A stretch of 64,000 bases of DNA from Haliscomenobacter sp. (GTDB taxonomy: Bacteria; Bacteroidota; Bacteroidia; Chitinophagales; Saprospiraceae). Below the pieces are notes generated by a model. The model saw only the letters and a list, made by a program, of their open reading frames with translations, had not been told where the DNA came from and did no database searches. Where the stretch lies: NCBI RefSeq assembly GCF_041740695.1, contig NZ_JBGSLK010000006.1:23639-87638 (forward strand). The letters are read 5' to 3'. Position 1 is the first letter of the stretch; each line of letters opens with the position of its first letter. Made by a program: the position numbers and the translations under genes. Positions 1 to 64,000 of the stretch are shown here, piece after piece.

Positions 1-638
1 AAACGCACCTGGCCTCCGAGGCCAAAGAGGAGCACCTCTACATTTACGAGTCGCAAAAAATCTTCCAAGAAAACTGGAATTTGGAGTCCACCGACCCAGT
101 GTCGATGTACAATCGCAGCCTCAACAATACCCAAACCCGCCGTTTGTGGAACCGCGAGAACTACGAACCCAAACGGATGATGTTGGAATTCTGGCGCATG
201 CAGCCTGATTTTGTCAAACAGATGTTTCAAGACCTTTTTGATGAAAATAAAAAAGTCGATGGCAGGGTAGGGCGCTTTGTTTTTTATTGTGATGAATTGT
301 TGACCGAATTTTTGGAAAAACACCCCCGTAGCCGGGAAGGCAAACATTTTCATCAGGACGGTTACCAAATCGTATCGCTGTACCTGGCTTTTCGGTATCC
401 GGACCACTACAGCCTGTATCATTTTGATCGTTTCAAACGCCTGCTCAGCGCCTTGGGCACCCCGGATATGCCAGCTACCCACGATTTTGAAAGATTTTGC
501 AAAGTGGTGAAGACACTTTGGGGTTTTATGCAAAAAGATGATGAATTGATGGCTGCTCACCGAGAGCGACTGGAAGAAGGCAAACATTACCAGGGCGAAA
601 GTTTATTGCCAGTTTACGAATTGATGCAGATCATTTAA
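1..638 (+). CDS. hypothetical protein, 5' end outside the window
   Basis: The reading frame stays open from base 3 to the stop at 638; the track ORF 81-638 begins at an internal TTG. I recognise no conserved motif. Confidence 0.4.
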   Translation, partial: THLASEAKEEHLYIYESQKIFQENWNLESTDPVSMYNRSLNNTQTRRLWNRENYEPKRMMLEFWRMQPDFVKQMFQDLFDENKKVDGRVGRFVFYCDELLTEFLEKHPRSREGKHFHQDGYQIVSLYLAFRYPDHYSLYHFDRFKRLLSALGTPDMPATHDFERFCKVVKTLWGFMQKDDELMAAHRERLEEGKHYQGESLLPVYELMQII

Positions 639-708
639 TCTCATTTGACGGTTTAATTCTCAGTAGTTCAGTAGTTTTGCCGCAACCTATTCCATAAACC
701 TGTACACT

Positions 709-1743
709 GTGCCCTTGAAAATTCTAATCATCCGTTTTTCATCGATTGGCGATATTGTGCTGACTACTCCTGTAGTGCGTTGTCTGAAACAGCAACTACA
801 GGCAGAAGTACATTTTTTGACCAAAAAACCATTCAGAAGCATCCTGGACGCCAATCCATATGTCGACAAGGTTTATGCGATTAAGTCGAAAATCGGTGAA
901 ATCAGTCAGGAATTAAAACGCGAACAATACGATTGGGTGATCGATTTGCACCACAACCTGCGCAGTTTCCAAGTCAAACGTTTGTTGCGCGTTGCCAACC
1001 GTTCTTTTGATAAAATCAACTTACAAAAATGGCTAATGGTACGTTTTAAATGGAACGTATTGCCCCGCGCCCACATCGTCCACCGCTATCTGGATACGGT
1101 CAAAAAACTAGGCGTTCAATACGACGGCCAAGGCCTGGATTATTTTATCCCAGAAGCACAGGAACTCCCCCTTCGCAATCTGGCTACCGACCAAAACCTC
1201 TCGCCAGAACTCCGCAATGCCCTGCAACAAGGTCAATACATTGCCCTAGTCATCGGCGCTGCCCACGCTACCAAACGTTTGCCCGTCAATAAATTAATCG
1301 AAATATGCCAAGGCATCAAGTTACCGATTTTACTATTGGGTGGGCCCGATGATCGCCCGGCAGCAGAACAAATTGCCCGTGCTACTGGAACCCACGTTGT
1401 CAACACTTGTGGGCAATATAGCTTGCATCAATCGGCATCATTGGTTCGCCAGGCCCAACAAGTTATCACCCACGATACTGGGCTGATGCACATCGCTGCG
1501 GCCTTGCGCAAGCCCATAGTTTCGGTGTGGGGCAATACCATCCCTGAATTTGGCATGACTCCGTTTTACCCGGATGGGATGGATGAGAATACTACGGTTG
1601 AGGTAAAAAACCTGAGCTGTCGGCCTTGCTCCAAGATTGGCTTTGATGCCTGTCCCAAGGGCCATTTTAATTGCATGGAGCAAATTGACCCTGAAAAAAT
1701 CTTTCTAGCGATCGAGCCCTTCATTCCTATCAAGATTAGCTGA
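709..1743 (+). CDS. glycosyltransferase family 9 (ADP-heptose:LPS heptosyltransferase-like)
   Basis: The N-terminus 'ILIIRFSSIGDIVLTTPVVRCLK' and the C-terminal 'ITHDTGLMHIAAAL' are typical of RfaF/WaaC-type GT9 enzymes. It has a GTG start. Confidence 0.75.
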   Translation: MPLKILIIRFSSIGDIVLTTPVVRCLKQQLQAEVHFLTKKPFRSILDANPYVDKVYAIKSKIGEISQELKREQYDWVIDLHHNLRSFQVKRLLRVANRSFDKINLQKWLMVRFKWNVLPRAHIVHRYLDTVKKLGVQYDGQGLDYFIPEAQELPLRNLATDQNLSPELRNALQQGQYIALVIGAAHATKRLPVNKLIEICQGIKLPILLLGGPDDRPAAEQIARATGTHVVNTCGQYSLHQSASLVRQAQQVITHDTGLMHIAAALRKPIVSVWGNTIPEFGMTPFYPDGMDENTTVEVKNLSCRPCSKIGFDACPKGHFNCMEQIDPEKIFLAIEPFIPIKIS

Positions 1744-1868
1744 TGGGTGACAATAAATAAAAAAAAACGCTAAAAGGGCTTTACACAATCCATAATTCCA
1801 GCGAATCTGCGTTAATTTGTTTGTGCGGTCGATAGATAACCGCTAACTTACCGTTTAAAAACCAGCGT

Positions 1869-2957
1869 ATGAGAATTTTCTACCGGCTGAGCTGCTTTTT
1901 TTTGCTTTGCACTACGGTCCATCTGGGAGCCCAAGACATTCACTTTTCCCAGTACAACATGTCGCCCCTTACCCTAAACCCCGCCCAAGCCGGAGCTTTT
2001 TTTGGCACTGCCAGGATCGGTGGAATTTACCGGGATCAGTGGTTGTTTCTTCCCAAAGATTATTCCACTCGTTCCTTTTTTATTGATGCCCCGGTCATCA
2101 AAGGTTTTCGCAAAAAACGCAACGACTGGGTCGGCGCTGGCTTTTCATTTTATGGCGACCGGGCAGGTACTTCTCGTTTGGGCTCCGCGCAGCAAGGTGC
2201 CATCAACGCATCTTACCATTTTGCACTGACCAAAAAAGGAGATCAACACTTGACTCTGGGGATTTCAACCGGGAGCACCAAGTATTCAGTACGGGCAGAT
2301 AGTTTGCGTTTTGAAGAAGATATTCTGGGGCCTGGTGGCGGTGGTGGACAAATTAGTTCTGATCGGCAACGCTTCGGACAAGGCTCTAGTGATCCAGATA
2401 ACCCTTATTTCGAATCTCAGGCATCGCGTACTTTTTCAGTTGGCTTGATGTTCAAATCGACCAATAAGGAAGGTGATTTGTTGGAGCTTGGGGTTTCTGC
2501 AGCACACATCAACGGCCCGGAATATGGCTTTGGCCTCGGCAATCGGGATACCACCGATACTGGTAAACGGGCCAACAAAGTTAAAAAACCAACTCGAACC
2601 ATCTTTCATGGTTTGTACACCAAAAACCTGACCGATAAAATAAGCATTTCGCCCTCCCTTTTGTTCCAGTCGGTAGCGAATTCTACCGAGATTGTACCAG
2701 AATTAATGGGTGGCTACAAGTGGACCAAAGACATTCGTTTCAATGCGGGTTTGGGTTACCGCGTAGGGGATGCAGCCATCTTACTGTTGGGCGTAGACCA
2801 CAAAGACCTGCGCATTGGTGCGTCCTGGGACATGCGTTTGGGCGAATTGTCCAGCGCCCGGGGCATCAAAGGTGGTTTTGAACTGGCGGCCAACTACATC
2901 ATCAAGTTGTACAAAAAGCCCAATGTGCCACCTTCACTTTTGTGTCCAAGACTTTAA
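1869..2957 (+). CDS. T9SS-associated PorP/SprF family outer-membrane protein
   Basis: It has a signal peptide ending 'LGAQD'. The N-terminal motif 'IHFSQYNMSPLTLNPAQAG' is the hallmark of PorP/SprF, and the length of about 360 aa suits a beta-barrel. Confidence 0.75.
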   Translation: MRIFYRLSCFFLLCTTVHLGAQDIHFSQYNMSPLTLNPAQAGAFFGTARIGGIYRDQWLFLPKDYSTRSFFIDAPVIKGFRKKRNDWVGAGFSFYGDRAGTSRLGSAQQGAINASYHFALTKKGDQHLTLGISTGSTKYSVRADSLRFEEDILGPGGGGGQISSDRQRFGQGSSDPDNPYFESQASRTFSVGLMFKSTNKEGDLLELGVSAAHINGPEYGFGLGNRDTTDTGKRANKVKKPTRTIFHGLYTKNLTDKISISPSLLFQSVANSTEIVPELMGGYKWTKDIRFNAGLGYRVGDAAILLLGVDHKDLRIGASWDMRLGELSSARGIKGGFELAANYIIKLYKKPNVPPSLLCPRL

Positions 2958-3040
2958 ATTTAGTATGCCAATAGACGTTATGAACAGAGGGTTCTGGCCG
3001 ACCAAACTTTTGTGCATAAAGTCTAATATCCTTAGTTGAT

Positions 3041-5581
3041 ATGAAAAGTTATTTTTCAATTTTGTTGTTGCTTCTTTTTGCTGGGCTTAGTTTACATGCT
3101 CAGCCCTTGCGCAAGTCTTCCCGGGAAGCAAATATGGAAGCTGCCGAGGCCGCTATGGCGGACAAGAATTACTATCAGGCAGTCCTCCTGCTGGAAAAGG
3201 CTTACGAGGAAGTAGAAGATGAGTCGCTGCTACCACAATTGGCGGATATGAATTACCAACTGCGGGATTATACCAAAGCGGCGCGTTATTACCGGGCTTT
3301 GTTGCGCAAAGACAAACAGAACAACTTTGTCGAGCTGCGCTACAAATTTGGTCGTTCACTCAAGATGAACGGAGACTGTGAGGAAGCCCTGGATGAGTTC
3401 CAAAAATTCATCGGTGCCACCAAAGATGAAAAACTCAAGGAGTTGGCGCAATACGAAGTGACGGGCTGTGAATTGGCCATGTCCAAAACCAAAGCTAAAG
3501 TAACACCCAAGGCTTTGGACAAAAACGTGAGCAACGCTTTTTCGGAGTATTCTCCGTCCTTGTACCGCGATGGTAGCCTCTATTACGTCAGTTTTGAAAC
3601 CGACGAGGTGGTGATTGCTTCCGATTCTGCGGAGGAAAAAGGGGCCAAAATTTACAAAACTACCAAAACGGATAAAGGCTGGAATAAACCCGAAGTGTTG
3701 GATCAAAAAATCAACCGCGAGGGTTACCAAACCTCCTTTGTATCCTTCTCACCCGATGGCAGTCGCATGTACTTCACCCGTGCGTTAATGCAAGGCAATG
3801 AAGTATCCGAAAGTAAAATATTCTTCAGCCAGGGCGGCGGCGACTCCTGGGGCGCTGCAGAGGAATGCACCGGTGTTAATGGCGAATATTTGTCACTACA
3901 CCCCATAGTTGGCGAACTGTTTGGCAAAGAAGTGCTCTTTTTTACCTCCAATATGGATGGTGGACAAGGAGGTTTAGACCTCTATTATGCCACTTACAAA
4001 GGGGAAGGAGTATACGGTGATCCAATCAATTTGGGCCCAAAAATCAACACCCCTGGGGATGAAGTTACGCCGTTCTATTTTGATGGTACCCTGTACTTCA
4101 GTTCAAGCGGCCATCCCGGTTATGGTGGTCAGGATATTTTCTTTACAGTTTGGAATGGTCAGGTATGGAGCGAACCCCGCAACCTTGGCAATGGCTACAA
4201 CTCTTCTACCGATGATCAATACTTCTCATTGGATCGGGAAGGGTACAAGGGCTTTTTTACCTCCAATCGCCCTGGCACCAACCGCTCAGTACGTGCCAAA
4301 ACCTGCTGCGACGACATCTATGAGTTTGAAGTGCCACGTATCAAGGCAGATTTGGTAGTTGGGGTGTTTGACATCGCTAAAAAGCCACTCAAAGGTGGGA
4401 CCACCAACCTCGGAACAGTTGCAACCACCGAAATTACCCCGGTTGATCAAAAACTCAATACCGATGGCAACCGCTTTGATTTCCCCTTGACATTGGACAA
4501 AGCCTATAAAGTTAAAGTGACCGTGCCCGGGTATTTCCCCGATAGCGCGCAGGTTTCCACGATTGGCTTGAAAGAAACTAAGGTTTTGGAAAAAAGATTC
4601 TTCCTGAAAGCCCGTCCCGAAACCAAGGTGAAAGAAGAACCTGAATACGATACGGTTACTACTGAGCAACCCATTCTTTTGGACAACATCGTTTATGGCT
4701 ACGACGACGATAAAATCACGCCAGAATCCGAACCCGACCTCAATCTGGTTTTGGACCTGATGAAAAAATACCCCGAGATGGTCATCGAGCTAAGCTCACA
4801 TACCGACTACCGGGGCCGGGATACCTACAACCAGGATTTGTCTCAACGCCGCGCTGAATCTGCGCGTAAATGGTTATTGGCAAAAGGAATCGCTTCTACC
4901 CGGATTCAGGCCAAAGGTTATGGTGAAGCTCAACCCAAACCTGTGAATGAAAAAATGGCGGGGGAGAACTTGTTCATGACCGTGAAAGATACCCTCACCC
5001 AGACCTTCATCGACAACCTGGAAACCAAGGAACAACAGGAAGCTGCACACCAGTTGAATCGCCGTACGGAGTTCAAAATTATCAAGGGGCCGACCAAAAT
5101 TGTGATCAAACGGGCGGAATTGCGCAAAAAACCGACCACCACCAAACCTGCGCCCAACCGCAATAAGTTGATTGATACGGTTCCGGTTCCTGCTCCAGTG
5201 AAAGATACCATTCACCGCTTCTCCACGCTGTATTATGCGAAAGACCTCAAAGGGGTTCCAGTTATGCAGTTCAAAATCCGCGAAGTAGATTTTGGCAAAG
5301 TGAAAAAGGGTGAGAAACGCGAATATACCTTTGAATTCACCAACAAAGGGGATGCTGAGCTCAAAATTGCCATCATCACCGCCTGTGATTGCACCACAAC
5401 GGATTATTCCACCGATGCAGTGAAACCTGGCGAGTCGGGCAAAATCAAAGTGACTTTCGATAGCACCGATAAAACCGAAAGTGAAACCATCGATGTGGAC
5501 ATCATCCTGGAGAATACCATGCCGGGGAAGGATAGTCCAATTATCGAAAGGTTGCAGTACAAGTTTGAATTGGTGAAGTAG
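3041..5581 (+). CDS. OmpA-family protein with TPR, TolB/PD40-like repeats and a DUF1573-like C-terminus
   Basis: It has a signal peptide, TPR-like helices and WD40/PD40-like 'YFSS/YFTS' repeats. The OmpA-like segment is 'LSSHTDYRGRDTYNQDLSQRRAESARKWL'. A C-terminal DUF1573-like module carries 'FGKVKKGEKREYTFEFTNKGDAELKI'. Confidence 0.75.
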   Translation: MKSYFSILLLLLFAGLSLHAQPLRKSSREANMEAAEAAMADKNYYQAVLLLEKAYEEVEDESLLPQLADMNYQLRDYTKAARYYRALLRKDKQNNFVELRYKFGRSLKMNGDCEEALDEFQKFIGATKDEKLKELAQYEVTGCELAMSKTKAKVTPKALDKNVSNAFSEYSPSLYRDGSLYYVSFETDEVVIASDSAEEKGAKIYKTTKTDKGWNKPEVLDQKINREGYQTSFVSFSPDGSRMYFTRALMQGNEVSESKIFFSQGGGDSWGAAEECTGVNGEYLSLHPIVGELFGKEVLFFTSNMDGGQGGLDLYYATYKGEGVYGDPINLGPKINTPGDEVTPFYFDGTLYFSSSGHPGYGGQDIFFTVWNGQVWSEPRNLGNGYNSSTDDQYFSLDREGYKGFFTSNRPGTNRSVRAKTCCDDIYEFEVPRIKADLVVGVFDIAKKPLKGGTTNLGTVATTEITPVDQKLNTDGNRFDFPLTLDKAYKVKVTVPGYFPDSAQVSTIGLKETKVLEKRFFLKARPETKVKEEPEYDTVTTEQPILLDNIVYGYDDDKITPESEPDLNLVLDLMKKYPEMVIELSSHTDYRGRDTYNQDLSQRRAESARKWLLAKGIASTRIQAKGYGEAQPKPVNEKMAGENLFMTVKDTLTQTFIDNLETKEQQEAAHQLNRRTEFKIIKGPTKIVIKRAELRKKPTTTKPAPNRNKLIDTVPVPAPVKDTIHRFSTLYYAKDLKGVPVMQFKIREVDFGKVKKGEKREYTFEFTNKGDAELKIAIITACDCTTTDYSTDAVKPGESGKIKVTFDSTDKTESETIDVDIILENTMPGKDSPIIERLQYKFELVK

Positions 5582-5586
5582 TTGGA

Positions 5587-5628
5587 AACTTACAGTAGTG
5601 ATTTTTTGTTACATCACTACTGTAAGTT
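5587..5628 (+). terminator. intrinsic terminator: 16-bp perfect stem (AACTTACAGTAGTGAT / ATCACTACTGTAAGTT), 10-nt loop, then a T-rich tract
   Basis: I read it directly. It begins 6 nt after the stop at 5581 and is followed by TTTTACAATCATTTT. Confidence 0.55.
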
Positions 5629-5643
5629 TTACAATCATTTTAA

Positions 5644-5904
5644 TTGATTTTTATGCAAAAACTCATTCTAAACATAGAAGAAAGTCGATATGGATTAATT
5701 CTTCAATTTTTAAAAACTTTGGATTATGTGAAAATTGAAGAAGAAGTTCCTTCTCCTAACCTAGAGCGAGAAGAGGTAAAGCCTAGCTCTGATAGTCAAC
5801 TGTTCTTATTGCAAGAAACACTCAAAAAACAGACCTCCCCTCTTTTTCAGGATATTATTAATCCTGTAGAATGGCAAAATCAACAAAGGAATGAGTGGTC
5901 GTAG
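5644..5904 (+). CDS. putative antitoxin of a type II TA pair
   Basis: This 86-aa ORF overlaps the downstream PIN toxin gene by 14 nt, which is the classic VapB-VapC arrangement. I do not recognise its family. Confidence 0.45.
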   Translation: MIFMQKLILNIEESRYGLILQFLKTLDYVKIEEEVPSPNLEREEVKPSSDSQLFLLQETLKKQTSPLFQDIINPVEWQNQQRNEWS

Positions 5905-6265
5905 ACTTTTGCTGGATTCCAATATCATTATTTATGTTGCAAAAAAACAATTAGACCCTGGAGGCTTTATTCAGCCCGAGGACGAGCTTTTTATTTCGGA
6001 CATTTCATACATGGAGACTCTGGGCTATCCTTTTTCTGATGAAAATGAAAAACGAGAGACCACAGCCATACTAGATGTTTTGTTCCGTTTCTCCATCGAA
6101 GAATCTATAGTCCAGAAAGTAGTTGAAATCAAGCAACAGCGCAGAATTAAGTTGCCAGATGCGATTATCGCAGCAACGGCAATCGTTCGCAACTGTGCAA
6201 TAGTCACCAGGAATGTAAGCGACTTTCAAAACTTTGCAGGCCTTGTGGTTATTAACCCGATGTAA
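5891..6265 (+). CDS. vapC: PIN-domain toxin (VapC family)
   Basis: 'LLDSNIIIYV' supplies the N-terminal Asp. 'DAIIAATAIVRNCAIVTRNVSDF' is a PIN C-terminal acidic motif. The protein is 124 aa. Confidence 0.75.
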   Translation: MSGRRLLLDSNIIIYVAKKQLDPGGFIQPEDELFISDISYMETLGYPFSDENEKRETTAILDVLFRFSIEESIVQKVVEIKQQRRIKLPDAIIAATAIVRNCAIVTRNVSDFQNFAGLVVINPM

Positions 6266-6279
6266 TATCTTGGCAGGGC

Positions 6280-7590
6280 TTAACTTCGCTTTAGTGCTCT
6301 TGACCGTTCTTTTAAAGCCTGATAGCCCATTTCCCAGGTGAATGAAAACAAGTGGAATCCCTCCAAATTGAGTACATCATTGTCCAAATCTTCCATTACT
6401 CGATTCAGTACATTGAGCATGGCTTCTCGTTTTAAATCCAGCCCTGCTAGGTCTTTTGTTTCTTGCAAATCATTGACAATGGCCATTACCTCCTTGGCAT
6501 ATTGATCTGCGGTATTCTTCTGCCGTTCAATCCGATTGGTGTACCAGCCCAAGGCACCAGAAATAAGGGGCAAAAGGATCGAGATCAAAATGCCAAACAG
6601 CTCGATATTTTCGCTGAAAAAATTAGGCTTTTCCCGATCATAAAATGCTTGAGCGCCGGGATGAAGTGGGATAAAGGTGCCTTGCCTTCCATCAGGCTGG
6701 GTGATTGAACCGCTTAGGTGTTGGTATTCCATTCCCAGCGCTTTGATCAGGTCATTGCGGCGCTCAAATAACAATTGGGTAAGCAGGCGCACAGCTTCCT
6801 TATCGGTTTGATCTCTAGCCACCAAAAGACGAGGCACTGCAATTGTATGGGTTATTTCCCCTGGAATATAGGGGCTGCCTCCATACGCACCGCGAGGGAT
6901 GACGCCTGCGGCTAAGGAAGGTCGATCAATTCGAAAAGCATCAATGTCTTCAATGGGTACCAGTTTGGCTTTTCCTGAACGCAGCAAACCTTGCACAAAA
7001 TGATTGCCAAGTGCTCTTACCGCAAAGGTTGCATCCAACGAGTCTAACATCATCCCTTGCTCAATTTCCTGATTGGACAAATGAAAGGCCTGGATGTCCG
7101 ATTCTTGAATACCATAATAGTGGGCCAAAGCCCAGAAAGAACTGTACTGCCCACTTCCTTTTTCAGGCAAAGCAATTTTTTTGCCTTTGAGGTCGCGCAT
7201 ATGCTGAATACCACTGTTGTTGCGCACCACCAATTGAAACAAATCTGCATACAGAATAGCAACAATACCACCATTGTCAGGAAAATGTTCTACATCGGCC
7301 TGAAGCAAGGCAAAGTCAGCACTTTTGCGGCTAATTGAGTCAGAATTGGCCTCCGACCCAGGCGTTTCAATGATGTCGAACCTTTTGATTTTGTAGGAAT
7401 AATGTTCTCGCAATACCACTTTAATGGCTTGTGCAAAATGGTAACCTTCCCCATCTTTACGACCAGCACAAATGTTGAGGTTGACCTGGCGGTAAAGTTT
7501 GAAATAAAAAGAGAGGGCAAACGAGGCCAGAAGAATCAACATGGAGACACTGGCAAAAATGAGGAGCCGTTTTAGGAGTTGAGGATGCAT
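6280..7590 (-). CDS. TAXI-family TRAP-transporter solute-binding protein-like with a C-terminal TM segment
   Basis: An internal Met (MHPQLLKRLLIFASV...) gives a proper N-terminal TM/signal. The periplasmic binding fold signature is 'KGKKIALPEKGSGQYSSF'. The track ORF is extended to 7731 upstream of this Met. Confidence 0.6.
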   Translation of the reverse strand: MHPQLLKRLLIFASVSMLILLASFALSFYFKLYRQVNLNICAGRKDGEGYHFAQAIKVVLREHYSYKIKRFDIIETPGSEANSDSISRKSADFALLQADVEHFPDNGGIVAILYADLFQLVVRNNSGIQHMRDLKGKKIALPEKGSGQYSSFWALAHYYGIQESDIQAFHLSNQEIEQGMMLDSLDATFAVRALGNHFVQGLLRSGKAKLVPIEDIDAFRIDRPSLAAGVIPRGAYGGSPYIPGEITHTIAVPRLLVARDQTDKEAVRLLTQLLFERRNDLIKALGMEYQHLSGSITQPDGRQGTFIPLHPGAQAFYDREKPNFFSENIELFGILISILLPLISGALGWYTNRIERQKNTADQYAKEVMAIVNDLQETKDLAGLDLKREAMLNVLNRVMEDLDNDVLNLEGFHLFSFTWEMGYQALKERSRALKRS

Positions 7591-7630
7591 GGTTGAGCGT
7601 TTGCCCACAAATAAATTCGTGGGTTGGGGG

Positions 7631-8308
7631 TCATTTGCTGAGTTCTTCAAAGGGGATGTCCGTAATGTCAAAGCGTTGAAAGCCAATGAAATCGTAGTGC
7701 CACCACTCGTATTTGTAAATGGCGAAACCATGTTTGGTCATCACTTCGCGCAATATTGCCCGGTTTTTGCGTTCTTCTGCTGTGCCTCCTGCATAATCGT
7801 GGAAAGAACGTTCAGTGGTTTCGTCGTAGCCGGAGGGCATGGGCAGTTCTTTGCCCGTTTTAAGATTGATCAGGGTCAGGTCGATGGCACAACCCCGATT
7901 GTGTCTTGAACCATGCCAAGGTGCAGCCACAAAGGTGGTATCCCGAATGGCGGCGTAGAATAGGCAAGTGACGGCATAGGGGCGATAGCCATCAAAAACC
8001 TTGATGCCCAAACCCTGGGTATTGAGTTCGGCCTGGATTTTTTGCAAGGCTTCAACTACTGGCTTACGCGCAAAAGCCCGGGCCTGTTTGTACACCCGCT
8101 GGTGCACCAGGTTGTCTTTGGTGGCGTATTTGATGTCGAGTTTCACGGAGGGAATGGCTTTGATGATTTCGACCAATTCATTCTCGGGATTTTCTACTAC
8201 TTTTTGGCGATAACCCTCCAGGGTATTGACTACTTTTAGCCCACAAGACTGCCCCCGTAGCCCCACAAAACTTGTCAATACTAAAATCAACGGTAATAGC
8301 TTTTGCAT
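7631..8308 (-). CDS. D-alanyl-D-alanine dipeptidase (VanX/DdpX-like, peptidase M15D)
   Basis: 'SRHNRGCAIDLTL' and 'WWHYD' are M15 zinc-site motifs. A signal peptide starts at the internal Met 'MQKLLPLILVL'. The track ORF over-extends to 8518. Confidence 0.7.
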   Translation of the reverse strand: MQKLLPLILVLTSFVGLRGQSCGLKVVNTLEGYRQKVVENPENELVEIIKAIPSVKLDIKYATKDNLVHQRVYKQARAFARKPVVEALQKIQAELNTQGLGIKVFDGYRPYAVTCLFYAAIRDTTFVAAPWHGSRHNRGCAIDLTLINLKTGKELPMPSGYDETTERSFHDYAGGTAEERKNRAILREVMTKHGFAIYKYEWWHYDFIGFQRFDITDIPFEELSK

Positions 8309-8363
8309 AATGGTAGTGTTTGAGTAAGCTCTTTGTAAAAATGTTGGATAAAAATAACATTCC

Positions 8364-10235
8364 ATGGAACGATTATTAAAATTCGTGGCACTTTTCGCCG
8401 TTTTTTTGCCCATTTGCCTCGGAGCACAACCTTTCAAATTTGCCCACATCAGCGATACGCATATCGGTAGCGGCGCAACTGCCGCCGAAGACCTGGAGCG
8501 TACGGTACGCGACATCAATGCTCAAGCTGATATTGCATTTGTCATTCATTCAGGGGACGTTACCGAATTTGGGTCGGATGTGGAACTAAAACAGGCCAAA
8601 AACATCCTTAGCCAGCTCAACAAACCCTTGTACATCGTACCTGGCAACCACGATACCAAGTGGTCCGAAAGTGGTTGCAATAGTTTCCGTGCCATTTTTG
8701 GCGCCGATCGATTCGTTTTTGACCATGCCGGGTATCGCTTCATTGGATGCAGCAGTGGCCCCAATATGCGCATGGCCCCAGGTTTGGTGCCTCGGGAGGA
8801 TCTGGTTTGGCTGGATTCCATCCTTACCGCAACTCCAGCTACACAGCCCATCGTTTTTGTCAACCATTACCCCCTGGATGAAGGTTTGGCCAATTGGTAC
8901 CAAGTGCTGGAAAAATTGAAAAAACGCAATACCCAACTAGCCCTCTGTGGGCATGGCCACCGCAACAAATTCCTGGACGCAGCCGGTATTCCCAACGTGA
9001 TGGGGCGTTCCAATTTGCGTGCCAAGGAGCCCGTGGGCGGGTATAACCTGGTCAATGTCCAGTTTGACACCCTGTATTATGCCGAACGCCGCCCGCTGCG
9101 TGCACAGGCACCAGAGGGCATTCAAGTGGTGGAAGCAGAAGGCGAAACCTTGCCCGTGTGGCATAAAGTTTTTCTCTACAAACACCGCTACGAAAACACC
9201 GACCAGCCTCAGCCTGATTTTTCCGTCAACGAAAAGTTTTTCCAGGTCAAAACCATTTGGAAATTTCAAGACAAAAGCGACGTGGGTGCAGGCATTGTAG
9301 CCAATGCCGAACTCGCCGTTTATCCCAATAGTGCTGGCCAAATTGTAGCCCTGGATGTAAAAACGGGTAAAAAGTTGTGGCACTACACTACCCGAGGTAA
9401 AATATTCTCCACCCCCGCCCTTGCAACTGATCGGGTGGTGGTCGCTTCCACCGATAGCAATGTTTATTGTTTGAACCTCAAAACAGGTAAACTCCTTTGG
9501 AAAACCAAGACCGGAAAATCGATCGTCGCTTCACCTTTAATTGATGGCGAACTGGTGTACTTGGGAAGCTCCGAAGGCAAGTTTCGGGCACTGAACCTGA
9601 AAGACGGTAGCTCCCGTTGGACTTTTAATGGGGTGGTCGATTTTGTGGAAAGTACCCCATGTGTGGATGCCGACCGGGTTTACTTCGGCGATTGGGGCAC
9701 CTTCTTTTATGCTTTGGACAAAAAAACGGGCAAATTCCTCTGGCGTTGGAGCAATGGGCAAAGTTCCCGCTTGTATTCCCCTGCCGCCTGCCTCCCGGTT
9801 GTAGCGGCTGGCAAGGTGTTTATCGCCGCGCCCGATCGCTATTTTACGGCACTGGATGCCGCTACAGGTAAAGAAGTGTGGCGGAGTAATTATGCCAAAG
9901 GCCGTGAATCAATCGGCATCTCCAGCGACCGCCAGGAACTGTACAGCAAAACCATGCAAGACTCGCTAGTCGTTTTTAACCTGAAGGGAGAGAAAGCCTG
10001 GAGCCTCAACCTGAAATTTGGCTATGAAATTGGCCCTTCACCCACCGTGGAAAAAGATGGCAAAATTTACATTGCCAGCGATAAAGGTGTGATTTATGTG
10101 GTGGATCGTGAAAAACGGCAACTACTCTGGGCGCATAAATTGTCGAATGCCCTGGTCAACAATGTTGTCCCACTTGGCAATGGGGAGATTCTGACCACCA
10201 CGATGGATGGTTGGGTCGCAAGACTCAAAGAGTAA
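8364..10235 (+). CDS. calcineurin-like metallophosphoesterase fused to PQQ/BamB-like beta-propeller repeats
   Basis: The N-terminal phosphoesterase motifs are 'HISDTHIG', 'GDVTEFG' and 'GNHD'. The C-terminal half has repeated 'G.VYCL...TGK..W' PQQ-like blades. It has a signal peptide. Confidence 0.7.
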   Translation: MERLLKFVALFAVFLPICLGAQPFKFAHISDTHIGSGATAAEDLERTVRDINAQADIAFVIHSGDVTEFGSDVELKQAKNILSQLNKPLYIVPGNHDTKWSESGCNSFRAIFGADRFVFDHAGYRFIGCSSGPNMRMAPGLVPREDLVWLDSILTATPATQPIVFVNHYPLDEGLANWYQVLEKLKKRNTQLALCGHGHRNKFLDAAGIPNVMGRSNLRAKEPVGGYNLVNVQFDTLYYAERRPLRAQAPEGIQVVEAEGETLPVWHKVFLYKHRYENTDQPQPDFSVNEKFFQVKTIWKFQDKSDVGAGIVANAELAVYPNSAGQIVALDVKTGKKLWHYTTRGKIFSTPALATDRVVVASTDSNVYCLNLKTGKLLWKTKTGKSIVASPLIDGELVYLGSSEGKFRALNLKDGSSRWTFNGVVDFVESTPCVDADRVYFGDWGTFFYALDKKTGKFLWRWSNGQSSRLYSPAACLPVVAAGKVFIAAPDRYFTALDAATGKEVWRSNYAKGRESIGISSDRQELYSKTMQDSLVVFNLKGEKAWSLNLKFGYEIGPSPTVEKDGKIYIASDKGVIYVVDREKRQLLWAHKLSNALVNNVVPLGNGEILTTTMDGWVARLKE

Positions 10236-10274
10236 CGAGTTAGAAGTAACAATTCCGATGCATAAGCCCTAATT

Positions 10275-10394
10275 GCTGAGGTGCCTCTTCGGTGCCTTTG
10301 GTTTCTTAGGTGGTAAAAATAAGTCCCTTCTACGAAGGAACGTTTCTCTTTTTCACCACCTAAGAAACCAAAGGCACCGAAGAGGCACCTCAGC
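10275..10394. repeat. 40-bp perfect inverted repeat with a 40-nt spacer, in a convergent intergenic region
   Basis: The left arm is GCTGAGGTGCCTCTTCGGTGCCTTTGGTTTCTTAGGTGGT (10275-10314). Its exact reverse complement lies at 10355-10394. The spacer holds a smaller hairpin (CCTTCtacGAAGG). Confidence 0.85.
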
Positions 10395-10402
10395 TTAAAA
10401 CT

Positions 10403-11446
10403 TTACGGTGCCGGATCCGGTATGGCCGCATGCACCGCTTCAATCTCACTCAACACCTCCGCTGACAAATTCACCTCAATACTGTCAATGTTTTCCTTCA
10501 ACTGCTCCATAGTCGTTGCCCCAATGATGTTGCTGGTCAAAAAAGGGCGACTGTTGACAAAACCCAGCGCCAACTGTGTCAAACTGAGCCCATGTTTTTC
10601 AGCAATCTGCAAATACTTTTCCACGGCCTCCAAACACTGCGGGCTATTGTAGCGGGTATATTGCTTGAAGAGATTGATTCGCGCCTTGCTCAAATCCTCA
10701 CCGGGCCGATTGAACTTGCCCGACAAACGGCCAAAACCCAGGGGCGAATAAGCCAATAAGCCCACTTTTTCTCGAATCGCCATTTCGGCCAAACCGACTT
10801 CAAACAAACGGTTCAGCAAATTGTAAGGGTTTTGAATGCTCACAACCCGTGGTAAATCGTGCCGCTCTGATTCCTGCAAAAAGCGCATCAGCCCCCAGGG
10901 TACTTCGTTGGAAAGCCCGATGTGGCGAATTTTCCCCGCTTTGACCAGTTCGTTCAAGGCATGTAATACTTCGTTGAAATTGTCAACCCAGGGATCCTGG
11001 GGGTCGTAAACAAAGCCCCGTTTGCCAAACATGTTCATTTTGCGCTCCGGCCAGTGCAGTTGGTAGAGGTCGATGTAATCGGTTTGTAGGCGCTGCAAAC
11101 TGCCCTCCAAAGCGGCATTGATTTGTGCTGCCGAAAAGTTAAAGGGGCCGCGGTCCAACTGATATAGGCTAAATGGGCCCGTCACTTTAGAAGCAAGGAT
11201 AATTTTATCCCGATTGCCCGTTTTTTTGAACCAGCTACCAATGATACGTTCGGTGCTGCCCTGGGTTTCCTTGCGGGCAGGAACGGAATACATTTCGGCA
11301 GTATCAAAAAAATTGATGCCACGTTCCAGGGCATAATCCATTTGGGCATGGCCTTCGGCTTCGGTGTTTTGTTCTCCAAATGTCATGGTGCCCAGGCAGA
11401 TGGCACTTACCTGGAGTTCAGTTTTTCCCAGTTGTCGGTATTGCAT
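10403..11446 (-). CDS. aldo/keto reductase (Tas/YajO-like NADP-dependent oxidoreductase)
   Basis: 'LGKTELQVSAICLGTMTFG', 'INFFDTAEMYS' and 'GLSNE' are canonical AKR motifs. The protein is 347 aa. Confidence 0.85.
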   Translation of the reverse strand: MQYRQLGKTELQVSAICLGTMTFGEQNTEAEGHAQMDYALERGINFFDTAEMYSVPARKETQGSTERIIGSWFKKTGNRDKIILASKVTGPFSLYQLDRGPFNFSAAQINAALEGSLQRLQTDYIDLYQLHWPERKMNMFGKRGFVYDPQDPWVDNFNEVLHALNELVKAGKIRHIGLSNEVPWGLMRFLQESERHDLPRVVSIQNPYNLLNRLFEVGLAEMAIREKVGLLAYSPLGFGRLSGKFNRPGEDLSKARINLFKQYTRYNSPQCLEAVEKYLQIAEKHGLSLTQLALGFVNSRPFLTSNIIGATTMEQLKENIDSIEVNLSAEVLSEIEAVHAAIPDPAP

Positions 11447-11595
11447 AATTAGGTGTTGTGAATGGTTTTGGCGTAAATTTAGGCTTGAAAAGCCCTATTC
11501 AAACGCGGTGATAAGAAAAAAGGATTAACTTAGAACATCTTTTTTCGTAAAGACACCTATTAAAGCGTCCGATTCACTGACCAACACCTAAACCT

Positions 11596-12363
11596 ATGTC
11601 CAACCAATTGAGCTGCGTTACCTGCGGGCAACTCATTCTTGCCGAGAATGTCAATTTGCAAAACATGGTGGCCAAATGCCGCAATTGCAATGCTGTTTTT
11701 TCTTTTGTGCCAGCGAATGCAGATTCCTCTAAATCAAGTATATTAGAGACCGTTCAGGCATTAATGAAGGAAGCCAATCGAGGGGAAGGTGGTACCTTAC
11801 AAAGGCCCAGTGATGGCCGAAAAATAGAAATGCCCAGAGGAGTGATCACCGAACGCGATTTTGGCGAGTTGCGCTTCATCATTCCCTGGCGTAATACCCG
11901 GCGTTGGGGTTTCTTTTTGTTATTTACTATTGTGTGGAATGCCATCCTAACGCCCTTTGTTGTGGTAGGCGTCGCTACTGGTGAATGGATTATTTTATTG
12001 GTTACTAGCCTTCACCTCATTGTAGGAGTTTCTTTTTTATTGTACACACTCGGTTTGTTGTTCAACAAAACCAGTATCGTGGTCACCAGCCAAGGGGTTG
12101 ACATCAAAAATGGCCCAATTCCCATTCCTTTTAACCCCAATCGCTTCATGGCAGTAAGGGATATTGAGCAGTTGTTTGTCGAGGAATATGTACCTAGTAA
12201 AACAAATGGTCAACCCGATTACACCTATGCCGTCACGGCTCTAACCACCAGTGCGGAGCGTCAACGTTTGGTTGGCGGCTTTTCTCAGTCAGGGCATGCA
12301 TTGTATCTGGAACAGGAGATTGAGACTTTTTTAGGCATCGAAAATCGAGCTGTACCCCATTAA
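11596..12363 (+). CDS. hypothetical membrane protein with an N-terminal Cys4 zinc-ribbon
   Basis: It has CxxC...CxxC at the N-terminus and two predicted TM helices. Confidence 0.5.
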   Translation: MSNQLSCVTCGQLILAENVNLQNMVAKCRNCNAVFSFVPANADSSKSSILETVQALMKEANRGEGGTLQRPSDGRKIEMPRGVITERDFGELRFIIPWRNTRRWGFFLLFTIVWNAILTPFVVVGVATGEWIILLVTSLHLIVGVSFLLYTLGLLFNKTSIVVTSQGVDIKNGPIPIPFNPNRFMAVRDIEQLFVEEYVPSKTNGQPDYTYAVTALTTSAERQRLVGGFSQSGHALYLEQEIETFLGIENRAVPH

Positions 12364-12372
12364 TTCAAATTT

Positions 12373-12912
12373 ATGCCTGCTAACATACATCAACAAGTGC
12401 TGGATCTACCCGTGCCTGAAGACCTGGAAATCAAGCGGACTGAAGATTCTTTGGAATTCACTTTGCCATTTACCAATGAATCAAAGTTTTGGATTTGGTT
12501 TGCTGCACTTTTTTGGGCAGGAGGAGTATTGATAATCTATATTTTTGCAATTGCCGAGCAGGAAGAGTACGTATTTATTGGTGGATTCTTTCATTTGTTA
12601 ATTGGTGTTTTTTTAGTTATAAAGGCCTTGGCCTCATCTTACAATACGGTTAAAATCACGGTTACTCGAACAACAATTGAGAAGCACGAAGGTCCAGTAT
12701 TTGTCCCTTTTCGCCGCATGCACTATTCCAAAAGCTGGGCAGACGTGAAAAAAATTTACGTGGATACCATTATTGTTGATAGATACACCTACGACCGGCT
12801 GAATTTGAAGACACATTACGAAACGGATCGCATGTTGGTAATGTGGAGTTATGGGGGTTACCTCAAAGTAGTCATGAGGGAAATCAAAAGTTTCCTCTCT
12901 GAAATTGAATAA
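12373..12912 (+). CDS. hypothetical membrane protein
   Basis: It starts 10 nt after the previous gene and has two hydrophobic helices. It is a likely operon partner of 11596-12363. Confidence 0.5.
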   Translation: MPANIHQQVLDLPVPEDLEIKRTEDSLEFTLPFTNESKFWIWFAALFWAGGVLIIYIFAIAEQEEYVFIGGFFHLLIGVFLVIKALASSYNTVKITVTRTTIEKHEGPVFVPFRRMHYSKSWADVKKIYVDTIIVDRYTYDRLNLKTHYETDRMLVMWSYGGYLKVVMREIKSFLSEIE

Positions 12913-13030
12913 ACCTTTAGTCGATATCCAAGAGGGAATTGTCGAAGCAATTGTTGGAATCCCCTTGCTTTTCCATTATATTTAGCCTGTCTTTCCCAAA
13001 AATTTAACCAACTCAAAAATCCAAATTGCT

Positions 13031-14056
13031 ATGGGATTTTTTAATGAAATCAAAAAAGTGTTGTTTGGCGCACAGTCTTTAGGTAAATCGGCTGCCAATA
13101 AGGCCGTTGAAACCGCTAAAGAAGCTGGACAAGAAATAAAAGAGCGTTCGGGGGAATTCGTCCATAAAGCAGAAGATTTCTTCAGCGATGCACTGGATAA
13201 AGTAGAAGACCTGGGGGCTAAAGTGATCGACAAGGCCCAGGACGTGATGGGCACCAAAAAGGAACCGGAAACGCCACCGGTAGCTTCCACTCCGCCGCCA
13301 ACTTCCTCTCCAATGGAAAGCGTCAATGACCTTTTTGAAGAAACCCAAAAACAAACGACGCCACCACCACCGCCACCTCCCGTGACCAATCCGATTGTGG
13401 AAGATCGCCCACTCAATTTCGATACCTTGGACAGCGCAGATTCAAGCATTCCTCGGGAAAAAACAACGGCTGAAAAAATTGGTGCCAAAGTACTGGATAC
13501 CACCATTGAAGCTGGTAAAAAAGTAGAAGAAGTGGCTGCCAAAGCAGGTGAAAAACTGCTAGACGTGGGCAGTTCCGTTTTTGAAACGATGAAAGGAGTA
13601 GCTGGAACAGTAGGAGAGAAGGTGATGGAAAAGGGCGGTGAAGTGTGGGAAAAGGTGAAAGAAATGCAAGGCGAGGTTATCACTAGAACCGATGAACTTT
13701 ACGAAAAAGCCAAAAAAGAAGCCTCCTCGGAAAAAAACCAAAACTCCATGGACGACCTCATCCAAAAGGCCAAAGAAATGGGCGATAAAATTGAGGAGAA
13801 GGCCCAAGACAAAGACCGCACCTTCATGGATGTGATGGACGATGCCAAAAAGAACGACCTCGGCAAACACGATGACTTCTTTGACAAAGCCAAGCGTTGG
13901 GCCGATGGCGACAGTGGGGCGTTCTCAAGCGAAACCAAGATCAGCAAAGACCCAGATTTTCAATCTACCAAAGGGAACAAAACCCACGGATTCGAAGATG
14001 GCGACAAAGATGGCAATGATCTGATTGATGATGCCATTATTGATGACGCAAAATGA
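13031..14056 (+). CDS. hypothetical charged, low-complexity protein (K/E/D-rich, Pro-rich linker)
   Basis: The ORF is long and uninterrupted with repeated 'KAKE.G.K' type segments. I assign no family. Confidence 0.5.
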   Translation: MGFFNEIKKVLFGAQSLGKSAANKAVETAKEAGQEIKERSGEFVHKAEDFFSDALDKVEDLGAKVIDKAQDVMGTKKEPETPPVASTPPPTSSPMESVNDLFEETQKQTTPPPPPPPVTNPIVEDRPLNFDTLDSADSSIPREKTTAEKIGAKVLDTTIEAGKKVEEVAAKAGEKLLDVGSSVFETMKGVAGTVGEKVMEKGGEVWEKVKEMQGEVITRTDELYEKAKKEASSEKNQNSMDDLIQKAKEMGDKIEEKAQDKDRTFMDVMDDAKKNDLGKHDDFFDKAKRWADGDSGAFSSETKISKDPDFQSTKGNKTHGFEDGDKDGNDLIDDAIIDDAK

Positions 14057-14060
14057 TGTG

Positions 14061-14148
14061 TAGGGGCGCCCCTATGTGGGTGCCCATATTTGCGCCCCCA
14101 TGTGGGTGCCCATTCGCCGTATCAAGGGCGCCCACATAGGGGCGCCCC
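14061..14148. repeat. GC-rich palindromic repeat cluster (GGGGCGCCCC + ATGTGGGTGCCCAT units)
   Basis: GGGGCGCCCCTATGTGGGTGCCC (14063-14085) is repeated as a near-perfect reverse complement at 14125-14147. Between them is a direct repeat of (T/C)ATGTGGGTGCCCAT. Confidence 0.7.
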
Positions 14149-14160
14149 AACAAACAACCC

Positions 14161-14709
14161 ATGCCTTCCAACCCACTTTCCTGGCAACTCCAACACTCCG
14201 AGCCAGGCCCCGATCTAAAACTCTTCCAGGCGCGTTTCGACCACCTGACCAACCCGCGCAATGGCATCACCCAACGGATGATCATCCTCAACTCGCCGGA
14301 TGCTGCGAATGTGGTTGCTATCACGCCCAATCAAGAGCTGATTCTGGCCCGTCAATACCGGGTGGGCATCGGTTTTGAAACCCTGGAACTACCGGGAGGA
14401 ATAGTCGACCCTGGTGAAGAACACCATTTTGCTGCTCAGCGCGAACTGCGCGAGGAAACGGGTTATGCCAGCCAAAATTGGACCTTTTTGGGCAGTATTC
14501 CTTCCAATCCCGTCTTTATGGATTCCTACATCCACCACTGGTTGGCCACCGATTGTGAACCCAATCATGCCATCGATTTGGATACCGGTGAGGCAGTCGA
14601 TCTTGAATTGATGCCCCTTGAAGAAGCCTTTCAGTGCTGGAAATCAGGCTTTTTTCAACATCCTCACACCGTTAACGGACTATTGTTGTATTTTCGCGAC
14701 AGGTTTTAG
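14161..14709 (+). CDS. NUDIX hydrolase (ADP-ribose pyrophosphatase-like)
   Basis: The Nudix box is 'GGIVDPGEEHHFAAQRELREETG'. Confidence 0.85.
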   Translation: MPSNPLSWQLQHSEPGPDLKLFQARFDHLTNPRNGITQRMIILNSPDAANVVAITPNQELILARQYRVGIGFETLELPGGIVDPGEEHHFAAQRELREETGYASQNWTFLGSIPSNPVFMDSYIHHWLATDCEPNHAIDLDTGEAVDLELMPLEEAFQCWKSGFFQHPHTVNGLLLYFRDRF

Positions 14710-14720
14710 TAGTTCAGAGA

Positions 14721-14876
14721 GCTTGTTTAAGTTTTTGGGATCGGGCTGCAAACGGCCCATTTTTGACCAAATTTCGTTCCGAAAATGCTCATTTAGCGCT
14801 GCTAAACTCCGCTTTTCGTGCCTCATTTGGTCAAAAATGGCCTCGTTTTCGCCTTCACCCCAAAAACTTAAACAAG
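14721..14876. mobile_element. MITE-like element with 19-bp terminal inverted repeats (GCTTGTTTAAGTTTTTGGG ... CCCAAAAACTTAAACAAG) and a nested inner inverted repeat
   Basis: I read the terminal inverted repeats directly. The inner inverted repeat is CCATTTTTGACCAAAT ... ATTTGGTCAAAAATGG. The same CTTGTTTAAGTTTTT termini recur at 26574-26629. Confidence 0.5.
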
Positions 14877-14933
14877 TTCTAAGGCAGCGAATTAGACCAT
14901 TGTCGGCTCTATTCAATAAGACCTGTTAAACTT

Positions 14934-15467
14934 GTGACGGAAAAAGAAATCATCGAAGGTTGTTTGCGGCAAAAACGAGAATGCCAACAGGAACTTTTCA
15001 AGCGTTACGCTGGAAAGATGTTGTCGGTATGTATGCGGTATGCCCGCCATCACATGGAAGCGGAAGATGTTCTTCAAGACGCTTTCATCAAAATCTTCGA
15101 TCATTTGCATCAGTTTCAGAACAAAGGCTCCTTTGAGGGCTGGATCCGCCGTGTGGTGGTGAACACTGCACTGAAAACCTTTGACCGCAAAAGTTTTACA
15201 CATGAGCAATACGGCCTGGAAATAAGGGAGGATTTTTCCGCCGCCGAACCCAGTGTTTTTTCCCAGCTCAGTGAAGCAGAACTCTTGGGGCTGATTGCCC
15301 GCCTACCCGAAGGCTACCGCATCGTGTTCAACCTGTACGCCATTGAAGGCTACAGTCACGCCGAGATTGCGGACACCTTGGGCGTTCAAGAGAGTACTTC
15401 CCGGTCACAATTGGTGAAAGCCCGCAAGATGCTGCAGGCAATGGTCATGAATTTAGAGCATGTTTAA
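14934..15467 (+). CDS. RNA polymerase ECF-type sigma-70 factor
   Basis: The region 2 / region 4 architecture is present ('DVLQDAFIKIF', 'GYSHAEIADTLGVQESTSRSQLVKARKML'). It is 177 aa with a GTG start. Confidence 0.85.
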   Translation: MTEKEIIEGCLRQKRECQQELFKRYAGKMLSVCMRYARHHMEAEDVLQDAFIKIFDHLHQFQNKGSFEGWIRRVVVNTALKTFDRKSFTHEQYGLEIREDFSAAEPSVFSQLSEAELLGLIARLPEGYRIVFNLYAIEGYSHAEIADTLGVQESTSRSQLVKARKMLQAMVMNLEHV

Positions 15468-15501
15468 TCAAGGTTAAACTGCTCCTACAAAAAGTTACGG
15501 T

Positions 15502-16875
15502 ATGAGTGAGCACAATCCATTGGATGATCTTTTTCGGGACAAGTTGTACCACCACAGCATGGAAACCCCTATGCACTTGTGGGCCGCACTGGACGCCCGG
15601 AAAACCGCTCAAGATAAAGAAGCCCAACGTCGCCGCCTGGCCTGGTTTCTGACTGCGGCTATCCTATTGCTTAGTTTGACTGGGGCCATCTGGATGTGGG
15701 CGGAGCAAATGAACAATCAACCAGAACAGGTCAAACCGCTTAAACAGGCTCAGTCGGATACGCCGATTGTGGCTATAGATCCTGCGGCGAAAGCTGAACC
15801 AGGGCTACTCCAATCTGCCTCAAATAGTGAGGAACAAAGGATGGAAGAAAAATTCCAGGAACAAAGTTTTGGCAATTATAAAACTGCGGTATTGATGCCC
15901 AATCTGGACAGCCGGGCCGCCGCGCAACTCAACAAGGCATCCAAAGGAAACGAGCAGGCTGCTGCAAGTGCTAGTCCTCCAAATCGGCTTTTGGATGGGA
16001 CAGTTCAGGAAGAAACGCCACTTAATACTTCGGCTGCGCAAAATTTGAATACCGCTGCTTCTGCTCAACTACCTGGGGAAGCAGAAGCAATAAATACAAC
16101 TTCATTAGCAACGGAAGAATCGGGGAAAATAGAAAACTTCAATCTTCTGGATTTACGCAATTCCAATTTGGACTACCAGACCGAACTTGGCCTGGATGGT
16201 ACCAAACCATTGTACCTACCCAGAACCCGCGGCTGGCGGGTGTACGGCGAGTTAATGGCGGGTATGGATGTGCCTACCCGTAGTTTGCAGGCTCGTGAAC
16301 CGGAATTTGAACTGTACCGCCAAGCGCGGGAACAAAGTGAAGCGGTGCAAAATGGCTACCGAGCCGCGCTGCGTTTTTCGATGATTTCCATTGATGGCAT
16401 CGCGGTGCGCAGTGGCTTGAGCTACAACAACCACCGCGAAACGTTTACTTACCAACAGCAAGCACAACAGAATAGCTTTCAAACCATTGATATCCCCGTT
16501 GTGGTAGGTTACGAGCGCAACAACTTGGGCAAGTTTACCCTTTCGGCCAATGCTGGGGTGTATCTGAACATGACCTTCAATCAAAAGGGCAATTTTTTGT
16601 CGCCCGACTTAAATAGAGTACTGGATTTTTCCAGCAAAACGCCGGATGCTTATCCGGCTTTCCGCAATAGTTTAGGCCTAGCTTTTTACGGAAGTATCGC
16701 CGCGAGTTACCCCATCACCCCACGCTTGCGGCTGGTGCTGGAGCCTTATGTATTGCGCCATTCCGGTTCGTTTACGGCTAATGATTACGCCATTGATCAG
16801 CGTTACCAAAACTGGGGCATCCAGCTTGGCCTGCGCAAAAAGATCAACAAGTACATTTATTTTGCTAAACCTTAA
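15502..16875 (+). CDS. putative anti-sigma factor-like membrane protein with a C-terminal outer-membrane beta-barrel-like domain
   Basis: It lies immediately downstream of the ECF sigma gene. It has a short cytoplasmic N-terminus, one TM ('LAWFLTAAILLLSLTGAIWMW'), a low-complexity linker, and a C-terminal region with alternating hydrophobic residues ending in an aromatic. Confidence 0.55.
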   Translation: MSEHNPLDDLFRDKLYHHSMETPMHLWAALDARKTAQDKEAQRRRLAWFLTAAILLLSLTGAIWMWAEQMNNQPEQVKPLKQAQSDTPIVAIDPAAKAEPGLLQSASNSEEQRMEEKFQEQSFGNYKTAVLMPNLDSRAAAQLNKASKGNEQAAASASPPNRLLDGTVQEETPLNTSAAQNLNTAASAQLPGEAEAINTTSLATEESGKIENFNLLDLRNSNLDYQTELGLDGTKPLYLPRTRGWRVYGELMAGMDVPTRSLQAREPEFELYRQAREQSEAVQNGYRAALRFSMISIDGIAVRSGLSYNNHRETFTYQQQAQQNSFQTIDIPVVVGYERNNLGKFTLSANAGVYLNMTFNQKGNFLSPDLNRVLDFSSKTPDAYPAFRNSLGLAFYGSIAASYPITPRLRLVLEPYVLRHSGSFTANDYAIDQRYQNWGIQLGLRKKINKYIYFAKP

Positions 16876-17022
16876 AAAATAATGGATCGGCGGGCAGCAC
16901 ATTTTAAGTATGCCGGGTCTTACTTTTGAAATGACCAGAAACCCACGATTCTTCGTGGTCTCACGAACCTGCTCGTGAGTTTGTATTGATCTGACACCGA
17001 GATTTTTCTTCAACATGCAGCG

Positions 17023-17061
17023 GGCCGCCGATCTAGGGAACTGGATCGGCGGCCTTTTTTT
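17023..17061 (+). terminator. intrinsic terminator (GGCCGCCGATC-loop-GATCGGCGGCC followed by T7)
   Basis: I read it directly. It closes a structured stretch of about 185 nt after the stop at 16875. Confidence 0.6.
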
Positions 17062-17070
17062 ATTGCAAAA

Positions 17071-19242
17071 TCAAATCTCCTCCCAAAACATCTCAATCTG
17101 CCGTCTCTGCAAATTCGTGCTCACGATCCGCACCTGAATCTCTTGACCCATTGTGAACTCCTTTTTGCTATGCACCCCTCGAATCCTAAGACGGCCAGGG
17201 TCAATTTCAAAAGGTTCGTTCATGGTTTCGAAGCTCACCATTCCTTCGCAGCGGTTGCCGCGTAGTTCGACGAAAATGCCTCGGTCGCCAATGCCAGAGA
17301 TGAAGCCAGGGAAAACTTCGCCCAAGTGTTTGGACATGAATTCAACCTGTTTGTACTTGATCGATTCCCGTTCGGCGTCGGCGGCGCGGCGTTCCTGTTT
17401 GGACACGTGTTGGCACATTTCCTCCAGTTTTTCCTTGTTGACCCGGTGAGTGGCCTTCAGGTTTTGGAACAAAATGCGGTGCGCCAGCACATCCGAGTAG
17501 CGGCGGATTGGTGAAGTGAAGTGGCTGTAAAAATCAAAAGCCAGGCCGTAGTGCCCAATGTTGTCGCTCGAATAGGCCGCTTTGGCCATGGTGCGGATGG
17601 CAATGGGCCCGAGGATGCTCAAGGCTTCGTTTTCTTCGGCCAGTTCGGCCAGCTTATTAAAGGAGCGGGCGATGTCTTTGGGCGTAGCCACGTTCATCTC
17701 CACACCCATTTGGCGGGCAAAACGGGCGAGTTCTTCCACCTTGTCCAGGTTAGGCTCGTCGTGTACGCGGTAAATGAAGGGGATTTCAGCTTCCTCTTTG
17801 GTGCCTTTTTCGGAAACATAAGTGGCTACCTCGCGGTTGGCCAGCAGCATGAAGTCTTCGATCAACATGTGCGCGTCCTTGCGCTCCTTGGTGAACACCT
17901 CGATGGGTACACCCGCGTCATCCAGGCGGAAGCGGACTTCTTCCGATTCAAAATTAATGGCCCCTTTTTTGAAGCGCTCTTTGCGGAGTTTGTGCGCGAT
18001 TTTGTTGAGCACTTTCAATTCTTGGGCAAAGTCACCTTCCACCGTGTCCAGCACTTCTTGCGCTTCTTCGTAGGAAAAGCGACGGTTGGAGTGAATGACC
18101 GTTTTGCCAAACCAGCGCTCCACAATTTTTTCATCCTTGTCAAAGGTGAATACGGCGGAAAAGGTCAACTTATCCTCGTGTGGGCGCAGGGAGCAAAGCT
18201 CGTTGGACAACTTTTCGGGCAACATCGGGCAAACGCGGTCGACCAGATACACCGAAGTAGAACGGGCCAGCGCTTCTTTGTCCAAAGCCGTGTTTTCATG
18301 CACGTAGTGCGTCACATCAGCAATGTGAACCCCAATTTCCAAGTTGCCATTGGGCAGGTAGAGGAAGGAGAGTGCATCGTCAAAGTCGCGGGCGTTTTCA
18401 GGGTCGATGGTGAAAGTGGGCGTTTTACGCATGTCGCGGCGAATGGCGATTTCCACTTCCGGGATTTCGGTGCCCAGTTCTTCTGATTCCTTGATGACTT
18501 CGGGTGGAAAATCCAGATTGAAGCCATTGTTGATCAGGATGCCTTTCATCTCGATGTCGTGCGATCCCGCTTTGCCCAGTACATAAGTCAATACCCCCAT
18601 GGGTTGGCGGTATTGTCCGCCAGTCCAACTTTCAATTTTGACCACTACACGGTCTTCATCTACGGCATTCATGATCTTGGCGGGATCAACAAGAATCTCT
18701 AAGGAAGAAGGTGGATCGGTGACCACTACGGCGTAACGGGGGTGAATCCAGATGGTACCGACAAAATGCTCGCGGGCGCGTTCCAAAACTTCCAAAACCT
18801 CACCTTCTGGGCGGTTGCGACCTCGGGGTACCCAGGCTTTGATTTTGACCTTGTCGCCATGCAGGGCGGTGTTCATGTTTTTGGCTGCTACAAAAATATC
18901 GTCTTGTTGGCCTTCTACCGTCACATAGCCAGCGCCGGAGCGGGTCATGTCCATGGTGCCATTCAGCACTTTGCGATCCTGACCCAGCAGGGCCCCGCTG
19001 GTGCCGCGTAGTTTGTATTTGAAGTCTTCTAACTCAATGATGTAGCCGAGTTTGACCAATTCCTGACAAGCATGAAGAACGGAATCCTTATTGTTGTCGA
19101 TGCTGAGTTTTTTGGCAATTTGCTTGGGGTTCAAGCGTCTTTTCGGGTCTTTTTGAAAGAGGAGCAATACGTTTTTTTGCAGGTCTTTAGTAGTCAATCT
19201 ACGAATGTCTTCTTTCCCTCTTTTAGGGTTTCTTTTTCTCAT
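17071..19242 (-). CDS. rnr: ribonuclease R
   Basis: The RNB catalytic domain and a C-terminal S1 domain are present with a basic N-terminus. It is 723 aa with strong similarity to RNase R. Confidence 0.9.
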   Translation of the reverse strand: MRKRNPKRGKEDIRRLTTKDLQKNVLLLFQKDPKRRLNPKQIAKKLSIDNNKDSVLHACQELVKLGYIIELEDFKYKLRGTSGALLGQDRKVLNGTMDMTRSGAGYVTVEGQQDDIFVAAKNMNTALHGDKVKIKAWVPRGRNRPEGEVLEVLERAREHFVGTIWIHPRYAVVVTDPPSSLEILVDPAKIMNAVDEDRVVVKIESWTGGQYRQPMGVLTYVLGKAGSHDIEMKGILINNGFNLDFPPEVIKESEELGTEIPEVEIAIRRDMRKTPTFTIDPENARDFDDALSFLYLPNGNLEIGVHIADVTHYVHENTALDKEALARSTSVYLVDRVCPMLPEKLSNELCSLRPHEDKLTFSAVFTFDKDEKIVERWFGKTVIHSNRRFSYEEAQEVLDTVEGDFAQELKVLNKIAHKLRKERFKKGAINFESEEVRFRLDDAGVPIEVFTKERKDAHMLIEDFMLLANREVATYVSEKGTKEEAEIPFIYRVHDEPNLDKVEELARFARQMGVEMNVATPKDIARSFNKLAELAEENEALSILGPIAIRTMAKAAYSSDNIGHYGLAFDFYSHFTSPIRRYSDVLAHRILFQNLKATHRVNKEKLEEMCQHVSKQERRAADAERESIKYKQVEFMSKHLGEVFPGFISGIGDRGIFVELRGNRCEGMVSFETMNEPFEIDPGRLRIRGVHSKKEFTMGQEIQVRIVSTNLQRRQIEMFWEEI

Positions 19243-19246
19243 TTGG

Positions 19247-19741
19247 TTAATGGGTTATAATCTGCCCTTCCGGCAGCAATTCTAGTTTTTGAGTGCGGGT
19301 ACCGGAAGCGTCGTAGTTGGTGTCGGATGAAGATTGTCCAGACACCATTAAAATCGTCCAATCTTCGTCAATTGTAGCCACGGTAGTTGTCAACGTTTTG
19401 CCGTCGTAGAAAGTTCCCGCGATGACTTGTTTGTCAATGAGCTGGCCTTCCTTACCAACGGTTAGCATCACGAATTGATAGTTCATCAAATGGGCAACCC
19501 AATACACTACGGCATGAAAGTCGTAGGTTTCCGGGATGCGAAAACAAGGAACAAATTCGGTGAACTCATCCACTTCCTCTTCTTCCAGGGGGAGTAGGTA
19601 CTGGTCGATCATGCGTTGAGGAAAAGGCTCATTGCTTTGACTGAATATGCGACTGCTTTCATCCGTCAAAGTGATGGGCAATTTTACTTCTGGAAACTGT
19701 TCCAGAAAACCTGCAAGCGATATGTTTATTTCTTCTGCCAT
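19247..19741 (-). CDS. hypothetical protein
   Basis: This ORF is directly downstream of rnr. The probable start is the internal Met 'MAEEINIS'. I assign no family. Confidence 0.4.
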   Translation of the reverse strand: MAEEINISLAGFLEQFPEVKLPITLTDESSRIFSQSNEPFPQRMIDQYLLPLEEEEVDEFTEFVPCFRIPETYDFHAVVYWVAHLMNYQFVMLTVGKEGQLIDKQVIAGTFYDGKTLTTTVATIDEDWTILMVSGQSSSDTNYDASGTRTQKLELLPEGQIITH

Positions 19742-20017
19742 GTTAAAAAACGCGAATTGATGCCACAAAAGTCCAAAAAATCAATTAAACATTTTGATTA
19801 CGTGGCTATTATTTAGACTCGTTCAAAATTAAAGCCAATGGGGTAACTTGCGTCACACACTTTTGTGCATCTAGCCTCAAATATATAGCTTTGTAGATGT
19901 TTTAGGGGCGATAAAAAATGAACATTTATTTTGCCCCACTACTTATCGGCACAACACTTGAAAAACTTCAATGGTTGTGGCCGGCACAAAAATACACAAA
20001 ACACAAAACGAAAACAC

Positions 20018-20755
20018 ATGAGTTGGCTGACAAACACGCTTTCACCAGTAGGACTGGGCTGGTTTGGCGGGTTCCTGACTTCCTCCATTGGTAAAAAAGT
20101 ACTGATGGCGCTGACAGGGCTTTTCCTGATCTCTTTTTTACCGATTCACTTGTTAGGTAATTTATACTTGATGAAAGATGATGGTGGACGTGATTTTAAT
20201 CTGTATGCGGAGTTTATGACGCACAACAAAATCATCAAAATAGTCTCTTACACCCTTTACCTGTCGATTGTACTGCATGCGATTCAGGGGCTGCTCTTGT
20301 GGAGACAAAACGCCAGCGCACGTGGGCAAAATTATGCGGTGAAGGTTACCCGTGCAGTAGGCACCAATGCTCGTGCTGCCACCCGTATGGGTTGGTTGGG
20401 TACAATTCTGCTGATTTTCATCTTGTTGCACATGTACCAGTTTTGGTTACAGATGAAGTTGGGCAATGTTCCAAGAGCAGCTTATGGAAATGGAGAAATA
20501 GTGAAGGATTTGTACAATCCAGTCATGGATGCCTTTGCCAATCCAACTTTCGTAATCATTTATGTGGTTTCCATGATTGCCATAGCATTCCACCTTTGGC
20601 ATGGTTTCCAAAGTGCCTTCCAGACGCTTGGATTGAATCACAGCAAATATACGCCCCTCATCAAGGCATTGGGTAAGGCGTATTCAGTGTTGATTCCTGC
20701 AGGTTTTGCGCTCATTCCAATATATGTTTATGGAGACACCATGGGATGGTGGTAG
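20018..20755 (+). CDS. sdhC: succinate dehydrogenase / fumarate reductase cytochrome b subunit (b558 family)
   Basis: It has about five TM helices with conserved His, it precedes sdhA and sdhB, and its start is the internal ATG 'MSWLTNTLSP'. Confidence 0.8.
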   Translation: MSWLTNTLSPVGLGWFGGFLTSSIGKKVLMALTGLFLISFLPIHLLGNLYLMKDDGGRDFNLYAEFMTHNKIIKIVSYTLYLSIVLHAIQGLLLWRQNASARGQNYAVKVTRAVGTNARAATRMGWLGTILLIFILLHMYQFWLQMKLGNVPRAAYGNGEIVKDLYNPVMDAFANPTFVIIYVVSMIAIAFHLWHGFQSAFQTLGLNHSKYTPLIKALGKAYSVLIPAGFALIPIYVYGDTMGWW

Positions 20756-20864
20756 GGACAACCCTGTGTGGTTGTCCGCATAAAAAGAGGAACCACACAG
20801 AGTTGCCCGTACGAATGCCCGAATTTCAGAAAATTGAATTTTTTCAATATAAACATTACACATC

Positions 20865-22868
20865 ATGGCTCTTAATGGTAAAGTTCCAGCGGGAAATTTA
20901 ACGGAAAAGTGGACAAAATACCGCGCTTCCATGCCACTGGTAGCTCCCAATAATAAAAGACGCCTTGACATCATCGTAGTAGGTTCAGGTTTGGCGGGTG
21001 CTGCAGCTGCGGCTTCGCTAGGCGAACTGGGCTACAACGTCAAGTGCTTTACCTTTCACGATAGTCCACGCCGGGCGCACTCCATCGCGGCGCAAGGGGG
21101 GATCAACGCGGCGAAAAACTACCGCAATGACGGCGACAGTACTTACCGCCTCTTTTACGATACCATCAAAGGTGGCGACTACCGCGCTCGTGAAGCCAAC
21201 GTTTACCGCTTGGCTGAAGTGAGTGCGAGCATCATCGACCAGGCTGTGGCGCAGGGGGTTCCTTTCGCACGCGAGTATGGAGGTTTGTTGGACAACCGCT
21301 CTTTTGGTGGCGTGCAGGTAAGCCGTACTTTTTATGCCCGGGGTCAAACTGGTCAACAGTTGTTGATTGGTGCTTACCAGTCTTTGTCGCGCCAAATTTC
21401 GCTGGGTACTGTGGAGATGTACAACCGCCACGAAATGCTCGATGTGGTATTGGTGGATGGCAAAGCCCGCGGCATCATTGCCCGTAACCTGCTTACGGGA
21501 GAGTTGGAGCGCCACGCTGCCCACGCGGTGGTACTGGCGACGGGTGGATATGGCAACGTATTCTATTTGTCTACCAACGCAATGATGTGCAACGTAACCG
21601 CGGCCTGGCGTTCGGTACGCCGAGGTGCGCTGATGGCCAACCCTTGTTTTACCCAAATTCACCCTACCTGCATTCCCGTGAGTGGTGACTATCAATCCAA
21701 GCTGACCCTGATGTCGGAGTCGCTGCGGAACGATGGTCGGGTATGGGTACCTAAAAAGCAGGAAGACGCGGCTGCAATCCGCTCCGGCCATAAAAATGCC
21801 CTGGACATTCCTGAAGAAGACCGCGATTACTTCCTCGAACGCCGTTATCCAGCCTTCGGTAACCTGGTGCCTCGTGACGTAGCTTCACGTGCTGCGAAAG
21901 TTGCCTGCGACGAAGGTTTGGGTGTAGCACCAACTGGTTTGGCCGTGTACCTAGATTTTTCTGCTGCCATCGAACGTTACGGACGCTCCAAGGCTGGCGT
22001 GATGGGCCTCCACAATCCCGAGCACAAAAAGGTGATCGAATTGGGTGAAAATGTGGTAGAAGAAAAATACGGCAACCTCTTCGCCATGTACGAAAAGATC
22101 ACTGGCGAGAACCCGTATAAAATGCCGATGAAAATTTACCCAGCCGTACACTACACTATGGGTGGCTTGTGGGTAGATTACAATCTGGAAACCAATATCC
22201 CTGGCTTGTTTGCAGCGGGTGAGTGCAATTTCTCCGATCACGGCGCCAACCGCCTCGGTGCCTCGGCTTTGATGCAAGGTTTGGCTGATGGCTACTTTGT
22301 ATTGCCTTATACCATCGGCAATTTCTTGTCCAACGACATCCGTACGCCGAAGTTTGATCCAAATTCAGCAGAATTTTTGCAGGCTGAAGCAGACGTGAAA
22401 GGCCGCATTGATCAACTGATGGGTGTACAAGGCAAACAATCGGTAGAAAGTTTCCACCGCCGCTTGGGCAAAATCATGTGGGAAAAATGTGGCATGGCCC
22501 GCAACGCCGAAGGTCTGACCGCCGCCCGCCGTCAAATCCAGGAGTTGCGCGAAGAGTTCTACAAAGACGTATTTGTTCCAGGGAGTGCTACCGGGGATTA
22601 CAATCCAGAACTGGAAAAAGCCCTCCGGGTAGCCGATTTCTTCGAAATGGGTGAATTGATGGTTGTGGACGCACTCAACCGTGAGGAATCCTGTGGCGGC
22701 CACTTCCGCGAAGAACACCGAACCGAAGAGGGTGAAGCCCTGCGCGACGATGCCAACTTCGCCTACGTTGCTGCCTGGGCCTACAACGGCTGGGATTCCG
22801 ATCCCGTGCTGAACAAAGAAGAACTGGTCTTCGAAAACGTAGAGCTTAAGAGCAGAAGCTATAAGTAA
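20865..22868 (+). CDS. sdhA: succinate dehydrogenase flavoprotein subunit
   Basis: The FAD-binding motif is '[15 protein letters not shown]'. '[11 protein letters not shown]' carries the covalent FAD His. Other active-site motifs are '[10 protein letters not shown]' and '[14 protein letters not shown]'. Confidence 0.95.
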
Positions 22869-22947
22869 GTTTAGAAGGTTGAGAAAGTTGAGAAGGTTTA
22901 GAACCGGCTCACTTAAAATTCTACCATCTATCTTTAAACTCCGCCAA

Positions 22948-23006
22948 CCCACGGATTTATCCGTGGGAGGCACCACCTCGCCCCACCCCACGAATTTATT
23001 CGTGGG
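22948..23006. repeat. pair of REP-like palindromes (CCCACGGATTTATCCGTGGG and CCCACGAATTTATTCGTGGG)
   Basis: I read them directly in the sdhA-sdhB spacer. Related copies lie at 7604-7623 (CCCACAAATAAATTCGTGGG) and 16942-16959 (CCCACGATTCTTCGTGG). Confidence 0.6.
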
Positions 23007-23038
23007 ACATACAGGGAGGGCGATAAAAAGAGATTCCA

Positions 23039-23827
23039 ATGGAAAACATGCATTTAAAACTTAAAATATGGCGCCAGGGCGGCAAATTTCCCAAAAAAGG
23101 GGAATTCGTCACTTACGAACTGGACAACGTCAGCGAGCACATGTCCTTTTTGGAAATGTTGGACGTGCTCAATGAAAAACTTATCACCCAGCGCGAGGAA
23201 CCGGTAGCATTCGAACACGACTGCCGCGAGGGCATTTGTGGTACCTGCTCGATGGTCATCAACGGCCACCCACACGGGCCCAACACTGGAACGACCACCT
23301 GCCAATTGCACATGCGTTTCTTCCGCGACGGCGACACCATCACCGTGGAGCCTTTCCGCGCCAAGTCTTTTCCGGTCATTAAAGACCTGGTGGTAGAGCG
23401 TGCCGCTTTTGACCGCATCATCCAAGCGGGGGGCTTTGTATCGATCAACACTGGTCAGGCCCAGGATGCCAATGCCATCCCGGTGTCTAAAGAATCCGCA
23501 ACAGTTGCTTTTGATGCTGCGGCCTGTATTGGTTGTGGTGCCTGTGTAGCCGCTTGCCCGAATGCTTCAGCGATGTTGTTTGTGAGTGCAAAGGTATCTC
23601 ACCTGGCTATGTTGCCACAAGGTAAGGTCGAAGCCAAACGTCGCGCACTGGCCATGGTGAAACAAATGGACCTGGAAGGCTTCGGAAACTGCTCCAACGT
23701 AACGGCTTGTGAAGCAGAATGTCCGAAGGAAATTTCGGTAGAAAACATCGCTCGCCTCAACCGCGAATACATCTCAGCAGCCTTTGTATATGATGAAAAA
23801 GAGGAAAAAAGCGGCGGTGCGGGATAA
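23039..23827 (+). CDS. sdhB: succinate dehydrogenase iron-sulfur subunit
   Basis: The Cys clusters for 2Fe-2S, 4Fe-4S and 3Fe-4S are '[11 protein letters not shown]', '[12 protein letters not shown]' and '[12 protein letters not shown]'. Confidence 0.9.
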
Positions 23828-23990
23828 TGAAAGCTGCGCTCGGGTAGTTTTTTGACCGTAGATTGACAAAATTGCACCGTTTACCAAAAAAAAACTACCG
23901 TTCCTTTTGAAAAGGGATTGCTTTTAAAAAAATAAGGGTGTACATTTGTACTTTACAGTTGCCCTTCAGATATACGAATATCTGGTGATG

Positions 23991-24024
23991 CCCGGAGTTA
24001 TCCCCTCCGGGTATTTTTATTTTA
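23991..24024 (+). terminator. intrinsic terminator (CCCGGAG-TTATCCCCT-CCGGG + T-rich tract) after the sdh operon
   Basis: I read it directly. A second 7-bp hairpin (CAGATATacgaATATCTG) precedes it at 23968-23985. Confidence 0.55.
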
Positions 24025-24175
24025 GGCAGGTACGGTCGTGCGTCTTCGTCTATTTTAAGCCTTCCCATTTTATTGTGGCTCAATGATATTTTAACGGATG
24101 TTAAATGTTTTAATACTGCGTACTGCATTTGAAATTCGACGTTATTAGAACAAACCTTCACAAAAAAAACTCAAT

Positions 24176-24850
24176 ATGTCGAATCGAATTGCACTTACGA
24201 GCTTATGCTTGTTGATTGGCCTGACTGTTTTTGCTCAAAATGGCTCCAAGTGGAGAATTGGGGTAAAAGCGGGAGTGAATTATACAGATCAATTAGCCAG
24301 TAATTTTCCCTCCTCAAGTTCTGTCAATTTGAACAAATTGTACAACCAGAGTACTGAACGGCTGTTAGGGTTGAATGCAGGGCTGCATGGTAAACTACAC
24401 TTATCCGAAAAAGTAGGCTTGAATGCTGATCTCGTGTACAATCAAAGAGGCTTCAAAGGAATCACCAAAGATTCCAGCTTTCAGGATGTAAATTATTCTA
24501 GCCGCTTCCATTACCTCAGTTTACCCCTCTACGGGAATTTACGGCTCATGCCTCGCTTGGCATTTGAACTCGGCGCAGAAACTAGCTATTTTTTAAACTT
24601 GGGTGGAAAATATGGCGACACCAAAAGAAATGGGGAAAGCAACGAATCCGTTACTAATTTAGATTTTGGGCTGATTGCTGGCCTATCTTTCGAGCTTACG
24701 GATCGGCTTAGTTTGCAAGGTCGATATTATCGAGGATTAAAGGATGTGTTTGATGTCACTTTTACAGACGTCAATGGGGCAGAGCTTGATATCAATCCAA
24801 GGTTCGTCAACCACGGCTTCCAACTTTCGCTTACGGTTTTTCCTTTTTAA
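24176..24850 (+). CDS. outer-membrane beta-barrel protein (OmpA-like beta-barrel/porin family, OMP_b-brl)
   Basis: It has a signal peptide, alternating amphipathic strands and a C-terminal '...LSLTVFPF'. It is 224 aa. Confidence 0.6.
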   Translation: MSNRIALTSLCLLIGLTVFAQNGSKWRIGVKAGVNYTDQLASNFPSSSSVNLNKLYNQSTERLLGLNAGLHGKLHLSEKVGLNADLVYNQRGFKGITKDSSFQDVNYSSRFHYLSLPLYGNLRLMPRLAFELGAETSYFLNLGGKYGDTKRNGESNESVTNLDFGLIAGLSFELTDRLSLQGRYYRGLKDVFDVTFTDVNGAELDINPRFVNHGFQLSLTVFPF

Positions 24851-25081
24851 TAAACCCTTTCTTTGGGAAACGCTCTCTCATTTTGAATCAGGGGGAGAAG
24901 TTGCTCTCCCCTGAATTAAACCATGACAAACAACAAACGGCCACGGCAATCAAACCGAAGTTTGACCGCCTGGCCGTAAGTTGTGTGCATGGAATTAGGA
25001 TAGAAAATATTCCTGGGTTGCCTCTGCACCATATGTAGCAAGCAGGATATGTTGTTGTATGGGTTTCGCTTTAGACTAGCA

Positions 25082-25813
25082 CTAACGGTACAAGCTGCCA
25101 CTATTCAGCGGTATTGGCTGCTGCTGGGCTGCTGCCGGCCGAACTCCACCAAAATAGTAGCGAATCCCTACCGAAAAATCCAAAGCATTGGTCCAGGTAA
25201 CAGAAGTCCTGCTGATTTCCCCCACATTAATCTGGCTGTCACTTTTGGCAAAATTGTATTTTACCAACGCTTCGAGGGCAATCCCGTCACTGGCAAAAAT
25301 GGTGAAACCAGGCCCGACCCCGATCGACAACAAACTATTATCGATGATTTGTGTCTCTTTGTTTTCAATAAATTGATTTCTCGAATTACCAAAACCAATC
25401 GTAGCATCTAAGAAGTACGCCTTGTTTTCACCAGAAGGAATATAATAGCGCACAAACGGACCAAAAAGGAGATTGTCGTTTTCAGAACGCACGGGGGGAA
25501 CTGTTGCATCTCCCAGGTCCACGCCGGCAGTGCTGGTAGTTCTGAGCCAATCCATGCCAATACCCATCACAAAATTTTGCCCCAGAAAATAACCAATACT
25601 GGGCGAAAGGTTGAATTGGGAAGCCCTACCACCATCTCCCTGAACGGAACCAGTGTTGGATTGAACATCTATGGATGATTTGGAGATAGAAAACCCCATG
25701 CTTGAACCAATCATAAAATTGCCCCGTTGGGTAGGATAAAAGTTTGATTGTTGTGCCGATAAGCCTCCGAATGCGATCAAGATCATAAAGAGGATGGCTG
25801 CGATAGTTTTCAT
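25082..25813 (-). CDS. outer-membrane beta-barrel protein (porin family)
   Basis: It has the signal peptide 'MKTIAAILFMILIAFGGLSAQQ', a beta-strand pattern and a terminal aromatic. Confidence 0.6.
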   Translation of the reverse strand: MKTIAAILFMILIAFGGLSAQQSNFYPTQRGNFMIGSSMGFSISKSSIDVQSNTGSVQGDGGRASQFNLSPSIGYFLGQNFVMGIGMDWLRTTSTAGVDLGDATVPPVRSENDNLLFGPFVRYYIPSGENKAYFLDATIGFGNSRNQFIENKETQIIDNSLLSIGVGPGFTIFASDGIALEALVKYNFAKSDSQINVGEISRTSVTWTNALDFSVGIRYYFGGVRPAAAQQQPIPLNSGSLYR

Positions 25814-25899
25814 TGTAGAATTTTTCGTAGTATGAAATAGGAAGTTTGATTGCCCTTAAGGGAATTGATCTTAGTAGTGATGGGCAAATGCGATTTTAA

Positions 25900-26020
25900 G
25901 TTAGTTGCATTGTCCAAGTGCTACCCAGATGATGATGAATACAATGATAGTTCCCAGGCAACCTCCGCCTAGTTTCATGGCACCATAGCCTGCTATAAGG
26001 CCTTTGAAAAGATTATTCAT
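25900..26020 (-). CDS. candidate 39-aa hydrophobic small protein (MNNLFKGLIAGYGAMKLGGGCLGTIIVFIIIWVALGQCN)
   Basis: It is not in the ORF track because it is shorter than 60 aa. I translated it by hand. It has a single TM-like segment in an intergenic region. Confidence 0.25.
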
Positions 26021-26197
26021 GATTTGTATTTTTTGGGATTGTGAAACAGGCCTACTCAGCCCTTGAAGCTTCACCATTCGGATGGGCTACAAGAAGAGGA
26101 AAAAGAGGGAGAGAAATTCCCTCCCTCTCTTTTGTATGGATTAACCTTTGGATTAGTCTTCTGCCGCACTTGAAAGTGCGATCAGGAAAAGTTTAGG

Positions 26198-26528
26198 CTA
26201 CCGCGTTTTTGAGGCAGATGGCAAGGCCCATTCTTCTCTCTTTTCATTTTGAGGGTTATGCATGTTTTTGTTTTCTGGATTGGGGTTGTGCATGTTTTTA
26301 TTTTCGGGATTGCGGGTGTGGCCTGATTCCTCCTTGCTTCCTGAAGCACCATAGAGGCTACCTACAATTCCTGTAATGGCAGTGGCTACTCCGCCAGCGT
26401 TCTGGCTAGTGAATTCAGCAATTTTTTTGCGCAGTTCTGCTCCTTTTTTGGTGCCATACAAAGCTGCAACAGCAGAGCCAACAGCAACACCGGCTGCTAC
26501 GCGCCATGCGATTTTTCTTGCATTCATG
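26198..26528 (-). CDS. hypothetical Gly/Ala-rich small protein (YtxH/glycine-zipper-like) with a tandem-repeat C-terminus
   Basis: The probable start is the internal Met 'MNARKIAW'. The N-terminus is Gly-zipper-like ('AAGVAVGSAVAALYG'). The C-terminus has the tandem repeat 'NPENKNMH', which is encoded by a DNA tandem repeat of about 30 bp. Confidence 0.45.
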
Positions 26529-26573
26529 TCATTCGTTTTTAAAGGTGATGAGATGGTAAAAATGGGAGTTAGA

Positions 26574-26629
26574 GCTTGTTTAAGTTTTTTTGGCAGAAGT
26601 AAAAAAGACTGCAAAAAAACTTAAACAAG
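26574..26629. repeat. short hairpin element with the same terminal inverted repeats as 14721-14876 (GCTTGTTTAAGTTTTTTT ... AAAAAAACTTAAACAAG)
   Basis: I read it directly. It sits between two minus-strand genes and may act as a terminator for the upstream one. Confidence 0.55.
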
Positions 26630-26648
26630 TGCTTATGCCAGAGTAGGT

Positions 26649-26879
26649 TTAACCGTTGCTATTGGCAGTACCTTTGCTACTTACCAGCACGACAACTCCG
26701 CCAATTAACAGCACCAAACCTACTATGGGTGACCAGCGAACGGGATTGTTTTCTTTCTTTTCAATCTCTAGTGGACCAATGTCCACTACTTTTTCGCGCG
26801 TTACAAAATTGAATCCGGTGTATGCCATCATCACTATACCTAGGATGATGAGGATAACTCCTAATGGTCTTGATCTCAT
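26649..26879 (-). CDS. small membrane protein (two TM helices)
   Basis: 'LGVILIILGIVMMAY' and 'IVGLVLLIGGVVVLV' are predicted helices. The protein is 76 aa. Confidence 0.4.
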   Translation of the reverse strand: MRSRPLGVILIILGIVMMAYTGFNFVTREKVVDIGPLEIEKKENNPVRWSPIVGLVLLIGGVVVLVSSKGTANSNG

Positions 26880-27071
26880 ACGTGTTTTGGTTTTTCGTTG
26901 GTGGTGGAAAAAAGTTGGTTTTTTGGGGCTGGGGTTTTCTCATAGTATGTTGCATCTAAAGGATAAAAACTCTTGCCACAGGGTTTACGGGGAAATACGG
27001 GGTTTCTTTTCCCCAACTGAGGGTCTTTTTGTCCTTATTCGAGGTTTGAGGCATGGGCTGTTTGGGTTTTA

Positions 27072-28277
27072 TCAGCGGTTAAAAGAAAAAATACTGGCGT
27101 CGGGGTTTTTGTGCCCCAGCGCTTCGTCGCGAATGAGCTCAGCAGCGATTTGACTAAAGGTGATGCCGTTGCCCCCAAAACCCAGGGCATAAATGGTATG
27201 CTCATGCTCGGGAATGCTGCCAATGTAGGGTAGCCCGTCGGCGGTTTCAGCGAAGGTCCCCGCCCAATGATAATCTACTTTTAGGGGTGCCAGTTGGGGG
27301 AACAGTTTTTCAAAGTCTCGGGTCAATTGCTGGCTTTTGCGCTTGAGCAAACGGTCGCGCCGCCCGGCATCCTGAAAAGTTTCATCTCTGCCTCCTACCA
27401 ATACACGGCGATCGCTGGTAGTTCTGCAATACAAATAAGGACGGGCCGTTTCCCAAACCAGAGCGTTTTCGTGCCAGAGGGTTTCAGCAGCATAGGGTTC
27501 GCTGACGAGGGCATAGGAAGAATTTAGAGAAGCGATTTGACGCGGCAACCATTGTCCCGATTCGTACCCTGCTGCAATGACCAATTTGCGGGCGTGCACG
27601 CTGTAGCCTTCCTTTGTTTCCAGATTTACCCCATTTTTGTTGCGATGGATGGCGGTCACAGTTGTTTTGTCAAAAATGGCGGCACCTTGGCCGATGGCGT
27701 CTTGTAACAAGCCGTGAGTTAAAGTGTAGGCATCCACTTGGGCACCTTCTTTGGAATACAAGGCACCTGGGGCAGCAAAAGGAAACAAAGCCTGCAAAGC
27801 CACCTGATCCAGGAATTCAACTACAAAGCCATGTTTTTGGCGCATGGCCAGTTCTGTCTTTAGACCGGGCAAATCAGCCTTCCGCGAGGCGTAATAGAGG
27901 CTGGGTTTTTTTTCAAAATCGGTGGCTACAGCCAATTGATTGCAAATGATTTCCAACTTATTGATGGCTTCAGCACACAACCAATAGCTGCGGGCTGCAT
28001 GCTCTTCACCCACTATTTCGGCCAATTGGTACATGGGCGTATCTATTTCATATTGCAACATCGAGGTGCTGGCACAAGTGCTCCCCATGCCAATATGCCT
28101 CCGGTCGAGCAATGCGACGGATACGCCCGCACGCGACAAATACCAAGCAATCAGCGCACCGGTTATACCACCTCCGATGATGACATAGTCGGTTTTTAGG
28201 TTTTGTTGCAGGGAAGGATACTCAAAAAGTAGACCACTCTTGAGCAGCCAGTATGGGTTAGCAGTGTGAAGATTCAT
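27072..28277 (-). CDS. FAD-dependent oxidoreductase (DAO family)
   Basis: The Rossmann dinucleotide motif 'DYVIIGGGITGALIAWYLSRAG' is present. The protein is 401 aa. Confidence 0.8.
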   Translation of the reverse strand: MNLHTANPYWLLKSGLLFEYPSLQQNLKTDYVIIGGGITGALIAWYLSRAGVSVALLDRRHIGMGSTCASTSMLQYEIDTPMYQLAEIVGEEHAARSYWLCAEAINKLEIICNQLAVATDFEKKPSLYYASRKADLPGLKTELAMRQKHGFVVEFLDQVALQALFPFAAPGALYSKEGAQVDAYTLTHGLLQDAIGQGAAIFDKTTVTAIHRNKNGVNLETKEGYSVHARKLVIAAGYESGQWLPRQIASLNSSYALVSEPYAAETLWHENALVWETARPYLYCRTTSDRRVLVGGRDETFQDAGRRDRLLKRKSQQLTRDFEKLFPQLAPLKVDYHWAGTFAETADGLPYIGSIPEHEHTIYALGFGGNGITFSQIAAELIRDEALGHKNPDASIFSFNR

Positions 28278-28333
28278 TGGATTCGGTTTTGGAAAGGATC
28301 AGATCAGGATTAACAGTATACCCAAACAGCCGA

Positions 28334-29353
28334 TTATACATTTGGGACTTTGCTGCCTTTTTCTTTTTCAATCTCATCGCGATTCTTTTCTGCAAGACTA
28401 ACCGTCGAATCCTGGGTTTGAATTTCTTTTTTCTCAACAAAAACAGCATACTGATTGGGGCGAATCCGGCTTCCGTATTTGTTGGCGTATACTTTAGTAA
28501 ATTCTGCTCCAAAATATAGAATGGCAGCCGAGTAATACACCCACAAAATGATCAATACCATGGCCCCGGCTGCGCCATAAACGGACATGGTAGAAGAGCG
28601 ACTTAGGTAATAGTTGATCAACCATTTGCCCAATAAAAACAGCAGGGCAGTCAATAGAGCTCCTACCATCACATCGCGCCAATGAATCGTAGCATCCGGC
28701 AAAACTTTAAAAATGATCGCAAAAAGCAAAACGACTGCGGCGACGTTGATGGCGTTGGAGATCGTCCAGCTTAACCATGCAACTTCTCCAAAATGCTGAT
28801 TGACAAAATTATACACCACCGAAAGCATCGCACTAAGCACCAAGGATACCAAAAGCAAAAAGCCAATGCCGATGATCAGGGAAAAGGAAAGCAAACGATT
28901 TTGAATGAATTTTAACCAGCTTCGTTTGGGTTTGGCTCGAATGCTCCAAATGGTGTTGATGGAATCCTGAATTTCCAAAAAAACACCCGTAGCCCCTAGC
29001 ACCAATGTTGCAATTCCGATAATGGTAGCCAGCGGGGTATTGCCTGAGAAATGGGCATTGCTGATCATTTCCTGGAGTTGGATGGCACCTGTAGTACCCA
29101 AAAGGCCCTCAAATTGCGTATACAAGTATCCCTCTGCAGCCTCTTTGCCAAACCAAATACTGCTGATTGCGATGACGATAATCAGCATGGGTGCCAATGA
29201 GAACAAAGTGTAATACGACAAGGAAGCACTTAATTTCAGTGCATTGTCATTGCTGAACTCATAAGCAGACTGGTAAAGCAAATGAAAAAAATTCCGCAGA
29301 TTGAACCAGATTCGCCGGAGGGCTTTGTTGAGGTATGAAATGGTGCTGTTCAT
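28334..29353 (-). CDS. YihY/BrkB family inner-membrane protein
   Basis: 'LSASLSYYTLFSLAPMLI' is present, it has six TM segments, and it carries the C-terminal charged tail characteristic of YihY. Confidence 0.8.
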   Translation of the reverse strand: MNSTISYLNKALRRIWFNLRNFFHLLYQSAYEFSNDNALKLSASLSYYTLFSLAPMLIIVIAISSIWFGKEAAEGYLYTQFEGLLGTTGAIQLQEMISNAHFSGNTPLATIIGIATLVLGATGVFLEIQDSINTIWSIRAKPKRSWLKFIQNRLLSFSLIIGIGFLLLVSLVLSAMLSVVYNFVNQHFGEVAWLSWTISNAINVAAVVLLFAIIFKVLPDATIHWRDVMVGALLTALLFLLGKWLINYYLSRSSTMSVYGAAGAMVLIILWVYYSAAILYFGAEFTKVYANKYGSRIRPNQYAVFVEKKEIQTQDSTVSLAEKNRDEIEKEKGSKVPNV

Positions 29354-30315
29354 GATAACCGGGGAAAAAGTGGAGGAGTTGCTAGAGTACTGTCTATCAC
29401 CGCTCTATTCCACCAGGGTCGTAATTTTACAGCGATTACAATTAGTAAAATGGCTATACCGGCATAAGCAGTAAAAATAATAGTGGATAAAGAGGTATTG
29501 AACAATTCCTGATGCTTGAGCGAAATCCCGAAAAGCGCCCAGGTGACAGCCAAAGCGTAAGGAATGTTGCGCCTTACGAATAGCATTCCCAGCGATAGCG
29601 CTATTGCCACAAGTATCATCATTACAGTCCAGAGTTTTTCGGATAAACCGCCACCATCCCACTGTGCGCCCTTAAGCCAAGCAGTTACGTTTGCAATACT
29701 GGCAACCGAAATCCAACCCAGGTACAATCCGAAGGGAATTTGTAAAAAATTGCGGTAATCCTGGGTGTGGGGTAGTATATAAAATGCCTGGCGATTGACA
29801 CGAATGAGCTGAAAAAGCATCAAAAACATCACAACTATACTGGCTGACACAAATTCGTAGTGCCAACAGAACAACCAAGCCATGTTGAGGAAAGATACGA
29901 ATACGAAGCGCCATCCAAGCGCGTCAATGGCGCGATTGCGATCCAGGCGGCGTTGGGCGGAACGTAGTGGCCAGATTTGCCAGACTGAAAAGAACAGCAG
30001 TAGCAAATAAATCAGGCTCCAAATAGAGAAAGTCAAGCCTGCTGGGGTGAATAAATTGGGGTATTGATCGGATAGCTCCTGGGTAGTCTTGTTGTTGAGG
30101 GGTAAAAAGACTGCCAGGAAATTAAACCCGATACACAACAAAAAAAACAATATATTTGCTGATTTGAGTAAGGTCAAGCGGGTTTTGGAAATTCCCGGGG
30201 AGGTATTGATGATTTGAGCTTCCATGCGAGAGAGTTTTACATTTACTGAACTTTTAAAGTTTAGTAAATGTCGAATGTTAAAAGCTGTTTGAGTTATTAG
30301 AATGGCAGTTTCCAA
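29350..30315 (-). CDS. hypothetical polytopic membrane protein, Trp-rich (possible TspO/MBR-like)
   Basis: It has multiple TM helices with conserved Trp/Pro ('FSIWSLIYLL', 'NMAWLFCWHYEF', 'LYLGWISVASIANVTAW'). There is an alternative start at an internal Met (end 30225). The family assignment is tentative. Confidence 0.45.
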   Translation of the reverse strand: METAILITQTAFNIRHLLNFKSSVNVKLSRMEAQIINTSPGISKTRLTLLKSANILFFLLCIGFNFLAVFLPLNNKTTQELSDQYPNLFTPAGLTFSIWSLIYLLLLFFSVWQIWPLRSAQRRLDRNRAIDALGWRFVFVSFLNMAWLFCWHYEFVSASIVVMFLMLFQLIRVNRQAFYILPHTQDYRNFLQIPFGLYLGWISVASIANVTAWLKGAQWDGGGLSEKLWTVMMILVAIALSLGMLFVRRNIPYALAVTWALFGISLKHQELFNTSLSTIIFTAYAGIAILLIVIAVKLRPWWNRAVIDSTLATPPLFPRLS

Positions 30316-30353
30316 TCTAATAACTCAAACAGCTTCAGAGAAAATGAACAGTA

Positions 30354-30824
30354 TTATTTGTCCACTACCTCTTGCAGACGGGCAGCTTCCTCAATAGCCT
30401 GATGTGCTGATTTCAAAGCTTGCTTGTGCTCAGCAATCATCACCCGAATGTTGTCGGGTAAGTGGGCATCCATCTGTAATGCGTCATCATAAGCTTTCAA
30501 CGCGGCGCTCTCACCATAGGCGCAGGAATCCAGAACAGATTTGCGATCTTTTCCCATCACTGTGGCTTTAAAATCCATCCAAACGCGAAACAACTTACCA
30601 CGCGTAGTAGAATCCGTTACGGGTTCGCCACCCAAACCACGGATGGTTTGCTGGAGTTCGCTGACGTACTTGCGACTTTGGCTAACGTAACGATTGAACA
30701 GGGTGCGCAAATCCACATCGGTGCTGCCTACTTCCTCTATCGCTTTTTCATAACCAAAAACGCGGTCGTAGTTGATACTTACCAGTTCGTTAAGGGCCGA
30801 AACCAATTTTTCATTGTTTTGCAT
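30354..30824 (-). CDS. PA2169-family four-helix-bundle (ferritin-like, DUF2383) protein
   Basis: 'ALNELVSINYDRVFGYEKAIEE' and the paired helices with 'AYDDALQMD' are typical of this family. The start is the internal Met 'MQNNEKL'. Confidence 0.6.
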   Translation of the reverse strand: MQNNEKLVSALNELVSINYDRVFGYEKAIEEVGSTDVDLRTLFNRYVSQSRKYVSELQQTIRGLGGEPVTDSTTRGKLFRVWMDFKATVMGKDRKSVLDSCAYGESAALKAYDDALQMDAHLPDNIRVMIAEHKQALKSAHQAIEEAARLQEVVDK

Positions 30825-30975
30825 GATGGTTGATTTTACATTGATCAATAGTTAAATACAATCATTCTTTCAAGCATCTGGGCACAAAAAACGAGCCACG
30901 CCTTAGTGCTTAGTTTATGGGCAAAAAATTGGTATTTTTTCTACGCTATGGGTAAAAGTGGGTAATCTGTATTCA

Positions 30976-31033
30976 AAAACACAGAGGCTGCCTCCTTCCT
31001 TTCGTTTGGAGACAGCCTCTACCGTCAAAAAAA
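30976..31033 (-). terminator. intrinsic terminator for the flotillin gene (AGAGGCTG...CAGCCTCT stem with a U-run on the minus strand)
   Basis: I read it directly. Confidence 0.5.
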
Positions 31034-31040
31034 ATCCTGA

Positions 31041-32960
31041 TTAAGCCTGTTCTTCTTTTTTATCCGTCTTGAGCATGTCCAACAATCTCAAGCCCAGCAT
31101 ACCGCCGATGGCACCATTGCCACCAGCACCACCTTCACCGGTGATGAGTACGTCCGGGATGATTTTAACTTTTTCCTGCCCAATCGTTTCCATCACTTTC
31201 ATCTTGGTAAAGTTGTCGCCCCCCATCGCTTCTACGGCGAGGCGGTATGCTTCGGCGCTAGACTGACCCACGGCTAGAGTCTTTTCAGCTTCCGCTTTAC
31301 CAGTGAGTTCAATTTTTTCGGCTTCGGCCTGCGCCATCAGTCTCACCTTTTCAGATTCGGCAGCAGCACTCATTTTGGTACGTTCGGCGTCGGCCGAGGC
31401 GATCATCTTGGTGCGTTCCGCTTCTGCTGAGGCGGCAATTTTTACCCCATTCGCTTCACCGGTCGATTTTTTCACGGCAGCATCGGCGATGCGTTCGGCG
31501 ATCAATACACCCTGATCGGCTTGGACGATCTGCTTTTGGATGTCGGCAATGGCGGTCTCTTTTTCAAGGGCCTGCCGGGTTTCCTGAGCCATTTTCTGGG
31601 TGTCGTAAGTCACCTTTTGTTCTTCGGCCAACTTGCGGTCGGTCAGTGTTTTCATCAGCGAATCGGGCGGTACGATGTCGCCAATCAGGGTGTCCACCCC
31701 GTGTACGTTGTATTCTTCCAGTACCTGGCCAATGTGTCGTTTTGCTGAATCCTGGCGGTCTTTACGCGAGGTCAGGAACGAGATCACATCGGCATCCTGG
31801 GCCGAGTTGCGGAAGTAGTTGCCAATGGTCGGTTCCAGTACCTGGCTGACCAGGTTGTGCATGCTACCAAAGCGAGCGATTACCTTGGGTGCCTCGGTGG
31901 CCGGGATGTGAATGATCTGCGACACATCGAGGTTGAAAGGGAAACCGTCTTTGGAACGTACTGTAATGGTAGACAAATGTTTGTCCAACATGTGTGACTC
32001 AGTGCGGGCGGTAGCCCAGTTGAGTACCAAGTTGGTGGTGGGTACCAATTCCACCTTATACAAATATTTATTAACGGGGTATTTACCAGGGCCAAGGGGT
32101 TCTGCCCAAACGCCTTTTTGGCCTTTGGACACAATGTTACCGTGACGGAATTCGTCGCCACTGAGGTCGACACCTTCTTTACCGTAGAAAGAGATGACTA
32201 CCCCCACGTTGCCGATCGGAATTTGCGTCATTTCATGTTCTTCAATTTGTGCAAACCAGGGGTTGAGGTTGTACGAACCTGCCAGGAGCACCTGCGGTTG
32301 TAAACCTTTGTTGCCGCCGCCGCGCAAAAAGGCATCGGCGTCCTGGAAGTTGTTGTGGTCGAGGACTTCGCGTCCGGCGATTTGTCCCATTTCAATCGGC
32401 GCACCATCCAGGGTCGTGATGACGCCCAGCATGTTTTCCTTGATTTGGTTCATCGGCGCCAATACAAGGTCGAACACGAAGGTATTGATCCTGTAAACCC
32501 CGGTAGTAATGTAGGCGGTTTGACGGCCTTTTTGACCACCGTTGCGGATGAAGGCGGCAGCGTCTTGGTAGGCGTCGCAATCTACACGTTTGCCCAGGAT
32601 CGAGTTGGTCGGCAATTCGGCGCCATCTTTAGCGATTAACAAACCAATTTGCCCGGGAGGAATCACGGTCAGTGGCTGTAGGTTGATTTCGTATTGCCAA
32701 ATCCAGTACCAGAAGTGAATTCCCGGGGCCAGGGTTTGGGCCTGGAAACCCGCTTCGCCATCAACCGCGATGATCCGGTTGGGCGGTAGTTCTTTCTTTT
32801 CGCCAAAAAGCGAAAACTTCAGTGTGACGAGTCCGATTTTGTCTTCCGGCACCAGAATAATTCCCAGCAGCCTGAACCAAAAACGGTAAGTGAGCAAAAA
32901 AATCAAAATGGCGAGGAAGATGCCACCCCACCATAAGGCAATCATACCAATAGGGTTCAT
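31041..32960 (-). CDS. flotillin / SPFH (band 7) domain protein with a C-terminal Ala/Glu-rich coiled-coil repeat
   Basis: It has N-terminal TM helices and an SPFH core. The C-terminus has the repeats 'AEAERTKMIASADAERTKMSAAAESEK...AEAEK'. Confidence 0.8.
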   Translation of the reverse strand: MNPIGMIALWWGGIFLAILIFLLTYRFWFRLLGIILVPEDKIGLVTLKFSLFGEKKELPPNRIIAVDGEAGFQAQTLAPGIHFWYWIWQYEINLQPLTVIPPGQIGLLIAKDGAELPTNSILGKRVDCDAYQDAAAFIRNGGQKGRQTAYITTGVYRINTFVFDLVLAPMNQIKENMLGVITTLDGAPIEMGQIAGREVLDHNNFQDADAFLRGGGNKGLQPQVLLAGSYNLNPWFAQIEEHEMTQIPIGNVGVVISFYGKEGVDLSGDEFRHGNIVSKGQKGVWAEPLGPGKYPVNKYLYKVELVPTTNLVLNWATARTESHMLDKHLSTITVRSKDGFPFNLDVSQIIHIPATEAPKVIARFGSMHNLVSQVLEPTIGNYFRNSAQDADVISFLTSRKDRQDSAKRHIGQVLEEYNVHGVDTLIGDIVPPDSLMKTLTDRKLAEEQKVTYDTQKMAQETRQALEKETAIADIQKQIVQADQGVLIAERIADAAVKKSTGEANGVKIAASAEAERTKMIASADAERTKMSAAAESEKVRLMAQAEAEKIELTGKAEAEKTLAVGQSSAEAYRLAVEAMGGDNFTKMKVMETIGQEKVKIIPDVLITGEGGAGGNGAIGGMLGLRLLDMLKTDKKEEQA

Positions 32961-33112
32961 GTTAAAAATTTTGAGTGTTTGTTATTTTTTGGTTTTGCTG
33001 ATCGTATGTTGAATTGCGATCATAGGGCAAGTATGGGGGTGGAAGGAGAAGATTTGCTATTTTATTCGATGACGCCGGATTGGAAAGCGATGAAGGTGGG
33101 GGAAATGGGGGT

Positions 33113-33982
33113 CTAGAAGATTTGGGTTTGTATAAAGATTTGAAAGGATCGATTTATGATGGGCTGAAACTCCTGTTCTATAAATGGCAAAAGGATGGTA
33201 TCAAAGTTGGATACGATGTTGATGTATACGAATGAGTATTCTACATTAGGCTTTCTTCCGTCAAATATTCTTTTAAAAATAAGGTTCATTTGGCGTTGAA
33301 ATTGATCAGGAGTGAGGGGTTCTATAGGGTTCAAAAGCTCTATCAATTGTTTGTTGAGGTCATGAAAAAATTGATTGATGATTGTTTGCCGCCGAATTCT
33401 CAACCCCTCACGGTTTAAGTTGTAAACATCAATGCTTATGTTACCAGAGTTGCTTTTTCCATGCAAAAACCCATCCTGATCTAAATATAAATGATCCAAA
33501 GGATCTACTATTTCTGGATTCAGCAAGAGAGGCTTCTCAGCTTGCATGGCTTCATGTAAAATCGAATAATGAGCGACATCGCTTGGATGGTTCAAAAGTC
33601 GAATTCCCGCAATTGGAAAGCGATTCCCTTTAGCACCTTTCCCATTGCAATTTTGACAAGCTAAAAGGAGATTTGACCATTCATTGCCCAGCCAATAATA
33701 ACCTTGATGGGTTTCTCCTGCTTTTAGGTCTTGTTGATCTAATTTTGCTTTAGGTCGGTAATGTTCTACCTGTAGAGGGGCGCTGTGGGTAATAGTGGAT
33801 TCACAATAGGCGCATTTATGGTGATAAATCTTGGATAAGGCAGTTTTGACCGGGGGGTGTTTGTAATTCCTGATGTACATACTTCCGTCTTGTGCCGCAA
33901 CAGCGGCAAGTGTTTGCTGTTGAGCAGTCTTTTGAGTAAGGTGACGTGGAATTGCCTCGAAGTCCTTATGTACTTTGATCAT
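33113..33982 (-). CDS. HNH endonuclease (TIGR02646-like), PtuB-like
   Basis: The HNH motifs are 'CAYCE...H(x)YRPK' and 'LLACQNCN..KG'. It overlaps the upstream ATPase gene by 4 bp. The local sequence is AT-rich. Confidence 0.65.
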   Translation of the reverse strand: MIKVHKDFEAIPRHLTQKTAQQQTLAAVAAQDGSMYIRNYKHPPVKTALSKIYHHKCAYCESTITHSAPLQVEHYRPKAKLDQQDLKAGETHQGYYWLGNEWSNLLLACQNCNGKGAKGNRFPIAGIRLLNHPSDVAHYSILHEAMQAEKPLLLNPEIVDPLDHLYLDQDGFLHGKSNSGNISIDVYNLNREGLRIRRQTIINQFFHDLNKQLIELLNPIEPLTPDQFQRQMNLIFKRIFDGRKPNVEYSFVYINIVSNFDTILLPFIEQEFQPIINRSFQIFIQTQIF

Positions 33983-35145
33983 TTCAATGCTTGCGCGAGC
34001 TTTTTTAAACGATTTTTAATTTCTTCATTTGCCATCGCTTCTTCGAAAGAGTCTTCAGTGAGTAAATCTTTCGGGCCAGTATTTGCCGTGGGAATAATTT
34101 CCTCAAGGTCAAAAATAGGTGAGGTAAGCAAGCTATTGGGCAGCAGCCTTGTCAAGTCAATATCCAATTTTTCAACAGTAATACCTGCTTCACTGCTTTG
34201 GTGTACTTTTAATACTACACTTTCTTTTGGTGCACCTAAAAGTGGGATGGGGCTGTGGGTGCTGGCGATGAACTGGATTTTTGGGAAAATTTCAGACAGA
34301 AGGCCGGGCAGGGCTTTTTGCCAGGTGGGGTGAAGGTGGACGTCGAGTTCGTCGATTAGGACGATGCCTTCTAATTGTTCCGGAGTACTAATTTCAGGTT
34401 GAGTATTAAATAGACGGATCACCATGTCTCCAATCATTGCAATAATATTACGATTACCTGAAGCCAATTGATTGAAGTTTTTTGCAGTATTAAGCTTTTC
34501 TCCAAGATCATCTTTTTCATAGAAAAAAACTTTGTCTTTTGCTACATCGACTTCTATCTTCTCAATATTGGGCATAAGTCGAAGGAATAAGCTTTTAATG
34601 GCTTCAACTCTTTTTTTGAGAAGGTTGACAAGCTTTTCGTCTTTATACATAAGTTCTGGCAAAGAACTTCTATAAGTCATCACCCTTAATTCTGGGTCAA
34701 TATCTAATAAGATGCCATCAGAGTTGAACAAACTGTATGATTGAGCACTTTTTTCCTCGCCAAAAACACTCACATTGAGTCTGGATGCGCCATATGCTAA
34801 AGTTTTTCGAATTAGATCGTCATCAGATGGTAAATCATTAACACCTGCAGATGCACCATCAAGTAGTCCCGTTGTAGCTTTGAAGTAAGATGATTTTCCA
34901 TGTCTTAAACCTATATTAATATCAAATTCGCCATCTTCTAAAATCAGTTTTTTATCTCTATTCCCAAACAACCCCACAAACAACGCCTGCAACACACTCG
35001 TCTTACCCCCTCCATTTTTCCCCGTCAAAAAAATCCACTTGGTATCAGCAGGAATACCTTCCACTGAGGTGTCTTTGATGCCTCGAAAGCCTTCGATGTG
35101 AAAAGAAGTAATGCCAAAGCTGGGACCGTTGCTCATATTGGTCAA
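33979..35145 (-). CDS. ABC/SMC-like AAA ATPase (AAA_15/AAA_21 type), PtuA-like
   Basis: The Walker A is 'LTGKNGGGKTSVLQALF'. The ABC-signature-like motif is 'LASGNRNII'. The Walker B is 'IVLIDELDVHLHP'. The H-loop is 'IASTHSP'. Confidence 0.65.
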   Translation of the reverse strand: MTNMSNGPSFGITSFHIEGFRGIKDTSVEGIPADTKWIFLTGKNGGGKTSVLQALFVGLFGNRDKKLILEDGEFDINIGLRHGKSSYFKATTGLLDGASAGVNDLPSDDDLIRKTLAYGASRLNVSVFGEEKSAQSYSLFNSDGILLDIDPELRVMTYRSSLPELMYKDEKLVNLLKKRVEAIKSLFLRLMPNIEKIEVDVAKDKVFFYEKDDLGEKLNTAKNFNQLASGNRNIIAMIGDMVIRLFNTQPEISTPEQLEGIVLIDELDVHLHPTWQKALPGLLSEIFPKIQFIASTHSPIPLLGAPKESVVLKVHQSSEAGITVEKLDIDLTRLLPNSLLTSPIFDLEEIIPTANTGPKDLLTEDSFEEAMANEEIKNRLKKLAQALK

Positions 35146-35190
35146 ATTTTACCACTAAAGTACGCCCTTTTTGGGAAAAAGGAAAGTGAG

Positions 35191-36069
35191 TTAATACTTC
35201 CGCCTCTTCCGCCACTCCTCCAAAATATTCAAATCCTGCTCATTCTTAATTAAGGTATGCAAATGAGGCGGAAGCTGCTCCTTGAGATCAGTTTCAGCCA
35301 AAGCGCTGGCGGGCAATTGTTCAAACAACAAAAGGCTGATCCAATCCAATAACTCGCTGGTGGAAGGCCGCTTTTTTAAACCCGTCACTTCGCGCAGCGC
35401 ATAAAACAATTGCAGGGCGTTGTTGAGCAATTCCTCGCGGATATTGGGAAAATGCACGTGGACAATGTCCAACATGGTAGCTTTATCCGGGAAACGGATG
35501 TAGTGGAAAAGGCAGCGCCGCAGGAAGGCATCCGGCAATTCTTTTTCGTTGTTGGAAGTGATGATGACGATGGGGCGGTTCACCGCTTTGATGGTTTGTT
35601 GCAGCTCGTACACATAAAACTCCATGCGGTCCAGTTCCAGCAATAAGTCATTGGGGAACTCGATGTCGGCTTTGTCAATTTCGTCGATGAGCAGTACCAC
35701 TGATTCGTCGGCGGTGAACGCTTCCCAGAGTTTGCCCTTTTTGATGTAGTGGCTGATGTCGTCTACACCCTCTTTGCCCAATTGGGAGTCGCGCAGGCGC
35801 GATACTGCGTCGTACTCATACAGGCCTTGTTGGGCCAAGGTAGTCGATTTGATGTGCCAAGTCAGCAGCTTTTTACCCAGCGCATTGGCAATCTCGTGGG
35901 CCAGTAGGGTTTTGCCCGTGCCCGGCTCGCCTTTAACCAGTAAGGGGCGTTGAAGATAAATGGCCGCATTGACAGCTATTTGCAATTCTGAGGTGGCGAC
36001 GTAAGAGGATGTTCCTTGAAATGACATAGCAGCAGTTAATTTTAGGGTTCCAGATTCCCCATCAGGCAC
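35191..36069 (-). CDS. MoxR-family AAA+ ATPase
   Basis: The Walker A is 'GEPGTGKT'. The Walker B is 'VLLIDEIDKA'. The sensor region is 'VIITSNNEKELP'. The track ORF uses a GTG start at 36069, and an alternative ATG start lies at 36027. Confidence 0.8.
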   Translation of the reverse strand: MPDGESGTLKLTAAMSFQGTSSYVATSELQIAVNAAIYLQRPLLVKGEPGTGKTLLAHEIANALGKKLLTWHIKSTTLAQQGLYEYDAVSRLRDSQLGKEGVDDISHYIKKGKLWEAFTADESVVLLIDEIDKADIEFPNDLLLELDRMEFYVYELQQTIKAVNRPIVIITSNNEKELPDAFLRRCLFHYIRFPDKATMLDIVHVHFPNIREELLNNALQLFYALREVTGLKKRPSTSELLDWISLLLFEQLPASALAETDLKEQLPPHLHTLIKNEQDLNILEEWRKRRKY

Positions 36070-36120
36070 CTCGGCTTCGCTCGGCGACCGATGGGGAATC
36101 TGGAACCCTAAAATTAACTG
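36034..36120. repeat. 30-bp perfect inverted repeat (CAGTTAATTTTAGGGTTCCAGATTCCCCATC) with a 26-nt GC-rich spacer
   Basis: The arms lie at 36034-36063 and 36090-36120. They sit in the divergent region between the MoxR gene and nqrA. Confidence 0.85.
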
Positions 36121-36243
36121 TTGTCGTGGATTTGCTCGAAAATATTTTTATGTACACTAGGAAAGAATATTTTTTTTACATTTGGAATGAATTGAAATTT
36201 TCATTTTGTTTTGTTGCGCTGCGCAAAATGCTAACCGAAAGAC

Positions 36244-37666
36244 CAAGTATCGCATGGAAAGTAGAATAGCAGAAGCTCCAACTGCAGACAGTCCTGAAGG
36301 AGAGCCAGTTATTGTGAAGCTGAAACGCGGCTTCGATGTTCACTTGTACGGGGAAGCTCCCAAAAAAGTCCATTCCGAGGTATCCGTAAATCGATTTGCT
36401 GTTCAAGCACCCAATTACCTGGGCTTGGCACCTATGCCAAAACTAATGGTAGAGGAGGGGCAGCACGTTTTGGCGGGTGAGGCTTTGTTTTTTGACAAAA
36501 ATCGACCGGAAGTCCTTTTTGTTGCACCAGTGAGTGGCGAATTGATTGCCATCAACCGGGGTGAGCGGCGAGCGATTCAAGAGCTGGTGATTCTGGCGGA
36601 TAGAACCATCCAATACCGCACGTACGACAAAATTCCTAGCCTGGATAGTTCACGAGAAGAACTGTTTGCCTTTTTACAAGAAAGCGGCGCCTGGTCCCTG
36701 TTTCGTCAGCGACCGTATAATCTTCTGGCTGATCCTGATGCGGTGCCAAGGGATATTTTTATCTCCACTTTTGATACAGCCCCTTTGGCGCCCGACCTCA
36801 ATCTGGTGGTCAGTGGCCGCGAAGCTGCTTTTCAAAAAGGCCTGGACGTGCTGGTCAAACTGACCACGGGTAAAGTATACCTGGGCCTTGACGCCCGTGG
36901 CAACGCGGTATCCAGCGCTTTTAGTCAGGCAAGAGGGGTGCAAAAAATCGGGTTCAAAGGTAAACATCCGGCTGGAAATGTAGGGATTCAAATCCACCAC
37001 ATTCGCCCAATTCGCTCCAGAGAAAAGGTATGGACGCTGGGTGTACAGGAAGTGATCACACTGGGTACCTTGTTTCTGGAAGGTAAATACGATGCATCGC
37101 GGATCGTCGCTTTGACGGGTTCTGCGCTTGACAAACCTGCTTATGTGCGTACCTATGCAGGGGCGAATCTTGGTGACTTGCTGAAAAACCAGGGTGTTGC
37201 TGCAAATTCCCGCATCATTTCCGGGGATGTACTCTCTGGCAAAACCAAAACAGCCGAGCAGTTTTTGAATGTTTACGACGATCAAGTCAGCGTCATTCCA
37301 GAAGGAAATGATTATGAAATGTTTGGTTGGTTGGCACCAATGAGCGCGAGGCCCTCCACTTCTCGTACATTTTTTAGTGGTATTCTGCCCTTTGGCTGGA
37401 TTTACAATGCCACGACGAATACCCACGGTGAAAAGCGCGCCTTTGTTATGACAGGTCAGTATGAAGATGTGCTGCCGATGGACATTTTTCCTCAACACTT
37501 GTTGAAGGCCATCATTACCAACGACATTGAACGCATCGAAGGATTGGGCATTCACGAAGTGGTAGAAGAGGATTTGGCAATCTGCGAGTTCGCCTGTACT
37601 TCCAAACAACCCTTGCAAAAAATCCTACGCGAGGGCATTGACATGATGATTAAAGAAGGGCTATAG
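36244..37666 (+). CDS. nqrA: Na+-translocating NADH:quinone oxidoreductase subunit A
   Basis: 'VKLKRGFDV' at the N-terminus is typical of NqrA, and it is followed by nqrB through nqrF. The start is an internal ATG of the track ORF. Confidence 0.85.
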
Positions 37667-37668
37667 TC

Positions 37669-38931
37669 ATGAAAGAAAAAATAATCAGTCTTTTTAAACG
37701 TATGGAGCCGGACAAGGAGAAATCTCCACTGTTGCACACGGCCTACGATGCATTTTTTACTTTTGCTTTTGCACCCAATTCCGTTACCAAAGATGGCGTA
37801 CACATCCGCGATGGGATGGACCTCAAGCGGACGATGGTTATAGTGGTGATTGCCTTGCAACTCTGTTATCTCTGGGGCACCCTGAACATCGGGCACCAGC
37901 ATTTTGCGGCACTGGGATTGTACCAAAACCTGATTTTGGAAGGTTTTCACCTGAAGTTGTTCTACGGTTTGGTGCAATTGTTGCCGATCTGGATCGTGGC
38001 ACATGTGGTAGGTTTGGGCGTTGAGTTTTATTTTGCGGCGCGCAAAAAACATGCTGTGGAAGAAGGTTTCCTGGTTACAGGTGCCCTGATTCCCTTGATT
38101 ATGCCTCCTGATGTGCCGCTTTGGATTTTGGCTTTTTCCATCGTATTCGCCGTTATCATCGGCAAAGAAGCCTTTGGTGGAACCGGGATGAACGTGGTCA
38201 ATATTGCCTTGCTGGCGCGGGTATTTGTGTTTTTTGCCTACCCCGCTACCATTTCCGGCGATGAAGTATGGGTAGCTGGCCTGACCAAGGCTGGCCCTGG
38301 CGGCATGGCCGATTATGGCTGGATTCACCTCCAGGTACTCAATCCCATTTTTGAATCCTTTGGGTGGGATACCTTTAATCAAGGCTATGCCGTGGTGGAT
38401 GGGTATTCGGGGGCTACTCCGATGGCCCTGGCTGCTAAAGGCGGCTGGGCTGCGGTGATGGAGCATTACACGCCCGGGCAAATGTTCTGGGGGTTGATTC
38501 CCGGATCAATTGGAGAAACGAGCAAACCATTCATCATCATTGGTGCTTTGATGTTGATTGGAGCAGGCATTGCCAGTTGGCGCATCATGGTATCCATGAG
38601 TTTGGGTATGGTATTTATGGCCTTGATTTTCAACATGTGGGGTTACAATGCCTTCATGGAAATTCCTTGGTACTACCATTTTTCGATGGGCAGCTTTTTG
38701 TTTGCCATGGCTTTTATGGCCACTGATCCGGTCACTGCTGCTTCCACCAATCGAGGCAAGTGGATTTACGGCTTTCTGATTGGCGTCATTGGCCTGATCG
38801 TAAGGGTGATGAACCCGGCATATCCCGAGGGCTGGATGTTGGCCATCCTGCTGCTCAACGTATTTGCACCGCTGATCGATCATTTTGTATTGCAGTCCAA
38901 CATCAATAAACGAATGAAGCATGTACAGTAA
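37669..38931 (+). CDS. nqrB: Na+-NQR subunit B
   Basis: It is a polytopic membrane protein with the FMN-binding threonine region 'MATDPVTAASTNRG'. Confidence 0.9.
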   Translation: MKEKIISLFKRMEPDKEKSPLLHTAYDAFFTFAFAPNSVTKDGVHIRDGMDLKRTMVIVVIALQLCYLWGTLNIGHQHFAALGLYQNLILEGFHLKLFYGLVQLLPIWIVAHVVGLGVEFYFAARKKHAVEEGFLVTGALIPLIMPPDVPLWILAFSIVFAVIIGKEAFGGTGMNVVNIALLARVFVFFAYPATISGDEVWVAGLTKAGPGGMADYGWIHLQVLNPIFESFGWDTFNQGYAVVDGYSGATPMALAAKGGWAAVMEHYTPGQMFWGLIPGSIGETSKPFIIIGALMLIGAGIASWRIMVSMSLGMVFMALIFNMWGYNAFMEIPWYYHFSMGSFLFAMAFMATDPVTAASTNRGKWIYGFLIGVIGLIVRVMNPAYPEGWMLAILLLNVFAPLIDHFVLQSNINKRMKHVQ

Positions 38932-39634
38932 CCGCTATATCACGATCTATACCCTGATCATGACCCTGGTCGTATCGGTGGTACTCGCTTTTGCCGTTAC
39001 GGGCTTAAAACCTTTTCACGATGAGGCGGAAGCGATATATAAAAAGCGCGATATTCTGAGCGCGATTGAAAGCCAATTGCCCAAAAAGCTCAAAGATATG
39101 AGTGACGAGGAGGTGTTGAGCTTATTTGATTCCAAAGTCGAGCAGGTGGTGATCAATGCTGAAGGAGAGAGCCTGCAAGGCATTAGCGCCGAAAAAGTAG
39201 ACATGGCATCGGAAGAAAAGAAACCAGAAAATGAACGCAAGTATCCATTGTACATTTATCAAAGTGAGCAAGGTAAAATATACCTCGCTTCAGTACGTGG
39301 AAATGGGCTTTGGGATAAAATCTGGGCATATGTTGCCATCAAAGAAGACTTGAACACCATTGTTGGGACAGCATTTGGGCACGTCGGTGAAACACCTGGT
39401 TTGGGTGCAGAAATTAAAGACAATCCCAGTTTTCCTAAACAATTTGAAGGAAAAAAATTGTTGAATGATCAGGGTGAATACGTTTCGGTCAGAGTAGTAA
39501 AAGGTGGTGTAAAAGATCCGCTACATGAAGTAGACGCGATTTCGGGTGCCACCATTACCTCGGTTGGGGTTTCGGACATGATGGTTCGTGGCCTCGAAGT
39601 GTATCTCCCTTATTTGCAAGCGCAGAAAAAATAA
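38921..39634 (+). CDS. nqrC: Na+-NQR subunit C
   Basis: It has a single TM helix and the FMN-attachment motif 'DAISGATITS'. Confidence 0.85.
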   Translation: MYSNRYITIYTLIMTLVVSVVLAFAVTGLKPFHDEAEAIYKKRDILSAIESQLPKKLKDMSDEEVLSLFDSKVEQVVINAEGESLQGISAEKVDMASEEKKPENERKYPLYIYQSEQGKIYLASVRGNGLWDKIWAYVAIKEDLNTIVGTAFGHVGETPGLGAEIKDNPSFPKQFEGKKLLNDQGEYVSVRVVKGGVKDPLHEVDAISGATITSVGVSDMMVRGLEVYLPYLQAQKK

Positions 39635-39639
39635 ATTCC

Positions 39640-40341
39640 ATGGCAGAAACAACGACAACAACAGTAGAAAAAGAAAAGCTGGAGTGGTTTGGGCCCAAGG
39701 AGCGAAAGCTCGTTACTGACCCACTGGGAGATGACAATCCCATCACCGTTCAGGTTCTTGGTGTTTGTTCGGCCCTTGCGGTCACAACCATGCTCAAACC
39801 CGCTTTGATTATGGCCATAGCGGTGACTCTGGTAACAGGCTTTTCCAATCTGGTCATCTCCTCGCTGCGCAATGGTGTTCCGAAACAAATCCGGATGATT
39901 GTTCAATTGGTAGTGATTGCCTTTTTGGTAACCATCGTAGAACAAGTCCTGAAAGCCTACAGCTATCCCATTTGGAAGCAGTTATCGGTATTCATCGGAC
40001 TGATCATCACCAATTGTATTGTAATGGGGCGTTTGGAAGCATTTGCCATGGCCAATCCTCCCTGGCGTTCGTTTTTGGACGGATTGGGGAATGGCGCAGG
40101 CTATGGGTTGATCTTGATCGCAGTAGCTGCCATACGTGAGTTTTTTGGTCGGGGTGCGCTTTATGGCTACAAAATCCTGGGGGCTACCGATGAATTTTTG
40201 CTCAATACCAGCAAACATTGGTGGTTAAGCTGGTATCAGCCGAATGGCTTAATGGTCATTCCGGCATCGGCAATCTTTTTGGTTGGTATTTTTATTTGGA
40301 TTCAACGTTCGCGCAATCCAAAATTGGTTGACGCATCTTAA
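39640..40341 (+). CDS. nqrD: Na+-NQR subunit D
   Basis: Its membrane topology and the 'VLGVCSALAVTT' motif match the NqrD/RnfE family. Confidence 0.9.
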   Translation: MAETTTTTVEKEKLEWFGPKERKLVTDPLGDDNPITVQVLGVCSALAVTTMLKPALIMAIAVTLVTGFSNLVISSLRNGVPKQIRMIVQLVVIAFLVTIVEQVLKAYSYPIWKQLSVFIGLIITNCIVMGRLEAFAMANPPWRSFLDGLGNGAGYGLILIAVAAIREFFGRGALYGYKILGATDEFLLNTSKHWWLSWYQPNGLMVIPASAIFLVGIFIWIQRSRNPKLVDAS

Positions 40342-40352
40342 ATTGATATACA

Positions 40353-40961
40353 ATGGACAATCTGCTGAATGTCTTTATCAAGTCCGCCTTTATCGAAAAC
40401 ATGGTACTATCCTACTTTCTGGGGATGTGTTCCTTCTTGGCGGTATCCAAATCTGTAAAAACGGCCATCGGCCTGGGTGCAGCGGTTATTTTTGTGTTGG
40501 CGCTTACGGTACCCATCAACTGGGTGATCAGCGAATTTGTGCTGGGGCCAAACGGTATTTTTAAAACCGACCTGACCTTTTTGCGCTTTATCCTATTCAT
40601 TGCCAGCATTGCCGCTTCGGTGCAATTGGTGGAAATGGCCGTAGAGAAATATTCGCCGTCTCTGTACAATGCCTTGGGGATATTTCTACCCCTGATCACG
40701 GTAAACTGTGCCATCCTCGGAGGAGCACTGTTCATGGTGGCACGCGAGTACAATTTTAGCGAAGCGGTGGTGTACGGTATTGGTTCTGGCTTTGGATGGG
40801 CTTTGGCGATTGTAGCCATGGCGGCCATTCGGGAAAAAATCCGTTACTCCAACGTGCCTGCACCACTGCGGGGCCTGGGGATTGCGTTCATCCTGACTGG
40901 TTTAATGGGGATGGCTTTTATGGCACTGATGGGGATTAACCCGGCAACGTATATGCAATAA
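40353..40961 (+). CDS. nqrE: Na+-NQR subunit E
   Basis: '[11 protein letters not shown]' matches the NqrE/RnfA family. Confidence 0.9.
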
Positions 40962-41044
40962 GCTTTCAGCTGTCAGGAATCAGCTTTCAGCAATAAGCTG
41001 TCAGCAGTGAGCAATCCGCATGTAACCTTCAAATTTTTACAAAA

Positions 41045-42337
41045 ATGATCTTACTTTTCGATATACTACCGATTGTTTACGGCGCCATTGCTTTTACTGC
41101 CGTGATTATGTTGCTGACTTTTGGGTTGATTTATGCTCAAATGAAGTTGGTGCCGCAGGGGAATGTCAAAATCATCATCAATGGTGATGACGAAAATCCG
41201 GTTTTGGTTTCACCGGGTTCCTCCTTGTTGTCTACTTTATCGAACCAAAACCTCTTTTTACCTTCGGCGTGTGGAGGTGGAGGCACTTGTGCCATGTGCA
41301 AATGTTGGGTAGACGATGGTGGGGGCGACGTATTGTCGACTGAACTCAACCACCTTTCGCGGCGGGAAGTAGCGGAACACAAACGGTTGGCTTGCCAAGT
41401 GAAAGTGCGGCAGGATATGAAAATCCGGGTACCAGAAGAGGTATTTGGCATCAAAAAATGGGAGTGTGAGGTGGTTTCCAATTACAATGTGGCCACTTTT
41501 ATCAAGGAGTTTGTGGTGAAATTGCCCGAGGGGGAACACCTGGAGTTCGAATCGGGTGGTTACATCCAAATTGACGTGCCGGAGATAGAGTGTGACTTCA
41601 AAGACATGGACATCACCGCGCATCCACGTTTGACCGACCGCGCCCCGGATTGTTACCAGCCGGATTGGGACAAGTTCAAATTGTGGGACTTAAAAATGAA
41701 GAACCCCGAGGAGCAATTCCGGGCGTATTCCATGGCCAACCACCCTGCGGAAGGCAACATCATCATGCTCAACATCCGGATTGCCACACCACCCTGGGAT
41801 AGGGCTGCCAACAATTGGATGAAAGTCAACCCGGGGGTTTGTTCTTCTTATACGTTTACCCGCAACCCAGGGGATAAAGTGATGGTGTCGGGCCCTTACG
41901 GTGAATTCCACATCAAACCGACCAAAAAGGAAATGGTGTACATTGGTGGTGGTGCGGGTATGGCACCACTGCGTTCGCACATTTTCCATATGTTCCACAC
42001 CGAAAAAATGCGGGATCGGAAAGTGTCGTTCTGGTATGGTGGCCGTTCAGGTAAGGAATTGTTTTACCAGGATGATTTTGAAGCTATTGAGAAGGAGTTT
42101 GACAATTTCAAATTCAATATCGCCTTGTCGGAACCACTTCCTGATGAAAACTGGACGGGGTACAAGGGCTTCATTCACCAGGTATTGTTCGAAAACTACC
42201 TGAAGAATCACCCCGAACCTGAAGAGATTGAATACTACATCTGCGGCCCACCCATGATGCTTTCAGCAGTGGAAAAGATGCTGGGGGATTTAGGCGTTCC
42301 GGATGAGAACATTGCATATGATGATTTTGGAGGGTAG
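41045..42337 (+). CDS. nqrF: Na+-NQR subunit F (2Fe-2S ferredoxin + FAD/NADH-binding reductase)
   Basis: It has an N-terminal TM helix. The 2Fe-2S cysteines are '[12 protein letters not shown]'. The FAD motif is 'RAYSMAN'. The NAD motif is 'GGGAGMAP'. Confidence 0.9.
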
Positions 42338-42375
42338 GAGCGACTAAAGCGACTTATTTTCACAAAGAACACAGA

Positions 42376-42450
42376 GGCAGCACAAAGGGCACAAAGTTAG
42401 ACGTTGACGGCGTTTTGTTGGGTGTTCTTGGTGCTGCCTTTTTTATTTGG
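42376..42450 (+). terminator. probable intrinsic terminator after nqrF (AGGCAGCAC ... GTGCTGCCT then TTTTTTATTT)
   Basis: I read it directly. The large loop may carry internal structure. Confidence 0.45.
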
Positions 42451-42764
42451 GCTAGATTACCACTTTCTGCCTATGAAATGTTACAAGGAATTAACACTAA
42501 TATGCCCTCTTTTTAATGTCGCGAATCAGGTAAACGGTGAAAAAAAGATAGCAAAACTATGATATGAAGTACTTAAGTTGCATATTTGTGTCGTATTTTT
42601 AAAGCCGACTAAAATCAAAGTCCAACCTACACTGCCATCAGACTGCCCCAAGTCAAGAAAAACGGCAAAAATCTGTATGCTTGTATTTTCCCAAAACCTA
42701 GAATGGTCTGTCGCAGCACAGACTGTACCTGCGACTGTTATTTTATCAACCAAATAAATCATTT

Positions 42765-45700
42765 ATGAAGCTTTTGCATTTTACACTCACAGGAATGCTG
42801 TTGCTCGTAGGGCTTTGCCTGGGGGCACAGACCACAGTTCGAGGGGTCATTACCTCGATTAAAGGTGGTGAGCCGCTTATTGGGGCCACCGTTGTAATCA
42901 AAGGCACTGCAGTAGGTACGACTACTGATGTTGATGGAAAGTTTGAGTTGCAAGCTGACCCATCCAAAGATGTCCTTTTACTGAGCTACACGGGCTTCAC
43001 TTCTCAGGAGATTGCATTGAATGGTCGCACAACGGTTGACCTTCAGATGGAAGAATCCATTGCGCTCTTGGGCGAAGTCATCGTAACTGCTTTTGGAGAA
43101 TCTACCCGTGAAAAATTTACGGGTTCAGCGGCTACAGTAACTGCTGAACAAATCGCCAGACGGCCCATTACCAACGTTGGTCAGGCTATTGCAGGAGCAG
43201 GATCCGGGGTGCAAGCCACCATCGGGAGTGGCGCTCCAGGTTCAACGCCTGCGATTCGTATCCGTGGTTTTGGTTCAGTATCAGCATCCAATGCTCCATT
43301 GTATGTAGTAGATGGGATTCCTTACGATGCGGCTATTTCCAACCTCAATCCGGACGATATTGAAAACATCACGATCCTGAAGGATGCTGCTTCTACTTCA
43401 TTGTACGGGTCCAGAGCTGCCAACGGTGTGGTGATGATCACCACCAAAAAAGGCACCAAGGGTCAGGGTCAGATCAGCCTGAAGTACACTCGGGGTACTT
43501 CTCAGCGTGGTTTGCCAGAATACGACCGTTTGAACGCGGCTCAATATTATCCCTACATGTGGGAATCTTACCGCAACAGTTTGATGTCGCGTACCGCAAG
43601 TCCACTTTCGTTGGAAGCAGCCAGTACCAATGCCTCTGCCAACATCGTAGGACTCTTGGGTTACAATGCCTACAATGTACCAGCTGCTGATTTGGTGAGC
43701 ACTGCCGGAGTCTTGAACCCCAATGCACAATTGGTCTTCAGAGAAGAAGACCTCAACTGGGAAACTCCCCTTACGCGCGCAGGGCAACGTGACGAGGTCA
43801 ACCTTAACTTCAGTGGCGGCGATGACCGCAGTAACTTTTATGCTTCTTTTGCCTATTTGAACGACAAGGGCTTCTTGATTCGTTCCGATTTTGAGCGTTA
43901 CAGTGCACGTTTACAATTCAATACCCGTTTGAAGTCCTGGTTTTCGACTGGGGTGAATATTTCCTACACCAACTCTACTGCTAATCAGGATGACGCGGGT
44001 GGGAACACTTCATTTGTAAACCCCTTCTTTTTTTCCAGAGGGATGGGGCCAATCTATCCAGTTTATGCGTATGATCCCAATAATCCAGGAGAGTATCTGC
44101 TCGATGGCAATGGTCAGCGGCAGTACGACTTTGGTAACTTGAATGCGCTGGGTTTGCCTAACCGCCCTCAGTACGGTGGCCGCCATGCGGTTGCGGAAAC
44201 CGAACTGAACCAAAACTTCTTCCGTCGGAACCTCTTCAGTGGCCGTACTTACGGTGAAGTTTCTTTCTTGAAAGATTTCAAGTTTAGAGTCAATGTAGGT
44301 GCGGATTACGTCAACGTCAACGACAATACCTTTGGTAACCCAATCATTGGAGACGGTGCACCTGCGGGTCGGGCTACGGTAGAATTTACCAACCAATTGA
44401 CCCTGAACCTGAACCAGCAACTGACCTACAAGAAGAAGTTTGGAGAACACAATATTGATGTATTGTTGGGTCACGAGAATTACGATTACCGTACCAACTT
44501 CTTGACGGGTTCACGCTCACAATTGATCCTGGATGGTAACATTGAATTGGTCAACTTTACGACCACGACTAACCTGAACTCGGGGGCTGATTTCAACCGC
44601 CAGGAAGGCTACTTCTCTCGGGTTAACTACGACTACAAGAACAAGTACTTCGTTACCCTTTCGGCTCGCCGTGATGCGAGCAGTCGTTTTCAACAAGAAG
44701 TGCGTTGGGGTACCTTCTTTGGGGTCAGTGGCGCCTGGCAGTTGCACCAGGAGGAATTCCTGAAAGGCTCTTCATTGATCAACAATCTGAAGCTGCGTGG
44801 TTCTTATGGCCAAACGGGTAACAATGCCGGGATTGGTTTCTACGCTTGGCAGCCATTGTACAACCTGGGCTGGAACAACGCTGGCGAGGCTGGTATTTTA
44901 CAGGGTAGCTTGGGGAACCGCGGCCTGTCATGGGAGTCAAACAACCAGTTTGACCTGGCTTTGGAATTCGGCATCCTGAAAAACCGCATTGCGGGTACTT
45001 TTGAATACTTCAACCGCCAGTCGGATGATTTGTTGTTTGCCGTTCCACTACCAGTTTCAACGGGTACTGCATCACAAACCCGCAACATCGGGGCCATGTA
45101 CAACCGGGGCTTGGAATTGGAACTGAACCTCACGCCGGTACAAACCCGCGACTTTACCTGGGAAATCAACTTTAATGCTACCCGTTATCAGAACAAAATT
45201 ACCCGGATGCCGGAGAGCAATAAGGAGATCATTTCTGGAACCAAAAAACTCCAGGTCGGCAGTTCTTTGTTTGACTTCTGGTTGAGAGAGTGGGTAGGGG
45301 TTAATCCTGAAAACGGCAACGCAGAATACCGCGCCAATGCTTTCGTTGCTTCTAACTCACGGATCACCGAAGATGGTGATACCTTGACAACGACTTTGAA
45401 CAACGCACGTTTCCGTTACAATGGCTCCGCTATTCCTGACTTTAGTGGGGGTCTTACGAACACCTTTGAATTCAAAGGTTTCACTTTGTCCGTATTGTTC
45501 ATTTATCAGGTCGGTGGTTTGATTTACGATGGTGCCTACCAAGGCTTGATGAACTCTTCTGGGTATGGTGCTTCCAAGCATGTGGATGTGCTGAATCGTT
45601 GGCAAAAACCTGGGGACATTACCGATGTTCCTCGGGCAGACTTGGGCCGTTCGGTTGATCATGATGGAACTTCCGATCGCTGGTTGACTGATGCAACTTC

Positions 45701-45917
45701 CTTGAACTTGCGGAACGTTTCCCTGACTTACAGCTTGCCTGCAAGCCTGACTAAAAAAGTGAAAATCCAGGGTGCACAAATTTTTGTGACTGGTGAAAAC
45801 CTCGCTTTGTGGAACAAACGCAAAGGTATGGATGGCTTGGGTAGCTTTGAAGGCGTTACTGCCAACACTTATTCTTTCTACCGCAACTTTGTCGGTGGGA
45901 TTAACTTAACCTTCTAA
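42765..45917 (+). CDS. SusC/RagA-family TonB-dependent outer-membrane receptor
   Basis: It has a signal peptide and the carboxypeptidase-regulatory-like N-terminal domain 'VRGVITSIKGGEPLIGATVVIKGT'. The TonB plug motif is 'ITILKDAASTSLYGSRAANGVVMITTKKG'. It is 1050 aa and ends in a C-terminal Phe. Confidence 0.9.
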   Translation: MKLLHFTLTGMLLLVGLCLGAQTTVRGVITSIKGGEPLIGATVVIKGTAVGTTTDVDGKFELQADPSKDVLLLSYTGFTSQEIALNGRTTVDLQMEESIALLGEVIVTAFGESTREKFTGSAATVTAEQIARRPITNVGQAIAGAGSGVQATIGSGAPGSTPAIRIRGFGSVSASNAPLYVVDGIPYDAAISNLNPDDIENITILKDAASTSLYGSRAANGVVMITTKKGTKGQGQISLKYTRGTSQRGLPEYDRLNAAQYYPYMWESYRNSLMSRTASPLSLEAASTNASANIVGLLGYNAYNVPAADLVSTAGVLNPNAQLVFREEDLNWETPLTRAGQRDEVNLNFSGGDDRSNFYASFAYLNDKGFLIRSDFERYSARLQFNTRLKSWFSTGVNISYTNSTANQDDAGGNTSFVNPFFFSRGMGPIYPVYAYDPNNPGEYLLDGNGQRQYDFGNLNALGLPNRPQYGGRHAVAETELNQNFFRRNLFSGRTYGEVSFLKDFKFRVNVGADYVNVNDNTFGNPIIGDGAPAGRATVEFTNQLTLNLNQQLTYKKKFGEHNIDVLLGHENYDYRTNFLTGSRSQLILDGNIELVNFTTTTNLNSGADFNRQEGYFSRVNYDYKNKYFVTLSARRDASSRFQQEVRWGTFFGVSGAWQLHQEEFLKGSSLINNLKLRGSYGQTGNNAGIGFYAWQPLYNLGWNNAGEAGILQGSLGNRGLSWESNNQFDLALEFGILKNRIAGTFEYFNRQSDDLLFAVPLPVSTGTASQTRNIGAMYNRGLELELNLTPVQTRDFTWEINFNATRYQNKITRMPESNKEIISGTKKLQVGSSLFDFWLREWVGVNPENGNAEYRANAFVASNSRITEDGDTLTTTLNNARFRYNGSAIPDFSGGLTNTFEFKGFTLSVLFIYQVGGLIYDGAYQGLMNSSGYGASKHVDVLNRWQKPGDITDVPRADLGRSVDHDGTSDRWLTDATSLNLRNVSLTYSLPASLTKKVKIQGAQIFVTGENLALWNKRKGMDGLGSFEGVTANTYSFYRNFVGGINLTF

Positions 45918-45928
45918 AAACAACAACC

Positions 45929-47413
45929 ATGATGAAGTATAAATTTCTAATCTTATCTATTTTGACCTTGGGCCTGAGCTTGAGCTCATGTGAGAAAGAT
46001 TATCTCAATACTACGCCAACTGGTAGTGTAGATGCCGGTTCGGCCTACGCTACAACCAAAAACGCCAAAGCTGCAATCAATGGCATTTATCGCTCGATGA
46101 TGGTGCGTTATCGGGGCTCACAGGGCCATTCAGGCTTCCCAGCCTTGATGATCATCAACGATGTAATGGGGGAAGACCTGGTTTTTGCCAATGCCTCCAA
46201 TGGCTGGCATTTTGGGGAGCAGCGTTGGTTGTCGCACCGGAGCGATGTGGGTACCATGGCTTTATTCCCTTACGAAATGTTTTACCGCTTCATTGCCAAT
46301 GCTAACGTGGCCATTGCGAATATTGATAATGCAGTAGGTTTGCCTGCTGAGCGGGATCAATTAAAAGGAGAGGCTCTGGCTTTTCGTGGGTTTTCTTACT
46401 TCTATTTGGTACAATACTATGGCAAGCGTTATGATGCGAGTGCCAAACCGAACAGCGGACTAGGTGTACCATTGGTTTTGGAGCCAACTCAAGAAGGTTT
46501 GCCTCGTTCTACCGTGGAAGAAGTTTACGCCCAAATCAATACGGATTTAGAAGCTGCGGCTGCACTGCTTACTACCGCTCGTTCTGCAAAATCACACTTC
46601 AACAAAAATGTATTGAGAGGTATTCAGGCTCGGGTTGCATTGGCACAGCAAGATTGGGCCAAAGCTGCAACATTTGCGGCTGAAGCGCGTCAAGGGTTCA
46701 CCTTGATGTCGATCGCTCAATACCAGGATGGTTTTGCCGATGTTTCGAACCCAGAATGGATGTGGGGATTTGACCACCTGGAAGATCAATCGGAGTTCTT
46801 TGGTGGCTACCACAGCTACATTTCTTGTAACTACAACGCTTCTGTGATTCGTCAAACGCCAAAGACGATCAATAAATTGATTTATGACTTGATTCCAGCG
46901 ACGGATGTACGGGCCAAAATGTGGGTGAAAGCACCAACTGCTGCCAACGCAATTACCCCGCCAGGAGGAGTTAGAGCACCTTACATGGTACAAAAATTCC
47001 GCTTGCCCGGTACCCCAAGTACCAGTGTCATGGGTGATGTACCTTTCATGCGTGCGGGAGAGATGTACTTGATCGAAGCAGAGGCTAAAGCAAAATCAGG
47101 TGATGATGCGGGTGCTGCCAAAGCTTTGTTTGACATGGTGAGCAAGCGCGACCCTTCCTATGTACTGTCCACTAAAACCGGAGCAGAGTTGCTGGATGAG
47201 ATTTATTTCAACCGCCGTATTGAGCTCTGGGGTGAAGGTCACCGTTGGCTGGATCTGAAGCGTTTGAACCTGCCGCTGGACCGCAATGGGATTGGCCACT
47301 TGCCCGCAGTTGCCCAACTTTTTGAGGTTCCTGCTGGTGATGTGCGTTGGGAGTATTTGCTTCCTCGTGCAGAATTGGATGCCAATAAGGCAGCGGTACA
47401 GAATCCGTTGTAA
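45929..47413 (+). CDS. SusD/RagB-family nutrient-binding outer-membrane lipoprotein
   Basis: It lies immediately downstream of SusC. It has a lipoprotein signal ('LSLSSCEKD'), and 'RGFSYFYLVQYYG' is SusD-like TPR packing. Confidence 0.85.
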   Translation: MMKYKFLILSILTLGLSLSSCEKDYLNTTPTGSVDAGSAYATTKNAKAAINGIYRSMMVRYRGSQGHSGFPALMIINDVMGEDLVFANASNGWHFGEQRWLSHRSDVGTMALFPYEMFYRFIANANVAIANIDNAVGLPAERDQLKGEALAFRGFSYFYLVQYYGKRYDASAKPNSGLGVPLVLEPTQEGLPRSTVEEVYAQINTDLEAAAALLTTARSAKSHFNKNVLRGIQARVALAQQDWAKAATFAAEARQGFTLMSIAQYQDGFADVSNPEWMWGFDHLEDQSEFFGGYHSYISCNYNASVIRQTPKTINKLIYDLIPATDVRAKMWVKAPTAANAITPPGGVRAPYMVQKFRLPGTPSTSVMGDVPFMRAGEMYLIEAEAKAKSGDDAGAAKALFDMVSKRDPSYVLSTKTGAELLDEIYFNRRIELWGEGHRWLDLKRLNLPLDRNGIGHLPAVAQLFEVPAGDVRWEYLLPRAELDANKAAVQNPL

Positions 47414-47480
47414 GAAGTTTAACTATTCTCCTGGTATTCCTGGATTGACTAATCATAGTTGATCCAGGAATACCATTACG

Positions 47481-47516
47481 AAAAAAGCCAGACTGAACAT
47501 TCAGCCTGGCTTTTTT
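47481..47516. terminator. bidirectional intrinsic terminator (A6-GCCAGACTGAA..TTCAGCCTGGC-T6) between convergent genes
   Basis: I read it directly. An additional 14-bp inverted repeat (TGGTATTCCTGGAT/ATCCAGGAATACCA) lies at 47432-47475. Confidence 0.65.
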
Positions 47517-47559
47517 CGTTTATAACCCGAGGATCAATTGCATTTGATTCCAGTCAAAA

Positions 47560-48156
47560 TCAACTCGACTTCCGCCGTTCAATCTCATCCCGAATCTGTG
47601 CCGCTTTCTCATAATTTTCTTCATCCAGCACCTCATCCAACATGCGCGTCAGAGCCTCGGTAGAGTAGGAGGCAAGTGGGTTGTCGGACATACCCGTGGA
47701 AGGTGCGGCAGCAAATAGCTCTTCATCTTCATCGCTACCTTCGGTATCTTCGAGGACTACCCCAGCAGCATCCAAAATGAACTCGTAGGTATAGATTGGA
47801 CAGTTGAACCGAACGGCCATGGCCAGCGCATCGGAGGTGCGGGAGTCCACCTCGGTTACATCGCCATCGCGCTCACACACCAGGCGGGCGTAAAAGATGC
47901 CATCGAGCAGGTTGTTGATGATGATCTCCTTGAGGTTGATGTTGAAAGTCTCCAGGGCGTTTTTGAACAAGTCGTGGGTGAGCGGGCGGTTCGGGGTCAT
48001 TCTTTCCATGGCTACAGCGATGGCTTGCGCCTCGAAACTGCCAATGACAATCGGTAAACGGCGAGCACCTTTCTTCTCTCCCAGCACTACCGCATAATTG
48101 TGGGACTGGGTAACGCTATGGGAAAGTGCAACTATATCCAACTCAATTTTTCTCAT
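47560..48156 (-). CDS. bifunctional nuclease (BFN/DUF151) domain protein with a C-terminal UVR motif
   Basis: 'ARRLPIVIGSFEAQAIA' is the BFN core. 'YEKAAQIRDEIERRK' is a UvrB/UvrC-type UVR helix. Confidence 0.7.
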   Translation of the reverse strand: MRKIELDIVALSHSVTQSHNYAVVLGEKKGARRLPIVIGSFEAQAIAVAMERMTPNRPLTHDLFKNALETFNINLKEIIINNLLDGIFYARLVCERDGDVTEVDSRTSDALAMAVRFNCPIYTYEFILDAAGVVLEDTEGSDEDEELFAAAPSTGMSDNPLASYSTEALTRMLDEVLDEENYEKAAQIRDEIERRKSS

Positions 48157-48268
48157 CGTTTGGGCTTAAACGGTATTCCTGTTCAACAATGTAGCTCGGC
48201 CTAAGGTTGATTTTAGGGCGAAAGCGGCGCAAAGGTAGGAAATAAATGGGAGAAATCCAAATGGGTTT

Positions 48269-48680
48269 TTGGAGTTCAAAAGTGTAAACAAATAAAAAAG
48301 GGATCCATCTGCAGCGGGAACAAAATCAATAAAAAACCGCTACAACTGGATCCCTTTGTGAATAATACAACACTAAAGTCACAGTGCCATATTGTGAACA
48401 AAATCAGACAAAATAAGGCGTACTATCATTGTGCATGTTTAATAAGCTTGGTAAAAAGTGCAGCCCGGAGGCTACACTTCGGATTTGTGGCTACAAGTAA
48501 TTAAGTTGGAACTTACATGGAAGGATCGTCTTCCTTTTCTGTTTGTTCTTAGGACAAAGTAAGGGGAAAAAGGGCGCAATTTAGGTGTCGTTTTACAGAA
48601 AAAAAAGATATAGGAGATTTGGGGATTTTGGTTAAATTTTGAGCAGTAAATTTCTGATTTTTAATATTTTAAAATTCTAG
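48269..48680. repeat. copy A of a noncoding direct repeat of about 400 bp (about 90-95% identical to copy B at 50289-50690)
   Basis: I aligned the two copies by eye. On the minus strand it ends with a strong terminator hairpin (AAAGGGATCCA...TGGATCCCTTT + T6) located at 48293-48360. Confidence 0.75.
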
Positions 48681-48748
48681 AAACAATTACTATTTATACA
48701 TTTTGATGCTGAATCGGGAGTATTATTGTATCAGCCAGATGCTCATTC

Positions 48749-49591
48749 TTAGTTAGTGAGCTGCCAATATCCGCCTTTGTCGGCACCTACCCTTTGGATT
48801 GTCCCGTTTTCTTTTAATTTGTTGAGCAAATACTCTACCCCTCTGCGTGTGAGTCCGGTTTCTCTCATCATCTCTTTGCTTGTAGTTTTAGCGTTGGATT
48901 TAATGAGGAGGAGGATTTTTTCTTCCGAAGTTTTCTCCACAGTTTTTAACGGACGTTGGAATGTCACAGTGAACATTCCTTCTGTACTGTATTGAGGCAA
49001 TGGTAAATTTGTTGCTTTCATTGACTCGTTCATTCGGTTGATTCCTGATCCGATTTGTTCAACGAGATGCATTTTTGCAAAGAGTCCAAAAATGAGCGGG
49101 TTACGGGAATGGCTTCGCTTGCCAAAATCTGCGGGGCTAATTGCACTTACTAATCCATCAGGGTTGCTGATTTCGATGCGGTCGGTGAATAATTCAACAG
49201 TAGTGACGGCGCCTTTGTCGTAGTAGTCGCGATGAGATAAATAGTTGATGATGGCTTCTTTGAATACCGTTTCGGGTATTTCCCAGATTTCATTCCTGGG
49301 GCCAGAGCCTTGGCCTTCAATGTCATACCGAACGTCCAGTTTTTCTCTGAGCCATAAAATAGCTTTGAGGTACTGAGCATACAAGGGGCCACCAAAAGGC
49401 TTGTCATCAATAATGTAACGTTTATTCGTGCCAGAGAAAGCAACGCAACGGATGATGGCTTTTTCAAAATAGGTTTCTGGCGCTTTGCCAAAGAACAAAA
49501 CTGCACCACTTTTTACAAATCCTTCACCCGTAAACAACTTCAGATTGTTGTACACCTGGAAATCGGGTACTGTGGCGCTCAAATGAGCCAT
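48749..49591 (-). pseudogene. C-terminal part (HATPase_c_4-like + winged HTH) of a RecG-like/AlbA_2-type ATP-binding regulator, separated from its N-terminal part by a frameshift
   Basis: It overlaps ORF 49579-50091 by 13 nt in a different frame. The two ORFs together have the typical length of about 450 aa for the family, and the C-terminal HTH is 'TSKEMMRETGLTRRGVEYLLNKLKENG'. Confidence 0.5.
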
Positions 49592-50091
49592 TTCCTTAAA
49601 AATAGCTGCGTTGGTTTTGTCAATTTATTGGCAGCATCAAAATCTCTACAGGGACTTTCATCAAAATAAATTTTCCCAGACTGCTGGAAAAAGCCCCTCA
49701 TTTCCTCTGCGGTAGTCAATTTTTGGCTATTCGGACCAAGATGAATGTATATGGCACCCGAAAAAATGTAAGGCTTTTCGGTACCCGAAGGCACCTCAAT
49801 TACACCGATATTTTTTCCTTCCACTTCAACCATAGATAAGGTACAATACAACGCAGGGCTAATGTCGCTAATGCTGTTTTGAATGGCGGAACGTTTGGCA
49901 TTGTCGATGTTGATGCCCTTGATTTGGTTATGGTCATCTACACCTAATAGTACTACACCTCCAGCCGCGTTGGCAAACGCGCATACTTCCTCAGTGAGTT
50001 CCCTTACTTTTGAAGGAACTGCAACCTTGAACTCGGCATTATAACCCTCGCTGCTGGTAACGATTAATTGGATGTCTTCTGCTGAAAGCAT
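49579..50091 (-). pseudogene. N-terminal part (AlbA_2/Schlafen-like DNA-binding domain) of the same split regulator
   Basis: 'EGYNAEFKVAV' and 'VCAFANAAGGVVLLGVDD' are typical of AlbA_2. Confidence 0.5.
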
Positions 50092-50288
50092 GGGTCGCTT
50101 GATGGTTGTGGAAGCTTTTGAAGGCTTGGTTTATTGGTCTTGCAAGATAAAAATAATTAATTGTTTGTGGAAAATAATTTTTGTTTGTTTTTTAAATAAT
50201 CGAACTTATCCTCAAATTGTTCAAACACTGTCCGAACAATTTGAAGATAAGTTTGATAAAACTGCTGGTAGAGGAACTTTGGTCAAGT

Positions 50289-50690
50289 TGGAGTTCAGAG
50301 GCGTATACAAACAAAAAAGGGATCCATTTGCAGCGGGAACAAAATCAATAAAAAACCGCTACATCTGGATCCCTTTGTGAATAATACAACACTAAGGTTA
50401 CAGTGCTATATTGTGAACAAAATCAGATAAAATAAGGCGTACTATCATTGTGCATGGTTAATAAGCTTGTGAAAAAGTGCAGCCCGGAGGCTACACTTCG
50501 GATTTGTGGCTACAAGTAATTAAGTAGGAACTTACATGGAAGGATCGTCTTCCTTTTCTGTTTGTTCTTAGGACAAAGTAAGGAGAAAAAGGGCAGGGTT
50601 TAGGTGTCATTTTGCAGAGTGAAATGATGGGAGAGATTTTGTGGTTTTGCTTGAATTTAGAACAGTAAATTATTGATTTTTATATAGTTA
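50289..50690. repeat. copy B of the noncoding direct repeat of about 400 bp
   Basis: See copy A. The terminator hairpin lies at about 50312-50378. Confidence 0.75.
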
Positions 50691-50716
50691 ACAAAAATAA
50701 ATGGCTAAATTTGGAA

Positions 50717-51655
50717 CTACAAATTAAACCGATACCCTAATAAACATTCTAACCCAAATGAATTATTACTGGCCAGTTGCTGGAGGTTATAGCCACCCAA
50801 TATTCCGATCCGAAGTTTTCCATCTTGTAGAATTCCATCTTTGAGAATTACCCCGGCCTGTAGCGAGACTTGCCCCCCCGAAGCATAGGATACCCCCGTC
50901 CAAAAGGTATCTTCTAATTCATAGTTGAGATTGATGGAGTATCCGAGCAGATTTGGTTCTGAAAAATGCAGCCAGATCGAAGGCTCGAGGTAGGAAAAAT
51001 CATACGGGATACGGAACCCAACGAAGGTATTGGCTGCAAAAACACGATTGAGATGACCAATGGTGTTGGCTGAACTGCTGGGAATTTTACTGCGAATCAA
51101 TTGATTGGCGGCTAACCCAAAGAAAAACCAGGTTTCATCGTAATCAAAACGATAATGTGAAGTATAAACCATACCAAAACCAGCATTGAAGCGACCTACA
51201 TTGTTGAAATCAACAATTGCTTGAGGGTCATCGGCATCCGCCACAACTGCACGATTGGCTGCAAATTGATATTGCTGGAAGCTGGTAGACAAACCAAAAG
51301 TGATTTGATCATCTGATCGCAAGCCCAATTCCATTTTATAAGCATAAGTCAATGCAAGACTGTTGGTGGTGAATTGACCTACCTCATCGTGTTGTAAAAA
51401 ACCGCCCAGGCTTAACTTGCGATGAATGGCTGGCACATGGATAAATGCTTGAGCAGTGGCAGGGGCACCAGAAAAACCAAGCCATTGCTGGCGATAAAAT
51501 GCACCGAACTCCATGAAGTCTTCAGCTGAAGTAAGCCCGGGATTGTAGATAAAGTCGGTGGATCCCATCGGTGAACGATAAGGAAGCTGTTGCGCTCCCA
51601 GTGTAGTACTTAAAAATAGAGCACAGCATATATAAACTGCATTTAGATTTTGCAT
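50717..51655 (-). CDS. T9SS PorP/SprF-family membrane protein (type-B CTD partner)
   Basis: It has a signal peptide and the PorP/SprF-like N-terminal region 'GFSGAPATAQAF'. It lies immediately downstream of a gene with a type-B CTD. Confidence 0.75.
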   Translation of the reverse strand: MQNLNAVYICCALFLSTTLGAQQLPYRSPMGSTDFIYNPGLTSAEDFMEFGAFYRQQWLGFSGAPATAQAFIHVPAIHRKLSLGGFLQHDEVGQFTTNSLALTYAYKMELGLRSDDQITFGLSTSFQQYQFAANRAVVADADDPQAIVDFNNVGRFNAGFGMVYTSHYRFDYDETWFFFGLAANQLIRSKIPSSSANTIGHLNRVFAANTFVGFRIPYDFSYLEPSIWLHFSEPNLLGYSINLNYELEDTFWTGVSYASGGQVSLQAGVILKDGILQDGKLRIGILGGYNLQQLASNNSFGLECLLGYRFNL

Positions 51656-51656
51656 T

Positions 51657-54600
51657 TCAATTGCGGATTATGGTGAGTGAATTTTTGAGAACAACTTCAT
51701 CAAGTTCCAAAACATAGTAATATACACCAGGAGGAAGTGGCCTGCCATTGTAGCTTCCATCCCAGTCATTTTGATAATTATCTTGTTTAAAAACAATCCC
51801 GCCCCAACGATTGAATACCGTTATTTTAGTGGTGTTGAACAACTCCAGGTCATTGAATTTTAGAACATCATTTTTCCCATCGCCATTAGGGGTGAATAAG
51901 TTGATCGGTTTGACCAATTCAGTGATATTGGAATAAACGCCAACAAAAACAGTATCCCTAAGTATACATTTGTTGTCATCCTGAATGCTTACAACAAAGT
52001 AGGTGCTATCCTTGGGTGCTACTTCAGGATTGGAGATTGTTTCGTTGCTTAATTCAAATTCAGGTGTAGTCCATTGATACATCTTACCTCCGCTTGCTTG
52101 TAGTTTAAGTTTCCGGCCAACCAGTATGACGGTATCTTTTCCAGCGGAGCCATTTACTTTGCGTACCTCGATTTGGGCATAGGCTGTATCGGTACCACAA
52201 CGGTTTTCACTTATATAGCCATAAGTAGTATTAATATTGGGTTTGACCCGAATTTTATCCGCTGTCAATGGTTTACTCGTATTGCTAGGGTCTAACCAAC
52301 GCAGCGGACTGCCACCTTTTCCAACAAGTGTCGTAGAATCGCCCTGGCAAATAAAACTGACAGTTCTGTCAATTGTCGCTACGGGTAAATTGAGTGCAAT
52401 AACCCTAGTAGAGCCTTGTCCAATACACCCGTTTCGATCAGTAACAGTAACTTGATACAAACCGGCGGTGGCCGCAGTGATTAACCCTGTAGTGGAGCCG
52501 GTATTCCATTTGAAAATTTGCCCCCAGGAGCGCACATCTAAGGCCAGGTTTTCATTGGGACAAATGGTATCCGTGGGTACCAAGCTCACTACTGGGTTGG
52601 CCCATAAAATCAAACGGGTACTATCTGTCGTTTGGCAACCAAATTCATTGCTCACTTTAACCCGGTATACTTTGGCGTCTTCAACCGTAATACTACCCAC
52701 TTGGGCGCCAGTATTCCATTCATACATTTTTCCAGAACTCCTAACATCGAGGGTAGTTGTGGTGCCGGAACAAATGCGCAAGCTATCCGGTAGTGAAGGA
52801 TTGGGGTTGTTGTAAAAAATTGTGCGCAGGCTATCCAACGTTTCACAGCCAAATTTATCGAGGTAATTAACGGTATAAAGGCCAGCTGTACTCAGTTGAA
52901 TCATTGGGTCTGTGCTTCCATTGCTCCATGAGATGACCTTACCCAGTGAACTTGCATCAACACCAATGGTTTTGCCAAGACAGGCCGTAAGTGGGTTGGG
53001 CCATTGACGGGCAATGGTTGGTCTATTCTCAAGTAATACGCTATCAACAGCTGAGCAACCCTGTTCATTACTGACCATTACACTGACGCGCCCTGCTTGG
53101 GCTACTTCAATTGTTCCAGTGCTGGCACCACTGCTCCAGCTAAATTTGGTCCCCAGTTTTGACACATCCAAGGTAACTGCCTTATTCGGGCAAAGGATCA
53201 TTTTATCGGGAAGGTCTATTTTGGGGTTTGGAGCTATCGTGATGGTCGTAGAATCCAGAACGGAACAACCCTCTGGATTGGCAATAGATACACTATACAT
53301 TCCCGATTTGCGTGGAACAATTGAGGCGCTGGTTTCGCCAGTGCTCCATAGATACTTTAGAGGACCAGTACCCGCCACAATTTTTTTCGTATCTACTTCA
53401 CAATCATTGATGACTCTGGGTAAAGTACGTTGAGGAGCTGCCTTGAAGGTTATGGTTACACTATCGATAGATTGACAATTGGCGATGTTGCTTACCGTCA
53501 CGGAATACAAACCAGATTTTGCGGATTCTATAGACGGTAATTTTTCATCGGTACTCCAGCGGTAACGGTAACCTACGGAGTCGACAACGCTTAGTTTGGC
53601 AATTTTTCCATTACAAAGAGATTGATCCGGCCCCAGGTTAACGACTGGTGCGGGTAAAAAGGCCACGCTAGAGCTGTCTTTTATCACGCAACCTTCAGCG
53701 TTCGTGAGTGTAACAATATAAAGTCCACTCTTTTTGGGTGAAATAATTGCAGTTGTATCGCCAGAACTCCAGTTGAATTTTATAGCCGTGGTGACGGGAT
53801 TCAAAGTAATCGACTCTGATGCGCAACGGTTAACCTCAGAAGGGAGATTACTAATCGGGAGTGCTGCAGTGGCGACTTCAGTACTTGTTGTGCTTCTACA
53901 CCCTGCTGAATTACTGGCGTTGACTTGATAGATTCCTGCTTTCCGTACTGTGATACTGGCAGCCGTATCTCCGGTGCTCCAGCGGAAAAATTCTGCACTA
54001 CCACCAGGTTTTAGTACCAGTGAGTCACCAAAGCACAAATTGGTTCTTAGCGGAAGTGAGACCATAGGTGGGTCCACAAAAGTGACTTTGATGCTATCTA
54101 TACTGCTGCAATTGGTGGCATCGGTTAATTTAAGTTTATACCAGCCGGGATTTTTCACTGCAAGGAAATAGGTGCTGTCTCCGGTGTTCCATTGATAAGT
54201 AGTTGCAAGGTTTTGAGGAGCACTAAGTTGAAGGCTATCACCTTTGCAGATATCCCGATTGGCACCCAATTCTAAAGCCGGACGGGCATTTACAACCAAG
54301 TCCACTCCTTTTTCATTGGTGCAACCAAAAGCGGTGCTTACGACAACACTGTAACGACCTGCTTTACTTACTGCGATAAAATTGGCTTTGGAACCGGTAC
54401 TCCAGCTAAAGCTTGCACTTTTTACATTGGTGCTCACTTCAATCCGGGCAGTTTCCCCCTGGCAAATTTGTGGAGAAGAGGAGCTGAGGTTTACTTCTGG
54501 AATAATTTTTAGGTCTTTTATTTCAATGCTTTGTGTTTTTATACACCCTTTTAAAGAAACCGTTAACGTGTAAACTCCACCCGTTTCAGTGCTTAGTTTT

Positions 54601-55232
54601 GATCGACTGCTGATCACCCCCAAACTGTCGGTTGACCATTGAAATTTTGCACCAATGACATCAATTTGTGGATTAAGTTCAATTTGAGGTTCATTGCAGG
54701 TGATGGTGTCCAGGGCTGGTAGTGTAAAATTGAAGTTTGGAGAGATGGCGTTTAACTGCTCGAGCCGATCGATCGCCAGGTTTTGGAAACCAGGATTTTG
54801 ACTGTTTTCTATTCCTTCAAATTTAGTCGTGATCAAATCGTCTTCAATGGTACACCCATTTGGTAAGATGATGCGAAATTTGAGAGGTTCATTGGACAAA
54901 AAACCTTCATCTCCCTCGGCTGTTTTGCCATAGACTTGCAGGATCACCGATTTTTCCTGCCAGGTAATTTGGCCAGCGCACCTTAAGGTATCCGCAGATT
55001 CAAAAACGACAGAAATGATGCTGCCCTTAGGAAGGGCTTGCCCGTCCAGCTTGGGTACTCCCACTGGTATAAGGATAATGTGAGCATTCGGATTGGGTAA
55101 AACGCAGTCTTGTTGGGCGTAGCCCATAATATACAACCCTAACGCCAGCAAGGTTAGGTATAGTTTCCTCCATTTGAACATGTCAAAAGGTATTTGAGAT
55201 GAAAAGAAGTGTGGAGCAAATGCTTTATTCAC
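51657..55232 (-). CDS. large surface protein with about 13 tandem Ig-like repeats and a T9SS type-B C-terminal sorting domain (gliding-motility-associated CTD)
   Basis: The C-terminus 'FTPNGDGKNDVLKFNDLELF...VFNRWGGIVFKQDNYQNDWDGSYNGRPLPPGVYYYVLEL' matches the type-B CTD. It has repeated units of about 75 aa with conserved C...W..G..Y.V patterns. The likely signal-peptide start is the internal Met 'MFKWRKLYLTLLAL'. Confidence 0.75.
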   Translation of the reverse strand: MNKAFAPHFFSSQIPFDMFKWRKLYLTLLALGLYIMGYAQQDCVLPNPNAHIILIPVGVPKLDGQALPKGSIISVVFESADTLRCAGQITWQEKSVILQVYGKTAEGDEGFLSNEPLKFRIILPNGCTIEDDLITTKFEGIENSQNPGFQNLAIDRLEQLNAISPNFNFTLPALDTITCNEPQIELNPQIDVIGAKFQWSTDSLGVISSRSKLSTETGGVYTLTVSLKGCIKTQSIEIKDLKIIPEVNLSSSSPQICQGETARIEVSTNVKSASFSWSTGSKANFIAVSKAGRYSVVVSTAFGCTNEKGVDLVVNARPALELGANRDICKGDSLQLSAPQNLATTYQWNTGDSTYFLAVKNPGWYKLKLTDATNCSSIDSIKVTFVDPPMVSLPLRTNLCFGDSLVLKPGGSAEFFRWSTGDTAASITVRKAGIYQVNASNSAGCRSTTSTEVATAALPISNLPSEVNRCASESITLNPVTTAIKFNWSSGDTTAIISPKKSGLYIVTLTNAEGCVIKDSSSVAFLPAPVVNLGPDQSLCNGKIAKLSVVDSVGYRYRWSTDEKLPSIESAKSGLYSVTVSNIANCQSIDSVTITFKAAPQRTLPRVINDCEVDTKKIVAGTGPLKYLWSTGETSASIVPRKSGMYSVSIANPEGCSVLDSTTITIAPNPKIDLPDKMILCPNKAVTLDVSKLGTKFSWSSGASTGTIEVAQAGRVSVMVSNEQGCSAVDSVLLENRPTIARQWPNPLTACLGKTIGVDASSLGKVISWSNGSTDPMIQLSTAGLYTVNYLDKFGCETLDSLRTIFYNNPNPSLPDSLRICSGTTTTLDVRSSGKMYEWNTGAQVGSITVEDAKVYRVKVSNEFGCQTTDSTRLILWANPVVSLVPTDTICPNENLALDVRSWGQIFKWNTGSTTGLITAATAGLYQVTVTDRNGCIGQGSTRVIALNLPVATIDRTVSFICQGDSTTLVGKGGSPLRWLDPSNTSKPLTADKIRVKPNINTTYGYISENRCGTDTAYAQIEVRKVNGSAGKDTVILVGRKLKLQASGGKMYQWTTPEFELSNETISNPEVAPKDSTYFVVSIQDDNKCILRDTVFVGVYSNITELVKPINLFTPNGDGKNDVLKFNDLELFNTTKITVFNRWGGIVFKQDNYQNDWDGSYNGRPLPPGVYYYVLELDEVVLKNSLTIIRN

Positions 55233-55256
55233 ATTTGCTCCACGATAAAACTCAAA

Positions 55257-58200
55257 TTACTGGATGATGAGTCGATGGGTTTGACTGTAATCAGCAAAGG
55301 TTACCTTGACCAAGTAGACACCTGGATTGATGTCTGCCAGTTGTAGCTCTTCTTTGTGACGCCCCTTATCGAGTTTCAATTTAAGCTCTGGGCGAATTAA
55401 GCGCCCCTGGACGTCAGTTACAGCGATAATCACCTGACTGCTCTGGATCAGATCAAGATGCAACCAAGTGCTCTCTTGAGTTGGATTAGGTGCCAATAAT
55501 ACCTTTGACCGGAGCAGAGGAAGTGACACTCTACTCGTTTTTGCCCAAATCAAATCATTGGTACGATAAGTCAAAGAGGGCAATGAAACGTTGAGATCCT
55601 CCAACTTGAGCGTACTGCCATCAGGTGTTACAAAATGAACTTCAAATGCTTCATTTTCCCAGAGGCCATCCTTTTCACGAGTATAGGGATCATCACCCCA
55701 AATGATAACCTGCAAATTTTGACCAGTGAATGTTTGTTGTCCACGTAGCACGCCTTGTTTATCCCAAACTTTAACTACAGATTCGATCGGGAGCTGAGTT
55801 AATAATTCTTTATAAAACAGAATAGACGCGTTGTGTGCGGTAATGACTTGGGCTTCGTCACCGCGTAGTTCGGGTACAATTGGGTCTCTCAACGCAGTAC
55901 AAGTTGCCCCACCACAATTCAGCAATAACTGACGTTTGGTTCCGTTGCGGATTTGTACCTGAAAGGCCTGCCCTGGTTGCATGCAAATCTCATCAGGAGA
56001 AGAAAAGCCTGGAATATAGGTATTGGTCAAACTTTTAACCGCTGTAATGCCTAAGGCAGGGTCGGAAAATATTTCACCAACAGGTCGGTTTACGTCACAG
56101 AAGTACGGCACAATCTGCCAACCTTCCCGGAGTGGAATGGACACCTGATTTGGGTCAATTCTGCTACCTGGAATGGAAAGGGTGACATCATTTTTGGCTT
56201 TGACAAAATAGCCCTGTAAGATGTCCCAATTGCCCAAATCGTTGGAAAATCCTGGAACGAATGAAGCTGATATAGACTTCACCAACTGAATTTGATCAAT
56301 AATAGGCTGGAAAACCACCTCCATATCGGGAGCCTGCGGAGTAACCTTTGAACTAATCAGATTCCAGCCCTTCTTCAGGAGAATGTCATGGGTGGCATTG
56401 TTTCCGGAGCGAAGTTTACCAATTGCACTGAGTGCCTGGTTTTTGAATTTATCCGTTGCGTCAACAAACGCATTGCCAATGGCAGTGCCAATAGAGAGAT
56501 AGTCAGCGTTTACGTCGTAAACTTGTTGATCTGCGGCACGCCAAACTTTGAGGACCAAAACTTCTCCATCCTTGAACCCTTCTTGTTCATTGGGCGTACT
56601 TGGGTCATCTCCATTTACGGTGATCAAGGTGTTTTTGTCTTCCCAGATTTTTTTGCCAGCAATAACCAGCGTACCGTTTGATGCTTTATAGAAAAAGCCA
56701 AAATAATCTCCAACTTGTAATGGATTTCCTCCGACCTCTGCATCAACATTGCGTAGCACCGCAACCGTATGACTCAGTAAAGAAGAAGTAGGTTCACCCC
56801 AAGGAGGAGTACCACCACCTGTGCCCCCAGAACCGCCTGCTTCTTGATTGATCTGAATGCTAACCCGGTTTCCACTACATGAAAGTGAAACTGTTCCAGA
56901 TCTTGCTTGGGTTGAATTATTAGGATCAACTTGAATTCTTAACAAATTTGTACCTAATAAGGTGGTTACTCTAAGCCACGAAACGCTTGGTGTTGCCACA
57001 TTCCAAGTTGAATTGGCCGTAACTGTTACCGTTTGTTCGCCTCCTGTTTTGGAGAAATTTAGCGTGCTAGGACTTACGGATAGCTGGCAGCTCTGTTGGC
57101 CACATGGAATTCGGACACAACAGTATCTCCAGGTCTGGCTGATTGGATCGTAGTAGCGCACCGAAATGATGCGATCAACGCAAGGTGTAGGCGCAGGCAC
57201 ACTGATTACTCTTACATTTTGGTTGAGTACGGCACCATTGTTGTTGTCGTCTAGCCAAACAATCTGGTTGGCATTGCCATCATCCAGTGATAGTTCATAA
57301 TTGGAGCCAGTAACATTGTACACCAAAGATTGGCAGTTAAACGGATCACAAATTACGATGCGTTGGCAGCAGAAATACCAGGTGCCATTCTTATAGTAAC
57401 GAACACTAATGGTGCGGGTAATGCAGTTGCCATTGCTTGGTGGTCGTACAAACGTTGAGATCAAACCTTCACCGATGTCTTCATTGGTCTCGTCAATGGT
57501 CCAGGTTTGATTGGAGGTGCCTGGCTCATCGAGCGTGAATTGGTATCCTTGCTCTGAATATTTGTAAATAATTGGATTACAATTAAAAGGATTGCACAAC
57601 CAAATTTTTCTGCAACAAGTATAGACCTGCCCATTCAAAGTGTATTGAACAACAAAGGTTCGGACTTGACAGTCGGCCAATGGCCGCAACCCCCCAATGG
57701 TCACCCCTGTTCCCAATTGCTGCCCGGTTTCAAGTACAGACCAACTGATATTTGAAGCCCCAGCTTGACTCAATGTAAACTGAAAACCAGTATTTTCAAA
57801 GTACCGGTAGGCAATGAGGTTACAATTGTCGTTGGTGCAACTCGGTGGGGGTGTTCCACATTTGATCAATACACAACAATATCGCCAGGTACGACTGATC
57901 GGATCATAGTAACGTACTGAAATGAGTCGGTCACGGCAAGGTGTCGGAAGTGGAACAACGGTCGTCGGAGTACCTGTAACCAAAACCTGGCTGTTGTTGT
58001 CGTCATCCAGCCAGGAGATTTGCTCCGCGTTGGTATCATCCAGGGTAAGCTCATATCCATTGGATTGGGTGACGTAACGAATGACATTACAGGACAATGG
58101 ATCACAGAGTCGAATCCGCAAACAACAAAAATACCAGATTCCATTTTTGAAATAACGGACACTGATCGTATAATTCACACAATTACTAGGCGGCCGTACA

Positions 58201-61200
58201 TATTGGGTATTTAAACCAGTTCCAATGTCTTGTCCCGTTTCATCTATGGTCCAGCTTTGACTAGTGGTGCCTGGCTCCGTCAAAGTAAATTGGAACCCTT
58301 GATTAGGGACGTAACGATAAACGATGGGGGTGCAATCCAGAGGGTTACACAACCAAATACTCCGGCAACAAATGTACCAGCGGCCATTCCAAAAATAACG
58401 TACAGATATTGTTCTACGAATACATGTTCCCGGAACAGGCAACAAGGATGATGCATTGCCAGTTCCAAGATTTTGACCAGTATCATCCACAATCCAGCTG
58501 ATGTTGCTCGCACCTGGTTTGTTTAAGTCAAATTGATATCCACTGGATTCGACGTTTGATACGAAGCGATAGTCAAAGTCGTAGCAATCAAAAGGATTAC
58601 ACAACCAGATGGTCCGGCAGCAAATGTACCATCGGCCATTCCAATAGTATTTGACGGTGATGGTGCGGAAAACGCAAGTACCAGGTCGTGGCAGTAAATT
58701 TGAGGTTGAGCCGCTGCCCAAGCCTTGGCCTGTATCATCTACAATCCAGCTGATGTTGCTGGCTCCGGTACGATTGAGCCGAAACTGGAACCCATCAGAA
58801 GTTTGACTGTACAAATAATCGAAATCAAAACATTCAAAAGGGTTGCTGACATAGACGTTGTAACAGCAGTATTCTAAACAACCGCTGGCATTGATGTATG
58901 GAAAACAAACTTCATAGTTGCCAACAGAAGGAAAAGTATACTCGAAATTATTGCCAGTCGCGTAGCTGATTTCTTGGTTGTTGACCAACCATCTTCGACC
59001 TGGAGCTATACTTTGGGTACTGCTAAAGGCAAATTTCAAACTTCCTCCCGTACCAGTATAACGGTAGGAAATTGAACCACAATTGTAGTTTTTTTGAGCT
59101 TGTTCACAACAATTAACAGAAAGCTGAAAAGCACCTGCGGAGCTGACAAATTGGCCATCTACTACAATGTAATAAGTACCTGGATCAAGGGTTATTGTAA
59201 TGGCCTCCTGGTTAGTGGTGCGATTGTCCGAAGAACTTTCGGCAACACATTGACTTGTAGCGCCAAATTGAATATTGTTACATTCTCTCAATAAAAAAAG
59301 GTCCAGATCCAACCCTAAAGTTTGGATGGCCATATTGATGGTAACTGGAGTACGTTGGCTCAACGTAAACTTATAGGCTTTTTCTGGCCCAACAAAAGTC
59401 GATGCAGTAAGACAATTGTAGGAACTAAGAATGTTTGTTTCAGCAACAGTAGATCCACTCAAGGTAGTTCCACAATTTATCGGAGTTGCTTTTTCACAAA
59501 TACTCCCGTTTTGCCCACAACTTACGGAGATCTGGAAGGCCCCCATCGAAGTGGTAAATTGCCCATCAACGATGATGTAATAGGTTCCAGGATCGAGGAT
59601 TCGAGTGATGTTTTCCCGATTGGAAATGCGATTGTCCGATGAACTTTCGGCAATACAGATGTCACCTGAAACTTTGAAAACGTCATTCTCTCCTGAAAAA
59701 TAGTTACAAACATCACCTAAAAGGAACAAATCAAGATCTAAACCTGCATTTTGGATGGCTAGGTCAATACTTACCGAAGTCCGCTGGGTTAAGACCAATT
59801 TGTATACCTTTTCAGGACCCAATAGGGTAAATCCTCCTAAACAGTCGTATTCCCGGAGCAAATTACTCTCGTTGACTGTAGTGCCGTTTAAGGTGTTGCC
59901 ACAACTGATGGGCATTGCCTTAGAACAAATACTTCCACCTTCATTGCCTCCACAAACCAGTGATAGCTGGAATGCACCTTGGGAGTAAGAAAATTGCCCG
60001 TCAATAACAATGTAATAGGTGCCAGGGCCTAAGGTTTTAGTAATATTCTCGCGGTTGGAACTGCGATTGTCCGAAGAACTCTCAGCAATGCAGATGTCAC
60101 CGGAAACTTTAAAAACATCATTCTCTCCTGAAAAATAGTTACAAACATCTCCCATTAAAAATAAATCCAAATCAAGACCGGAGGTTTGAATGGCCAAAGC
60201 GATTGAAACTGTTGTGGTTTGAGTTAAAGTGAATTTATACACTTTCTCTGGGCCAACTAAAGTAAACCCACCCAAACAGTCATAATTTTGCAGTTGATTG
60301 GTTCCGCCTACAGTTGTGCTATTGACCGTATTGCCACAACTGATGGGAACGGCTTTGGAACAAATACTCCCGCCACCTTCTCCACCGCCTCCGGTATTGC
60401 CACAATTTAAAGACAATTGGAAGGAACCCCTGGAGGTAGAAAATTGACCATCAATGACGATATAATAAGTACCTGGGTTTAAGGTTTTTGAAATAACCTC
60501 TTTATTGGACAATCGGTTATCACTTGAACTTTCAGCAATACATGAATTGTTACCACACCCGGAAAGCAAAAAAAGATCAAGGTCAAGACCTTGAGCCAGT
60601 ATACTCATGTCCAAAGTTACCGTAGTCGTTTGGCTGAGTGTAAAGGAATAAACCTTTTCTGGGCCAACTAAAGTAGACGCTGTTAAACAATTGTAGCTGC
60701 TTATGATATTGGTTTCGGAATTGGTACTGCCAGAAGTAGTACTCCCACAATTGATAGGAGTGGCTTTTTCACAAATATTACTCGGAGAACCCCCTCCTCC
60801 TTCGCCACCCCCGCCAGTGTTTACATTGCTGCAGCTCAACGACAATTGAAAGGAGCCTCTGGAAGTGCTATATTGACCGTCTACCACAATGTAATAAGTT
60901 CCTTCTTCCAGATAAGTGCTGATGTTTTCCAGATTGGAACTGCGATTGTCTGCACTACTTTCAGCAACACAATTACGGACTTCCCCGCTGCAGCCATCAA
61001 ATATAAATACATCCAAATCAAGCCCTAATGCCTGGATAGCCATTCTGACATTAACCGTCGTTGCTTGGCTAAGGGTAAAAGAATATACTTTGTCTGGACC
61101 GACTAAACTAGAAGGTAAACAATTGTAACTGGATATCGAATTTGTTTCCGAAGAAGTACTGCTATTTATGGTGTTCCCACAACTAATCGGGATAGCCTTT

Positions 61201-61628
61201 GTACACAAACCTTCAAATATAATCCCTTCCTCATCTACGACAACATATTGTGGGGATTCCAAATTTATTCCATTTGTCCGGATTTCATATTCCCCAGGAT
61301 CATTTACCCTTAGCTTTGTTGAGGTTTCAAAGGGTACTAAAGCTTGTGTACAAATGGTATTCGTTGTACGACTAACCGCTACATCAAGATCAATGTACCT
61401 TCCACTTACACTTACTTTTGTAATGGTGGCACCAGTGTAACAACCGTTGGGAAAGTAACCCTTTAAGGTTATGCTGAAATCCCGAACAACCAAAGGTGTG
61501 CCAGGATCAACAATAACCTCGGTGACTGTCTGTGCCCCGGTCAAATTAATGATGGACATGAATGACCATACCAAGAGGAAAAGTCTAAGCATAATGTTTG
61601 TTTTTAGCATTGTTATTTTGTGGGTCAA
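55257..61628 (-). CDS. giant (2123 aa) secreted protein with PPC-like repeats, Cys-rich repeats, a BACON/Ig-like domain and a T9SS type-A C-terminal sorting domain
   Basis: It has a signal peptide. There are six repeats of about 125 aa ('YNCL...LVGPEKVY.FTL.Q.T.V.....I...GLDLDLFL......C.AESS.DNR.SN.E.I...L.PGTYYIVIDGQF..S.G.FQLS..C'). There are about eight repeats of about 90 aa ('CNPF.C....Y.......GYQF.L..PG..N.SW...DTGQ.LG.G.......P.....C..RTISVRY...G.WY.CC..I.LC'). The C-terminal Por-secretion CTD is '...GVYLVKVTFADYSQTHRLIIQ'. Confidence 0.75.
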   Translation of the reverse strand: MTHKITMLKTNIMLRLFLLVWSFMSIINLTGAQTVTEVIVDPGTPLVVRDFSITLKGYFPNGCYTGATITKVSVSGRYIDLDVAVSRTTNTICTQALVPFETSTKLRVNDPGEYEIRTNGINLESPQYVVVDEEGIIFEGLCTKAIPISCGNTINSSTSSETNSISSYNCLPSSLVGPDKVYSFTLSQATTVNVRMAIQALGLDLDVFIFDGCSGEVRNCVAESSADNRSSNLENISTYLEEGTYYIVVDGQYSTSRGSFQLSLSCSNVNTGGGGEGGGGSPSNICEKATPINCGSTTSGSTNSETNIISSYNCLTASTLVGPEKVYSFTLSQTTTVTLDMSILAQGLDLDLFLLSGCGNNSCIAESSSDNRLSNKEVISKTLNPGTYYIVIDGQFSTSRGSFQLSLNCGNTGGGGEGGGSICSKAVPISCGNTVNSTTVGGTNQLQNYDCLGGFTLVGPEKVYKFTLTQTTTVSIALAIQTSGLDLDLFLMGDVCNYFSGENDVFKVSGDICIAESSSDNRSSNRENITKTLGPGTYYIVIDGQFSYSQGAFQLSLVCGGNEGGSICSKAMPISCGNTLNGTTVNESNLLREYDCLGGFTLLGPEKVYKLVLTQRTSVSIDLAIQNAGLDLDLFLLGDVCNYFSGENDVFKVSGDICIAESSSDNRISNRENITRILDPGTYYIIVDGQFTTSMGAFQISVSCGQNGSICEKATPINCGTTLSGSTVAETNILSSYNCLTASTFVGPEKAYKFTLSQRTPVTINMAIQTLGLDLDLFLLRECNNIQFGATSQCVAESSSDNRTTNQEAITITLDPGTYYIVVDGQFVSSAGAFQLSVNCCEQAQKNYNCGSISYRYTGTGGSLKFAFSSTQSIAPGRRWLVNNQEISYATGNNFEYTFPSVGNYEVCFPYINASGCLEYCCYNVYVSNPFECFDFDYLYSQTSDGFQFRLNRTGASNISWIVDDTGQGLGSGSTSNLLPRPGTCVFRTITVKYYWNGRWYICCRTIWLCNPFDCYDFDYRFVSNVESSGYQFDLNKPGASNISWIVDDTGQNLGTGNASSLLPVPGTCIRRTISVRYFWNGRWYICCRSIWLCNPLDCTPIVYRYVPNQGFQFTLTEPGTTSQSWTIDETGQDIGTGLNTQYVRPPSNCVNYTISVRYFKNGIWYFCCLRIRLCDPLSCNVIRYVTQSNGYELTLDDTNAEQISWLDDDNNSQVLVTGTPTTVVPLPTPCRDRLISVRYYDPISRTWRYCCVLIKCGTPPPSCTNDNCNLIAYRYFENTGFQFTLSQAGASNISWSVLETGQQLGTGVTIGGLRPLADCQVRTFVVQYTLNGQVYTCCRKIWLCNPFNCNPIIYKYSEQGYQFTLDEPGTSNQTWTIDETNEDIGEGLISTFVRPPSNGNCITRTISVRYYKNGTWYFCCQRIVICDPFNCQSLVYNVTGSNYELSLDDGNANQIVWLDDNNNGAVLNQNVRVISVPAPTPCVDRIISVRYYDPISQTWRYCCVRIPCGQQSCQLSVSPSTLNFSKTGGEQTVTVTANSTWNVATPSVSWLRVTTLLGTNLLRIQVDPNNSTQARSGTVSLSCSGNRVSIQINQEAGGSGGTGGGTPPWGEPTSSLLSHTVAVLRNVDAEVGGNPLQVGDYFGFFYKASNGTLVIAGKKIWEDKNTLITVNGDDPSTPNEQEGFKDGEVLVLKVWRAADQQVYDVNADYLSIGTAIGNAFVDATDKFKNQALSAIGKLRSGNNATHDILLKKGWNLISSKVTPQAPDMEVVFQPIIDQIQLVKSISASFVPGFSNDLGNWDILQGYFVKAKNDVTLSIPGSRIDPNQVSIPLREGWQIVPYFCDVNRPVGEIFSDPALGITAVKSLTNTYIPGFSSPDEICMQPGQAFQVQIRNGTKRQLLLNCGGATCTALRDPIVPELRGDEAQVITAHNASILFYKELLTQLPIESVVKVWDKQGVLRGQQTFTGQNLQVIIWGDDPYTREKDGLWENEAFEVHFVTPDGSTLKLEDLNVSLPSLTYRTNDLIWAKTSRVSLPLLRSKVLLAPNPTQESTWLHLDLIQSSQVIIAVTDVQGRLIRPELKLKLDKGRHKEELQLADINPGVYLVKVTFADYSQTHRLIIQ

Positions 61629-62179
61629 CTTATTTCTGCAAATCGCTTTACTTGCAGCTTTTCTTTGATCCTTCGTTTGTGGGTGTTTACTGTATTTGTT
61701 GAGATGAATAAGCGCTCGGAGATTTGTTTGCTACTCAATCCTCTTCGAATCAACTGCACGATTTCTTGCTCACGAAGGCTCAGCTGTTTTAGTTTATCCT
61801 GGATGTTTTTTTTGGATAAATTATTCAGATTGAGTTGAATAAGCCGCAGCGTGGCGATCATTTGTGCTTCGGTAATTGGATCAATGAGTATGGCTTCAGG
61901 TTGAGTTATCCAGGCCTTATCCAGGGCATCCAGATTGAGATCACTTGAATAATACAACAAGCGGAACGAAATGTGATCCTGCAAATCCTGGATCCATTTA
62001 CTGTATTTCAAATCTATTGGTAATGGTGCTACCAATAAATCGGGCTGTCGCTCCTGCCAAGTTTCGGTGTCTTGGAGTTGCTCAATCGGAGCTTCCCAAA
62101 ACATCTTACTATGGCTCTTTAGCAAAACTTTCCAATTGGAATGAAATTCCACCGAGGCATTAAGCATTAATATTCGCAT
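61625..62179 (-). CDS. LuxR/GerE-family HTH transcriptional regulator with an atypical N-terminal domain
   Basis: The C-terminal HTH is 'LSLREQEIVQLIRRGLSSKQISERLFISTNTVNTHKRRIKEKL'. Its stop overlaps the start of the giant cargo gene by 4 nt. Confidence 0.65.
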   Translation of the reverse strand: MRILMLNASVEFHSNWKVLLKSHSKMFWEAPIEQLQDTETWQERQPDLLVAPLPIDLKYSKWIQDLQDHISFRLLYYSSDLNLDALDKAWITQPEAILIDPITEAQMIATLRLIQLNLNNLSKKNIQDKLKQLSLREQEIVQLIRRGLSSKQISERLFISTNTVNTHKRRIKEKLQVKRFAEIS

Positions 62180-62517
62180 AAGAATGAGGTGCGATCGTTG
62201 GAAACGACTGCAATAATTATTTTGTTAGTAAATTTTAAGTATTGACAATTAGTTTGTTAATCTTTGGTGTGTTAGACTTTGGTTTTAAAAATTCTACCTT
62301 ACTCAAGATCGAGATGTAAGATTAATGGGAAATTACAGGAATATTATTTTTGGGATATACAATAATTAGAGTCAATACATAATGGTAAAACTACAATGTT
62401 CAATTTACACCGTTTGTCACTATTTTTGGTGAATTTGAATGAATTAAAATTAAAATAATTTTTGAGGGTTTATAGAGACGAGGCTTAGCTCGCCTCCATA
62501 AATTTCCATGGGACCAA

Positions 62518-63966
62518 TCAATGACTAATGATCATTGATTTAGACTCAATAACCCCTTCTCCTTGTATCCGATAATAATAGAGCCCAGGAACCATGGTTG
62601 ATGGCGTGAGAAAATCCCAACGGTTAAGCCCCTTTGAGAACTCTCCTTGATCATGATGGACTTTGCGCCCTTGAGTGTCGAATATCTGGAGATCAATTTT
62701 CATTGATTCAGGTAAGTCGAACACAATTGCAGTCTGTTGATTAAAAGGATTAGGGGTGTTGTGTAAATTGACTCGTGTGGTACCGACTTGATTTTTACTT
62801 TTATAGCCTGTTAGCTCATTCAAGCTTGGTTTATCTCCTGGAGTAGCACTAAGTTCCTCAAAAGCAACGCCCTCGACATAGTTGCCACAATTCACACTGA
62901 GATTGAAGGCACCCTCTTCAGTACTATTATACCCGTCGATGACGATATAGTAGGTGCCTGGAGATACCTGTACCCGAATCCGTTCATTGTAATTGTACCC
63001 ATTGGTACTAGAGGCTACACAGCGTGGGGTAGGCTGACAAGCGGTCAAAAGAAACATATCCAAATCACGACTATGGCCATAAAGTTGCAAGTCGAGTATC
63101 GAAGTGGAATTTACTTGGACTTTATATACCAGTTCACGGGCATTAAAGCTGCTTCTTGAGGCGTAACAATTTTGATAACTATTGATAGTAAATTGTGCCG
63201 TGCCATTCATGGTATTGCCACTTACTGTGCGACCACAGGTGATTGGGATGGCTTGAGGGCAGGTTTCGGTTTGGGCAGTTTCACATTCCAGATGCAGTAA
63301 GAAACTACTTTCCTCCCCGGCACGATACCCATCTACTACTACATAATAGGTCCCAGCAGAAAGATTTGCGCTGATGATTTCAGCATTGGTACTGCCATTG
63401 ATGCTGTAAGCTATACAACTGGCCGGATTACATGAACTCAACAAGAACATATCAATATCCTCAGAAAGTCGACTCAACCGTAGATTGACCTTGGTGCTGC
63501 GTGGGAGTGTAAATTTGTAGAGCTTGTCATTGCCATTGAAACTGTAGTCATCATAACAACTACGGTAATCTGTGGAGGTAAAATTGTTGCTTTCCCCTAC
63601 TGTGCTCCCCGACACGGGTACATCACATTGCAAAGCAGTAGCCCTTTCACATGGTTGAAGACTGGGGCCTCCAGTGCTTTGTTCGCTTACACAGGCATCA
63701 ATTAGTGCATAATTGTAGGTGTCGCTTCCCCAAAAATTGATGGCACCGAGGCCCTTTGTTATATTGGACGATCCGGCACTATAACGCCAGGAGTGGATGC
63801 TTACTCCATTGATCGACATGGTGACCAAATCTCGATTTAAGTCAACGATGAATTTCATCGGAACCCTTGAAAATGTGCCATAACCTTGACCGACAATGGG
63901 CTGGAAAGAGAAATTTTTTATGGTGTTTTGATTGACTCGAATGGAACCTGTGTTGTTTTCGGTCAA
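62518..63966 (-). CDS. secreted protein with PPC-like repeats and a T9SS type-A CTD; the N-terminus may extend beyond the window
   Basis: It has two repeats of about 125 aa paralogous to those in 55257-61628 ('...DIDMFLLSSC.P.SC.A.S.NG...E.I...L..GTYY.V.DGY......F.L...C'). The CTD is '...GLYYYRIQGEGVIESKSMIISH'. The frame is still open near 64000. Confidence 0.6.
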   Translation of the reverse strand: MTENNTGSIRVNQNTIKNFSFQPIVGQGYGTFSRVPMKFIVDLNRDLVTMSINGVSIHSWRYSAGSSNITKGLGAINFWGSDTYNYALIDACVSEQSTGGPSLQPCERATALQCDVPVSGSTVGESNNFTSTDYRSCYDDYSFNGNDKLYKFTLPRSTKVNLRLSRLSEDIDMFLLSSCNPASCIAYSINGSTNAEIISANLSAGTYYVVVDGYRAGEESSFLLHLECETAQTETCPQAIPITCGRTVSGNTMNGTAQFTINSYQNCYASRSSFNARELVYKVQVNSTSILDLQLYGHSRDLDMFLLTACQPTPRCVASSTNGYNYNERIRVQVSPGTYYIVIDGYNSTEEGAFNLSVNCGNYVEGVAFEELSATPGDKPSLNELTGYKSKNQVGTTRVNLHNTPNPFNQQTAIVFDLPESMKIDLQIFDTQGRKVHHDQGEFSKGLNRWDFLTPSTMVPGLYYYRIQGEGVIESKSMIISH

Positions 63967-64000
63967 AAAGACTTCAAATGCCCAATTTCCGGGGGCATTG

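Follow-up and report, generated by a model that had tools for sequence, protein, structure and literature searches.

The window analyzed here, a 64-kb stretch of Haliscomenobacter sp. DNA, carries a minus-strand cluster in which a regulator gene precedes the gene of a giant T9SS cargo. Its features, in the direction of transcription, are the following:

62518..64000, minus strand: upstream paralogous cargo with two PPC units and a type-A CTD, open to the window end
62373..62436, minus strand: conserved non-coding element ahead of the regulator gene, candidate operator and promoter
61625..62179, minus strand: GerE/LuxR HTH gene, atypical response regulator of 184 aa
55257..61610, minus strand: giant T9SS type-A cargo gene, 2117 aa from ATG 61610, signal peptide in residues 1-27
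55211..55243, minus strand: perfect 13-bp stem-loop with a pyrimidine-rich tract, 14 nt past the giant-gene stop
51657..55181, minus strand: T9SS type-B CTD cargo (CHU_C 82.9 bits; TIGR04131 63 bits, cutoff 35)
50717..51655, minus strand: PorP/SprF-family outer-membrane protein (PF11751 125.9 bits; synteny)

Two ATG codons of the giant gene, at 61610 and at 61592 (2111 aa; NCBI's choice, P0034), precede a normal signal peptide, as in the orthologs, and place the gene 14 or 32 nt after the regulator gene (26-38 nt in the orthologs). An earlier note on this DNA had described a 2123-aa ORF that overlaps the regulator gene by 4 nt. The ORF is indeed present (55257..61628, minus strand), but its TTG start at 61628 is mechanical and the likely length is 2117 or 2111 aa. 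The overlap was seen because the longest ORF was taken; it arises only with the TTG codon, and the translational coupling deduced from it is thus a start-codon artefact.

Read by eye from the sequence, the Sec signal peptide of the giant protein is MLKTNIMLRLFLLVWSFMSIINLTGA, with Q as the next residue, and the orthologs begin with MKSRLLFLLILLFPLWVWG, again followed by Q. Together with a C-terminal domain above the cutoffs of both TIGR04183 and PF18962, this bears out the description of the protein as a T9SS type-A cargo. Such a signal peptide, a type-A CTD and a multi-domain, beta-rich passenger are common to the giant protein and the TIGR04183-family T9SS type-A surface proteins of Bacteroidota; its neighborhood likewise has further T9SS cargos and a PorP/SprF gene. 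The PorP/SprF gene and the other CTD proteins of the window are indirect evidence for T9SS-dependent secretion. The giant protein differs from other type-A cargos in carrying no recognized catalytic passenger, in its unusual size of 2117 aa, and in its unusual mix of five PPC units, eight Cys-rich repeats, a BACON domain and a 445-aa module, which are arranged as follows from the N-terminus:

61230..61529, minus strand: N-terminal beta domain of ~100 aa, residues 28-127
59103..61229, minus strand: five tandem PPC units with six Cys per unit, residues 128-836
57087..59093, minus strand: eight Cys-rich repeats of ~82 aa in tandem, predicted PKD-like Ig fold, residues 840-1508
56841..57083, minus strand: BACON, residues 1510-1590 (PF13004 27.7 bits, cutoff 25, a marginal pass)
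55491..56825, minus strand: conserved 445-aa module with motifs GWNxISS and WGDD, residues 1596-2040
55260..55493, minus strand: T9SS type-A CTD, residues 2040-2117 (TIGR04183 48.1 bits, cutoff 23; PF18962 38.1 bits, cutoff 27)

The PPC region matches PF04151 with 102 bits (cutoff 25.9; E 3.4e-29), and while four stretches are reported by the search, five units are visible. Six had been counted previously; residues 28-127 are a different domain. This domain, which has no match in PHROGs or in our Pfam copy (whose models do not include PF27154), probably corresponds to the PF27154 ORF11_beta match of the orthologs, which comes first, before PPC, in a precomputed domain list that is roughly ordered by position. 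The BACON/Ig-like module noticed earlier is recovered by PF13004, and BACON_2 reaches 24.1 bits on the same region, slightly under its cutoff of 25. Residues 1596-2040 match nothing in Pfam or the PDB in sequence and profile searches. A homologous module precedes the CTD in P0159, P0056, P0060, P0089, P0162, P0041, P0055 and P0066, with 29-64% identity, and it may consist of two related subdomains of ~110 aa around a central part; the internal duplication is weak (E 0.039). We also compared the C-terminal subdomain of the giant protein with the N-terminus of the type-B cargo, and rejected a shared subdomain on marginal support (E 0.01).

The Cys-rich repeats were characterized in more depth. 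Eight are present, at residues 840-1502 of the 2117-aa protein, as had been estimated, but their length is ~82 aa rather than ~90 aa, and the invariant cysteine framework that had been pointed out is confirmed, with C6, W36, Y69 and C78-C79 invariant across all eight. Each matches the family HMM with E values from 1e-18 to 1e-33. A word-index homolog search with the repeat profile gave no matches; an exhaustive HMMER search of 1.84e9 proteins identified 125 representatives at E<=1e-3, 67 of them at E<=1e-30, a single protein carrying as many as 16-18 copies. Across the consensus of the family, C6 is conserved in 100% of repeats, W32 in 98%, C74 in 99% and C75 in 84%, and in giant orthologs at 65% identity the number and order of repeats are the same. 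Among the 124 other family members, 82 carry a type-A and nine a type-B T9SS sorting domain.

An AF2 model of one repeat, a check that had been suggested, is all-beta (pLDDT 94, pTM 0.82), and its best Foldseek matches, PKD and CD4 Ig domains, have TM values of 0.52-0.57. The repeat had been called impossible to assign to a named domain. By sequence this holds, with no search placing it confidently in a known family; by predicted fold the repeat is probably Ig-like and PKD-like, and its status as an unusual repeat class therefore holds at the family level only. Sequence and profile searches against the PDB returned nothing significant, with an IL-12 p40 Ig domain at E 0.06, and none of the eight repeats reaches the gathering score of PF00801, PF18911 or PF16820. 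R1, a divergent type of repeat that is closer to PKD, matches PKD models at E 0.03-0.14 (12.6-14.4 bits), whereas R2-R8 do not match at E<=10. Among 82 diverse family members, six show PKD_4 below threshold, the best with E 6e-4 and 20.2 bits against a cutoff of 27.

The pattern of cysteines was analyzed through their co-occurrence among repeats, from which disulfide pairing can be inferred. Nearly all repeats with the middle Cys (307 of 309) also have a Cys 3-9 residues past the CC pair, as would be expected if a disulfide stapled the F-G hairpin to the linker. Since standard repeats have five Cys each, C75 is left without an obvious intradomain partner; it is conserved in 84% of 459 repeats, yet is dispensable where the other four Cys are kept. 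The repeat defines a domain family that current libraries miss, with a predicted PKD-like Ig fold that is probably rich in disulfides.

The regulator that precedes the giant gene has two parts:

61820-62179, minus strand: Asp-less pseudo-receiver, regulator residues 1-120
61628-61807, minus strand: GerE/LuxR HTH, regulator residues 125-184 (PF00196 57.4 bits, cutoff 23.5)

Its N-terminal part had been regarded as a non-receiver and possibly novel sensor domain, and a structural check had been proposed. The AF2 model (pLDDT 82) contradicts this view: it shows a (beta-alpha)5 receiver fold followed by a 4-helix HTH, and Foldseek aligns it with full-length NarL/FixJ regulators, namely StyR, LiaR, VraR, FixJ, RcsB and VpsT, at E 8.5e-9 to 1e-5. 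Its sequence has diverged too far for a match to PF00072. There was no match to the autoinducer-binding domain PF03472 either, and the receiver-like N-terminus is not that of a LuxR-type quorum-sensing receptor. Alignment with canonical regulators shows that the DD pair is replaced by N-A (S/N-D in the family), the phospho-acceptor D by P (P, T, A, G, M or L in aligned relatives) and the conserved K by D (H in most relatives), and that the T/S position is retained as S. A receiver fold with neither phospho-acceptor Asp nor Lys places the protein in a known class, and fold and active-site alignment agree with the definition of pseudo-receivers, or Asp-less receivers (ALR; PMC12632262). A word-index search identified 22 homologs at 43-54% identity, in all of which the MRILM start is conserved. 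VpsT, CsgD and SecR (PMC12632262, PMC4395418, PMC13199381) are atypical NarL/FixJ regulators that likewise combine a receiver fold with a GerE/LuxR HTH, and the window regulator resembles them in lacking the conserved phosphorylation residues and an adjacent histidine kinase. It differs from them in missing PF00072, in belonging to a small family, and in having its own conserved upstream palindrome.

The cluster keeps its order, from regulator through giant and type-B cargo to PorP/SprF, in two other genomes (L001 and L002), where the regulator is followed by a giant ortholog of 2112 or 2113 aa, a CHU_C protein and PorP/SprF. In L005, a regulator homolog stands ahead of a different T9SS cargo, a 1591-aa protein with reprolysin, CARDB and BACON domains. 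Both observations support the functional link between regulator and giant gene that had been suggested. A single-protein scan of species-representative genomes matched the L001 contig only, and the taxonomic range is consequently based on few source names. The regulator is not restricted to the giant type of cargo, as in L003, L041 and L042 it stands, together with its upstream element, at the start of operons that encode different secreted proteins.

The upstream element consists of block 1, AAATTCACCAAAAATAGTGACAAACGG, which contains the inverted repeat TCACC-N6-(G)GTGA at 62416-62433, a spacer of ~10 nt, and block 2, ACATTGTAGTTTTACCATTATGTATTG. Both blocks lie upstream of the regulator homologs in L001, L002, L003 and L005, and the TCACC-N6-GGTGA element precedes every regulator homolog examined. 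In the window it is the sole copy at <=1 mismatch. When metagenomes were scanned for the palindrome pattern, 37 matches came up, three of which (L039, L041, L042) have block 2 and a regulator homolog; the others are chance or coding matches. We also considered the element as a structured RNA, and set this aside for want of an Rfam match and of covariation. The exact Bacteroidetes -7 consensus TAnnTTTG is absent upstream of the regulator, so the promoter and operon structure are candidates; a sigma-70 promoter scan of the sequence was at background level (33 found versus 25 expected). Past the giant gene, the stem-loop folds as RNA with -24.6 kcal/mol (z -6.0), and L001 and L002 have hairpins of 14-15 bp at the same position with a different stem sequence, which makes it a candidate terminator-like element or 3'-end stabilizer.

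Taken together, we read the locus as a regulated cluster of T9SS cell-surface proteins, with the giant cargo as an adhesin or surface fiber. This reading, which keeps the earlier proposal of a regulated adhesin locus as the best one, is held with somewhat better than even confidence. The regulator would not be switchable by a histidine kinase, because its receiver lacks the phospho-acceptor Asp, the acidic pocket and the Lys. Presumably a dimer of it sits on the palindrome and regulates the transcript from which it is made. The giant gene begins 14-32 nt further on, lacks a separate palindrome and probably shares a transcript with the regulator gene, and the hairpin past its stop probably ends or stabilizes most transcripts. 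The giant protein would be exported by Sec and fold in the periplasm, where ~40 disulfides would form, and then presumably cross via the T9SS using its type-A CTD, with CTD removal and anchoring at the outer surface proposed by analogy with other type-A cargos. Its eight PKD-like Ig domains, presumably stapled by disulfides, and the BACON domain most likely form a rigid stalk that would hold the N-terminal beta domain and the five beta-sandwich PPC units off the cell as a binding array. It is this architecture, and the absence of a recognizable catalytic domain, that lead us to read the protein as an adhesin or surface fiber. The downstream type-B cargo and PorP/SprF would act as the usual secretion and anchoring pair.

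The giant protein could instead be a surface-anchored or secreted enzyme, in which the 445-aa module or the N-terminal domain is a novel catalytic domain and the PPC, PKD-like and BACON units are the usual accessory or substrate-binding modules. According to their family descriptions, PPC and BACON typically go with secreted proteases and glycan-active enzymes; the L005 cargo behind the homologous regulator has reprolysin metalloprotease domains; and an enzymatic or other activity could be hidden in the N-terminal domain or in the 445-aa module, both of unassigned function, the latter kept with many invariant residues in eight or more further cargos that carry the repeat. We nevertheless consider an enzyme unlikely and the protein probably non-enzymatic: searches of Pfam, NCBIfam and PDB sequences and profiles detected no catalytic family, the invariant residues of the module are mainly G, W and P rather than the typical catalytic D, E, H or S, and two small related subdomains around a central part, as suggested by inspection, are more typical of binding modules. 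The Cys-rich repeats could also be PKD domains too divergent for current models, with no new family and with the cysteines serving ordinary extracellular stabilization. This is possible, and the nearest folds, the colinear sub-threshold matches of R1-type members to PKD, PKD_3 and PKD_4 (E 6e-4 to 0.16), the core W..D..G...G...Y.V.Y, which by inspection resembles the PKD pattern WDFGDG ... Y.V.L.V, and the name "PKD repeat protein" given by JGI to some relatives all point toward it. We find it the less convincing view. The repeats differ from PKD domains (PF00801, PF18911 and PF16820; structures PrtV PKD1 4l9d, archaeal S-layer 1l0q and polycystin-1 PKD1 1b4r) in staying below the gathering score of the PKD models, in a near-invariant Cys framework that the canonical models do not have (C6, C74-C75, and usually C56 with a linker Cys in CNPF.C), and in a family limited to ~125 clusters, mostly T9SS cargos.

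Very improbable, in our view, is that the fifth Cys serves intermolecular disulfides or metal binding, which would make the protein a covalently cross-linked matrix or sheath component and not a monomeric stalk. Five Cys per standard repeat, the conserved but dispensable C75 and the description of Haliscomenobacter as a sheathed genus in a passage of PMC3156403 speak for it; the total of Cys in the repeat region, however, is even (42), linker residues C1251, C1258, C1503 and C1508 could pair the odd ones intramolecularly, and no evidence ties the giant protein to the sheath. The regulator, for its part, could be an orphan, either without function or with targets elsewhere, with adjacency reflecting a shared promoter or hitch-hiking and the palindrome bound by another transcription factor. 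Consistent with this, the gene sets behind regulator and element are unrelated in L003, L041 and L042, and conservation of the element follows the regulator gene and not the cargo. We regard it as doubtful, since secreted-protein genes follow on the same strand ~14-40 nt after the regulator in all seven loci with enough sequence for comparison (the window, L001, L002, L003, L005, L041 and L042), the palindrome occurs nowhere else in the window, and a 16-bp palindrome with the gene of a dimeric HTH protein directly after it is the classical layout for autoregulation.

With the locus read as a regulated surface-protein cluster, it amounts to an annotation refinement, and reveals no new machinery or kind of system. 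It does correct likely mis-annotations (the starts of the regulator and of the type-B cargo), and offers a testable regulatory hypothesis that links an Asp-less LuxR regulator and a cargo operon with the palindrome conserved ahead of them, and which bears on filamentous bacteria of activated sludge, where regulation of T9SS cargos is essentially unknown. The repeat family, with ~125 clusters and hundreds of copies, mostly in T9SS cargos, is ready for a Pfam-type entry and can serve as a marker for giant surface proteins in Saprospiraceae and related Bacteroidota. As a long shot, the repeat might be more than a PKD variant with added stability: via C75, giant T9SS cargos might build covalently cross-linked fibers or the sheath of filamentous Saprospiraceae, and the Asp-less LuxR regulator with its private TCACC-N6-GGTGA site might then be a dedicated, kinase-independent cassette for surface-matrix operons.

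The remaining cargos flank the regulator and the giant gene. The upstream paralogous PPC-repeat cargo, already noticed, is confirmed by 37-40% identity in the PPC units and by its type-A CTD. The type-B CTD cargo and the PorP/SprF gene, which the earlier note overlooked, are members of the conserved cluster. The likely start of the type-B cargo is M18 of the mechanical ORF, giving 1174 aa with the signal peptide MFKWRKLYLTLLALGLYIMGYAQ; its gene is present in L001 and L002, and in the window lies 1 nt from the PorP/SprF gene. Type-B CTD cargos usually have a PorP/SprF partner (PMC9143113), and SprB/SprF of Flavobacterium johnsoniae (PMC9143113, PMC12618676) shows the same arrangement of a type-B cargo followed by PorP/SprF; in contrast to such pairs, conserved synteny ties the pair described here to a dedicated regulator and a giant cargo of type A.

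The minus strand of the window carries a closely packed gene series, running from 62518..window end down to 50717:

62518..window end, minus strand: cargo with two PPC units and a type-A CTD, reading frame open at the window end
between this cargo and the regulator gene: AT-rich spacer of 338 nt
61625..62179, minus strand: GerE/LuxR-HTH protein of 184 aa (the regulator)
55257..61628, minus strand: giant ORF
51657..55232, minus strand: type-B CTD protein (mechanical ORF)
50717..51655, minus strand: PorP/SprF protein

The PPC-repeat cargo that the earlier note had placed at 62518-end was indeed found there. The regulator and the giant protein are both 100% identical to NCBI entries of Haliscomenobacter sp. 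(P0001 and P0034, respectively); the closest genome otherwise is a 'Chitinophagales bacterium' MAG (JAAFHQ010000011.1). The same order, namely regulator, giant orthologue (65% identity), CHU_C protein (1186 aa) and PorP/SprF, is present in L001 (this MAG; orthologue of 2113 aa) and L002 (from a Logan assembly; 2112 aa).

The giant ORF (2123 codons) opens with a TTG at 61628 that overlaps the regulator TGA, and the regulator had been described as ending 4 nt inside it. This overlap is an artefact of the longest-ORF rule, since in-frame ATGs at 61610 and 61592 yield MLKTNIMLRLFLLVWSFMSIINLTGA|Q, a normal signal peptide, NCBI chooses 61592 (2111 aa), and the orthologues begin likewise with MKSRLLFLLILLFPLWVWG|Q, 26-38 nt past their regulator genes. 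The gap is thus 14 or 32 nt, and its shortness favours co-transcription of the two genes. Counted from the ATG at 61610, the giant protein comprises:

residues 1-27: signal peptide
residues 28-127 (window 61230-61529, minus strand): beta-rich N-terminal domain
residues 128-836: five PPC units
residues 840-1508 (window 57087-59093, minus strand): eight Cys-rich repeats
residues 1510-1590: BACON (27.7 bits, cutoff 25)
between BACON and residue 1596: Gly-rich linker
residues 1596-2040: conserved module without family assignment
residues 2040-2117: type-A CTD (TIGR04183, 48.1 bits)

The BACON module after the repeats and the type-A CTD agree with the earlier note, which had counted six PPC units instead of five. 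The N-terminal domain, probably the one listed as PF27154 'ORF11_beta' in precomputed annotation, has counterparts only in proteins P0159 and P0161, and weakly in P0080.

Repeats R1-R8 are 81-84 aa long, shorter than the approximately 90 aa estimated previously; the count of eight and the invariant cysteines (C6, C78-C79) stand, and Y11, W36 and Y69 are also common to all. Pairwise identities (R2/R3, 70%; R4/R7, 66%; R5/R8, 60%) indicate that a block of several repeats was duplicated long ago, and both orthologues carry eight repeats in the same order. As the earlier note had it, no named domain applies: single repeats had no Pfam match at E<=10, except for R1 (PKD_3, PKD_4 and PKD, E 0.03-0.14), NCBIfam and PDB sequence searches gave no match, and the region is blank in newer precomputed Pfam annotation too. 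When 1.84 billion cluster representatives were searched exhaustively with HMMER, the family profile recovered 125 proteins at E<=1e-3 (67 at E<=1e-30), mostly longer than 1000 aa, with up to 16-18 copies each; sources bearing names are Saprospiraceae or Haliscomenobacter. Among the other 124 proteins, a T9SS sorting domain lies within the last 100 residues in 82 (type-A) and 9 (type-B), and many of those without a detected one are incomplete, ending inside a repeat.

Over 459 full-length copies, conservation in family numbering is 100% for C6, 99% for C74, 98% for W32, 84% for C75, 83% for Y65 and 61% for C56. The C56-region cysteine is accompanied, in 307 of 309 repeats, by a cysteine 3-9 residues past the CC, which opens the CNPF.C of the following repeat. 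A minority of R1-like repeats have C62 and C70 instead, C62 being almost confined to repeats with C75; repeats lacking C75 retain the remaining four cysteines. We infer that C6 pairs with C74, and C56 with the linker Cys, as the two core disulfides, and that the fifth cysteine is variable; in a rival arrangement, this fifth cysteine would form intermolecular cross-links. The repeat could also be a plain divergent PKD, as the R1 matches would allow; beside these stand the cysteine framework and the blank results for the other repeats. It is an uncatalogued family of predicted Ig-like fold, most probably a divergent, disulfide-stapled PKD offshoot specialised for T9SS cargos.

The main gap in our reading of the giant protein is the 445-aa module, which could hide an enzyme. 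Pfam and NCBIfam searches of the giant protein found no catalytic family, and PDB and Pfam profile searches with the module gave nothing significant. At least 8 other proteins have a homologue (29-64% identity) in the same place, between their Cys-rich repeats and the CTD. By eye, two related subdomains (G-D-x-I-G-x-F ... W ... GDD ... G-F/L-x-x-G-E) flank a GWNxISS-containing centre, a duplication with marginal BLAST support. The N-terminus of the type-B cargo (window 54900-55130, minus strand) marginally resembles both putative subdomains (residues 1625-1689 and 1940-2006; 26% identity, E 0.01).

The regulator has 22 homologues (43-54% identity, 180-197 aa) conserved end to end, including the MRILM start; the true protein is therefore the 184-aa form starting at 62179 and not the 159-aa form annotated by NCBI from M26. 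Its N-terminus had been taken for a non-receiver, possibly novel sensor domain. The AlphaFold model proposed as a check (pLDDT 82) instead shows five beta-alpha units of a receiver-like fold, beta1-alpha1 to beta5-alpha5, followed by a four-helix HTH. Foldseek matched it to full-length StyR, LiaR, VraR, FixJ, RcsB, EvgA, NarL and VpsT (E 8.5e-9 to 1e-5), and residues 2-174 align with VraR in a sequence profile. Aligned with canonical response regulators, it departs from them at the active site:

acidic pair DD: N-A in the window regulator, S/N-D in relatives
phospho-acceptor Asp: Pro in the window regulator; P, T, A, G, M or L in relatives
conserved Lys: Asp in the window regulator, mostly His in relatives

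It is thus an atypical response regulator of a known class, the pseudo-receivers (Asp-less receivers), as defined in PMC12632262 (see also PMC4395418).

A non-coding element of approximately 65 nt is common to the upstream regions of all five aligned regulator genes, whatever genes follow:

window 62373-62436, minus strand: upstream element
L001 1565-1630: upstream element
L002 9770-9840: upstream element
L003 6010-6075: upstream element
L005 3790-3855: upstream element

Block 1, AAATTCACCAAAAACGGTGACAAACG, holds the inverted repeat TCACC-N6-GGTGA and is separated by a variable spacer from block 2, ATATTGTAATTTTACCATTGCGTTTTG, which is variant in L039, L041 and L042, loci from the palindrome scan. 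The copy at 62373-62436 is the only near-exact one in the 64-kb window. The element matches nothing in Rfam and shows no covariation, so we read it as a candidate operator and promoter. Most simply, the regulator would bind this site and control its own gene. L001 (~1687-1700) and L003 (~6244-6256) have a second palindrome, TCACC-N4/5-GGTGA, 20-30 nt ahead of the regulator start codon, with a related CTACCAC...GTGGTAG in L002 and no equivalent seen in the window.

Directly after the giant-gene stop lies a perfect 13-bp hairpin (window 55211-55243, minus strand; -24.6 kcal/mol, z -6.0), terminator-like with a weak T tract; likewise perfect hairpins of 14-15 bp with different stem sequences occupy this position in L001 (8653-8690) and L002 (16853-16890). 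For the type-B gene (window 55181-55232, minus strand), the GTG that opens the mechanical ORF falls within the hairpin loop, and translation probably starts at M18 instead (MFKWRKLYL..., signal peptide; ATG at nt 55181). This type-B gene seems similarly over-extended in the L001 and L002 gene calls. Given the conserved hairpin and the GTG inside its loop, we propose that regulator and giant gene form one transcription unit.

In our best-supported reading, held with moderate confidence, the giant protein is a surface adhesin or fibre exported by T9SS under kinase-independent, probably autoregulated control. The regulator and giant-gene transcript would end or be stabilised at the hairpin, with the type-B/PorP pair expressed via read-through or separately; the stalk, stapled by disulfides, would consist of the PKD-like repeats, and the distal binding part of the N-terminal domain and PPC array. 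A rival is that the regulator is unrelated to the giant gene: in L003, L041 and L042, its homologues precede genes for other secreted proteins. In L005 (4507-9282), a 50%-identical regulator is followed by a 1591-aa reprolysin/CARDB/BACON type-A T9SS cargo, which suggests that the family is paired again and again with large T9SS cargos of differing kinds.

All components of the adhesin or fibre reading are of known kinds: type-A and type-B T9SS cargos, a PorP/SprF partner (PMC9143113), Ig/PKD-like repeats and pseudo-receiver regulators. The Cys-framework domain family, the unassigned C-terminal module and the conserved regulator-putative operator cassette are new. The locus is useful for annotation and open to testing, and would not surprise a T9SS specialist.

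The plus strand, opposite to that of the cluster, encodes a 1050-aa SusC-like TonB-dependent receptor and a 494-aa SusD-family protein upstream of the cluster (window 42765-47413). At 48749-50091 (minus strand), an AlbA_2/Schlafen ORF (170 aa) and an HATPase_c_4 plus wHTH ORF (280 aa) overlap by 13 nt and look like a single regulator gene broken by a frameshift.
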